This document shows positions 1 through 64,000 of a DNA stretch of 64,000 nucleotides, piece after piece. The notes beneath the pieces are model-generated. The model was not told the DNA's origin, made no database searches, and saw nothing but the letters and a program-made list of their open reading frames with translations. The DNA lies in NCBI RefSeq assembly GCF_006345805.1, contig NC_042997.1:160456001-160520000 (forward strand), written 5' to 3'. Position numbers and translations under genes: made by a program. The DNA comes from Octopus sinensis. Taxonomy: Eukaryota. Each line of letters begins with the position of its first letter. Positions within the stretch are counted from its first letter, which is position 1.

Positions 1-469
1 TATATATATGCATATGTAAGAGTATGAATTATATATTTTTGTGCGCATTTGCGTTTAAGTAACAACATAAAATTTAAATGTTACGATCACTCCTCTACAC
101 TGCAGGTATAAACTTGTCTGTCTGTATATTTCTATATACACACACAAGCACAGGCACTCACACACGGACACACGTACAAACATACACAAAAACACGCTCG
201 TACGCACGCGCGTGCATACACACACACCCACACACGTTTAATTACAAAATATTTCCTAGCATTGGCAGAAATTCATAGTTAGGGTGTCTCGCGGTTCAGT
301 TTCTTTCCAGAGGCATTTTCAACTTGTTTAAAAAAAACAAAAAAAAACAGTACAAAACTGAAACGCAACGAAATATATGTAACAAGGCAAGTTGTGTATG
401 TGATGTGGTAATTAATTTTTCACTTGTAAACTGTCTGAAGTCCTATTTATCACAATATAATACAGAAAT
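1..469 (+). promoter_or_regulatory. Conserved upstream region of the lectin gene; possible 5'UTR intron at 106-465
   Basis: Homologous to ~50790-51226 and ~61605-62071. CAG|GTATAA at 105/106 is kept in all three copies (donor or TATA-like). TACAG| at 465 lies just before the ATG. Confidence 0.35.
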
Positions 470-824
470 ATGTATTGGTTCTCAGTTAGTGCCGTCATTC
501 GAAAAGCGAATCTTTACGCAATTACTTTCTCAATGCTACTATTCCAAATATGCTTGGGCGGTAATGCAGCATGCCGAGAATATTATGGGACCTGTATTCA
601 CCCTTCTGTAACTGGCATTCCAGAAGCTGACAAGTTGAATCAGATATCAAACATCCGATCAAAAATTGAGTGCTTTTCTCACTGTGTGGCGTATTCCAAA
701 TGTGGTATGATTATTTACAGCGTTTCCGAGAAAGTATGTATCCTACGTAAAATCAAGCAATTACCTAATGCCTCATCATTCATCGACATTCCTCCAAACA
801 GCATTTACACCATGCTACAAGCTC
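470..824 (+). CDS. PAN/Apple + C-type lectin gene, coding exon 1 (signal peptide and PAN/Apple domain)
   Basis: ATG at 470. Hydrophobic stretch LYAITFSMLLFQICLG, then the PAN core ECFSHCVAYSKCGMIIYSVSEKVCIL (C-x3-C-x5-C-x4-Y-x6-C). Donor GCTC|GTGAGT at 824/825, phase 1. Conserved in two paralogs in this window. Confidence 0.85.
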
Positions 825-848
825 GTGAGTAGTTTTCTTTTCATATTA

Positions 849-1072
849 CAATAACCCCTCGCCATATCGCAGTTCGTCTATCGCGGTTTACTATTTAAGC
901 TTACATCGATTCCTCCGTGCTGGTGTTTTGCCTTTATAATAAAATAAATGTATACAATTTGTAAAAATAATTTTAAAAAAATATACAGTACAGTACTGTT
1001 TCTACTTCACGGATTTTCACTTATCGCGTAGTGTTTTGAAACGTAACACCCGCGATAGACGAAGGATTACTG
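849..1072. mobile_element. Tigger/pogo-like MITE
   Basis: Imperfect TIRs caataacccctcgccatatcgc / gcgatagacgaaggattactg with TA on both sides. The same insertion is at 62456-62690. Confidence 0.75.
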
Positions 1073-1271
1073 TATCACTTTTTATTTCACTTAATGTTAG
1101 ACCCTGTTATTTTCTTATTGAAGAGGATATTTGTGATCTGAGACAAATTTTACTTCTGTTTCTAGTAGGTCAACGATGGATTGTGTTACGCATATTGTTC
1201 AAGAATAATTTTTGTTATTTTCATTTAAGCTTAATAATATCATCTTAACGTAATTTATAATGTATCTAGAC

Positions 1272-1340
1272 CAGTGCTTTTCAACCTTTTTACTGGAGCG
1301 GAACCCTAATGTTTCGCGGAACCCTGGTTGAAAACCACTG
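1272..1340. mobile_element. 69-bp hAT (Charlie-like) MITE
   Basis: TIRs cagtgcttttcaacc / ggttgaaaaccactg. Perfect 8-bp TSD ATCTAGAC at 1264-1271 and 1341-1348. Confidence 0.9.
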
Positions 1341-2586
1341 ATCTAGACCTACGTAAACTTGTCATTTTTTCCTTGTAAGGCATTAATTAGGATGTTTATT
1401 TAAAGGCAATTTTGCTGCTACCATATAGAGTCTATCTTTTGGTTCGTATTGTGCAAATGTGTGCATGTGTGCATGTCTTTTCTGTATGAGATTAGCGCGT
1501 GTAAGGTTTATATATAAAGTAACTTCTAGCAGTATATTTTGTAAAAATCAAGTTTTTTCTATAGATTAATTAAATGGGTTCAACAGAAAATGGTTCTGTT
1601 ATGATGTACGACCACTGGTATGGATATATAAGATGTGCTTTCTTGTAATATATATGAAAATATTATAGTATCATCCACTACGTATTATAGTGTCAGCCTG
1701 TACAAAATCCTTGGATGCAGAAGCCTTTTTTCTGATCAGTGGATTAAAACAGGGTCTCTCAAACAACTCGGTGGAAAAAATTCTAGGGTTCCATGAAATA
1801 AGGTGTCTTTATATAAAAATTAAATAAGTGTAATTTATAGAAGAAACTTTACACATAAGTTTATCTAAATAAAACAGTTATTGTATTTTTTTGTGCGATG
1901 ATGTTCTCTATCTTAAATAATTCTTGCTTCAGCTAAGGTCTTATTACCAGTAAAGTGGCAACAAGGATCGTCGCTAAAAGATAGAATAACTCAATCGACA
2001 TTTTGGAAATATTGTATAAAGTTTCCGCAAGAAAATAATGAATGAGACGTTTTGATGCAATACGTACACTCTCACACACAACTACACATAAAACATACAG
2101 AATAGTTTTCTACGTTTTGGTATTATTTAATTTAACGTTGACAGGGCTGCTTGTAAAACAATAGATGATACCATCTGTAATCGTTGCTGTGAAGGGCTTC
2201 TGTATAAGTAAGCATATTATAATTGTTGATTTCAGGAACTGTTATGTATTACATTTCACCTCTTTTATTCTTTAGTTCGCACACCTTAGCGTTCTCGTGA
2301 TTGCAGCAGAACCAGTTATATGTATGACTGTATTTTTGGCATTTTTCTTTCTATATATATCTTTGAGAATAATTTAAGTTTCTTTTCATTTACATGTTAT
2401 TGTCATTGTTCTTCTTGGGACTTAGATAAATCTTGATCGCGGTATGATCAAAGATATTCCCGTCAGATGTATGCATGTATATATGTATGTGTGTGTATGT
2501 ATATATATAATTATGCATGCATATATATATGTCCAGTTCAGACCTTCCAAAACTCGGGCGTTATGTATGTATATATATATATATAT

Positions 2587-2990
2587 CTTTACTCTTTACT
2601 CTTTACATGTTTCAGTCATTTGACTGCGGCCATGCTGAAGCACCGCCTTTAGTCGAGCAATTCGACCCCGGGACTTATTCTTTATAAGCCCAGTACTTAT
2701 TCTATCGGTCTCTTTTGTCGAACCGCTAAGTGACGGGGACGTAAACACACCAACATCGGTTGTCAAGCAATGCTAGGGGTACAAACACAGACACACAAAC
2801 ACATACACATACATATACATATATATACATATATACGACAGGCTTCTTTCAGTTTCCGTCTACCAAATCCACTTACAAGGCATTGGTCGGCCCGGGGCTA
2901 TAGCAGAAGACACTTGCCCAAGATGCCACGCAGTGGGATTTAACCCGGAACCATGTGGTTGGTTAGCAAGCTACTTACCACACAGCCACT

Positions 2991-2993
<3 letters not shown>
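2587..2993 (-). mobile_element. tRNA-derived SINE (Octopus-SINE-like)
   Basis: Minus-strand head aggagtggctgtgtggtaag...gggttaaatccc has A-box and B-box-like motifs, with a (AGAGTAA)n-like tail. Highly similar to 3901-4284. Confidence 0.85.
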
Positions 2994-3055
<62 letters not shown>

Positions 3056-3343
3056 TACATATATATATACATCAGCGGTCAGTGAGGAAGTAAAGAGTAA
3101 GAGAGGTTCGTAGATATAATATACGAGAGGGTTTATATATAGATGAACACATCGCAAGTAGAGTTTGGGAAGTATGTTATCGAAAGAAACCTGAAATTTG
3201 CAAGAAAGTCAGATAAACGGAAATTACTGAACTCATTTGATTAGAGTTGGGAGTTAAGACTGTGGGAAAACATAATTGTGACTAATTGAAGAATTCAAAA
3301 ACATTGTGTATGTATGTATGTGTGTGGTGCATGTGTGTGTAAT

Positions 3344-3400
<57 letters not shown>

Positions 3401-3657
3401 AAATAATGAGGGAGATAAATTAATATTAATTTTAATATCAATTTAAAACCAACATACAAAAAATCTGAGAAATCAGAGAAAATTCTAATATATGTGTATA
3501 TTGGCAGGGCATGACTGCTAGGTAGTCGGCCGCATGCTAGAAATAGATCATCAACGATCAAACAACAAAGAAAGTTCTCTAGAGGAAAAATTCAGCGAAC
3601 ACCAGAACCAAATTTGGCGGGCAGGACAGATGGAAATTTATATAAAAAACAGAATTA

Positions 3658-3734
3658 ATTGCATACCTCGGTTTCGGCCTTTAACAAAAGAATTACTTAC
3701 ATAATTCAAATGTCCGTGGCTTCATCAGTACAAT
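3658..3734 (-). ncRNA. Type I hammerhead ribozyme motif (Penelope-like remnant)
   Basis: Minus strand: attgta CTGATGA agcc..ggcc GAAA ccgagg TA tgcaat. Stem I has 6 bp; the stem II closing pair is mismatched. Confidence 0.65.
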
Positions 3735-3857
3735 CGTTCAGTGTAAATGCAATCTGAAAAACTAACCCCAGCTTTCTGTGCCAAGACAGACACGTGCTTA
3801 GTTTTACCGATTACATTAAGGATAAAATTTCAAATGTCTTAGTTCCGGCGCGCTAAG

Positions 3858-3900
<43 letters not shown>

Positions 3901-3901
<1 letters not shown>

Positions 3902-4284
3902 TCTTTTACTTGTTTCAGTCATTTGACTGTGGCCATGCTGGAGCACCGCCTGTAGTCGAGCAAATCGACCCCAGGAGTTATTCTTTGTAAGCCTAGTACT
4001 TAATCTATCGGCCTCTTTCGCCGGAACCGCCAGGTTACGGGGACGTAAACACACCACCATCGGTTGTCAAGTGATGGTGGGGGGACAAACACAGACACAC
4101 AAACATATACATACACATACATACATATATACATATATACGACGAGCTTCTTTCAGTTTCTGTCTAGCAAATCCACTTACAAGGCTTTGGTCGGCCCGAG
4201 GCTATAGTAGAACACATTTGTCCAAGGTGCCATGTGGGGCCATGTGGTTGGTAAGCAAGCTACTTACCACACAGCCACTGCTAC
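3901..4284 (-). mobile_element. tRNA-derived SINE, second copy
   Basis: Collinear with 2587-2993, with a small deletion in the head. Flanked by (TA)n. Confidence 0.85.
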
Positions 4285-4287
4285 GTC

Positions 4288-4319
<32 letters not shown>

Positions 4320-4320
<1 letters not shown>

Positions 4321-5457
4321 TGGGTCATAAAGCGGTTTTTGCGATAGCATGAATTAAAAGGCGGAGGGGGACGGGATAAACTACCTGTATCAACTTGGTA
4401 TAAATGCAGGTGGTAATTTTACTTTGTACTTATACTTAGTGCAAGTTTTGAAAATTGAATTTCGATTTCAAAAGTTATTTTTTCAAAGCTACAATGGAAG
4501 TCACAAACGAGCATATTCGTCATAGTTTGTACTATGAGTTATATGCCAACGCTGTTCTTGAAATTCCAAGCCGGAAATTACAGCCTAGAAGACGAGCCTC
4601 GTCCTTGAAGATCTGTAGAGCTTGACGAGAACGTCCTGCAAACACTGGTGAAACAAAGTCCCATCGTAACTGTTGAAGAACTAACAGAGAAGTTTGGATT
4701 TGGTCATTCAACCATTCATCGACACCTGCGTGCTATCGGAAAAGCTAATTGGTAAACTTTCCGAGTTTAATCGCAAGCAGAGAGAGAATGTTTGGTTTAC
4801 CTTGCTGTCACGTCTCACGAATATACCTCTTTTGAACCGAATTGTGACGAGAAATGGGTTCTCTATAAAAATGCCAAGCGCCGAAGACGGTGAGTAGGGA
4901 AAGGAGAAACACCGGCGCTCCAGTCTAAAGAAAGTCTTCACCAACCTAAGGTACTGTTAACTATTTGGTTGGATATGGAAAGTTTATTCCACTTTGTACT
5001 TATAAATCCAAACCAAACGATAACAAAGGAGATCTACTGCAAGCAGCTTGAGCGGCTTAAGTCAGTTCTAGAAGAAGAACGAGCATCTTTGATTTCAAGA
5101 CGAAAGGTGTTCTTCCATCAGGATAATGCTCGGCCGCATACAGCGTGAAAGACGTTCCAGAGGCTGGAGCAGCTTAATTGAGAACCAATACCTCATATTC
5201 ACCAGATATTTCCCCATCTGATTATCATTTATTCCGTAGGCTTCAAACTCATTTGGACAGAAAAAAATATGTAGGCAACGTCAGAATAGTACTGGAGGAA
5301 TATTTTTAGTCAGGGACAAGGAAATTTTGGAAGAAGGCCTTGGAGGTCTACCAAATAGATGGAAGAGTATTGTAGAAAATGAAGGAGCGTATATTTAAGA
5401 TTAAAAAAGAACATTACAAGAAGTATAAAAAATTGCATAATTTATGGGATGACCCAA
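4320..5457 (+). mobile_element. Mariner transposon, decayed transposase
   Basis: Ends TA-ttgggtcat / atgacccaa-TA. ATG at 4494 (MEVTNEHIRH). Remnant motifs SLEDEPR, RIVT, HQDNARPH and PYSPDISPSDYHLF, with many frameshifts. Confidence 0.88.
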
Positions 5458-5464
5458 TATGTAG

Positions 5465-5748
5465 ACATACATACATACATACATACATACATACATACAT
5501 ACATACATACATACATACATACATACATAAATGCATACATGCATACAGCAGTTGTCAAGGCAGAACTGAAATATAGAGAAAGCGACAGAGTGAGAGATCA
5601 TCATCATGATCATCATCATGATCATCATCATGATCATGATCATGATCATCATCATCATCATTGTCATCATCGTCATTCTTCTTATATTTCTTCTTCTTCT
5701 TCTTCTTCTTCTTCTTCTTCTTCTTCTTCTTCTTCTTCTCCTTCTTTA

Positions 5749-5823
<75 letters not shown>
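5465..5823. repeat. Compound microsatellite (TACA)n-(CAT)n-(TTC)n-(TTA)n
   Basis: Directly visible. Source of spurious poly-amino-acid ORFs. Confidence 0.95.
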
Positions 5824-5826
<3 letters not shown>

Positions 5827-8800
5827 TAGTTTTATTTTTATAGCGTGCTTTCACTTCACTACCGAGCGCAGCTCTGTGTGGCTTAGGTATGTGCTGTGAT
5901 TTGTTGTGATGCTCTGATGGTTATTGTATGGAAAGTGTTCTGCGTAGGATGTGTGCAGTGCCTAGTAGTGCAATTTTCTGTATGTTATATGTGTTTGTAA
6001 GTCCTGGTGTTTTTGTTATGTATTCGTCTGAATATTTTTTATTATGCCTAATGCACCTACTATGATAGGAATTGTTTCTGTTTTTAGATTCCACATTCTG
6101 GTTACCTCTATTTCCAGGTCTTTGTATTTTGAAAGTTTCTCCATTTCTTTTAGAGAACGTTGTCATCTGCCGGTATTGATACATCAATTAGAAAGCATTT
6201 TTTTCTTCATGATCTCTGACAACTATATCTGGTCTGTTGGCCTTAATTTCTCTATCTGTGTGCATCGGCATATCCCAGAGTATGGTTGCTTTCTCGTTTT
6301 CTGTGACCTTTTCTGGTGTGTGCCTATACCATCTTTTTTCTGTTGTTATTCTATAATGTTGGCATAGCTTCCAGAGTATGTAGGTTCCAACTCTGTCATG
6401 TCTGTGAACATATTCCTTCTTAGCCAGGACTGGGCAGCCAGAGATAATATGATTTATTGTTTCTTGTCCATCTCCACATATTCTGCAGTTACTTGTGAGA
6501 TTTCTTTTCATTACATGCTTTTGGTAATTTCTGGTGGGGAGGATTTGGTCTTGTGCTGCAATAAAAATCCCTCTGTCTCTGCTTTGAGTCCTGAGCTTCT
6601 CAACCATTGCTGGGATTTTTCTTTGTCAATTTCTTTTGCGTTTAGTTTAGTCCAGTATTTACCATGAAGTGGCTTTTCTTGCCATCGTTTTATCATGGTT
6701 CGTTGCTGTTCTATTTTTAGTTTGGATTTCATTTGTTTTATAGCTTTTGTTGTTTCTTCTTCGTCTTCTTCTTCTTCTCTTCTTCTTCTTCTTCTTCTTC
6801 TTTTCTTCTTCTTCTTCTTCTTCTTCTTCTTCTTCTTCTTCTCTTCTTCTTCTTCTTCTTCTTCTCTTCTTCTCTTCTTCTTCTTCTCTTCTTCTTCTTC
6901 TTCTTCTTCTTCTTCTTCATATTTATTAGGTGGTATGATTTCTTGTTTGTGTTTATCAGCTTCCTTAAATACGGAGAACAGTTTTTTTGTTTTGCTCGTG
7001 TTTTGCTGCTATTTGTATCAGTTTTCCCTCCTTCTGAAGTAGATATTTTTGCAGTCTTATGGTGGTTATTTTATAGTAGTTTTCCAGCTGTATAAGGCCT
7101 CTACCACCTTCTATACGTTGTATATATAGTCTTTCTATGTCAGATTTTGGGTGATGCATCCTAGATCCTGTCGTTATTTTTCTTGTTTTCCTATCTTTCT
7201 TGGTCAGTTCATTTAGTGTCCAGTTAAGGATATTGTTGCTGTAACTTATAACTGAGACAGCTAAAGTGTTAATACCTATTATCTTGTTTTTAGCATTGAG
7301 CTCTGTTTTTAGTATTGATCTAACTCGTCTATAATATTCTTTTTTTATTTTCTCTTTCAATTGTGTGTGTTGTGTCTTACCTAGTTCATGGATTCCTAAG
7401 TATTTGTAAGTTTGGCTTTGGTGTAGTTCTTTTATTTTCATTGGTGTGATGTTGCTACTCTTAACTAGTTTTCCCCTTTGCAGGGTTACTTTGGCGCATT
7501 TTTCTAATCCAAATTTCATATCTATTTCTTTGGTAAATCCATGAACTGTCTTTAATAGTGTTTTCAGCTGTTTGTCATTTGCAGCGTATAGTTTTAGGTC
7601 ATCCATATATAAAATGTGACTGGTCGTTTTGCCGTAACATTTATATCCGCATCCAGTTCTATTTAGCATATCAGATAGAGGTGACAGTGCCAAGCAGAAA
7701 AGGAGTGGAGAGAGCGTGTCTCCCTGGAATATTCCTCTTCTAATGGGGATGACTTTGGTTTTCATGAGTCCCTCTTTTGTTTGGATCTGTAGCACTGTTT
7801 GCCATTTTTTCATAGAGTGCCCTATGAATTTTATAATTGTTGGTGCTACTTTGTTAATGGCTAGTGTTTCGAGGATCCATGTGTGGGGGATGCTATCAAA
7901 CGCCTTTTTGTAGTCGATCCAGGCCATACTGAGGCCTTTCTTCTTTCTGTGGCTGTCTTCAGTTATGGCTTTATTAATCATTAGTTGATCTTTACAGCCA
8001 TATGAGCCTTTGCGGCATCCTTTCTGCTCTTCTGGAAACAGGCTGTTTTCGTCCGGATGCTTGTTCAACCTTTGCGATATCACTGCAGTAAATGCCTTGT
8101 ACATTGTGGGGAGACAGGTTATTGGTCTGTAGTTATTTGGTTTTGCTGTCTCATTTGATTTGGGAATTAAGATGGTTTTCCCCTTCGTGAGCCATTCAGG
8201 CATTGTCTCTGGCTCTACTAGTATGTTGTTAAAGTTTTCAGCCAGCTTTTAGTGCATTCCTGTTAGATATTTCAACCAAAAGTTGGGGATCTTGTCATGC
8301 CCAGGTGCCTTCCAGTTGCTTAGTCATTGCAGTGCCTGGGTGACCTCTTCAGTTGTTATGGGGGGTCCAAAGTTGTTCAGATGCTGAGTTTGTTGTTTTA
8401 ATACTCCTTTGTTTTGGTTGTTCGTTCGTTGACCATATTTCTCTCCAGAATTCTTCCACTTCTTCTGCCGTTGGTGCTGCAGTGATTTCTATTTTATTTT
8501 TGCCAAGTTCTTGGTAGAACTTTTTGGGGTTGGATTTGAACTTTTTGTTTTGTTCAAAGAAGCGCTGGCGTTTCTCGTACCGGCGGATCCTTTGTGCTTT
8601 GGCAAGGATATCTTGCTTCAGCGTTTCTTATATCTCAGGTAAATCTTTTTCTGTGATGTTATATTTGCGGAGTATTTTTGTTTTCTTTTTGTTGCTCAGT
8701 AGCGTTGATTGTCCACTGATTTCATTAAGAATCGACAGATCTTTTCTCATTTTTTGTGTTTTGTTTTGGATGTTATTTATCCACATGGTTTGTTTGGGTG

Positions 8801-9905
8801 GTGGTACTCCTGTTTGGATGGGTTTGAGTGAGTATCCAGCTTCTTTTGTGGCTGCAGTGGCTGCTGCGTATACTAAGTCATTTAGCTCAGTGATATCGCT
8901 TTTTGTTTCAGTGGCTATTAATTCCGTGACGGCTAGGTTTATGCTGTTTATAATTGGTGTTGTTGTTTCGTCTATTTTGATTTTTGGGAGGTATGGTCGT
9001 TGGTCCATTTTGAGCTCTGTGGTTTTCAGTTCTTTGATTATTTTACTTTTTATATTATCATAATCATTAGGCTCCCCTTCGTTGTTTCCAGGTTTTAGAT
9101 TTGTGTCGCTTTCTTTCTTATTTATGTTTGTTTGTCGTGTTTTGGCTTGCTGTTTGTCGTGTATTATTATGCATCCTTACAGTCTGGGTTTGTTTTTTGT
9201 TTACATCGTTTTTGTTGGGAATGTTACGTTTGTCTTCGTGTTTTACTGTTTCAGTGTTTTTATTATTGGGTATTGCTGTGTGGCTTCTATCTACAAATTT
9301 CCTGGCGTATTTTTTCTTTTAGATGTTCTATTTCTATTTCTGATATTTTCTTTTGCGTTGAGAATATACCTTCGTACGTTAGCTAGTTTATTAGGGTTCA
9401 TTGATGTATCCAAGTCTATATTTATGTTATTTTACTTCCATATTTTATATGCATGTGTGTTGTGTTTTCATTTTTGGGGTAGTAGAGCACTGCTGTGAAG
9501 TATGCGTTGGATAGAAATGTATTCTTCACGTGTCCATTTATGTCTTTTGGGTTTTATTTGCGGGACATGAGGAACAACGTCCGGCCCATTATTTTGACGG
9601 TCGTCATTTTCGTAGGGTACCGGTCCGTTCATTTCTGTTGTCACATTGTTTTGCACGTGTAGTTTTTCGTACATTTTGTGTTGTAAGTTTAAAGTACGTA
9701 CTTCCCGATTGCTATTCTTGGGTTGAATAATATCGGTGATATTTAATTTCTTCGTAGTTTTTTTGTACGTGGTGTTTGGGGTCGGGGATAATCTGGTGTT
9801 GATGGATCGTAATGTATCACGCATGTTTACACGTGTTGTGTTAGAGGTGGAGATGATATCGAGTTAAAATACATCATTTCGTTTCGAAAACAGTAATAAA
9901 TTTCA
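5824..9905 (-). mobile_element. R4/Dong-type RLE non-LTR retrotransposon, family A, near full length, disrupted
   Basis: N-terminal KRHKWTREEY. RT motifs YRPITCLP, WIDYKKAFDS, GIFQGDTLSP and YMDD. CCHC knuckle CRIC..ETINHIISGC, RHD, and RLE RPDIVV..D..K. (TAA)n on both flanks. Confidence 0.92.
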
Positions 9906-9933
9906 ATGGGTATTAATATTATTATTATTGTTA

Positions 9934-9984
<51 letters not shown>

Positions 9985-9992
9985 TATTATTA

Positions 9993-10027
<35 letters not shown>

Positions 10028-10028
<1 letters not shown>

Positions 10029-13000
10029 TTTTTTTTCTTCTTTCAAATTTTCTTCCATTTCTTGCCGAGTGTCTTCCCGACTCCTAGGGCAAAGAAACTC
10101 ATAGTGTATATTGGTAGGCCATTAAACCAAACTCAGTAGTTCGTTAATTTTTTTTTTTTTTTTTTTTTAAAGTTAAATTAAAATACATGAGCAGCAACAG
10201 TTCTCACATCGACAATGCTCTTCTCAATACGTGTGATGTACCAGTTAAGACAATCTTTTGCACTTCTTGCAGGGATGGTAAGCCAGGGATCATTCTCATA
10301 TAATTTTCGGTTCCTTTCTTGATCATTCCTAGTGCTCCTACGATCACTGGTATTGTAACCGCCTTGAGATGCCACATTTTCTCAATTTCAATGAGTAGGT
10401 CTTTATATTTTCTGAGCTTGTCAAACTCTTTCGCTGAGATATTATGATCACAGGGGATGCTCATGTCGATCAATAAGCAAACTTTATTGTTTTGGTCTTT
10501 CACAACAATATCTGGTTTATTGGCCTTGATGGTTCGGTCTGTATGTACTGGAAAGTCCCACAGAATGGTTACATTTTCTCCTTCAGTTACAGCCTCAGGG
10601 TGGTGATTATACCACTTGTCGGCAGTTTTGATATTGTAATGCCGACTTATTAGCCAGTGGAGATATTGGCCAACTCTGTCATGTCTTAATTTATACTCCA
10701 CTGGTGCTAAGACTTTACATCCAGAGATTAGGTGGTCCACTGTTTCAATCATGTCGTTGCAGAATCGGCATTTTGGGTCTGCTCCATTTTTCATCACATT
10801 GGCCTGGTAGTTCCGGGTTAATAGGCTTTGGTCTTGAGCAGCCAGGATGAAACCTTCGCTCTCTGCTTTTAGCCCTGAGCTCCGCAGCCACTGATGGGTT
10901 TGCTTCTGGTCAACATCAGCTTGTAAGTAATGCCACTTGCTAACCATTCAGGTGTTTTCTTTGGGTCTCTCAAAATTCCATTGAGCAGTTGAACTAGCTT
11001 ACCGTGTGCGCACGGGAGCGATGCGAGCCAGAAATTCGGTACCCTATCTTTACCGGGGGATTTCCAATTATGGGCCTTCGTGAGTGCCTTTCTTAGGTCT
11101 GCTATTGTGATGTCTTCCCATGCTTGTTGTTGTAAATTTTGGTAGGATCCTTCAGTTTGTATAATCCAGTCTGCATTTATGTTGTACGTCTTCTTGTCAC
11201 TCCAAATTCTTTCCCAAAAGTTTTGAACTTCTTCCATGGGAGGGGGGTCTTTAACGGTTACTTTCTCCTTCCTTATTTCTCTGTAGAATTTTTTGGCATT
11301 GGATGTGAACAGCTTATTTTGCTTGTAAAACTTGTTTCTCTTCTCAAATCTCCGTATTCTTTGGGCTTTTGCTTGGACTTTTTGTTTCAGCGTTTCTTTT
11401 ATTGATATCAGTTCTTCTCTTGGTGAGGATCCAAATTTTCTCTTCATCTTTCTTCCTGTTCTGGATCTTACATCATTTCCACATATTAGTTCATTTAATA
11501 TTGATATTTCCCCTCTCATAAATTCAATCTCTTTTTCAATTTTACTTCTCCAGGTTTGATTTCTTCCCAGGTTTTGTTTTCTTTGTTTTTTCGGGGGCAT
11601 ACAGCTGGTTTCAATTGCCCTAGCAGAAGCGTAAATAATTTCATTTAACTCAGTAAAATCAGGTTTTAATTCTCGTATTATTTCATTTGTTACATAGTTG
11701 CCAATTTGGTTTGTTTTTTATTTTGGTTTGTATTTGAGAGTTTATGAAGCGGTTCTCTATCATTCATACTTGTATGTCTTACAACTTCAAGCGTATTCAG
11801 GATTTTCTGCCTCATTTCTGCCATAGACTCTCTGTGTTCTTCAGCAAATGCGAGATCTTCAGTTACTGTTGTTTTTTCGTGTTCCTGGCTATCTTTAACA
11901 GGTACAATAGAATTTCTTGTATCTTCAGACCTTTGCGTACTTTGGTCAGATGGCAGTCTTTCAATTAAGCCTCGTGGCGGGCTATACTGTTCATCTGATT
12001 CTTCATTTCCTTTGTTTCTTATATTTATGTCATTTTCCGTTGCGTGCTTGATCGCACTTATTTCACTGTCTGTGAGTCTGTTATTTCTAAAGATATCCCT
12101 CCTCACATTTGCTAATTTGTTCTCGTCCAAATAGGGCCTACTGTCTTGATTCCGTGTTCTCCATATACTGTAAGAGTTTGCGGTGTGTCTCTCTTGAGAT
12201 GGCCTACCTAATGCATAGTAATAAGCGTATATTACTTCTTTATACTCTTCTCGGGTCCATTTGTTCCGCTTACATTTTTCTTTCTGTGGTGGTTGTGGTG
12301 GTGAACTTGGAGGGCTCGAGTTGGGGGATTTCCCATTCAAGTGACCATCCATGTCCGTATTCGGAGAAGAGTTTGTGCCAGTTGATGACTTTTCGATCCC
12401 AGGCTGGCTCTTCCCTGGGGGACGCGCTTCCAGATTAACCATAGGACAAGCGATTTGGTATACTGATTTAGTTTTCCTTTTAGTTTCCAAAAACATTTTG
12501 GTGCTACGATAATGTTATCATTTTTTAGCTTTGATTGGCTCGTGGGGAGACGGCCATCATTGCCGTTACAATTATAATCGTACCATTATAGCAGCCGTAG
12601 TCGGCTTATTATTGTTATTATCTTCACCATTACCATCACTATCATCATTATCACCACCATTACCATCATCATCATCATCATCACCATCACCACCATCATT
12701 ATCAATGATATTGTTTTATGTGTAGTCACAGCAGTATCTTATTGTTATTTTTGTTTTTTTATCATTATCACCATCACAGTAGTGTCTGTCTGTCTCGTTG
12801 GCTGGCTGACTGTCTTCAATGCCAGAGTTCTTGCCTGTCAAATAATACTTTCATATTTGGCTAACAATAGAGCCGAGGTGAGGTTTATGTGTGTGTGTGT
12901 AGATAGATAGATAGAATATCAGCACTATTACTATCTTTTTTTTGGGTGGGGTCAAAAAAAAAAGTTCAGATGTTTACTACTTTTAGCCTTAAGAAACATT

Positions 13001-13700
13001 AAGGAAGGGGTGTCCTGTATTGTTTGTGAATAGAGAAGTTGTGTTCGACCAGAGAGAATCTTAGCATCATCATTTTTTTTCCATGTGCGTTTGTGTTATT
13101 GCAATTAAAAGTGTTTGTATATTTCGTGTAAGGTAATATTGTGGAGGTTGAAGTTGACTTTTCTAGAGATGTTTGTATGTCCAGTTAGAAGAACAGGTGT
13201 GTTTTTGCAATAAAAAGTATATGTTTACATTTATATTTGAATATTCAGGGAGGAAGCAAAGAAAAGTCAGATTTTCATAGAAAGTTTTAGGGTTTTGAAA
13301 GTCCACAAAAAGAAAAGCGTGATGTTTTTAGAGAGAAGAAAAAAAAAAAAGGATGTTTACAGAGGCAATTGTGGGTATCAAAGTTTTTAAAGCTGGTCGA
13401 ATGTATGATTGAAAACTGTGGATATGTAAATTTGTAAATTTTCTTAACTTATTTTGAAGGGCTGTTCTCTATTATTTGTGAATAGAGAAGCTGTGTTCGA
13501 CCAGAGAGAATCTTAGCATCATTATTTTTTCCATGTGCGTTTGTGTTATTGCAATAAAAAGTGTTTGTATATTTCGTGCAAGGTAATATTGTGGAGGTTG
13601 AAGTTGACCCCTCTAGAGATGTTTGTATGTCCAATTAGAAGAACAGGTGTGTTTTTGCAATAAAAAGTATATGTTTACATTTATATTTGAATATTTACAT
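10028..13700 (-). mobile_element. R4/Dong-type RLE LINE, family B, copy 1 (RT deleted; long putative 5'UTR)
   Basis: ORFs 11690-12496, 10869-11600 and 10204-10947 (CRFC..HLISGC, RHD, KPDIVV). The RT core is missing at junction 10922/10923. The 5' limit is inferred from the next (TAA)n tract. Confidence 0.85.
13018..13695. repeat. ~225-bp direct repeat (13018-13245 and ~13471-13695)
   Basis: Near-identical blocks tttgtgaatagagaag...atgtttacatttatatttgaatatt. Confidence 0.85.
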
Positions 13701-13703
13701 TTA

Positions 13704-13778
<75 letters not shown>

Positions 13779-13828
13779 CATTATTATTATTATTATTATT
13801 ATTATTGTTATTATTATTATTATTATTA

Positions 13829-16800
13829 CTTTTTTTTTTTCTTTCAAATTTTCTTCCATTTCTGCCGAGTGTCTTCCCGACTCCTAGGGCAAAGAAACTC
13901 ATAGTGTATATTGGTAGGCCATTAAACCAAACTCAGTAGTTCGTTAATTTTTTTAATTTTTTTTTTTTTAAAGTTAAATTAAAATACATGAGCAGCACAG
14001 TTCTCACATCGACAATGCTCTTCTCAATACGTGTGATGTACCAGTTAAGACAATCTTTTGCACTTCTTGCAGGGATGGTAAGCAGGGATCATTCTCATAT
14101 AATTTTCGGTTCCTTTCTTGATCATTCCTAGTACTCCTACGATCACTGGTATTGTAACCGCCTTGAGATGCCACATTTTCTCAATTTCAATGAGTAGGTC
14201 TTTATATTTTCTGAGCTTGTCAAACTCTTTCGCTGAGATATTATGATCACAGGGGATGCTCATGTCGATCAATAAGCAAACTTTATTGTTTTGGTCTTTC
14301 ACAACAATATCTGGTTTATTGGCCTTGATGGTTCGGTCTGTATGTACTGGAAAGTCCCACAGAATGGTTACATTTTCTCCTTCAGTTACAGCCTCAGGGT
14401 GGTGATTATACCACTTGTCGGCAGTTTTGATATTGTAATGCCGACTTATTAGCCAGTGGAAATATTGGCCAACTCTGTCATGTCTTAATTTATACTCCAC
14501 TGGTGCTAAGACTTTACATCCAGAGATTAGGTGGTCCACTGTTTCAATCATGTCGTTGCAGAATCGGCATTTGGGTCTGCTCCATTTTTCATCACATTGG
14601 CCTGGTAGTTCCGGGTTAATAGGCTTTGGTCTTGAGCAGCCAGGATGAAATCTTCGCTCTCTGCTTTTAGCCCTGAGCTCCGCAGCCACTGATGGGTTTG
14701 CTTCTGGTCAACATCAGCTTGTTTGCTGCGGGTCACATATTTGCCGTGCAGAGGTTTCTCCTCCCACCTATCAGCCAATTGCTCGTGCGCTTTTTTCATT
14801 GCCATCATTTTCACCTTCTTTGCAACAATAGTTGCCGTACTTCCCTCGGGTTGTTCAGTTTGGGTATCCTGCACGAGATCAATAGCAAAGTTTTTGCTTT
14901 CCTTGATGATAGAATGAAGCTTCTTTCGTCTCTCGTGATTTTCCACGAGCTTTAGCATCCAGTCATTCGATTTTCGAGATATTTGGCCAGTCCAATTGTG
15001 GTTGTTTTGTAAGCTAGTTCAAATTGGATCAGGCCTCGACCTCCTTGGGCTCTGGGAAGGTAAAGGCGATCTACGTCTGCCTTTGGGTGGTGCATCCTAT
15101 TACAACTCAGCAGCATGCGTATTTTTCTATCTATATTCTTTACTTCACTCATATTCCAGTTCAACACATTGTAGCTATAAGTAACAACTGGAACTGCTAA
15201 GGAATTTATAGCTAACACCTTGTTACGTGCATTTAGTTCAGATTTCAGGACTGCACGAACTCTCCTATAACATTCCTTCCTGATTTTCTTTTCATGCTTC
15301 ATGCTGAATACCAGAGCCTTCATTTATCCCTAAATATTTGTATGTCTGTTCTTGCTCAAGCTCTCTTATGACTGTGTCAACATCTAACACGACTGAATTT
15401 GTGGTTTTCACTTTCCCTTCTGGAAAGTGGCCTTGGCACACTTCTCAAGTCCAAACTCCATCCCGATGTCATCGCTGAATGCTTTCACGGTGCGCAATAG
15501 GCCTTCAAGTTCATTATTGTCTTTACCATAAAGTTTAAGTCATCCATATAAAATAGATGGCTTATTTTTTTATTGGCAATTTTAAACCCATACCCTGTTC
15601 TGTTTAATTCACTTGTAAGGGGTATTAGGGCTATGCAGAATATTAAAGGTGAAAGTGAGTCACCTTGAAAAATTCCACAGTTGATGTTTATATTTTCTGA
15701 GGCATGTACTCCATTAGAGTGGTATAATTGGAGATTCGTATTCCACAACGACATATTGTGCTTCAGGAAGTTTGAAATCACAGGGGAAATTTTAAAGATG
15801 TCCAGCGATCTCAAGATCCATGGATGCGGTATACTGTCGAAGGCCTTTTTATAGTCAATCCATGCGGTGCTGAGATTTCTGCGCTTGTTGTGACAGTTCT
15901 CAAGGATCATACGATTGATTAGCAGTTGATCTTTGCATCCGTAAGAGCCTCGGCGGCACCCTTTTTGTTCAATGGGGAAAATATCGTTCTTCTCCATGAA
16001 TGCATATGTTTTCTCCGCCAGGATAGATGTTAGGATTTTATACGTGGTGGATAGACAGGTTATAGGCCGATAGTTTTTTGGAAGGTTGGTTTCGTTATTC
16101 TTTGGGTAGTAGGTAAGTAATGCCACTTGCTAACCATTCAGGTGTTTTCTTTGGGTCTCTCAAAATTCCATTGAGCAGCTGAACTAGCTTACCGTGTGCG
16201 CACGGGAGCGATGCGAGCCAGAAATTCGGTACCCTATCTTTACCGGGGGATTTCCAATTATGGGCCTTCGTGAGTGCCTTTCTTAGGTCTGCTATGTGAT
16301 GTCTTCCCATGCTGTGTTGTAAATTTTGGTAGGATCCTTCAGTTTGTATAATCCAGTCTGCATTTATGTTGTACGTCTTCTTGTCACTCCAAATTCTTCC
16401 CAAAAGTTTTGAACTTCTTCCATGGGAGGGGGGTCTTTAACGGTTACTTTCTCCTTCCTTATTCTCTGTAGAATTTTTTGGCATTGGATGTGAACAGCTT
16501 ATTTTGCTTGTAAAACTTGTTTCTCTTCTCAAATCTCCGTATTCTTTGGGCTTTTGCTTGGACTTTTTGTTTCAGCGTTTCTTTTATTGATATCAGTTCT
16601 TCTCTTGGTGAGGATCCAAATTTTCTCTTCATCTTTCTTCCTGTTCTGGATCTTACATCATTTCCACATATTAGTTCATTTAATATTGATATTTCCCCTC
16701 TCATAAATTCAATCTCTTTTTCAATTTTACTTCTCCAGGTTTGATTTCTTCCCAGGTTTTGTTTTCTTTGTTTTTTCGGGGGCATACAGCTGGTTTCAAT

Positions 16801-17522
16801 TGCCCTAGCAGAAGCGTAAATAATTTCATTTAACTCAGTAAAATCAGGTTTTTAATTCTCGTATTATTTCATTTGTTACATAGTTGCCAATTTGGATTTG
16901 TTTTTTATTTTGGTTTGTATTTGAGAGTTTATGAAGCGGTTCTCTATCATTCATACTTGTATGTCTTACAACTTCAAGCATATTCAGGATTTTCTGCCTC
17001 ATTTCTGCCATAGACTCTCTGTGTCTTCAGCAAATGCGAGATCTTCAGTTACTGTTGGTTTTTTCGTTTTCCTGGCTATCTTTAACAGGTACAATAGAAT
17101 TTCTTGTATCTTCAGACCTTTGCGTACTTTGGTCAGATGGCAGATTTCAATTAGCCTCGTGGCGGGCTATACTGTTCATCTGATTCTTCATTTCTGTGTG
17201 TCTTATATTTATGTCATTTTCCGTTGCGTGCTTGATCGCACTTATTTCACTGTCTGTGAGTCTGTTATTTCTAAAGATATCCCTCCTCACATTTGCTAAT
17301 TTGTTCTCGTCCAAATAGGGCCTACTGTCTTGATTCCGTGTTCTCCATATACTGTAAGAGTTTGCGGTGTGTCTCTCTTGAGATGGCCTACCTAATGCAT
17401 AGTAATAAGCGTATATTACTTCTTTATACTCTTCTCGGGTCCATTTGTTCCGCTTACATTTTTCTTTCTGTGGTGGTTGTGGTGGTGAACTTGGAGGGCT
17501 CGAGTTGGGGGATTTCCCGTTC

Positions 17523-17527
<5 letters not shown>
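13829..17527 (-). mobile_element. R4/Dong-type RLE LINE, family B, copy 2 (5'-truncated)
   Basis: Nearly identical to copy 1 but keeps the RT (YRPITCLS, GIFQGDSLSP, YMDD). Several frameshifts. (TAA)n on both sides. Confidence 0.92.
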
Positions 17528-17595
<68 letters not shown>

Positions 17596-18085
17596 GAGTG
17601 AGAGCGCAGTGCATGTCATGAAAATGACACTGGGATAAAATATACGAAGCCCAGTATACCCATCATAATTACCCGTCTGATAAGGGCAAACTAGGCACAT
17701 GCATCACAAACATATGTGCGCGACATGGTGATCTCATATCAAGATAAACAGCACATGACATGGTAGGTGGGGCCCATTTAGAATTTTCTTCTGATCGAGA
17801 AACCCATCCCGCTCAAAAGGTCCCTGAATAAGGGCTGTTTAAGAATGTTGAACGAAGCACCCATGTTTCCAAAGGTGAATTATTCAAACCCCAAAGACTC
17901 CCTCTCAACACATGGCTATGATGCTTCTCACTGCTTCCGCTCGTGATCAGAGATGCACATATCGTTAGCCTCCAAGGGACATGCTCAACTGGTTAAGGTC
18001 ATAAAATTGACTATCACATCTGTGGCATTGAGCAGAATATTTGTTGTAGCCCAACTTGAAACCATGAGTGCCACTCTCAGGTACA
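17596..18085. mobile_element. ~490-bp non-coding insertion in (TAA)n, probably a LINE 3'UTR or non-autonomous partner
   Basis: Complex sequence bounded sharply by (TTA)n on both sides. No recognisable coding motif. Confidence 0.5.
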
Positions 18086-18192
<107 letters not shown>

Positions 18193-18231
18193 CTATTACT
18201 ATTACTACTATTATTATTATTATTATTATTA

Positions 18232-18263
<32 letters not shown>

Positions 18264-18279
18264 CATCATCATCATCATA

Positions 18280-19400
18280 TATACACACAGAAGATATTAG
18301 CCTGTTTTAAAAGAAAAAAATCCTAACATCGAGCTACAAGTGACCTTAGATGTCAAGAACACTCCTAGTATCCTAGCTGTCCCTAATAACACTGTTTTCT
18401 GAAGCTGTACTAAACTGGCTTTTATGCCTGTTTCCTCTATCCATCTGTTCAGATCTACAGGGATAGTTCCCAATGCACCTATAACTAATGGAATACGTTT
18501 TACCTGCACTTTCCGTAGTTTCTGTAATTCTATGGATAGGAACTTGTACTTTGCTAATTTTTCTATATCTCTTACATTGAATTTTTCCTCAATTGGGACT
18601 GTGAAATCAATTATCTGGCACATTATATTCTCTTTATCTACCACTACTAAATCAAGCCTTCTAGCTTCTATTACTCTGTCAGATTGAATGTTAAATCCCC
18701 ACAACATCTTGTATTCCTTACTTTCTATTACTTTACTAGATTCATATTCATACTATATTTTAGTATGTTCAAATTCTAGCTTTCAACATAACTCCGAGTT
18801 GATTACTATACCTAGTTGTCACGTCTTTTCTTGTATTCTTTCTATGCCAGCATCCTACTTTCATTTACTATATCAGTAATGCTTTCCTCGTTTGATTTGC
18901 ATAAACTATACTGGGAATCTACTTGGATTTTTCTATCTTGGCTTTTATCCAATTAGTCCTTAGTACATGATTTTGTGCAGCTACTAACAAACTTTATGTC
19001 TCCCTTTTCAGCTTTTATTTCTGCAACCATAATCACGTCTTACTACTACTATTTGCTGCAACTATCTTTGGGAATCTATAATGCAACGCCTTCTCGTGCC
19101 AGTCAGATACTCCCTGTTTATTTTTCTCGTTTTTAAATTCGCTTGGGCTTTTGGATACCTTATGTGTTGCTGTGGTTGTAGCACTTTTCATAAATTTTCT
19201 TCACTATTATCTACATAGGAGTCCATACCTGCTCTAGCTATCTCCACGTAGTCTTCTACTGATATTAACTCTCTCATGCCTCTCTTTCTAGATAAGTATA
19301 ATCTTGCTACTCCTGCCCTTAGGTGGGGTCCTCTATTCAAATTCTTCTAGTTCTTTTGTTTAGCTGTGGTCATTCTGCATCTTTACTGATCCACTGCCGA
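18280..19400 (-). mobile_element. Older RLE LINE fragment (family C)
   Basis: ORF 18297-18707: WGFNIQSDRVIEARRLDLVVVDK..IIDFTVP..EKLAKYK..PLVIGALG..QKTVLLGTARIL (RLE domain). Confidence 0.85.
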
Positions 19401-20221
19401 GTGAGAGGCCTTCAGTTACAAGTTCAGCTTCATTTTCGCTGATACTACAAAAAGATTTCGTAAACTCCTGTCTCACATGAACTGAGGTAAAGTAACGTTC
19501 GTCACCGTCGTCAATCAGCTATAGTTGGAAATCATTTAAAAGACCAAAACTGCACTATGTCACTCGAAGTTCTCAAGATTGTGTTCATAAATGTGTTAAG
19601 TAAAACACAAGGTCTGAGTAACTGAAAAGAATTGAATGCGATGAAGAAGGGAAACTTTTACTACAAAATTAGAGTTGTTTGAGGTAAGAACAACAATCTG
19701 AATGTTCTTAAGTTAGAAAGGTGACATCTTTAAATTTTAATGATACAGTTACCTGTTTCCATACACGTTCATTAAAAGAGGTGAAGTATTAAAATACATG
19801 AGTTTAGCACCAGCTCATGAGTATACATTTATAACTTTGGAGGATAGAATATCAACTGGACACATTCTTTTGTGGAAATTTGATGAATAAGAGATTGTAA
19901 CACCTAATAAATTGGTGCATGGGTGTTGGACAAATTGCTCTTGAAAAGAAAATTCTGGAAAAGAATTCATTGAGAATATATAAACTAAACTGGGAGGGAA
20001 GTGACTATCAGTTTTACTTGACTACCAATTCAACTTGCTCATCAATTCAATTTGACTATCAATTCAACTACAGTTATAAATCAATCTCACTTAAGGTGTA
20101 TTGGGTAAGAGAAGATACCTCTAAGTCATATTACAGTTAATGGGGGTCAGAAATAGGGGTTCAGTTATTACTTTTCCAAAAGGCTTAACACATGAAATAT
20201 ATTTTCCTTGTCTTTCTAAAG

Positions 20222-20395
20222 CTGAATGTCCTACATCAGCCGGCTACACTTACCACCCAAAATTTAGATTGTGTTTTCGAGTAAGTACAAGTAAAACATC
20301 ATGGAATGACGCTGCAGACGATTGCAATATGGATCGAGGACAACTTATCCACGCGGAAAATAAAGAAATAATGGAGTATATACAGAAGGAATTGG
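20222..20395 (+). CDS. PAN/Apple + C-type lectin gene, exon 2 (N-terminal half of CTLD)
   Basis: Acceptor ttttccttgtctttctaaag| and donor G|GTGAGT, phase 1 at both ends, in frame with exons 1 and 3. Peptide ECPTSAGYTYHPKFRLCF...SWNDAADDC...GQLIH matches CTLD motifs CP..W..CY, WxxAxxxC and GxL. Confidence 0.88.
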
Positions 20396-20749
20396 GTGAG
20401 TAACATTTTACTATTTTATATACACTCTCCCTCACACAGAGCAAGCTCTCATTCTCTCTCTCCTTATGTATCTATCACACACACACACACACACACACAC
20501 ACACCATTCAAACGAAAATGTACGCAAGATATATCTAATATCAAACTATAAATGTTTTATGACATTCTTAATTTAAATTTTCGCAAATAAAACACGCAAA
20601 TATAATTCCGACTTTGGTCTAACCTTTTTTTCATTTGTACTCTCTACTCTGATTGTTTCGCTTACGATGACAAAATTCATAGGCTTTTGATAAAATACTG
20701 AATTTAATCATTTAATTTCACACATATATTGTTAAGGAATTATAGTATA

Positions 20750-21469
20750 CTAGCAGTATAGCTCGGCTTTGCTCGGGATTAAGTTAGTATTATTAAGCTA
20801 ATCAAGCTCTTTATTTCAAACCAAACTAACATCGACGTCAAATTTGAGCGAAATCCGTTGAAATTGGTAAACTTTTGGCTGAAAATGAGTTACAGACAAT
20901 ATGATTGGGAAATCCCATAAGCAATCGGTTTATCGGTTTTTGCCACTCATCGATTTTTGTGTTTTGTTTTTGGAGAACTTAAAGCATTCGAAGATCCCAC
21001 GAATCCTAAGTAATGCTGGCATCAAGTTTGAACAAAATGCATGAAAATTGGTAAAAGTTATGGCTGAAAATGTGGTGTAGCCAATTTTATTGGGGAATCC
21101 TCTAAGGAATCGGTTTATCGGGGTTTTTTTATCCTGATTAAATGGAAAACCCCATAAGGAATCAGTATATTGATTTTTTACCCCAAATAGAATTATTTTT
21201 ATACTTTAAATTTGGTTTTCACACCCAACACAGTTCTGCAGAATCAGTGTCGCGACGAGAGCGCATGGGTTGGGAGTTTGATCGGCAGAGGTGATCGGGT
21301 TGCACATACCAGCCTTTTGACCCCCCCCCCAATCGAAGTCCCCTTTGACCATGGGTTGGAAACCCTTCCAAGAAGTAAAATAGAATGCCCAAAAGGGCTC
21401 CCGATCCTCTGTGTCAGAAGCGGTTATGTTCAGATCACAACGAAGCCTTAAGTGTATATATATATATAT

Positions 21470-21526
<57 letters not shown>

Positions 21527-22334
21527 AGTATGGGCAACACACACACAAACATACACACACATACGTACACGTACTGCATACATGTTCGTGTGTGTGTTTG
21601 TGTGTGACTGAAGCCATTCACTCATACATACATAACAATCCCCCCCTCTCTCTCTCTCTGTCTCCACACACACTATCAAAACAACTCATACACACTACAC
21701 TTTCTGTGCTGCACACCGCATATTTGTGTGTGCGTGCGTGTTTGAAGGGGTGTTCAATACAGAAAGTGTAGTGCGTATGAGTTGATTTGTTAGTGTGTGT
21801 GAAGAGAGAGAGAGAGAGACGATAACAGATTTTTTATTTCGTTTTTAGTGATTGATTGACAGACAAAAAGAGAGGGAGTGAGAGAGGAGATGTTATGTAT
21901 ATATTTATGTGTAAATGGCTTCAGTCACACACACACACGAACATGTATGCGTACAAAAGACAGGTACGCAATAGGTGTACGTGCGTGTGTGTGTGTGTGT
22001 GTGTGTGTGTATGAGAGTGTTGCCCGTATATCAACAAAACACTTTTTTCTTCAATGGATAAAAAACAAGTCTTAGCAAAAACTTACTCGTCGCTCATATT
22101 TGCAAACAATGTTGAATTTCTCCGAGTTTAAAATTGTTTAAAGTTTTGGTTGAAAATTTATTTTTACCGATATTCGCTGGTGCCTCTGGGGAAAATAAGT
22201 TGACGAAATTACAGCTAGGATCAAGACGAATGTCCTCCTAAAATTAGAGCGACATTCGTGCTAATTTGTGGAGTGCATAAATTACATTCACGTACGCACA
22301 CGCACACACACACATCCTGCCTTATATATACAGA
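20750..22334 (-). mobile_element. Non-autonomous Helitron (possibly composite)
   Basis: The minus strand begins A|TC at 22334 and ends with hairpin cccgagcaaagccgag plus CTAG|T at 20750. Confidence 0.65.
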
Positions 22335-23035
22335 TTATATTATCATTTATTTTCAATGCATTACAAAGGAGAATCTGTTGCCCGTTAAAATTATGTTCTA
22401 CGTATTATACCTAAAAGTTTGAATGGATATTGAAAGAAAGGAAATATTTTGTGATATATCTTATTCGTTTACATTGTTTGAGATTTTAACAAATTTAATT
22501 TCAGTTTAATCAACGTTTAAATATTCAGGAATATCATTTAGACTAGGCCCTTTTCAATATTAAAAGGCGGCAACTTTATTACTTCGAATTTGGTATTTGT
22601 CCTACCTTCTAAGAGACACGTTAGTGACAATGTGAATATATTATCAACGAATAAATTTTGATTTTGGCTTTAATCAATACGCTGATTCTTATTGTAGAAC
22701 TCTAGAGTCGATTAAATTGCTCAACGATCTCATGAGTCATTCTGTGTAATTCCAATAAGATGAAAGTCTATATCCGTTTGTTTTAAATTTATATGTAAAC
22801 AGAGGTAATAAATAATTTACCTGCTATAATGGTTAGATAGCACCCTTCATTTGCCAATAATTTACTCCTTATTTTTTTGTATGTATATATTCACTATTTA
22901 CCGAGTATATTGACACAAACCTTTCAACAGTGTATTCACTATTTTACATCAAGCCATCAATAACTGGTGTACATATACATATACACGCATACACATACAT
23001 ACATATATATATTACACAACACTACCCCACTGAAT

Positions 23036-24308
23036 ATGGCCAATAATTTTCAAAAACGCCGCTGGGTTGAAAATGAAATTACTGCAATGATTAACGCTTG
23101 GTTCATCCATCACAACGAAGCTAATGTTTACAGTAAAATAACTGAGGATTTGACGAAAAAATCCTTTCACAGATCTGTAAAACAGATAGAAAAAAAATTA
23201 AAAGAAATTGTTAGGATATTCCCTATTTTTCACGCGCACATGGCTACACTAAAAGCCATTCTTGCCAACGAATCCAGTACCACAAATGACCAAATTCCAA
23301 CAGGTCAGGGGTCACTTCAACAGCAACAATCAACTGACCTACTTCCATTGTCAACAGCACCTGATGAACCAAGTCAAGTTTCACCTTCGCTACAGCAACA
23401 AAAACAACAACAACAACAACAACAACACTAATACTACCACTAGTCAAGTTCCAATGCTGCTACAACAAAAACAACTCTCCACTACTGCCACAATAGGAAA
23501 ATCACTACTACATCCGCGTAAAACTATCTGCCATTACTACTCTCAAGGCAGCTGCAGATTTGACCACATTCTGGCAAGCCAGAACCCACCATCACAAAAT
23601 CAACAAGCTGCTTCTAACACCACTGCTACTACTGCCAAAATAGAAAAACCACTACTACAACCAAATAGAACCCCCTGGCGTTACTATTCTAAAGGCCATT
23701 GTAGATTTGGCCCCAGCGGCACAAACAAAAATGGACGCTGTGCTTTTCCCCATCCGACCTTATGTCGTAGACTTGCTATGGGCACCTGTCCATACGGTAT
23801 AACAGGAAGAAATTGCCCCCACCTCCACCCCAAATACTGTCCTAAATACAGAATCTATGGTTCTGATCCTAAATACGGATGCATAAGAGGCAATGGATGC
23901 ACCTTATTCCATCCTAAACTGTGCCAAACTTCTGTCTCACAAAGGATGTGCCTGAACCCAGAATGCAACTACCACCATCTGAAGGGCACAAAACGATCAC
24001 AGAATAGATATAAACAGGAACAGAGGAAATCTAGGACAACAACAAGAACAAAATACAACCACGTTTCCCCTCCTGCAATCAAACAACGTAGACAGAACCA
24101 TGAAAAAACACCAAATAACGCCAACTTGAAATATGTATCTTGTGACCAAGTGGCAAACCAAACAAGTAACTCTTTTTTACTGACATACCTGGAAAATATG
24201 AAGGCCGACCTAAGCCAGGAGATCCAGCGAGCCATCACCAACCATCTATGCAAATCACAAGGACCACTCACCCATTACCAACTTCCCTTACCTCGACATT
24301 CCTGTTAA
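23036..24308 (+). pseudogene. LINE ORF1: Myb/SANT-like domain, Q-rich linker and tandem CCCH zinc fingers (one frameshift near 23425)
   Basis: RRWVENEITAMINAW...VYSKITEDL...HRSVKQIEKKLKEI, then fingers C-x7-C-x8-C-x3-H, C-x13-C-x5-C-x3-H and C-x8-C-x4-C-x3-H, plus two degenerate ones. Confidence 0.7.
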
Positions 24309-27164
24309 ATATACGTGGCATCAACCCATCAATTATTGCCCAAAAATGGAAGATCCCATATATAGAGAGTTGGATTGCCGAAATGGCACATTGCTTCCCT
24401 TTCTTTATCCTTACCGAGACTCACCTGAACAACACCCATATGGACGCAGGGGTGAAAATAAAAGATTTCACCATTGTTCGTGCGGATCGCACAGACCGAA
24501 ATAAGGGAGGGACAGCCATCTTTATCCATGACTCCTTTTCACTTGATGCCAAGGACACATTTTCCAATGGCTACTGTGAATCGGTATCACTATACAACAA
24601 AGCCAAGGACATAACCATTGTTGGTCTTTACAGGCCTCCCCAGGCACCTCTAAAGTACTTAGAAGAGTGCCTTAGCAAAGTCAAGTCCTTCCTTCGGAAG
24701 TACCACTCCGGAAACATACTAGTGATGGGTGATTTTAACCTCCCTCATGTGAACTGGCCCACAAATACTCCGAAGTTAGGCAAGTGCTCTACATCAGATA
24801 GGGCAGCAGCAGAACTGCTCTTTAATCTGATGGATGAGTATTTCCTGACTCTGCTAGTGCTTGAACCAACGAGACAGAATAAAACGATCTTGGATCTGGT
24901 ATTGACCAATCACTCTAGCTACGTTCACAGTATTTCAGTCGAAAAAACTCTCCTCTCAGACCACGACATGGTACTCTGCAATCTTAATTCTCGACATATA
25001 AAAACCAAACCAGCCACTCCCACTCCATGGCACCCATTTGACAACATAAACTTCCACAAAGCGGACTGGGGAACAATCAGAAAGGATCTGTCTTCCATCG
25101 ACTGGTCTTTTACTCTCAATTCCCCTCATATTGAGACCGCGTGGCAGCACTTTGAAAACATTGTCACCTATACATGCTCTAAACACGCTCCCAAGAAATC
25201 TACTAACACAAACAGAAACCGGCTCCCTAAAAAGAAAAAAACACTCATCAGGCGCATCAAAAGACTCAACAAAAATTCAACCAATTAAAATATTCCCACA
25301 CACAACATCCACATTCAACAACAATGAAAAGACTAGAGCTGGAAAAACTTCATCTGCAGACTAACATGAAAACCTCCATTGAAAATCAAAGAGCTGTGGA
25401 GGAACAATGGGTAATCAAAAACATCAAACAGAACCCAAAAGTGTTCTATTCTTATGCAAATAAGCATAGAAGCACTGTCTCACCCATTGGGCCATTGATT
25501 GATGATAACGGCATTCCCCAACACGATGCTAAAGAAATGGCAGAAATACTGCAGAAACAATACTGCTCTGTCTTCAGTGTTCCCACGTGAGGGAAACGAA
25601 CGAAGTTGACTCCCAACACAAAATCGCAGACATAACCTTCACTGCCACCGACATCGTAGCAGCAATAAATGAGGTCAAACATTACTCTGCTGTAGGCCCT
25701 GATAGATTTCCCGCTAGTCTCCTGAAGGAATGTAGATATCAACTTGCAGTCCCTCTGACCAACCTCTGGAGAAACTCGTTAGACGCAGGTTATATACCGA
25801 AACAGTTTCTATCCCAGTCGGTCATCCCGGTTTTCAAACAGGGAAACAGATCCCTCGCAGTCAACTATCGCCCAATCTCACTCACCTCCCACATCATTAA
25901 AGTGTTCGAAAGAGTGTTAAGATCAAGGATAGCTGACTTCCTGGAGACCCACAAACTCCTAAATTCAAATCAGCATGGCTTTCGCTCTGGCAGGGACTGT
26001 CTAACACAGCTCTTACACCACATTGAAGATGTACTCAAAGCCTTGGGAACAGGTTCGAACTCTGACGTCATATATCTTGATTTCAGCAAAGCGTTCGACA
26101 GGGTAGACCATAACATACTACTCTCGAAATTGGCAAATGTTGGAATCCGTGGAAAAGTTCTACACTGGATACAGTATTTCCTGGCGAATAGAACACAACA
26201 TGTTGTAGTTGATGGAGTCCACTCAAACCCAGCAAAAGTCACCAGCGGTGTTCCCCAGGGAACTGTTTTGGGTCAGCTACTCTTCATAATTTACGTAAAC
26301 GACCTTTCCAGTGTCGTACATCACTGCAAAGTGAAAATATTCGCTGATGACACTAAGCTCCATCAAATCGTCAATGAAGAAGCAGACCGAACTCAACTCC
26401 AGTCTGATCTATATGCTGTGAGTCAATGGGTAGACAGAAGCAAAATGCAACTGAATGAGGGAAAATTTGAGCTGATGCATTTTGGAAGAAATTCCTCACT
26501 AAAACAACCATACTCTCTTCCTTCAGGGGAACCGCTCACAGCCTCTAACAATATCAGAGACCTGCGTGTAATTGTTGATGACGATCTCAGTTGGAGTGCA
26601 CACATCAACAAGAAGGTCGATATAGCTCGTAGGATGAGTTCCTTGATCTTAAGAACTTTCCGGTCCAGAGAACAAGGTGTCATCATACCACATTTTTCCT
26701 CCTTTGTACGGCCACACCTTGAATACTGCTGCCCACTGTGGTCTCCTCACACAAGACAAAACATCTCCAGAATTGAGTCACCCCAGAGGGCTCTCACTAA
26801 ACAAATTGAAGGCATGGCTGCTCTCGATTATTGGGATCGCCTTAAAGCCTTGAAACTTTACTCCCTCCAGCGTCGCCGTGAGCGGTACATCATTTGTACG
26901 ATGTGGAAAATATACCGCCAACTTTACCCAAACGACCTAAACATTAGCTTCAAGGTTCATCCAAGACTTGGACCACGGGCTATACGTCCCCTGCCAAATT
27001 CAAGATCACAACATACATGTACACTGCAACATAATTTCTTTTCCTCAATAGGCCCTGCCCTATTTAACATTGTCCCGAGGGAGATCAAAGAGGAAAAGGA
27101 TCCCATCAACTTTAAACAGAGTCTGATAGATTCCTTCAAAGAATACCAGATAAGCCACCCATAA
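24248..27164 (+). pseudogene. LINE ORF2: AP endonuclease and reverse transcriptase (frameshifts near 25280 and 25590)
   Basis: APE motifs LNIRG, LTETHL, YRPP, MGDFN, LDLVL and SDH. RT motifs YRPISLTS, QHGFR, YLDFSKAFD, GVPQG and FADD. Confidence 0.92.
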
Positions 27165-27165
27165 T

Positions 27166-27251
27166 TGGATACAACTCACCCAACAAGAACTCACTACTTG
27201 AACAAAACTGGATACAACTCACCCAACAAGAACTCACTACTTGAACAAAAC
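27166..27251 (+). repeat. 43-bp tandem duplication at the LINE 3' end
   Basis: tggatacaactcacccaacaagaactcactacttgaacaaaac occurs twice. Confidence 0.9.
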
Positions 27252-28424
27252 TTGACTTAAACAGGATTCGAATAATCCTATCAGGTGGTGCTATTAAGTT
27301 AGACATAGCCTGGACCAATCTCTGGTCGAAACATATCTAAGTTTTATCTAAGTTTTATATATATATATATATATATATATTCATATTTATATATATATGA
27401 AAAACATGAAGACATAGAAGACGTTGAAATATTTCTTTACTTTTCCTGAATTTTTCTTGCCACTAGGATCGAGGAATGGATTTCAGTATCTAGTTTACTG
27501 GTGCAAATAACAAGAAATCAATTTAAGTTAACTTATGCGATAGGATAAGATTCATTGACGAGCTCGTAATTATTTCTAAGTTAGACCCCCATTCCTGTAA
27601 TTTGAAGCGGATAGCCTGTAGTTGATTACATTGAATACGGAGGAATACAAGGTAAAGTTGACCTCGGAGTGATATAAGTTCAAATTGTAAAAAGCCAGAA
27701 AATATACTCCGAATCATTTCCAAAGCTGTAACATATCTATCAATGAAACACATTTGTAGTGGAAGTCATATTAAGACGTGAATATGTGTGAAGTTCCTTC
27801 TCGTAGTGACCGTGAAATTAACAAATACTATTCCACTATATTATTATTTATAGTCTACTTTATGATGTTCCCTAACTCTTCTAGTAACAGTAAATGTCAT
27901 AGCTCAGTATTTTAAGAAACTATTGAAAGAGAAACAAAGAATAACTAGAGATGCAATTATAACAGTAAATGCTCGTTGTTGTTGTTGTTTTATAACATTG
28001 CAATTTCACAGTATTAACATCCATACTTATAATTCACATAAATCATATAATTGGGAAATAGCATGAGCACCTGAATTTCCCATTCTCTGGTCCTTCAGTA
28101 TGTGATCGTGCACTTTAAGTTTGACAATACAATGCAACTCCAGACATCTGTGTTGTTTGACTGGCTAGAAATAGCAGTTAAATCACTTTTACATCACACC
28201 AACCGCCACAAGAAATGTACGTCACATAGGGCCACGTCTACATAGTGATGTACAAAAAGAAACGTCGTGGAGATACCTGCAATATTAAGTCATCTCATTG
28301 TCTAGGACAACTCCAAGGCTAGACAACTGTTGCTGCTGCAGCACCTCATCCACTTCCACTTCATCCCCTCCAGCACCTCCCCCCTCCTCCTCCTCCTCCT
28401 AATACTACTACTACTACCACCACC

Positions 28425-28464
<40 letters not shown>

Positions 28465-28999
28465 ATATTACCACCACATTAATAAATTTCTAAAGCTATA
28501 CTTTGCATTCAGCTTGAAAAGCACATACTTATATCATAAGAAGTATGTGATTATCTGTCATATTAATTTTAACTATTAATTTTAACTATTAATTCATATT
28601 AATTTTAACTATTGACACACATTGCTGACTTCCCTAGAAGACAAAGTTACTAATTTTGTAAGAAAGATTTAAGAATAGGTACAACTTAGTTAAAGAGATA
28701 ACTCTGTTATTGTTAAACGTTATGAATATAAATGATACAGAAAATTTGCTGTACATAAGCAAATATGTAAATGCAAAATCTTTATTATTTTCTTTTATAA
28801 AGTAAATCTATTCCATTTCCTACTTTTCTACATAATTGTCTTGTTTATTTACAATGCGAAAATCGTACTCGACTAAAATACATTAGACAAATTTACTGTT
28901 ATTCATGTAAATCTTGCATAAATAATAGCACTGCCTATTTCAGTAATCAAATAGTTTTCGAGTCTCTAGAAGCAGGATTTTAGATTAAATTTGTCAACT

Positions 29000-29670
29000 A
29001 TTTATGTGTCCTCTTTTCAAGAGAAGCGTCATATATTGGTGAACAATCAACAGCGTTGGGAAGCATAAAGATAAAAGTTGTAGTTGAGAAAACTTTAGCT
29101 AACATATAGGAATGGAAGCCATCTGAATGTTGGTAAGGATTTACCTGTATCATGGTCAATAGCAGCGAGTATTCAAACGCCGACATCATGATTTCGGTTC
29201 AAAGAGTGATTTGTGAGAAATGTAGAGGCTGTAAGATGTGATATGTACATCATGGAAACAAAGTTACCCCAAAGTTGCTGGAATGATTCGTCTCCTTGCT
29301 CTATCTCAAGTGGTTGTCGTAAAATATTTACGAATTCACCAGCCCTAATTTCTGGGATCCTAATTTCCCCAATTTTAATTCAACGGGTTACTATGTGTTG
29401 GGTGCAGTTGAGAAAGTCATCAAGTGCGCTGCCTGCAACGCTAAGGCCGAGGTGTTCGAAGAGTTACCTTTGTACACATTGAGAAATGCATGTACCAAGT
29501 TTCGGACCTGTCTTGAGGCCGTGTTGGAAATTGAGGCCGCTACCTTGAGTAAAGAATTATTTTCTAACCACAATCTCGTTAATATCTAAAAACAAAAATA
29601 TATATTTTATTTTTGGATGGAATATTGTGTTTTCTTGATATTTTATGCAAACTATCTAATTTAACCCGAA
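29000..29670 (+). mobile_element. Decayed Tc1/mariner-superfamily transposase fragment
   Basis: The region near 29350-29530 resembles WPPNSPDLNP-DYYVWG-VE and ACTKFRTCLEAV. Ends are not defined. Confidence 0.55.
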
Positions 29671-30564
29671 CACAGCTCAAAGAAGTGGGGGAGCAATATT
29701 TCAATTACGTCGACTCTAATAGAATACTTGTTATTTCATCGATACTAAAGAGAAGGAAAACCAAAGTTCAATCTGAGTTCAAATAACACCCTGTCGGCAA
29801 AATCTGAACTCCGGATATGAAAAGTTGTGGATTTGTTCTTCATCCGTCTTTTTCTACTTTAATTTTGCAAATTACCATATTTTCTGTACATTAGTTATGA
29901 TAAATTTATCAAAATTTTGTTTTTGTATAACTGCACTTCAATGACTGAATCCAATATACGTGAATGTTGGGTTTCTTAGTTTTATTTTAGAGTGTTACGT
30001 TTATATCTGTATGAGAAGCGTGGAAATGTGTTTCTGAAAGCCTAAACTACATTGTGGGCATAATTCTAAACAACCGAGCCTATTAAAAACACTTTTTTTC
30101 AATCCAAGTTACATTAAATTTGGTTAAATCCGACAGTCCAATATATTCTCATATGTTAGGTACGTCTATAGGAACGTATGTTTGTATGTAAAAATATAGT
30201 TTTAAAACACAAATGGGGAATTCATTACATTCTGATGCGTTTAAAAATGTTAAGTCATTTCTCTCCTACCTGCAAAACACGGGACACACCACCGGATTAT
30301 ATGCAGATTTTGAGCTGCATCAGAGTGGGTGAAAATAACTGCACTGAGTGATCATTTGACTGGTCCTAACTACATAATATAGTCCAGAATGCATTGTGCA
30401 AGAACAAATTAATCGGAATATCATGATTGATTATGGCTACGCTTGGGCTTAACAACAACAATAACAAGAATATCAATAAGATTCTATAATGGTAAAATAT
30501 ACATCGAATAATAAAATGTATTTGCATGCTTATTCTTGATCTGTGATTTACGTTTGTTTTTCAG

Positions 30565-30803
30565 AAAAGTGGCCAAACGAAAACTTTTATTTTGGATTGT
30601 GTAAAGACATGAAGAAAGACGTCTTTCTATGGCAGAATGGAGAAGCACCTACTTATGATTTCTGGATGGTGGGTAGGCCTGACAATCATGGTGGCATTCA
30701 GCACTGTGGACTTTTAGACGAGAGAAGTAATCACAGATGGAATGATGAAGGTTGCAACGAGCAGGGCTGTGAGAGATATATATGCGAGATAGTCATGCAA
30801 TAA
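30565..30803 (+). CDS. PAN/Apple + C-type lectin gene, exon 3 (C-terminal half of CTLD, stop)
   Basis: Acceptor tttgtttttcag|, phase 1. Motifs FYFGL (WIGL-like), FLWQNG, YDFWMVGRPDN, QHCG, WNDEGC and YICE. TAA at 30801-30803. Joined CDS is 355+174+239 = 768 nt, or 255 aa. Confidence 0.9.
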
Positions 30804-30849
30804 ATGTGTAACTGGAAGAACTGTAATTACACAAGCACAAACAAACAAA

Positions 30850-30892
<43 letters not shown>

Positions 30893-31265
30893 GCACACAC
30901 ACGCACACACACACACACACACACGCACGCTCACACATGCACAACCATGCATACATACAGAATCACACTATTTATGTAAGTATATATATATTTGTGTACG
31001 TATACATATATACCTATATATATGTATAAGTATGCATATATTCATATACATACATACATCCATACACACACACACACACGCGCATGTTAATGGGCAATAT
31101 ATGGATTTATATAATCCGGTGGTAATCACACAAAAAACTGCTGTAGTGGAACGAACTACAAACCACATAATAAACCAATGCCTATGAGAGTATTGTAGAA
31201 TCCTATGCATTTAGAATTCAGTTAATCCAATCAGTGAAGATCATTTCAGGAGAAATATATAGAAT

Positions 31266-32315
31266 CTAGCAGAGATACCCGGCGTTGCCCGTGTTACATG
31301 CTATTGAAGAATTAGACTTTTCATATTTTTATATGATTCCAATTTCATCAAAATTGGAGATTAAAAATTTTAATTAGAGTTCTTTCCTTCTTTACGCACA
31401 CTAACAAACATTATAATTATGACTATTTATCCGATACTACTCATCTTTATGCCCAAATCCCAAAATCCAAACCTTATAAAAGCTATTCAAAGGTTTTTGC
31501 TCCTGAAAAAAAAAGGGTACATGGAGCTCTAAAATGTGGGAGTTAAGGCCCCTATTAGGGGGTCATCAAGTCAAGTAGAGAAGTTGACTTGTTGGGAATC
31601 TTTTTTAACTTGTGTCTTATATCTATTGTTTAAATTTCTTTGAACTCGGAAATATATGAATGTTCACTGGGGTTGTAAAAGAGAGCAAAGATACAGGAAA
31701 CCAAGAGACGAATGATCACAATAATCAGTCAGCTAGAAAATAGAAGGGCGTGACCCAACTGAAATAAACATTAACAACTGTGTGACGTATGGGCTAAGGG
31801 GAAATTAAAATGTCACCTCTGGGGTTTGCCAATAATCGCTATACCGATAGCTAGCTGAACAGAATAAATTTGAAATCTATAAATCTATTTGAATGGCCAG
31901 TCACTTATCTGGAAAGGCCTTGAAATCAATGTTATCATCTGGGGACGATCTCAAAGGAGGTCTGCAACCAAATCACTTTACGCAAAATAACACTTTGCAA
32001 CTGAACCAGTGTAGGCTAACATGCCTCTCCTTAGTTGACTATTTATGAACCACTTTTCAGAAATCACAATCTAAGTATATCTCAAAGCAAACTCTTACAC
32101 TGTTGTACCATTGAATAACAAATAACGCTCAACTTGTATGGTCGGGTGACTCTACAGTTTCCAAGACTACTACTGTATTCGTCTTGGCCTGGGAAAAATG
32201 ACTAAATTGTGGGGGATAATCCCCCATTAAGGGGTTTTACTAACTGCTAAGAAGTTAAAATTTTAGGAATATTACTTCATTTATGTCTAATATCTATGGT
32301 AAAAATTACATGTAT

Positions 32316-32320
<5 letters not shown>
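31266..32320 (-). mobile_element. Helitron-like element
   Basis: Minus-strand 3' end cacgggcaacgccggg-tatctctg-CTAG. The 5' limit is uncertain. Confidence 0.5.
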
Positions 32321-32366
<46 letters not shown>

Positions 32367-32638
32367 ATATATTATATTATATATATATATATATATGCAC
32401 ATATACATACATGTATGTGTGTGTGCATATAAATATCATTTTATCACTATGATAGATAGCTAGCCAATACACATTATTTTCTCTCCTTGTTTCTTTCTGT
32501 GTTGCTTTCTGTCGCAGAGCATAGGCTCGAAACGTTAAAGACCTTTTCACTTCTCCAGCGTTAAACTAATACATATGTCTGTTGACTACAACACTTGTTT
32601 TCGCCTTTTGTTTTTTGCGAATTCTCTCCCTATATATG

Positions 32639-32716
<78 letters not shown>

Positions 32717-33075
32717 TATTACAAATTTGGGATTTTACCAACAGGATCACAACTTCAATTCCAGGACAACCTTATTTTCTGGAGTACACAGAAAGTTATA
32801 TCCCAAATACTAATCTAATAATATAATCATTTTAAAACCTACTATATCGTACGATAAAATAAATGACATCAGAATTAATGAAAAATTATTTCAAAAAATA
32901 TATATATATGTATATATATACCTTACCCGTTATTAGTCTGTGGGGACAGAAGATAATATTAAACAACGCTACACGTGTTTCTGCGCTGGTGGTTTGTTGG
33001 ATCCTACTTAACCATACAAATTCAAAGATTTTTTCATTAAAGATGTTTTCATTAAAGACAAGAATATATATATAT

Positions 33076-33117
<42 letters not shown>

Positions 33118-33786
33118 ACTTCCTAATATAATTTTACAAAACTTAAAGATTTTAAATATTAAATAAATTAAAAATTCATAAGAATTTAATAAAATTAAAC
33201 ACCTAAAAATATAATAACGATATATATATATATAGAAATGACTAAACATAAAGAAACCTTCATTGACTATTTTATAACCTCGTCAAATTAAACCACCCAT
33301 CTATATAAACTTTGATAATTTTTTGTGAAATTTACCCCTATCAATACTAGTATATATTACCATTATTACAGTAAAAAACAGGAAAAAACAGGGAAAAACC
33401 TCTATATATGTTATAAATGTATTGAATAAATCTAGTAAATGAAAATATCTACCGCAATTAATAAAGGAAGAATATTTATCTGCATGTTTACTTCTTCTTT
33501 AACCTGTGCAAATAGTTGAACCTTATGAGAATAAAAACACTACTCTAAAAACAAAAAATTCTTTAAGACTAATATCATTTGAAAGGTTAAATTCAAGGGG
33601 AGATAATTATAAGATACTCTTTAGGTATATTTGGATTTTTCTCGTGTTAAAGATTTAGAGATTTATTTTATTTAATATGTGGCCAGTATAATCCTTTTTA
33701 AAGTAATATTCTTTACATTTATTCTTGCTTTTTGGTATACCCGTATCTAATACTATTATATTGTTCTATTAAAACTACTTTTAACC

Positions 33787-33839
<53 letters not shown>

Positions 33840-33855
33840 TGTATGTATGTATATA

Positions 33856-35213
33856 TTAGCAGTTAAGCCTGGTTTCACCCGGTCTGTTTGGATGATATGG
33901 CTGAGATCGTTCGGTTAGGCATAATCTGTAACACCGTTTCTCAACCTTATCATTTCGGGTTCCCTGTTCGATTGGAGCTTCCAGCTGTATGGAAATTCAT
34001 CTCCCCCACTCCTGCTTCAGGAGTTGTGAAGGAAGAATTTGTACGTAGTTTGTTTCTGAGAGCTATTGTATTGAATCTCTGTCTAATTATTAAAACATTT
34101 ATTTAATTATGAACATAGAAAGAAATTATACATTAATCCCTATTTTTGTAAGTAGTTGTATCCGTAAAAATATTTTTGCAAAGAGCAGAAATTGAAAGAA
34201 GATATGTGAAATGGACGTGTGTGTGTGTAAGAGAGAGAGTGTGTGTGTATGTGTGTGTTTGTGTGTATGCGTGCGTTCGCCTGTGTATGTGAGAGAGAAA
34301 GAGAGATAGAGTGAGTGAGTGAAGGTGTGTCTCACTAAGTTATGTTGGTTGGCGCGGCGACTACGAAGCTTTTGAGGCGGCAGATGAATGGTGTGATTTG
34401 AAAGATGTGAAGAAATGCCGTCTTTTCAGTGGAGCGCTTCTTTGTAGGCAACGTTTCTCGTTTTCCCTTCTGATGCACAAATGTATAGACTTTGTGGCCT
34501 GCCAACACGGGAGCATCCAACGTAAAGTTGACCGTGAGAGGAAACTTGCTCTGTGAGATTTAAACCAACCATTTGCAATGATTGAACCTGTGCCTTATTT
34601 ATTGTCATTGCAAAGGAGAGTTTGATAGGAAATTGAAGCTGCTTAAACTTGTAGATCGTACCGGAGGGAGTGAGGGATATTGGAAGTATAAGAACAGCTT
34701 GACCAGCGCCTCAATGAGAAGATTCCCCATGGCTGAGCCACGACTAACATTGCAAGTTGGACTTTCCTGTTTGGTCAGGTCTAGTGGTGATTTGAAGGCT
34801 GAGTGTGCCGTACGACCGCCATGCAGTAGAGTTGCCGCAATGCCGCTGGATGCAACCCCTATGGCAATCCGATTATCCTGGCGAATTTTGGCTAGCAGGA
34901 GGTTCATGAGAAAAGTTTTTCCGGTTCTGTCGGGAGCATCCAATAAAGCAGAAATTGAAAGAAGATATATGAAATGGATGTGTGTGTGTGTATGTGTGTG
35001 CTTTTCCGGCTAATTCGACGGAATTTTGCAGTCAGCAGGAGGTGGTTTGAGTTTATCTCTCGAGTCGAAGTGTTGTTAATTTGTCTGTTATAGCAATGCC
35101 CAGACAAGTGAAAATGTCTTCGTTTTTTACTCCATCGCCTGCAGTAAAAGGAGTCAAGAGCCCTTCTCCGTAAAAAAATTTTACTTTTGTAATATAGGAC
35201 TGGGTGGAAAGGA

Positions 35214-35275
<62 letters not shown>

Positions 35276-35590
35276 CAGTGCGTGTGTGTGTGCTTGATGG
35301 GGTGTACGATATGGCCGAGAGAGTTAACTGAAATTTTGTTATTCACTTGTAGTGAGTGAATGTGTGAGAAAAGGAAAGAGAGTTTGTGTATGTTAGCGGG
35401 GAAATTCCATTAGAAAATGTTTTAATCGATTTTCTTAGTAACTGTGGGGGCTAGAAAAGAAAATACAAAATGCATTCCAATCTATGTATCCGTCTTCACA
35501 TGTGTGCCATTTTTCACACGAATCCACACTGCCGTTTGGCTTTGAACCTCAAGACAAGAAAGAATACAACGCTCGGCCATGTGCAATTTA
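33856..35590 (-). mobile_element. Helitron with internally deleted PIF1-type helicase
   Basis: DAPDRTGKTFL..GVASSGIAATLLHGGRTAHSAFK (motifs I/Ia) is joined to MTINKAQVQSL..HGQLYVGCSRV (motifs V/VI). 3' hairpin plus CTAA at 33856. Confidence 0.85.
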
Positions 35591-35591
35591 T

Positions 35592-35679
<88 letters not shown>

Positions 35680-35684
35680 ATATA

Positions 35685-35769
<85 letters not shown>

Positions 35770-35770
35770 T

Positions 35771-35813
<43 letters not shown>

Positions 35814-35959
35814 CATACATACATACATACATACATACATACTACATACATACATACATACATACATACATACATACATACAGAAAGGTAGATTGATAGA
35901 TGCAATTGATTGTGCAAATGAAAATATGAGACACTGCTTTGAAGAATTTTTTGTCGAAC

Positions 35960-36281
35960 GGATCGACCTCAGTGCTATTATATATTTTGATAAGCCTAGT
36001 ACTTATTCTATCAGTCACTTCTTGTCAAACCAGTAAGTTACGGAGATGTAAATATACCAAAATCAGTTGTCAAGCAGTGATGAAGAAGAAACACAGACAC
36101 AAAGACACACATACACTTAGATATATGCATATATATACGATGGATTTCTTTCAGTTTCTGTTTACCAAATCCGCTCAGAAGACTTTGTTTGATCTGAGGC
36201 CTCAGCAGAAGACACATAACAAGTTACCAGACAGTGGGACTGCTTTGGAACCAAGTTTCTTACCACTCAGCCACACCTGCA

Positions 36282-36283
<2 letters not shown>
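35960..36283 (-). mobile_element. Degraded SINE
   Basis: Shares aagcctagtacttattctatc, ttctttcagtttc and cagccac blocks with the SINE at 2587-2993. Confidence 0.65.
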
Positions 36284-36322
<39 letters not shown>

Positions 36323-36330
36323 TATATATA

Positions 36331-36497
36331 TGAACATGCTTTAAATAAAAGCAGCAGAAATATAACAAAAGCTGTTACTTAGAGTTTCACATTCCCGTTC
36401 GTAAAATGGAACAGAAATAACGATAAAGCATATTACTCTATCTCTGGTATTTGAGTACTCTTTTTTCCACCTTGTTTCGTATTTATGTGCGTACTCC

Positions 36498-36546
<49 letters not shown>

Positions 36547-36988
36547 ATATATATATATATAATATATATATATATATTATATATATATTATATATATATA
36601 TATAATATATATATAGGAATGGTTGTGTGGTAAGTAAGTTTCTTACTAACCAGATAGTTCTGGGTTCAGTCCCATTGCATGGCACCTTGGGCAAATGTCC
36701 TCTACTATAACCTCTATATGTATGTATGTATGTATACATATACATATGTAACATGTGCACACACACATATATATATACACATATATACATTCATATGAAT
36801 ATTTATACATATACACATATTAATACCTTAATATATATAAGGTGGAAAAAAGAGTACTCAAATACCAGAGATAGAGTAATATGCTTTATCTTTATTTCTG
36901 TTCCATTTTACGAACGGGAACGTGAAACTCTAAGTAACAGCTTTTGTTATATTTCTGCTGCTTTTATTTAAAGCATGTTCATATATAA
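36331..36988. repeat. ~145-bp inverted repeat of Penelope-like terminal sequence (36331-36473 and 36839-36988)
   Basis: The arms are near-perfect reverse complements and are related to 39970-40112. They carry a decayed hammerhead motif. Confidence 0.8.
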
Positions 36989-37081
36989 AATTATATAGAA
37001 CAAAATTAGATATACGATAAAACATTTACTTATAATTAAGTAAAGTACAAAATAATAAATAAATAGTATATATATATATAT

Positions 37082-37305
37082 AGGAATGGTTGTGTGGTAA
37101 GTAAGTTTCTTACTAACCAGATAGTTCTGGTTCAGTCCCATTGCATGGCACCTTGGTCAAATGTCCTCTACTATAACCTCTGGCCGCCCAAAAGAGACCG
37201 ATAGAATAAGTACAGCGTTTACAAAGAATAAGCCTTGGGGTCGATTAAATTGGTTGTCCAATATGATCGCAGACAAATAAATGAAACAAGTTAATAAATA
37301 AAGGA
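37082..37305 (+). mobile_element. SINE (internally deleted); its head is duplicated at 36615-36715
   Basis: Head aggaatggttgtgtggtaag...ggttcagtccc, plus body blocks agagaccgatagaataagtac and ggggtcga. Confidence 0.75.
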
Positions 37306-37541
37306 ATGTATATATATATATATACATATGTATATTTGAGTAGAAAAATGAAATATCTTTTTATGGATAATTCGTTTAACCGATACCTGGGTAGAAAATT
37401 CACATCAGAAATAACACGGTTGAAGTTACGTGCCTAGGGCAGAGACTACGTGTTTTCGTGTGGAAATTTGTGTCTATTTTTATAAAATTTATGAATAAAT
37501 GAAAGAATGGAGTTGAACGACAAATTAACAAATTTCCTTTA

Positions 37542-37624
37542 TTTTCGACATATGTTTCGAAGGCTGCATATTCCTAATTGTGAAGGAATAAGGAGTACAT
37601 TATGCCGCTTTCTCATCAGGAAAA
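37542..37624 (-). ncRNA. Type I hammerhead ribozyme motif (left arm)
   Basis: Mirror image of 37717-37799. Confidence 0.75.
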
Positions 37625-37716
37625 ACAAGGAATTTATGTCAACATCAAGATTCCCAAAAACTTTTAGATGACTGCTGTCACGGAGCAGAATCTTGATGTT
37701 GACATAAATTCCTTGT

Positions 37717-37799
37717 TTTTCCTGATGAGAAAGCGGCATAGTGTACTCCTTATTCCTTCACAATTAGGAATATGCAGCCTTCGAAACATATGTCGAAAA
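37717..37799 (+). ncRNA. Type I hammerhead ribozyme motif (right arm)
   Basis: ttttc CTGATGA gaaagc..gccttc GAAA catatg TC gaaaa. Intact core, GUC cleavage triplet and palindromic stem III. Confidence 0.78.
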
Positions 37800-37856
37800 T
37801 AAAGGAAATTTGTTAATTTGTCGTTCAACTCCATTCTTTCATTTATTCATAAATTT

Positions 37857-37909
<53 letters not shown>

Positions 37910-37941
37910 TTTATTTAAAGCAGCAGAAAATTCAACAATAT

Positions 37942-37979
37942 CTGTTACTCTGAGTTTCTCGTTGCCGTTCATCAGACAG
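37942..37979 (-). ncRNA. Minimal type I hammerhead ribozyme motif in the pLTR
   Basis: ctgt CTGATGA acg-gcaa-cga GAAA ctcagag TA acag. Confidence 0.72.
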
Positions 37980-39969
37980 TTTTTGCTAGAATGGAACTGA
38001 TATATCAATTCAATCCAGACTCTTACAAACGCTACACCTTTAAAAAAAATGGACTTGTTTGATTGGCTCTTTAGAAATAACGGTCAATCTTCGAGCGATA
38101 AACAAAGAAATGAGCTCAAAAATATATGTATATATATATAAAAAAATTATAAAAATTATAAAAATTATAAAATTCGAGGAAAAAACCTTACATTGAATAA
38201 AATACATATTGACGTTAATGAAGGAAATATAATTAATGCATGGAAATTAAAAGCATTATAAATATTACACTGCAATACATATTCATATTAAAGTGTACAT
38301 ATATATATCAACATACACAGAAGGATGCGTGCAAACGCCATACATATACAGACGTATAAATATAAATCTAAAATATACACACAAATGCATGCATACATAT
38401 ATGTACGCAATCTGTCTCGCACGCAAGTTAAAATCATCGATGCTAATGTAGCGTTTCTTATTTACGGAGTAAAGCTTAAGTAAGGGGGACGCAAAGTTGT
38501 ATGTACCAGTATCAGTTAGAGAAAAAAAACGAAAGAAAAGAAGAGAGAGAAAAAGGAACGAAGAAGGGGGAAGGAAAAAAGAAAAAGGAGGGGTGGGGTA
38601 AAAACGAAATAAGAAAAATTAAGTATACAAGCTGTGTAACCGCGTTATTGACATATATAGAGACAAGTATAAAAATACACAAGTTCGAATGGATACATAC
38701 ACATACACTCGCGTATGTGTGTGCTTAAGCACAAACATACGCTCACTTACACAGACACAGAGACGTATGCTTACAAATACATATCCATGGCTATACACAT
38801 ATTTACATCAAAATTCTAAGTTTTGACAACATTGCTTTTTAAAAAAGGTGAGTGCAATAATGAAAAATATACGAAAGACATATAAAAATATAACACCCTA
38901 TGTTGGATCATCTATAAATTAAAAATCAAGGTAATCCTATACAATACAATAACATGAAATAATCAAAGCCGAAGGTTTTTCCTAATGTATATGTAGAAAT
39001 ATAAACAAAATAAACAAAATATATGCATGAGACTTTGCTATACGGAATGAAATCTGCATAGCGCGTAACAAATCCATCGTCGCGTTTACATACTAGTCCA
39101 AGAGTCAAAATCAATATTTCAAAAATCAAAAATACAAAATATATACTCTATCTATATGGTATATTTATATTTGACATTTTAAATTTGGTTGCGTGCCTAC
39201 ATAAGTTCATTAGCTCACTTCTTTGATTCAAAGAATTATTGTCTTTGAATAAAATATACAGTTTCTCTAATAGGCAAAGCTTGCATTAAAAATTATTTCT
39301 GTGTGCTCCATGCCTGTATGGTGCCGCTCTATCCAGAATGCTCCATGTCACGTTGAAAGGTGGGGTTTCCTTTCCTTTTAGTTCCCAGACATATTTTGCT
39401 AGGCTGGTCCTCTTCCTATTCTCTGGGTATCTAAATGAATTTTTATGTGAATAAAATCGTGTTTTAAATGAATTTTCTGAAGCCCCTGTATATGTCTTGT
39501 ATTCCGATGAGCCTTCTATTTGCACCTTGGCTCTATAAACTACTCCTTTAACTAGACATTTCCCTTCTAACGGACACGAGTTTTCGTTTTTGAAATTGCA
39601 TTTCTTAATGGGCTCGGCACCATGTCTAATCTCAATCAGATTCCTAGTATGCTGGCTAATGTAAGAGGCGAAATTTCTGCAACAAGAATAGCTAACCTTC
39701 AGGGTTCTTCTATTAAATATCCTATAGAATTTATGGCCCTGCTTAAAATGCTTAGAGACTAATCTCAAAAATGCCTTACCTATATTAGTCTTTACGGCCA
39801 AATTGAAAGCCCATTCGTTTTTTTCTCTAACTGATACTGGTACATACAACTTTACGTCCCCCTTACTTAAGCTTTACTCCGTAAATAAGAAACGCCACAT
39901 TAGCATCGATGATTTTAACTTGCGTGCGAGATAGATTGCGTACATATATCGGTTCCATTTTAGCAAAAA

Positions 39970-40007
39970 TTGTCTGATGAACGGCAACGAGAAACTCAGA
40001 GTAACAG
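39970..40007 (+). ncRNA. Minimal type I hammerhead ribozyme motif in the inverted pLTR
   Basis: ttgt CTGATGA acg-gcaa-cga GAAA ctcagag TA acag. Confidence 0.72.
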
Positions 40008-40204
40008 ATATTGTTAAATTTTCTGCTGCTTTAAATAAAGCATATTTCTCTACCACTGGTATTTGAGTACTATTTTTTCCACCTTGTTTCACATTTATGT
40101 GTTTACTCCGGTATATATATATATATATATATATACGTTACCTATTATGCGTATATATATCAAGTTTATATTTCTGTGCGTGCGCATGTGTTCATGCATG
40201 TATG

Positions 40205-40238
<34 letters not shown>

Positions 40239-40274
40239 TGTATGTATGTATGTATATATATATATATATATATA

Positions 40275-40313
<39 letters not shown>

Positions 40314-40844
40314 CTATAAAACAATACTGGGAGGATAGAGACGGAACGAAGTGAAAATTCGAAAAGTCGAAAATTCGAACGAACCCGACGCGAGCGCTGT
40401 CAGACAATAGTGTAATAAATAAAATATATGCATACATACAAACATATATGTACGTACCGACATCTACATGTATATATACATGCATATATAAATATATATA
40501 CGTACAGGACACCACAAAAAGACGTAAACTCAACAGAAACGATAACGGAAAAGCCGTTTTGTTACAACAGACGGACGAGAACGAAAACAGGAAAAACATT
40601 AAGTACAACAGAAAAACGAGGTACAGGAGATGCTACACAAGGAAAAATCCCCTTCATCAGCTGTCACTAGCAGACATAGCGTGTTTCGAAGGCAAGACAG
40701 GACACGTCTGGTCATGCTAGGCCTTCCTACGAGAGAATTAAAATAAAATAATCTCGCAGAGGGGTAAAACAAGCAAGAAAAAATGTAACACAAAAAGGGA
40801 CGTAACAAAGAACTGCACAATAAAATACAAGAACAAAATACCAG

Positions 40845-43800
40845 TATTCAACCCAAGAATAACAATGGAGCGGTACGTACTTTAAACTTACAACAAAAAA
40901 TGTACGGAAAGCTACACGTGCGAAATAATGTGACAACAGAAATTAACGGACCGATACCCTACGAAAATGACGACCGTCAAAATAATGGGCCGGGCGTTGT
41001 TCCTCATGTCCCGCAAATAAAACCCAAAAGACATAAATGGACACGTGAGGAATACATTTCTATCTTACACGCATACTTCACAGCAGTGCTCTATCAAAAA
41101 AATGAAAAGACAACAACACATACATATAAAATATGGAAGGAAAATAACATAAATATAGACTTGGATATAGCAATGAACCCTAATAAATTAGCTAACGTAC
41201 GAAGATACATTCTCAAAGCAAAAGAAATATCAGAAATAGAAATAGAACATCTAAAAGAAACAATACACAAGGAAAATGTAGATAGAAGCCACACAACAAT
41301 ACCCAATAATATAAACACTGAAATATTAAAACACGAAGACAAACGAAACATTCCCAACAAACACGATGTAAACAACGAAGGGGAGCCTAATGATTATGAT
41401 AATATAAAAAGTAAAATAATCAAAGAACTGAAAACCACAGAGCTCAAAATGGCCCACCGACCATACCTCCCAAGAATCAAAATAGACGAAACAACAACAC
41501 CAATTATAAACAGCATAAACCTAACCGTCACTGAACTAATAGCCACTGAAACAAAAAGCGACATCACTGAGCTAAATGACTTAGTATACGCAGCAGCCAC
41601 TGCAGCCACAGAAGAAGCTGGATACTCACTCAAACCCATCCAAACAGGAGTACCAACACCCAAACAAACCCTGTGGATAAATAACATCCAAAACAAAATA
41701 CAAAAAATGAGAAAAGATCTGTCGATTCTTAATGAAATCAGCAGACAATCAACGCTACTGAGCAACAAAAAGAAAACAAAAATACTCCGCAAATATAACA
41801 TCACAGAAAAAGATTTACCTGAGATAAAAGAAAAGCTGAAGCAAGATATCCTTGCCAAAGCACAAAGAATCCGCCGGTACGAGAACCGCCAGCGCTTCTT
41901 TGAACAAAACAAAAAGTTCAACTCCAGCCCCAAAAAGTTCTACCAAGAACTTGGCAAAAATAAAATAGAAATCACTGCAGCACCAACGGCAGAAGAAGTG
42001 GAAGAATTCTGGAGAGAAATATGGTCGGCGAACGAACAACCAAAAGAAAGGAGTATCAAAATAACAAACTCGGCATCTGAACAACTTTGGATCACCATAA
42101 CAACTGAAGAGGTCACCCAGGCACTGCAAAGACTAAGCAACTGGAAGGCACCTGGGCATGACAAGATCCCCAACTTCTGGTTGAAATATCTAACAGGAAT
42201 GCACAAAAAGCTGGCTGAAAACTTTAACAACATGCTAGCAGAGCCAGAGACAAGGCCTGAATGGCTCACGAAGGGGAAAACCATCTTAATTCCCAAATCA
42301 AATGAGACAGCAAAACCAGAAAACTACATACCAATAACCTGTCTCCTTACAATGTTCAAGGCATTTACTGCAGTGATATCGCAAAGGTTGAACAAGCACC
42401 TGGACGAAAACAAACTGTTCCCAGAAGAGCAGAAAGGATGCCGCAAAAGCTCATATGGCTGTAAAGATCAACTAATGATTAATAAAGCCATAACTGAAGA
42501 CAGCCACAGAAAGAAGAAAGGCCTCAGTATGGCCTGGATCGACTACAAAAAGGCGTTTGATAGCATCCCCCACACATGGATCCTCGAAACACTAGCCATT
42601 AACAAAGTAGCACCAACAATCATAAAATTCATAGGGCACTCTATGAATAAATGGCAAACAGTCCTACACCTCCAAACAAAAGAGGGACTCATGAAAACCA
42701 AAGACATCCCCATTAGAAGAGGAATATTCCAAGGAGACACGCTCTCTCCACTCCTTTTCTGCTTGGCACTGTGACCCCTATATGATTTGCTAAATAGAAC
42801 TGGATGCGGATATAAATGTTACGGCAAAACGATCAGCCACCTTTTATATATGGATGACCTAAAACTATACGCTGCAAATGACAGCAGCTGGAAACACTAT
42901 TAAAGACTGTTCATGGATTTACCAAAGAAATAGATATAAATTTGGATTAGAAAAATGCGCCAAAGTAACCCTGAAAGAGGAAAACTAGTGAAGAGTAGCA
43001 GCATCACACTAGATAAAACAAATGAAATAAAAGAATTAGACCAAAGCCAAACTTACAAATAATTAGGAATCCATGAACTAGATAAGACCACAACCAACAC
43101 AAATGAAAGAGAAAATAAAAAGAATATTATAGACGAGTTAGATTAATGCTAAAAACAGAGCTCAATGCTAAAAAAAAAAGATAATAGGTATTAACACTTA
43201 GCTGTCCCAGTTATAAGTTACAGCTACAATATCCTTAACTGACACTAAATGAACTGACCAAAATAGATAGGAAAACAAGAAAAATAATGACAGATCTAGG
43301 ATGCATCACCCAAAATCTGACATAGAAAACTATACATACAGGTATAGAAGGTGGTAGAGGCCTCATACAACTGGAAAACTACTATAAAATAACCACCATA
43401 GGATTGCAAAAATACTACTTCAGAATGAAGGAAAACTGATACATATAGCGGCAAAACACGAGCAAAACAAAAAATTGTTGTCAGTATTTAAAGAAGCTGA
43501 CAAATAAAAACAAGAAATCATACCACCTAATAAATATGAAGAAAAGAAGAAGAAGAAGAAGATGAAGAAACAACAAAAGCTATAAAACAAATGAAATCCA
43601 AACTAAAAATCGAACAGCAACGAACCATGATAAAACGATGGCAAGAAAAGCGCCTTCATGGTAAATACTGGACTAAACTAAACGCAAAAGAAATACACAA
43701 AGAAACATCCCAGCAATGGTTGAGAAGCTCAGGACTCAAAGCAGAAACAGAGGGATTTTTAATTGCAGCACAAGACCAAAGCCTCCCCACCAGAAATTAC

Positions 43801-44500
43801 CCAAAACATGTAATGAAAAGAAATATAACAAGTAACTGCAGAATATGTGGAGATGGACAAGAAACAATAAATCATATTATCTCTGGCTGCCCAGTCCTGG
43901 CTAAGAAGGAATATGTTCACAGACATGACAGAGTTGGAACCTACATACACTGGAAGCTATGCCAACATTATAGAATAACAACAGAAAAAAGATGGTATAG
44001 GCACACACCAGAAAAGGTCACAGAAAACGAGAAAGCAGCCATACTCTGCGATATGCCGATACACACAGATAGAGAAATTAAGGCCAACATACCAGATATA
44101 GTTGTCAAAGATCATGAAGAAAAAAATGCTTTCTAATTGATGTATCAATACCGGCTGATGACAACGTGTCTCTAAAAGAAATGGAGAAACTCTCAAAATA
44201 CAAAGACCTGGAAATAGAGGTAGCCAGAATGTGAAATCTAAAGACAGAAACAATTCCTATCATAGTAGGTGCATTAGGCATGATAAAAAAATATTCAGAC
44301 AAATACATAACAAAACACCAGGACTTACAAACACATATAACATACAGAAAATTGCACTACTAGGCACTGCACACATCCTACGCAGAACACTTTCCATACA
44401 ATAACCATCAGAGCATCACAACAAATCACAGCACATACCCAAGGCACACAGAGCGCGCTCGGTAGTAAAGTGATAGCACGCTATAAAAATAAAACTACTG
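40845..44500 (+). mobile_element. R4/Dong-type RLE LINE, family A, copy 2
   Basis: 624-aa ORF at 40900-42774 (N-terminus to RT), frameshifted RT remainder, and 43591-44136 with the CCHC/RLE region. Ends at (TAA)n. Confidence 0.92.
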
Positions 44501-44523
44501 ATATAATGATAATACGAATAATA

Positions 44524-44597
<74 letters not shown>

Positions 44598-44608
44598 TAA
44601 AAATAACG

Positions 44609-45486
44609 TAGGGTTTCTTCATAGCCAACGAGAGAGAAGAACCCTATTCCATATGGAATTACATGGTAAGTTCCACCGTGAAACCAACAAATTAAAAGAC
44701 CAGAAGCATCATAGAGGTGACTTAACAAGGATGACCTAAAAAGGATAGTAAAAGCCTAATCATCGCTACCCACTACAGGCATTAAATACCAATTCAACGA
44801 AAATACATATAACAAACAAGCGCATCGGACCTTTGCAGCATTGTGGGAAGAGGGTCGAAAATGGGACACACATTTTAGTACTTGTGAAAGACTTGTCCAT
44901 GAAGGGTACTAGCGTTGACACTATAAAGTAGCCCCAAACCTCCACTGGCTACTATGCCGTAAGTATGGATATGAGGTTACTGAGTTCAAGGGTGCTTCAT
45001 ACCAACATACACCGGAAAAAGCAATGGACGAAAAAAGGGAGGCAAATCTCCACTGGGACTTCGATTTCCATATAGGCAATGTGTTAGAGCAGCGAAGGCT
45101 AGATAGAGTAACATTTAGGAGGGACAACGAAGAGTGTCTAATAATCGACGTAGCAGTGCCAGGAGATCAACGTATCATGAAAGAAAGAGAAAAAGTAGAT
45201 AAATATGGCGACCTGAAAACTGAGATACGAACATAAAGGTTATCCCTAATAGCATCGGAGCATTAGGTTCAATACCATCTAATCTGAAAAAACATCTGAA
45301 AACTTTAGAGATACCCTACAATCTAGATGTATTGCTAAAGCCGGCACTATTTAGAACTTCATGCATATTGCTTGAAGTACTGTCTGCCTGAAGCCCTTGT
45401 TGTAAATTGACGGATAGTGCAAACTCCCTAGTAGACACAATATCGTCAATCAACCACCCTCACAATATCTAATACTGTTCGACATC

Positions 45487-45540
<54 letters not shown>

Positions 45541-46915
45541 CTAGGTAAAATTGAGCAGTGATTAAGAGGAAACTGGAAAAATGATTCCAGGTTTACCATC
45601 CCTACAGGAAGTGCAAATATCGTATTAACTGGAACGGCTCATGTACTGAGAAGAACACTATCGTTGTGAAAATAACATCCATCCATGAATTTATTTGTTT
45701 ATTAATTTTAAATAAATATTTTATCTGTGAATTTGCGCGTATAATCTGGGAATGCATATAATGCCCTTCTCTGCCCTAGGTGTATGGAAAACACTCGCCG
45801 AGAAACGGAAGAAAATTTGAAGAAAGAAGGAAAAAACATAATAATAATAATATAATAATAATAACAACAACAACAAAAGCAACAATGATAATAATAATAA
45901 TAATAATATAATAATAATAATAATAATAATATAATATAATAATAATCTAGGTAAAATTGAGCAGTGATTAAGAGGAAATTGGAAAAATGGGAAAAAGACC
46001 GACCGAGAAAAATTAGAGAAGAAATATAAAATATGGAGGTTCGGGTATGATGCAGTAATAGAGCAGTTAAAACAGAGAATCATGGCCAAAAGCCGGAAAA
46101 CCAGAAGACTTGTGGACAGAAATAAGTAGTTTGAGGAGGACAGTTTTTTTCAAAAATAACCCGAACGTTAGAAGGAGGGAATGAGGAATATGTTGCTCCT
46201 GCTGGAAATCAAATCAAGGAGTTCTGGAGCGGATTATGGGGAAATAATGTGGTACATAAATGGGATGCAATGTGTGTAGGAACTATCAAGATAGAATTAC
46301 AAGTAGGAAAGAAATAAGGGAATATTGTCATAAGTACGAGCGATGTGAAAGAACAAGTGGGTAAAGTGCCTAACTGGAAAATGTGGAAAATACAAGCGCC
46401 GCCACGATAAAGTGTGCGTGTATCGTCTTTGACTCTTATGCCGTAAATATCAATATGAAGTAACACAGAACTGGTATGATCAAGTAAATATAAGCAGGAG
46501 GATGGAAAAGTAACGATAGTCTGGGACTATAATTTTTAGTCGGATCGTGTAATCGAACACCGTCGGCCGGATATTGTCATATTGAATGGGAGAGAAGAAT
46601 ACTGTCAGATCATTGATGTAGCCATACCAAATGACATGAATGTTGTGAGTAAAGAGGTTAAAAATTCACCAAGTACTCCGAATGGAAAGTGAAAATGGCA
46701 AGACTGTATAGAATGAGAGTGTAAAAATGGGCCCAATCCCTTTGAAACTTCAAGACTTCTTAAGGCAACTGGAAATCCCATGCAAGATTGAGGTCTTGCA
46801 AAAAGCAGCCTTATTGGGCACTGCGCACATCTTAAAGAAAGTATTATCTCTCTGAGGTCCTTGTGACTTAACAGATGACTAAAGACTACGGTGCATTTTT
46901 ACCTACACTATGTTA
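44609..46915 (+). mobile_element. Stack of three older RLE LINE fragments separated by (TAA)n (44609-45490, 45584-45838, 45947-46915)
   Basis: RLE remnants WDFDF..IIDVAVPGD..EKVDKYGDL, IPGLPSLQEVQ (family-B-like 3' end) and RHDK..WDY..RRPDIV..IIDVAIP. Confidence 0.8.
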
Positions 46916-47149
46916 CGAAACAACAACAACAATAATAAAAACGACAACAAGAACAACAATAATAATAATGATGATGATAATGATTATGATGACATCAGGA
47001 CGAAGTATTAGGGGGAAAATGCAAAAACAGACACAAAGTGTGGGGATGTACAAGTAATGAAATGATGAAATAACAAAAACAACGAAAAAGAGTAAATATA
47101 AGTGTCATACAATGAAAAGGAAGGGAAATATACGCAATATACAAAGGCT

Positions 47150-49230
47150 AAAAAGAAAAAAGGCGGGTGATTGAGACGTAGTCCTCCTGATAAAGGATGA
47201 CCTCCAGGGATAATCGAGGATCCCTACTGTGACATATCTCCTTGAAAACCAAGGGCATGTGTCCTCTCCAATTCCTACTCTTCGACTCACAGGTCTACAC
47301 ATACAGAGGTACCATCCACTCTTGTATTTTCGCAACTTTCACCCACCTTTTAATAAATTAACTCGAGAGCAAAACTTCCCACTCTATCCTCCATTTCCTT
47401 TTCATGTGAAACTTGAAGAAACCCCTCAGACCATAACCAAAGAGGAATGTATCTGTCCCCATGCCTTTTAGCTTTGTCCACCAAACAACCTCTTTCGCCA
47501 CAGCCACCAGACGAAAAACATGCCTTGCTTGCTGATTAAAGAAGAGCAGCGAGCAACCATTACTATGCACTCCACCGATAGATGGATCTGTCCCATACGT
47601 GACAGGTGTTCGACATAACCCCACAAATCAGCAATGTCTGGACACTAAACGAGTGCGTGCAGAACAGTTACATCATTCAGTGCGCGCTTCGGAGAAGCCC
47701 GTGTGACAGGACATCCGTGCCTATTGAATTTATCTCGAACCGGAAGCGCCCTGCGGCAGCACTATTTTGGCCAAGAACATATGGAATGTATCCATGATAA
47801 TGACCGACCGGAACGTCTTCCAGAACGCCAAGAACATCGTCGCACTTCGCCAGTAATAATCTATAAATTACTGAAGCAGAACAGCCCACGATCCCATTGT
47901 CCGACTGGTAGATGGCTGTGAGTGCCTGTTGACATACTAGGCGTCAAGCGCCTAGTCGCGGTCTTTTCTTTACCCAGGACTACAGCTCTGTCAAGGAGAC
48001 AAGCTATGGAAAGACGTTCCTCCCAAACGGAGCCCACGCATGCTCACCTTTTAGAAATCATTGCAGGTGGCGCAACGTAACACCGTATCTGCGCATTAGA
48101 AGCCACAGCGTGCCTAAGCCGCCACTCAGAGGGTGCTGGCAGTAGACTGATGGTCTGACCATCGGAACGCAATCCTTCCACAAGAAATTAAATTAGACGT
48201 TCCAACCCAGTCAAGCAGTAACCGGGACAAGGCACAATGATCAGGCGATAAAAGATGAAGTAGGAAATGTAGGCATTCGCCTCCTCTGCCTGATCTTTCA
48301 AGGATAGCTTCCTCTCAGCCATTTCTGGGTAAGACTGGTCACCCTGTTCGTCACTTAGTCTCAGTTCTTACCTTCCTGGAGGGTGGGACCAAACCAGACT
48401 ACGTGCAATTTGACTGGTCTGTCGGTCCAGCGTCCAACGACACCGTCCCATAACATGAACCTGACTATCCAGGAGACTTACCGCAAACAATCGATTTGTC
48501 AGCGGTGCTTTTAGCCCCTGCAACTGACTCATATTCCTCTAGAATGATGCTAAGAGTCTCCAGTTCGTTGGTGTACGCTGATACTGCCTTTCCGCGTCTG
48601 AGTTCGATCTTTCGCAGAAGTAGCTTGAGTACCAATATGCACAGAAGAGGCGACAGCAGGAAGCCCTGACGGATCAAGCATGCGTTGCTAGACTTTTCCG
48701 ATTGGTAGCTGTTTACTTTGACCACCGAACAGATACAGCTGTGCATTGCAGCGAACCAACCTCTGAAACTGTGCCCGAATCCCCTGCTTTCAGGACGGCT
48801 TCCAAGTAGTGATGGTCGACCCTACCGAATGTTTTAGAATGATTAAAATTAATCAGAGCACTCTCGAAGCTAGGTTTGATCCCAGCCCTGTCTATGATGT
48901 ATCGCATAAGGTGGAAGTTGTTGTGGACAGACCTGCCCGGGATTGTGCACCTTTGTGCTTTCGCGGCCAGGCTACCGACAACAAGCGTCAACATTTTCGT
49001 CAACACCTTGGCCAAAATCTTAAACACTGTTTAGCAGAGATGTGAGCTGAAAATTTCCTTGTACGTCCCCATTGTCGGCGTCCTTCCTCAGCAGTGTCAC
49101 CACACTCCGACCAACAGCACTCGGAATTTTCCCTTTCTATTGCCATTTACGGTAAACGTCTGCCAGCAGGTCACAAAACAAATCTGTTGTCATGCTGGAG
49201 CGCCACCGGTGTCTTTTCAGTGGCTATTCT
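47150..49230 (-). mobile_element. Decayed L1/Tx1-like LINE
   Basis: FKILAKVL..Q..IPGRSVHNN..SKTFGRVDHHYL..IRQGFLLSPLL. Boundaries are approximate. Confidence 0.65.
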
Positions 49231-49689
49231 TTACGATTAGCCTTTTATGAAGGAAGGAATTCGAGGCTGCTCCCTTGTTTGAGTTTCTTCATCAGGGACC
49301 TTGGACGGCCGGTGATCAAATTGTTTCCTGAACACTACCGCCTCTACACCATGAAGATGTTTCAGATGTTTTGGGTAGGCATTAAATCCCAACCTATTGC
49401 AATAGTGCATTGTCCTCACTCTAGACGGGATGACGGGTACGTTTGGAACAGTGCAGCGACGTCCAGTTTGTGGTCAGTATAACTCTCGATGCCAAAGTTT
49501 GGTTCCAGTTCCTCCAGGATCTTACACACGTACATCATTACATAGCTCACCTGTCTTCTCTCGAGGGAGCAGAGTTGTAGCTCCCAATAACTCAGTTGTT
49601 ACTTTGATGCAATCTTCCGGGTGTAGGACTACTACACTTCCACTATTTAATTGACTCTGTGGTGTGACCACAGTTGACTGCAGTATTCC

Positions 49690-50400
49690 AGGCAGTTGAG
49701 GACAAATGTCCTCTATAAGTCCAGCATAGTTTTTTGGTCCCTGATTCTGAAGCTTCTGTATTGCATTCTAGTATTGCGCATTCAGTATTTCACTAATCCT
49801 CTGGGGATTTGCAGTGGGTGCCATATTTTTCTCGAGCTGTTACCCCATCTTGTACCGTACTGAAGCAGACACTTTTACAAATTTATTGAAGGATTTGGGG
49901 TTTATCTTTATATTTTTGGCAGCCCTGGATTCTTTCTCTGCTCTCTTCTTTCTTGTTGTAGTGTTTGAATTCATTTTCGATATTATCAATACTTGTTTGA
50001 GATAGAGTCCTTCGCTATCCTGTAGTGGACCATTTAGACAGTTTGAGATATTTACTCGTTGTCTCATTAGAATGGTTCTATCCTTGGGAACTATATTTTC
50101 CCGTTGGGTTGGCGTTCTCTCTGGAACAAACGTACAGCATATCCAAATGCATCATTGACATAAACTGCTATATCTTTATATCAGTTTCATAGGAGACGAA
50201 ATTTGTTCCATGACTTCTTTTTCGATGCCATTCCTATCAGCTTTATGAAAGTTCAGGCTGGAGAGCTGGGTACATGGCCTGCATGTCTACTATTTTCTGT
50301 AGACCATATATCATTAGCTCTATTAAGTTATGGTCTGAGAGAATCGTCAGTGCCACCTAAACATTATGGATGGGCACCACGTTATTCGTGAAGCAGATGC
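49690..50400 (-). mobile_element. Decayed CR1-like LINE fragment
   Basis: EKESRAAKNIKINPKSF resembles the linker EEQWVIKNIKQNPKVF of the 23-27 kb LINE. Confidence 0.5.
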
Positions 50401-50424
50401 CCAGGACATTTTTACCCCTTGTTG

Positions 50425-50457
<33 letters not shown>

Positions 50458-51226
50458 TCGAGGAAAGTAACTGAGAAGAATGAGAAAGAGTCATATATCA
50501 AATATGTAAAGTAACCCCAATATACCATTTGATACGTTCGACATAATTATTATACCACATACACAACAAAGACACATATACAATATATACAATAATTACA
50601 ATCAATTATATTTGCTTCACGATCTTCGGCAAATATGTATGCATATGTGCGCGTGTGTATGTACGTATGCATGTGTTTTTATATGTATATATACACACAT
50701 AATCTATATAAGTGTGTCCACACACACACACGCACACACACATACACGCACACACACATGTACACCTAATAATATGGTAGATACTTTTGTAAGTATTTGT
50801 GTTTAAAGAACAAAAGAAAATTTACCTGAATGGATCACTCCTCCACACTACAGGTATAAACTTGTTTGTGTTTGTTTATGCGTATGTGTTCGTATATTTA
50901 TACACGCGCGCAGATACATACTCATACACACACAAATCACACACTTACACACACGCACTACACATGCACGCACACACACAAATACACACTCACATTCAAT
51001 TAGAACATTTCACGGTATTCAGAAGAAGTTAATCACTATGTATCACGCAATTCAATTTGTTTGCGGAAGCATTTTCACTTTGACTTAAAGAAAAAGGAAA
51101 AGAGCAAAACACAACGATTATTCAATAAGAAATAAATGTAACAAGATAACATTTTATGTATGAGATGTGATAATTACTTCGCGCACGTAAACTTTTGTTT
51201 TGGTATTTATCACAATATGATAAAAT

Positions 51227-53644
51227 ATGTAACGTATGTGCTCGGGTAATAGTCGATTTCATGTAAAATGCGACCCCTTATTTTGGCACAAAACTTGAGA
51301 ATTTTCCATAGATCCCGTATAAAAGTCGACACTAGTATTTCACGAAGAACAGGACAACATTTGTAGGTTAAGGCACCGTATTGTCCTATAAATAGAAATA
51401 ACACTGTTACACATTTGTGTGGCTGCATTAGCCTGCTCTATACGTGGGATGCTTGGTGCTTATAGCAAAACACCATTTAATAGCGAGCACTTCATATTTG
51501 CTGATTGGTGCCACAATGTATGCAGAGGATATGCTGGAAGCCTGCACACATCTTCATGGCCAATAAACACATGCGTCATACACTCGTTGTTTGCATGGTG
51601 AGAAACGTGTTTCACAAACAGCACTATTGGCGAACACTAGCAAACGCCTCTATCAGAATTCGTGCAAAGGTATGATTTTTCGTAAGCATAAAAGTATTCA
51701 ATTAATCGCTAGATCAGCGAAATGGCAACTGATCGTGAGCATGGATACGATAGCCCCTAGGCCGAAATGTATTAACGTTAAATTAATACTGTAAGTTTCA
51801 CATTGATCTATTTTTTAATTACATCTCTTGTTTCAAGGCATAATATAATTTGTACCGGTACTCCTTTCTGCTTTAACGCAGGATTCAATTTGCCGTGCAG
51901 TTTAGGTACTTGAAAATCGTCAAAGTGTGTTGATCGTGAAGCCACCTTAATTCATGCTCGAAAGGAATAAAAATAGGATGGAATTTCAAATTTTAAAGCG
52001 AATGTTGGATGGTGAGATGTTATGGCATAGTATAACAGCTGAGAACTAAGATCGCACAAAAACTGCGTGCTGATCTAAATGATAAGATAATAGAGTTTCA
52101 TAGGTTTGTAATCAGAAATCAGTTGAAAGAGTGTATGCATTATCATGTATTGGGAACATGGACGAAACGCTTGTTACTCTTGACATGTCAGAGAATCGAA
52201 CTGCGAATCAAAGAGGAGATAAAGCAGTATTCATGATAACCACTGGCCACGAGAAAAGGTTACTTTAGTTCTTTCATGTATGGCTAATGGTAATAAATTA
52301 AAACCGATGGTTGTTTTTAAGAGAAAAACTGTGCCGAATGAGATATTTACAAAAAGAATTATCATCCATGTGCATCCACAAGGATGGATAGAAGATGAGG
52401 GTCGTTGTAGAAAATGGATTAAAGATGTTTGGAATTTACGACCTGTGGAATGCATTGGATGGTACAGAAGACGATTGTCTATGGGATGACAAGTATAACG
52501 AAGTGGATGATGCGCTACCTCTAAATATGGAGAGCGAAGATGATGATGAAGAGAATCCTTACGTTGATGCCATTCATCCTCATGATTAGGAAGCTTTATT
52601 CAGTGCTGAAGATGATAAACTGTGTTAAATAAATTGGTAGTGTAGTCTCTAATCTAGCCACGAAAAAGAAAACGTTTTCGGTGGAAACTCGCTGGTGGAA
52701 AGTGATATTGTGCTTCTACTTCTTTTATCAGTTCTGGTATTTAATACATTAAATTGCATTTAGATTATTCGAAATAAAGATGCACCACTAATATACTGTA
52801 CTTGTGATGTGTGTGACTTTAACCATGAATATGAAAATAGTATAATTTATTGAAGAGGTATGAAGTGAAACACGCCGAGTAGATATCAGCTGTATGCACC
52901 GTATTACGGTAAGTAGTGACATGCCCAGTACCGGTGATAATATAACATAATTATGAGATATAAATTGATTTCACTCTGCTAGTCTGTTAAGTTTGATTGA
53001 TACAAATAAAAGAGTTAGCGCAAATATTTATAAAAGCTACGCGGTCTTGTTTATGGGTTTTGTTACTTACTAGGATGTGGGATGTGATGCATAAAATTAA
53101 TATTACTGTAATTCATCGTGTTTTTGTTTTTATTCGCTTAGAGATCATGTAGGATTCTGCTTCTGATACGGTACTTGGGATTCTAGCTTGAATTCCAGCC
53201 CCTCAAAAGTAGTGTTCATGTAATAGACGACCTCATAAACTTGACCTTAAAAGATTGTTTAAAATATTCGACTTTCCCACGAGTATATACGGTATTCCTT
53301 CTCAGTCAATCACATCATTCGAAAAGCAAATCTTCACGTAATTACTTTCCCAGTGTTTTTATTCCAAATAGGCTTGGACAGTAATGTAGCTTGTAGAGAA
53401 TATTATGGGACTCGTGTTCCACATCCTGTTACCGTTATTCCAGAAGCTGACAGATTAATTCAGATGTAATATATCCGATCAGAAATAGAGTTCTTTTCTC
53501 TTTGTATGACATATTCTGAATGTGTTATGATTATATGCAGTGTTTCCAACGATGTATGTATCGTTCGTAAAATCAAGCTATTACCTGTTGCTTCATCATT
53601 CATTGACATTCCTGCAAACAATGTGTATTCCATGCTACAAGCTC
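51227..53644 (+). pseudogene. Paralog 2 of the PAN-CTLD gene, exon 1 pseudogene
   Basis: ATG at 51227 is separated from the rest (53293-53644: YSFSVNHIIRKANLHVITFPV..ACREYYGT..IPEAD) by a transposon. Premature TAA at 53467, a PAN Cys is replaced by Phe, and the donor is mutated GT>TT at 53645. Confidence 0.9.
51232..53292 (+). mobile_element. pogo/Tc2-type DNA transposon, decayed
   Basis: Imperfect 25-bp TIRs acgtatgtgctcgggtaatagtcga / tcgactttcccacgagtatatacgg and a TA TSD. DDE_1-like remnants GNMDET, TTGHEK and ANGNKLKPMVVFK..GW. Confidence 0.85.
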
Positions 53645-55837
53645 TTGAGTAGTATTCTTTTCAAGGGAATGTATTCCATATATTGCTACTGTGTTAGCCA
53701 TTGTTACACCCTGTTCTAGAAAACCTATATTCAAAGGCGTTCGAGCTGATTCCGTAGTATAAAGTGTCCTTAGTGAAGACGATATCCGTTGTTTGAGGGA
53801 AATTTGACTTTTATTTCCAGCAGGACACATGACTACGTAAACGTCCTCACATTGGATCATATTGCATATATTGTTGAAGAATAACTATTCTAAAAGTCAT
53901 TTAAGCTGTAATCATCTTAGTTTAAACTAATGAATCTTGGTCTTATAAGTAATCCAGTCTTTTTGATTTTATCTAAAGCAGTAAGACGTTTATTTGAAGG
54001 CCATTTGGCTGTTAATTCTAAGATATCTTGCAACCACATAGACGCTACCTTTTTGTTCTTATTGTGCAAGTGTGTTTTGTAGAGGATAGAGCTTTCGTTG
54101 TATATTTAGTTATATATTTAATATACACGTGTGTTTCGATAGTTTTATCATATCAGATCACATGTATGGATAGATAAGATATGTCCTCTGGTGATATAAA
54201 AATATTACACAGTATCATCAAATATCACAAAAATTATTTGTTCCAGAAGGCGTCTCACTAACCAACGTATTAAATCGTGGTCTCTCACATTATGCCTATT
54301 CGAAAAGATTCTAGGGTTGTACAAAATAATGTGTCTTTAAATAAAATTTAATAAAAGTATGTAAGAATTGCTATTCATAATTGTTCAAATAGCATGTTAT
54401 TACAAATTTTGTATTGGAATGAGATACTGCTCCAAAGTAATTTTTGCTTCATTCTATGTTTTAATAACTGAAGAGTGGTAACAACGGTTTTCCGTAGAAT
54501 ATAGGTATGATGCATACGATCTTTTGAAAATATCGTATAAAGCTTCCACGGCAAAATAAGTTTGAGGACCATTGTATGAGATACCTTCCATGGCTCCTTG
54601 TAAAACAACTATAATAGCATCTGTAATCAAAGCTCTGAACGCCTATACATACGAAGCATTTTGTAATTGTTGATTTGAGAAAAGTTGCGTATTGCTTGCC
54701 TTTTATCCTTTAAGTTTTCCTTATTTGTAGAGCTCCCATGATCGCAGCTGCGCAGTAATATAACTATGGTTTTGACATTTCTTTCCATATATTACTTTCA
54801 GAATGTTTTACGTTGCTCCTAAAATTATATGACGTTGTTGTTGCTGTTGGGGATGAGATTCACTTTGATCGAGACATTTCCGCGTAATTATCTCGTCTAG
54901 TTTACAGTTCTCTAATAAACATATTATTTAATGAGTTCCTTGCCTAACATGAGGGTGTGATTTCAGGGCGTTTTGACTGATCCTTGAAAAAGATCAAACG
55001 GCAAGAGAGAAATTTCACACCAGTGTGTTTCCGCAAATTTTATGATTAATAACTTCTCACTTAATCTTTTTGTTTAGCCCTATGCTATGGTAGGAAACAC
55101 ACTTTAGCTCATCATACAGTGAGATTGAACCTGGAACAACGTGGTTACTAAGTTGACGTCTTTACACAGCATGATTGCACTCCATTATGATTCTATTCTA
55201 ATCAATGTAGATAGCATAGTGTTCCTACATAACTACATAATTTGGTCACTTATTATAATATTTTTGTTGTTTGTCTCTTCAACCTTCATGCATAGTCATC
55301 TCACATAGTTTCGTTCTACTTTCCATTTTCATCACAAACGTTCACACACGTTTACTAGATTTCTTTAATGAAATACCTTTTCTGCTATTGTATCTTGAAA
55401 TTCGTGGAAATCGAGAATAGTTATGATTTAATATTTAATATTTCGGTTGATTGATTATTCAAATGTTGTCCCACAGTCTTCTGAATACTTTTCATCTTTC
55501 ATTTTTATGTCTCTTATAATTTGTTTTCTTTGAATTAATTTTTTTTCATTTAGCAACACATTTTTTTTTTTTAAATTGTAGCAACAATAAGAAGCACGAA
55601 TTCTGAGCTGCATCTATTATTATATGGGCTCACATTACAAGATATGAAGAAAGCGAGAGCAACAGAGAGAGAGAGAGAGAGATGAGGAGAAAAAACGGCA
55701 GGGAGAGAGAGAGAGAGAGAGAGAGATATAGCGGCACGGACACAGAGAAAAGGAGTGAAGGAAATACAGAAGAGGGGTTGGAGGGAGGTGCGGAGAGAGC
55801 GAAAGAAATAGGGGGAGACAAGCTGAATAAGAAAGAG

Positions 55838-55873
<36 letters not shown>

Positions 55874-56006
55874 TATTATATATATATACATATATCTATA
55901 TATATATTATATATATATATTATTTATATATATACATATATCTATATATATATAATATAATATATATACATATAAAATTTAAAGGACTGACCACTAAAGT
56001 GGACGG

Positions 56007-56106
56007 NNNNNNNNNNNNNNNNNNNNNNNNNNNNNNNNNNNNNNNNNNNNNNNNNNNNNNNNNNNNNNNNNNNNNNNNNNNNNNNNNNNNNNNNNNNNNN
56101 NNNNNN
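56007..56106. other. Assembly gap (100 N)
   Basis: Run of N. True size unknown. Confidence 0.99.
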
Positions 56107-56107
56107 A

Positions 56108-58530
56108 CTGGAGGCACCTGGGCATGACAAGATCCCCATCTCCCCAACTTCTGGTTGAAATATTTAACAGGAATGCACAAAAAGCTGGCTGAAAACTTTA
56201 ACAACATGCTAGCTGAGCCAGAGACAATGCCTGAATGGCTCACGAAGGGGAAAACCATCTTAATTCCCAAATTAAATGAGACAGCAAAACCAGAAAACTA
56301 CAGACCAATAACCTGTCTCCTTACAATGTTGAAGGCATTTACTGCAGTGATATCGCAAAGGTTGAACAAGCACCTGGACGAAAACAAACTGTTCCCAGAA
56401 GAGCAGAAAGGATGCCGCAAAGGCTCATATGGCTGTAAAGATCAACTAATGATTAATAAAGCCATAACTGAAGACAGCCACAGAAAGAAGAAAGGCCTCA
56501 GTATGGCCTGGATCGACTACAAAAAGGCGTTTGATAGCATCCCCCACACATGGATCCTCGAAACACTAGCCATTAACAAAGTAGCACCAACAATCATATA
56601 ATTCATAGGGCACTATGAATAAATGGCAAACAGTGCTACAGCTCCAAACAAAAGAGAGACTCATGAAAACCAAAGACATCCCCATTAGAAGAGGAATATT
56701 CCAAGGAGACACGCTCTCTCCACTCCTTTTCTGCTTGGCACTGTCACCCCTATATGATTTGCTAAATAGAACTGGATGCGGATATAAATGTTACGGCAAA
56801 ACGATCAGCCACCTTTATATATGGATGACCTAAAACTATACGCTGCAAATGACAACAGCTGGAAACACTATTAAAGACTGTTCATGGATTTACCAAAGAA
56901 ATAGATATGAAATTTGGATTAGAAAAATGCGCCAAAGTAACCCTGAAAAGAGGAAAACTAGTGAAGAGTAGCAGCATCACACTAGATAAAACCAATGAAA
57001 TAAAAGATTAGACCAAAGCCAAACTTACAAATACTTAGGAATCCATGAACTAGATAAGACACAACACACACAATGAAAGAGAAAATAAAAAAGAATATAG
57101 ACGAGTTAGATCAATACTAAAACAGAGCTCAATGCTAAAAACAAGATAATAGGTATCAACACTTTAGCTGTCCCAGTTATAAGTTACAGCTACAATATCC
57201 TTAACTGGACACTAAATGAACTGTCCAAAATAGATAGGAAAACAAGAAAAATAATGGCAGGATCTAGGATGCATCACCCAAAATCTGACATAGAAAGACT
57301 ATACATACAAGGTATAGAATGTGATAGAGGCCTCATACAGCTGGAAAACTACTATAAAATAACCACCATAGGACTGCAAAAATATCTACTTCAGAAGGAA
57401 GGAAAACTGATACAAATAGCGGCAAAACACGAGCAAAACAAAAAATTGTTGTCAGTATTTAAAGAAGCTGACAAATAAAAACAAGAAATCATACCACCTA
57501 ATAAATATGAAGAAGAAGAAGAAGAAGAAGAAGAAGAAGAAGAAGAAGAAGAAGAAGAAGAAGATGAAGAAACACAAAAGCTATAAAACGAATGAAATCC
57601 AAACTAAAAATAGAACAGCAACGAACCATGATAAACGACGATGGCAAGAAAAGCGCCTTCATGGTAAATACTGGACTAAACTAAACGCAAAGAAATAGAC
57701 AAAGAAAATCCCAGCAATGGTTGAGAAGCTCAGGACTCAAAGCAGAAACAGAGGGATTTTTAATTGCAGCAAAGACCAAAGCCTCCCCACCAGAAATTAC
57801 CCAAACATGTAATGAAAAGAAATATAACAAGTAACTGCAGAATATGTGGAGATGGACAGAAACAATAAATCATATTATCTCTAGCTGTCCAGTCCTGGCT
57901 AAGAAGGAATATATTCACAGACATGACAGAGTTGGAACCTACATACATGTTATGGAATCAACAGAAGAAAGATGGTATAGGCACACACCAGAAAAGGTCA
58001 CAGAAAACGAGAAAGCGCCATACTCTGGGATATGCGATACACACAGATAGAGAAATTAAGGCCAACATACCAGATATAGTTGTCAAGATCATGAAGAAAA
58101 ATGCTTTCTTCTATTGATGTATCAATACCGGCTGATGACAACGTGTCTCTAAAAGAAATGGAGAAACTCTCAAAATACAAAGACCTGGAAATAGAGGTAG
58201 CCAGAATGTGAAATCTAAGACAGAAACAATTCCTATCATAGTAGGTGCATTAGGCATGATAAAAAAATATTCAGACAAATACATAACAAAAACACCAGGA
58301 CTTACAAACACATATATAACATACAGAAAATTGCACTACTAGGCACTGCACACATCCTACGCAGAACACTTTCCATACAATAAAATAACCATCAGAGCAT
58401 CACAACAATCACAGCACATACCCAAGGCACACAGAGCTGCGCTCGGTAGTAAAGTGATAGCACGCTATAAAAAAAAAAATTACTGAATAATAATGATAAT
58501 AACGATAATATAATAATAATAATAATAATA

Positions 58531-58583
<53 letters not shown>

Positions 58584-59560
58584 TAGGGTTTCTTCATAGC
58601 CAACGAGAGAGAAGAAACCCTATTCCATATGGAATTACATGGTAAGTTCCACCGTGAAACCAACAAATTAAAAGACCAGGAAGCATCATAGAGGTGACTT
58701 AACAAGGATGACCTAAAAAGGATAGTAAAAGCCTAATCATCGCTACCCACTACCAGGCATTAAATACCAATTCAACGAAAAATAACATATAACAAACAAG
58801 CGCATCGGACCTTTGCAGCATTGTGGGAAGAGGGTCGAAAATGGGACACATTTTTAGTATTTGTGAAAGACTTGTCCAGGAAGGGTACTAGCGCATTGAC
58901 ACTACAAAGTAGCCCCAAACCTCCACTGGCTACTATGCCGTAAGTATGGATATGAGGTTACTGAGTTCAAGGGTGCTTCATACCAACATACACCGGAAAA
59001 AGCAATGGACGAAAAAAGGGAAGGCAAATCTCCACTGGGACTTCGATTTCCATATAGGCAATGTGTTAGCGCAGCGAAGGCTAGATAGAGTAACATTTAG
59101 GAGGGACAACCAAGAGTGTCTAATAATCGACGTAGCAGTGCCAGGAGTTCAACGTATCATGAAAGAAAGAGTGCCAGGAGTTCAACGTATCATGAAAGAA
59201 AGAGAAACAGTAGATAAATATGGCGACCTGAAAACTGAGATACGAACATAAAGGTTATCCCTAATAGCATTAGGTTCAATAGCATTAGGTTCAATACCAT
59301 CTAGGTTCAATAGCATTAGGTTCAATAGCATTAGGTTCAATACCATCTAATCTGAAAAAAACATCTGAAAACTTTAGAGATACCCTACAATCTAGATGTA
59401 TTGCTAAAGTCGGCACTATTTGGAACTTCATGCATATTGCGTGAAGTACTGTCTGCCTGAGGCCCTTGTTGTAAATTGACGGATCGTGCAAACTCCCCAG
59501 TAGACACAATATCGTCAATCAACCACCTCACGATATGTTATAAAATATACCGTTCGACAT

Positions 59561-59635
<75 letters not shown>

Positions 59636-60068
59636 TCTAGATAAAATTCAGCAGTGATTAAGAGGAAATGGGAAAAATGGGAAAAAGACCGACCGAGAAA
59701 AATTAGAGAAGAAATATAAAATACGGAAGTTCAGGTTTGATGCAGTAATAGAGCAGTTAAAACAGAGGTTCATGGCAAAAAGCCAGAAAACCAGAAGACT
59801 TGTGAACAGAAATAAGCAGTTCGAGAACAGATTGTTCAAGTATGACCCGAACGTTAGAAGGAGACAATAAGGAATATGTTGCTCCTGATGGAAATAAAAT
59901 CAAGGAGTTCTGGAGCGGATTATGGGGAAACAATATGGCACATAAATGGGGTGCAATGTGTGTAGGAACTATCAAGATAGAATTACAAGTAGGAAAGAAA
60001 TAAGGGAATATTATCATAAGTACAGGCGATGTGAAAAAACAAGTGGGTGTGCCTAACTGGAAAATGTG
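56108..60068 (+). repeat. Segmental duplicate of ~42140-46385 (family A LINE 3' part plus downstream LINE stack)
   Basis: Homology runs through the LINE end, the (TAA)n tracts and the flanking fragments. Shared lesions include CLLT, KRLHG, ANIP and the TGA in gccagaatgTGA. Confidence 0.9.
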
Positions 60069-60239
60069 CCTCACTCCTGGATGATAAAACAATCACGCTT
60101 TTTCAAAGTACCAGGTGCTATATTGAATGCCATTGAACAACTGACCAAACCATGCTTCACACAGTTATCACCAGTAACTAGTAAAGCAACACCTATGGTT
60201 ACAAACATAATTAAACAACCAGCAGGCATATTTTAGAAT

Positions 60240-60770
60240 CATAGTTTATCTGTAAAGTTGTTTGGACAGGCAGTGAATCCCTTGTCAGCCCTGTTAACAA
60301 AATGCCAACGCTATATGCTAGAATATATAGAAAAGAATAAAATGGATGTCACTCATACCTATGTTGATGATGGCCTAAAGTTACGTTCTGCTAATATGAT
60401 GAATATCAATAGACAGTTCGAAATAATTACAACATTCTCACGAGATGCAGGAATGGAGTTTGGGCAAGGTAAATTTTCATGCATGATAGTCAGCCGAAGA
60501 AAGATTGCCGATCAGACAGAAAATATACATAAACGGCTTGTCTATCGCTCCTGTCCCTCATGATGCAAACTACAAGTATCCACGAGATTGTTGCATGCGT
60601 CGGTGCTCTGACCATTGCTAGAATAATAAATGAATACTTCTGTGGAGACCTGAAAATATGGAAATCAGAGCTATAAGCATTTAACAAGACTATATCTCAG
60701 AATGTTTTTGCAGCGCCAGCGCTGATACCGACGTACCAAATCGAGCAGATAATTACAAACATGGGAAAGT
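60240..60770 (+). mobile_element. Decayed RLE-LINE RT fragment
   Basis: SLSVKLF..VNPLS..VTHTYVDDGLKL..FSRDAGMEFG. Confidence 0.6.
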
Positions 60771-61568
60771 CTTAACTCAAAATATCTAGTCGTTTTGTTA
60801 GCGACCGGCTTGAACTGTCTTAAGAAGAGATGAAATAAAACTCAAAGAAAATTCCATATACACATACATAAGTTACGAGAGGTATTTGTATCAAGAAGAC
60901 CCAAGATGTCAGGTAAGTTTGTGTAAGTGCTACAAGAGGACCGTAGTTAGACTCTCGGTTCGATAATAGTACACGTGAGGAGCCCAATGCGGGTCTTGTG
61001 TGAGCATGTATATGTTCAATAAAATGAAACAACAAAACCAAGGCTGCGTGGAATTTATAGGACATTTATAAAGAGAAAGGTAGTTTTACATAGTATCCTC
61101 TTATAATAACAAGACATGAACTCCTGTCGGAATCTACATACCATGACACGAATCATCACTACCCATTGTACACAGCACTTCCTCCTTGAATAATGGAACT
61201 GCAACTAACTGTAACATCCAACATATATTTTTACTTTTATTTTTATTCTGTTATTTCCCTTTATTATACCTATATCCATCCTTTTCCAAATAACGCCTGA
61301 TATTGAACTCTACTATTTCCTTCTAGTTAACTTTCTCTTATCGTCTGTGATGAAGGGGATATCCCTAATATTCCCAAAACAGCAGTAAGACTACCTTCCT
61401 CTTTATAAATGACCTATAATTTCACACAGCTTTCGGTTGTTGTCTCATTTCATTTAATATATATACATTCACACATGCACACGCACACACACACCACACT
61501 GCACACGCATTCAATAATTGAAAAGAAGTTTTACTGTTGATCTTCAGCAAGCAAATACATATCAAATA

Positions 61569-61616
<48 letters not shown>

Positions 61617-62071
61617 GCATATGTAAGAGTATATTATATATTTTTTTGCGCATTTGCGTTTAAGTAACAACATAAAATTTAATTCTTACGATCATTCCTC
61701 TACAACTGCAGGTATAAACTTGTCTGTCTGTATATTTCTCTATACACACACCCAATCACATGCACTCACACACGGACACACGTACAAACATACACCAACA
61801 CGCTCGTACGCACGCGCGTGCATACACACACACCCACACACGTTTAATTACAAAATATTTCCTAGCATTGGCAGAAATTCATAGTTAGAGTGTCTCGTGG
61901 TTCAGTTTCTTTCCAGAGGCATTTTCACCTTGTTTAAAAAAAATAAAAACAATGCAAAACTGAAACGCAACGAAATATATGTAACAAGAGAAGTTGTGTA
62001 TGTGATGTGGTAATTAATTTTTCACTTGTAAACTGTCTGAAGTCCTATTTATCACAATATAATACAGAAAT

Positions 62072-62430
62072 ATGTATTGGTTATCAGTTAATCACGTCAT
62101 TCGAAAAGTGAATCTTCACGTAATTACTTTCCCAGTGCTATTATTCCAAATATGCTTGGGCAGTAATGCTGCATGCCGAGAATATTATGGGACCCGTATT
62201 CACCCTTCTGTAACTGACATTCCAGAAGCTGACAAGCTGAATAAGATGTCAAACATCCGATCAAAAATTGACTGCTTTTCGCACTGTATGGCGTATTCCA
62301 AATGTGGTATGATTATTTACAGCGTTTCCGAGAAAGTATGTATCCTACGTAAAATCAAGCAATTACCTAATGCCTCATCATTCATCGACATTCCTCCAAA
62401 CAGCATTTACCACACCATGCCTACAATCTC
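62072..62430 (+). CDS. Paralog 3 of the PAN-CTLD gene, exon 1 (donor phase shifted by a +4 nt indel)
   Basis: Closely similar to 470-824. GTGAGT donor at 62431, but the exon is 359 nt (phase 2). Downstream exons would lie outside the window. Confidence 0.7.
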
Positions 62431-62455
62431 GTGAGTAGTTTTTCTTTTCATATTA

Positions 62456-62690
62456 CAATAACCCCCCCTCCTCGACATATCGCAGTTCGTCTATCGCGGT
62501 TTACTATTTAAGCTTACATCGATTCCTCCGTGCTATTGTTTTGCATTGATAATAAATAAATGTAATACAAATTAAAAATATTTTTTTAAAAAATAACAGT
62601 ACAGTACTGTTTCTACTTCACGGATTTTTCATTCACTTACCGGACGTAGTGTTTTGAAATGTAACACCCGCGATAGACGAAGGATTACTG
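62456..62690. mobile_element. Tigger/pogo-like MITE at the same position as 849-1072
   Basis: Same sequence and same intron position as in paralog 1. Confidence 0.75.
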
Positions 62691-62931
62691 TATTACTTTT
62701 TATTTCACTTACTGTTATAATGTTTATACCCTGTTATTTTCTTATTGAAGACGATATTTGTGATCTGAGACAAATGTTACTCCTGTTTCTAGTAGGTCAA
62801 CGATGGATTGTGTTACGCATATTGTTCAAAAATAATTTTTGTTATTTTCATTTAAGCTTAATATATCGTCTGAACGTAATTTATAATGTATCTAGAGTCT
62901 AGATACATATAAATTATATATATATATATAT

Positions 62932-62992
<61 letters not shown>

Positions 62993-63330
62993 TTAATATA
63001 TATATAAATGCATTCAGATCATAAAGCGTTTTTTGCGATTGCATGAATTCGATTTTAATTATTATCTCATTTTTATTGTTAAAGTGAAAGTATCTGACAT
63101 AAAATAGAGAAATGTTTTTTTTCACATTTAACACGTAATACTGAAATAGTGGAGAAGATATGCTATTGCTATGGGCTCGCCCTAGGAAAGAAGTTGAACA
63201 TTTCTTTTGCCCGTGAAACTACATGGACCCTAAGTAAAGCAGTTGTAAAATTTGAATGAAATTGGTTGTGTAGTTTCTCAAGTTTTAGGGAACACACAGA
63301 GAGACAGACAAACAACACACATTCCTCAGT

Positions 63331-63364
<34 letters not shown>

Positions 63365-64000
63365 ATTCTATATATATATATATTTTATTATATATATATA
63401 CCATCACTATGATCCTTCGTTGACGGGTCATAGTGCTAGTGCATGTATAAAGCGTACATATTACATGTACATCTTTATATACCATCTACAATAAATTCAA
63501 ATACAAAGTTTATATCTTGATATCGCTAGTGATAACAATACTCAAAATATATAACAGACTGGAATTGTAGCCCGTCTCTTTCAATTTCGATCAATTGTAT
63601 CTTGTCCTCATTCTCGTATAGAAGTGTGGCTACAATTCAGCCTACCTCTACCTTTTTTTTTTTGGGGGGGGTATTTAAAATTTTTTTCCGGGACGTCCTA
63701 TGTCCTAGATATAAAGGTAAAATAAAATATTTCCACTTTGCAAGTTTCGAGTCGAGTACTCCCTTGCACCGCTCCGTTGACTCGAACCTTGCTTCTATTG
63801 TGGAGAATTTACCGCCTTCTGGTTAGATATCTTTCATAGTCGCACCAAGAACCGAGACTTTTCGATTGTGCTTCCTCCAGTGTTCAAATCTTTTATCTCG
63901 ACATTGTATACTTTATAGACAATAGTCTTTAATTTAATTTTTATATTTCGTTGGTGGTTTTAAATCTAGATTCACCGTCTTTGTCGGTGATCAATCCAAA

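Follow-up and report, generated by a model that had tools for sequence, protein, structure and literature searches.

CCCH zinc fingers and a Myb/SANT-like domain in a single ORF1 of octopus LINEs

The 64,000-nucleotide stretch of Octopus sinensis DNA analyzed here, called the window in the following, contains a copy of a LINE whose ORF1, in intact sister copies, joins a Myb/SANT-like domain of the trihelix type to an array of CCCH zinc fingers. This Myb-CCCH ORF1 type is apparently undescribed. The more general result is a wider LINE lineage with a CCCH-based ORF1 and an exchangeable N-terminal module, which adds a widespread type to the ORF1 classification. The function of ORF1 beyond RNA binding and the purpose of the PHD in LINEs are open questions. 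A single lineage in which the same predicted RNA-binding core is combined with either a PHD-like module or a Myb domain, and with one to four fingers, forms a natural swap series in which the part played by the N-terminal module can be tested directly.

The element in the window and its sister copies

The features of the window copy are listed in Table 1. The LINE extends from about position 22888 to 27358, with a short tandem tail at its end that leads into (TA)n. Sister copies have a 5′UTR of about 570–590 nt, and the window copy is 5′-truncated at about 22888. The stop codon of ORF1 (24306–24308) and the first ATG of ORF2 (24248) define an overlap of 61 nt, close to the 60 nt estimated in a sequence-only reading of this DNA. 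According to tblastn with sister ORF2s, the ORF2 of the window copy is disrupted near 25270, 25587 and 27140. Because of its 5′ truncation, the frameshift in ORF1 and these three breaks in ORF2, the window copy is a dead member of a multicopy APE-RT LINE. The LINE nature is evident from APE and RT domains in an ORF2 behind an overlapping ORF1 and from dispersed copies with 5′ truncation and a 3′ tandem tail, without LTRs. TA tracts at the insertion sites mask target-site duplications. Near the end of ORF2 (27166–27252), a perfect 43-nt tandem duplication is present.

Table 1. Features of the LINE copy in the window.
Feature	Position	Strand	Basis or remark
5′UTR remnant, 3′ part	22888..23035	+	sister-copy BLAST begins at 22888; short TA run precedes
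ORF1	23036..24308	+	422–424 aa in intact sisters; window copy frameshifted near 23428
Myb/SANT-like (trihelix-type) domain with lineage-specific helix 3 extension	23057..23251	+	Pfam, three-helix model, invariant residues
CAA (poly-Q) tract, then 2-nt shortfall and premature TAA	23392..23431	+	
Partial finger C-x7-C-x3-H, recently duplicated from the beginning of finger 1	23529..23567	+	absent from older copy L340
CCCH finger 1, Trp in place of first Cys (window copy)	23676..23753	+	
CCCH fingers 2–4, core common to relatives outside octopods	23763..23978	+	ligand conservation, model, Foldseek
C-terminal amphipathic helix with heptads (SFL...), predicted to form a short coiled coil	24171..24236	+	periodicity, 40 aligned ORF1s
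ORF2, APE endonuclease and reverse transcriptase	24248..27254	+	Pfam Exo_endo_phos_2, RVT_1; tblastn with sister ORF2s
3′UTR; predicted pair of adjoining hairpins, the first with a bulged stem, the second with a 5-bp stem	27281..27333	+	MFE folds
Tandem tail TATCTAAGTTT x2.3, continuing into (TA)n tract	27334..27398	+	

The window also contains several RT elements that have one ORF, end in a restriction-like endonuclease and are flanked by (TAA)n tracts (6500–18800, minus strand; 40789–44136 and 56128–56601, plus strand); we take them to be Dong/R4-like. The N-terminal piece of one of them gave 4,268 candidates in the source genome (G000). A frame at 39286–39873 (minus strand) looks to us like part of a Penelope-like element, namely its GIY-YIG end; a Pfam search with this frame gave no match. 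An RTE-type RT (L377, L072:6800–7501) carries a Cys/His-rich PHD-like insert directly after the RT core.

A DNA search of G000 for the Myb-CCCH element yielded 402 candidates, 40 of which were scored and 30 loci fetched. All 40 scored candidates match the element, which excludes a chance resemblance. The ATG is present in 26 loci; in three of them (L004, L005, L006) a single frame starting there reads across Myb and all fingers and closes at the normal stop, and in two further ones it stays open to the end of the fingers. That Myb domain and fingers belong to one ORF, which the sequence-only reading had proposed to check, is thereby confirmed by natural sisters with a single ORF1 of 422–424 aa. 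The places given in that reading are right for the start codon at 23036, the Myb-like N-terminal part, the Q-rich linker, the duplicated module and the three intact CCCH fingers with their HP-x-x-C linkers. Two details had to be corrected in addition to the 5′ truncation given above. The frameshift assigned to the CAA tract is real, but it is a 2-nt shortfall just 3′ of the tract (about 23428) and the length of the tract is not its cause; 25 of the 30 fetched loci have two extra bases at this site. The duplicated module is also present, but its two parts are 49 codons apart, the second being the beginning of a fourth complete finger (finger 1 in Table 1) and the first a partial finger.

Loci L001–L004 have the same flanks as the window copy and represent one insertion, with an open ORF1 in L004. 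The small G000 contigs C10053, C10831, C9719 and C9907 repeat the window insertion with identical flanks and are haplotigs or segmental duplicates; C9719 bears the version with the open ORF1. In a look at expression, contigs from four runs span the ORF, none of them bridging the frameshift site, and they speak neither for nor against expression.

The Myb domain

Three Myb lineages are present in G000, namely A (four fingers), D/E (two fingers) and B/C (one finger). In D and E the Myb domain is combined with two copies of the last finger, in B/C with the first finger only. Each lineage has APE-RT behind ORF1, and intact single ORF1s were found in A, B/C, D and E. A complete ORF2 is present in 1/20 of the fetched stretches of B/C, 2/9 of D, 1/10 of E and 0/20 of A, and four copies (L173, L195, L198, L207) have both ORFs intact.

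With the Pfam profile Myb_DNA-bind_4 (PF13837, curated cut-off 27 bits), the domain of the window copy scored 25.2 bits and thus below the cut-off, whereas the trimmed sister domain reached 28.7 bits and older copies up to 42.9 bits, so that the Myb assignment made from the sequence alone holds at the profile level. The profile matched seven of ten aligned members. A family search of G000 gave 37 matches over the cut-off, 31 of them on family A copies, 25 of which were fetched and confirmed as family A by sequence. W10, E14, W22, K54, H68 and L72 are invariant, and the basic residues R46 and K54 of helix 3 are invariant or nearly so. Structure prediction gave three helices, with a pLDDT of 82 for the best model and 54–62 for the other four, i.e., one confident model of five. 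In a fold search the best E-value was 1.2; GT-1 (TM 0.47–0.48, Z 5.5) was tied with SANT domains and with unrelated folds. The best PDB sequence match is weak (E 0.08) and concerns the N-terminal region of an R2 protein. The LINE Mybs of all families have an extension of helix 3 that is absent from the non-LINE matches.

The dN/dS ratio of the Myb domain is 0.25 (A young versus old) and 0.15 (C versus B), compared to 0.80 and 0.66, respectively, for the linker; these values come from single-copy pairs of natural copies and include later neutral changes, and the synonymous sites of D versus E are saturated. The Myb domain is under purifying selection. An origin of the Myb-like segment as a passenger or artefact of one broken copy had some appeal in view of the frameshift between Myb and fingers in the window copy and its score below the Pfam cut-off. 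It is refuted by the intact natural ORFs of A, B/C, D and E and by the purifying selection, and with homologues in proteins of Octopus vulgaris and O. bimaculoides on the same side it is hardly credible.

According to Pfam, the domain matches the trihelix DNA-binding family and not the SANT families. Trihelix Myb domains bind DNA. The fold could nevertheless have been kept for contacts with protein or RNA, in assembly, nuclear import or as a silencing decoy, and not for DNA binding. SANT-type domains frequently bind proteins, and those of DNAJC2 and ISWI are among the fold neighbours. Scores against Myb_DNA-bind_4 are lower for the young family than for old copies, and helices 1 and 2 are joined by a shorter loop than that of host proteins. 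On the other hand, R46 and K54 are retained basic residues of a kind typical of a recognition helix, and together with the match to a DNA-binding family they make such a role improbable.

In a profile search of longer proteins with 7,992 scored candidates, only four matches for the LINE Myb were obtained, all of B-type and all from Octopus (O. vulgaris and O. bimaculoides); given this number of candidates, the lack of matches outside Octopus carries little weight. Atlas neighbours of the domain score under 0.9 and serve as leads only. The O. bimaculoides gene model P0276 (LOC106870161) begins with a B-type LINE Myb domain and continues as a host coiled-coil protein with DUF4600 (PF15372), which is either an exon capture or an annotation artefact. 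Two sets of candidates for a Myb donor were rejected: two Dong-like elements of the window have N-termini without a profile match (probability 0.6%), and the five non-LINE Myb_DNA-bind_4 matches in G000 show 10–29% identity, none of them being a clear donor.

The CCCH finger array and the C-terminal helix

The intact ORF1 of family A contains a partial duplicate besides its four complete CCCH fingers. Finger 1 has the pattern C-x7-C-x12-C-x3-H, with Trp for the first Cys in the window copy and in the loci with the same flanks. The following three-finger core (spacings C-x7-C-x8, C-x13-C-x5 and C-x8-C-x4, each with a C-x3-H ligand end) matched 1,629 protein clusters at E ≤ 0.001 and 527 at 1e-10. 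Three C-x3-H motifs are present in 131 of the 151 clusters examined, and each of the 12 ligand positions is either invariant or conserved to 90% or more across 70 sequences.

All finger matches to the Pfam family zf-CCCH stay under the cut-off. The model of the finger core has a pLDDT of 85, and in a Foldseek search with this model 15/15 rows were CCCH RNA-binding proteins, at weak E-values of 0.9–7 (best 0.93). The structural neighbours are CPSF30, MBNL1, ZAP and TIS11d; CPSF30 was also the sole match in VIA (Z 3.0, rmsd 3.7, 45 aligned residues). CCCH arrays bind RNA. The heptad helix at the C-terminus is present in families A, B/C, D and E as well as in external CCCH ORF1s. As judged from its distribution among protein sequences, the CCCH array is not particular to the Myb element and is an old, widespread part of the lineage.

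Relatives with other N-terminal modules

The external finger proteins are LINE ORF1s, since in metagenome contigs the finger ORF precedes APE-RT. Among 80 metagenome loci fetched by RT, five have a finger ORF ahead of APE-RT; three of these are complete and begin with a helical and PHD-like part, and two are cut at the 5′ end. From the 151 external finger proteins, the 109 longer ones were scanned against Pfam, and none of them contained a Myb domain. By our own count, 30/109 matched a PHD family at E ≤ 0.01, four of them over the cut-off. Profiles of the helical and PHD-like parts were then used on the 94 proteins whose fingers are preceded by 150 aa or more: the PHD-like profile matched 82 and the helical profile 74, both profiles having been built from 40 of the proteins scanned, and the Myb profile matched none. 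The N-terminal part of the PHD-like profile matches solved PHD fingers (KAT6A, E 5e-5).

These unnamed LINEs (P0006–P0154; L236, L237, L240) share the finger core, the heptad helix and the RT branch with the octopod Myb families and, where examined, also the 3′ end with two hairpins described below. They differ in their N-terminus, which is helical and PHD-like instead of Myb, and their fingers are nearly fixed at three, compared to one, two or four in the octopod families. In terms of sequence comparison, the Myb domain is likely to have replaced the helical and PHD-like module, a replacement known to date from octopods alone. With one query, no PHD-type member of the lineage was found in G000; such a Myb-less member would be the proper control for the TA counts below.

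The N-terminus of CCCH ORF1s carries other additions, too, such as an OTU-like domain (P0148), a doubled helical and PHD module (L236) and, by eye, chromo/Tudor-like starts (P0128, P0135). P0014 and P0114 have hydrophobic leaders ending with an NPGP motif, which is presumably 2A-like.

Distribution of the Myb domain over RT lineages

In RT trees, a single long branch (SH-aLRT 100) comprises all finger-bearing elements. It lies next to, but apart from, a group containing a bird CR1-like RT (P0238), and it is also separate from elements with esterase or, by eye, PHD and L1-like ORF1s. These trees are quick ones without bootstrap, with a single named bird protein as CR1 reference and without L2, Jockey or I references; the label "CR1-type" is reasonable but provisional on this sequence basis. 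ORF1 is known for a minority of the RT neighbours, and L238 and L242, which carry the label PHD_CCCH in the trees, are cut before the N-terminus.

Within the finger branch, A, D and E group with an RT of Argonauta hians, the nearest named RT, and B/C is placed elsewhere. A single clade of Myb-bearing RTs was rejected (p-AU 1.2e-6, 34 rows). The RT of D is 69% identical to that of A versus 43–45% to that of B/C, whereas the Myb domains are equally divergent, with 26–33% identity for A versus B/C and 26–35% for A versus D/E. In the Myb tree, the LINE Mybs form one clade with support of 72/30, and neither grouping was rejected. B and C are about 95% identical in ORF2 and 75–85% at the 5′ end, and their 5′UTRs are different. 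Since the Myb RTs are not one clade, the Myb divergence is equal, and the 5′ ends of B/C diverge far more than ORF2, the simplest reading is that one Myb capture was likely followed by 5′ exchange between RT lineages. Alternatively, an old Myb domain with losses or two captures may account for the pattern. In the window, an old B/C-like ORF2 fragment with 38–54% identity is located at 49400–50420 (minus strand).

The joint divergence of 5′UTR and Myb domain between B and C, with the remainder about 95% alike, would also be expected if Myb acted on its own 5′UTR promoter by auto-activation or repression and moved with the 5′UTR as one 5′ cassette. The 5′UTRs contain internal tandem repeats, and Myb_DNA-bind_4 proteins resemble transcription factors. 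However, 5′ replacement is frequent in LINEs irrespective of ORF1 function, and the PHD-like module that was replaced is no promoter reader, so we regard a promoter role as distinctly unlikely.

TA repeats and the 3′ end

Insertion flanks were tabulated, as the sequence-only reading had suggested, with TA adjacency defined as (TA)4 within 45 nt of the 3′ end and four same-flank duplicates dropped for A. TA adjacency was found in 32/46 copies of A, 15/20 of B/C and 5/8 of D, in total 52/74 for the Myb families, and by eye likewise in family E; the background is 4–8%. The corresponding numbers are 12/30 for an RTE-type LINE and 16/43 for a SINE. The Myb families exceed the RTE control (Fisher p = 0.007), of which 16 fetched copies are mostly 5′-truncated and without Myb profile match, and which is called Myb-less on the strength of the single-ORF layout of RTE elements. 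Every tail examined ends in an AT-rich repeat. Since elements without Myb are enriched as well, TA adjacency in this genome does not require the Myb domain, which may or may not raise it. The earlier proposal that Myb guides insertion to TA repeats is not supported in the form given: the adjacency is real, but RTE and SINE copies are also far above the background.

If the Myb domain did read (TA)n DNA and steer insertion there, like the N-terminal Myb of R2-type proteins, the preference of all counted Myb families relative to RTE and SINE and the common target of three Myb types with only 18–35% identity would find an explanation. The best PDB sequence match is in line with this, at an E-value of only 0.08, and the excess over the RTE control leaves room for a contribution. 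We nevertheless consider such steering unlikely, as the RTE and SINE copies lie 5–10 times above the background, all tails end in AT-rich repeats able to prime on TA, and 14 of the 46 family A ends lack (TA)4. Moreover, TA tracts may expand after insertion, and in APE elements the target is usually set by the endonuclease.

MFE folds of 10 tails, which were hand-picked with starts chosen by eye, predict a pair of 3′ hairpins with compensating changes. In the predicted folds of L235, L236, L239, L242, L244 and the window copy, a bulged hairpin is directly followed by a hairpin of 4–7 bp; the sequences differ and the pairing is kept. A strict descriptor scan missed most cases, with two matches in 16, one of them off target. 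The folds suggest that the two-hairpin 3′ end appears to be common to the whole CCCH-ORF1 branch and is a candidate RNA recognition signal.

Over its last 45 nt, an abundant short repeat (3909–3950 and 2609–2650, minus strand; L164:5880–5945) is 79–84% identical to the 3′ end of B/C, and both predicted hairpins are common to the two. From this sequence match, B/C is likely the partner LINE of the abundant octopus SINE, for which a likely driver can thus be named. Tails of CR1 elements shared with SINEs are described for bivalves in PMC4758252.

Proposed mechanism

The mechanism that we prefer, with a confidence only a little above even, assigns the RNA to the fingers, assembly to the helix and the contact with the genome to an exchangeable N-terminal slot. 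The CCCH fingers would bind and package the element RNA, and the heptad helix would oligomerize the ORF1 protein. The Myb domain, connected to the four fingers by a presumably disordered linker, would tether the particle to DNA or chromatin from the slot that the helical and PHD-like module occupies in relatives. As is established, ORF2p nicks the target and primes; the (TA)n preference would stem mainly from ORF2p and from microhomology between tail and target, with Myb at most raising it. On the long RT branch, the CCCH array, the helix and the two-hairpin 3′ end would make up the old core. The octopod elements probably captured a Myb_DNA-bind_4-type domain once, which was then probably passed between two distant RT lineages via 5′ recombination.

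A bolder version, which we hold to be rather unlikely, sees here a large, little-studied LINE lineage with a sixth kind of ORF1, composed of an RNA-binding CCCH array and a plug-in genome-reading module. Octopods would have swapped the PHD for a captured Myb, passed it between RT lineages, and their elements would home to (TA)n via ORF1p rather than via the endonuclease.

Comparison with known systems

The sequence-only reading had pointed to a possible undescribed system. What remains of this is the apparently undescribed ORF1 type; it is a variant of a LINE ORF1 and no new system. Its statement that the architecture is unfamiliar agrees with the main text of the ORF1 survey PMC4120745 and with the literature searched, where no such type was found. 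The survey extends the scheme of Khazina and Weichenrieder (Metcalfe and Casane, 2014) to five ORF1 types, none of which has CCCH or Myb according to its main text, in which the words CCCH, myb, SANT and trihelix have 0 occurrences. As given there, it covers 448 elements with no cephalopod listed, and the PHD of LINEs was without functional study at that time. Full-text searches, which do not extend to Repbase Reports, Dfam and most subscription papers, listed no publication in which a LINE ORF1 has CCCH fingers or a Myb domain. By RT tree, Martelossi et al. (2023; PMC10294476) assign octopus LINE clusters of high copy number to CR1; their classification is by RT only and ORF1 is mentioned once. 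The Myb-CCCH families are probably among these clusters; a motif search in 13 of the 33 supplement files gave no match. The passages of PMC9115989 consulted deal with RTE and Dong only, and CR1 is absent from them.

The CR1/L2-lineage elements with ORF1 types I–V, as presented in the main text of PMC4120745, are likewise two-ORF APE-RT LINEs with a modular ORF1, an exchangeable N-terminal PHD and a reticulate ORF1 history between RT lineages. The difference lies in the RNA-binding part, which is RRM/CCHC, L1-like or esterase in these types and a CCCH array in the octopus element, with Myb in the N-terminal slot. Apart from low-complexity linkers, the intact octopus ORF1 consists of Myb, fingers and a single short helix. 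It has no C-x2-C-x4-H-x4-C knuckle and no RRM match in Pfam (type I), and no Pfam match to the coiled coil-RRM-CTD arrangement of type II (Transposase_22). Pfam found no PHD (type III) in families A–E and no match to the SGNH esterase of type IV, for which the control loci L277 and L269 match Lipase_GDSL_2.

R2 and R4 (Dong) likewise have a Myb-type domain inside a non-LTR retrotransposon. There it sits in the single RT/RLE protein, whereas in the octopus element it is part of ORF1. With the Myb protein of Harbinger/PIF elements, GT-1 and MSANTD, the octopus domain has in common the Pfam match over the cut-off and the three-helix model, GT-1 being among the top structural rows, level with unrelated folds. 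In Harbinger/PIF, however, Myb is paired with a DDE transposase inside TIRs, while the octopus Myb is joined to CCCH fingers, has APE-RT as its neighbour and lies between LINE ends.
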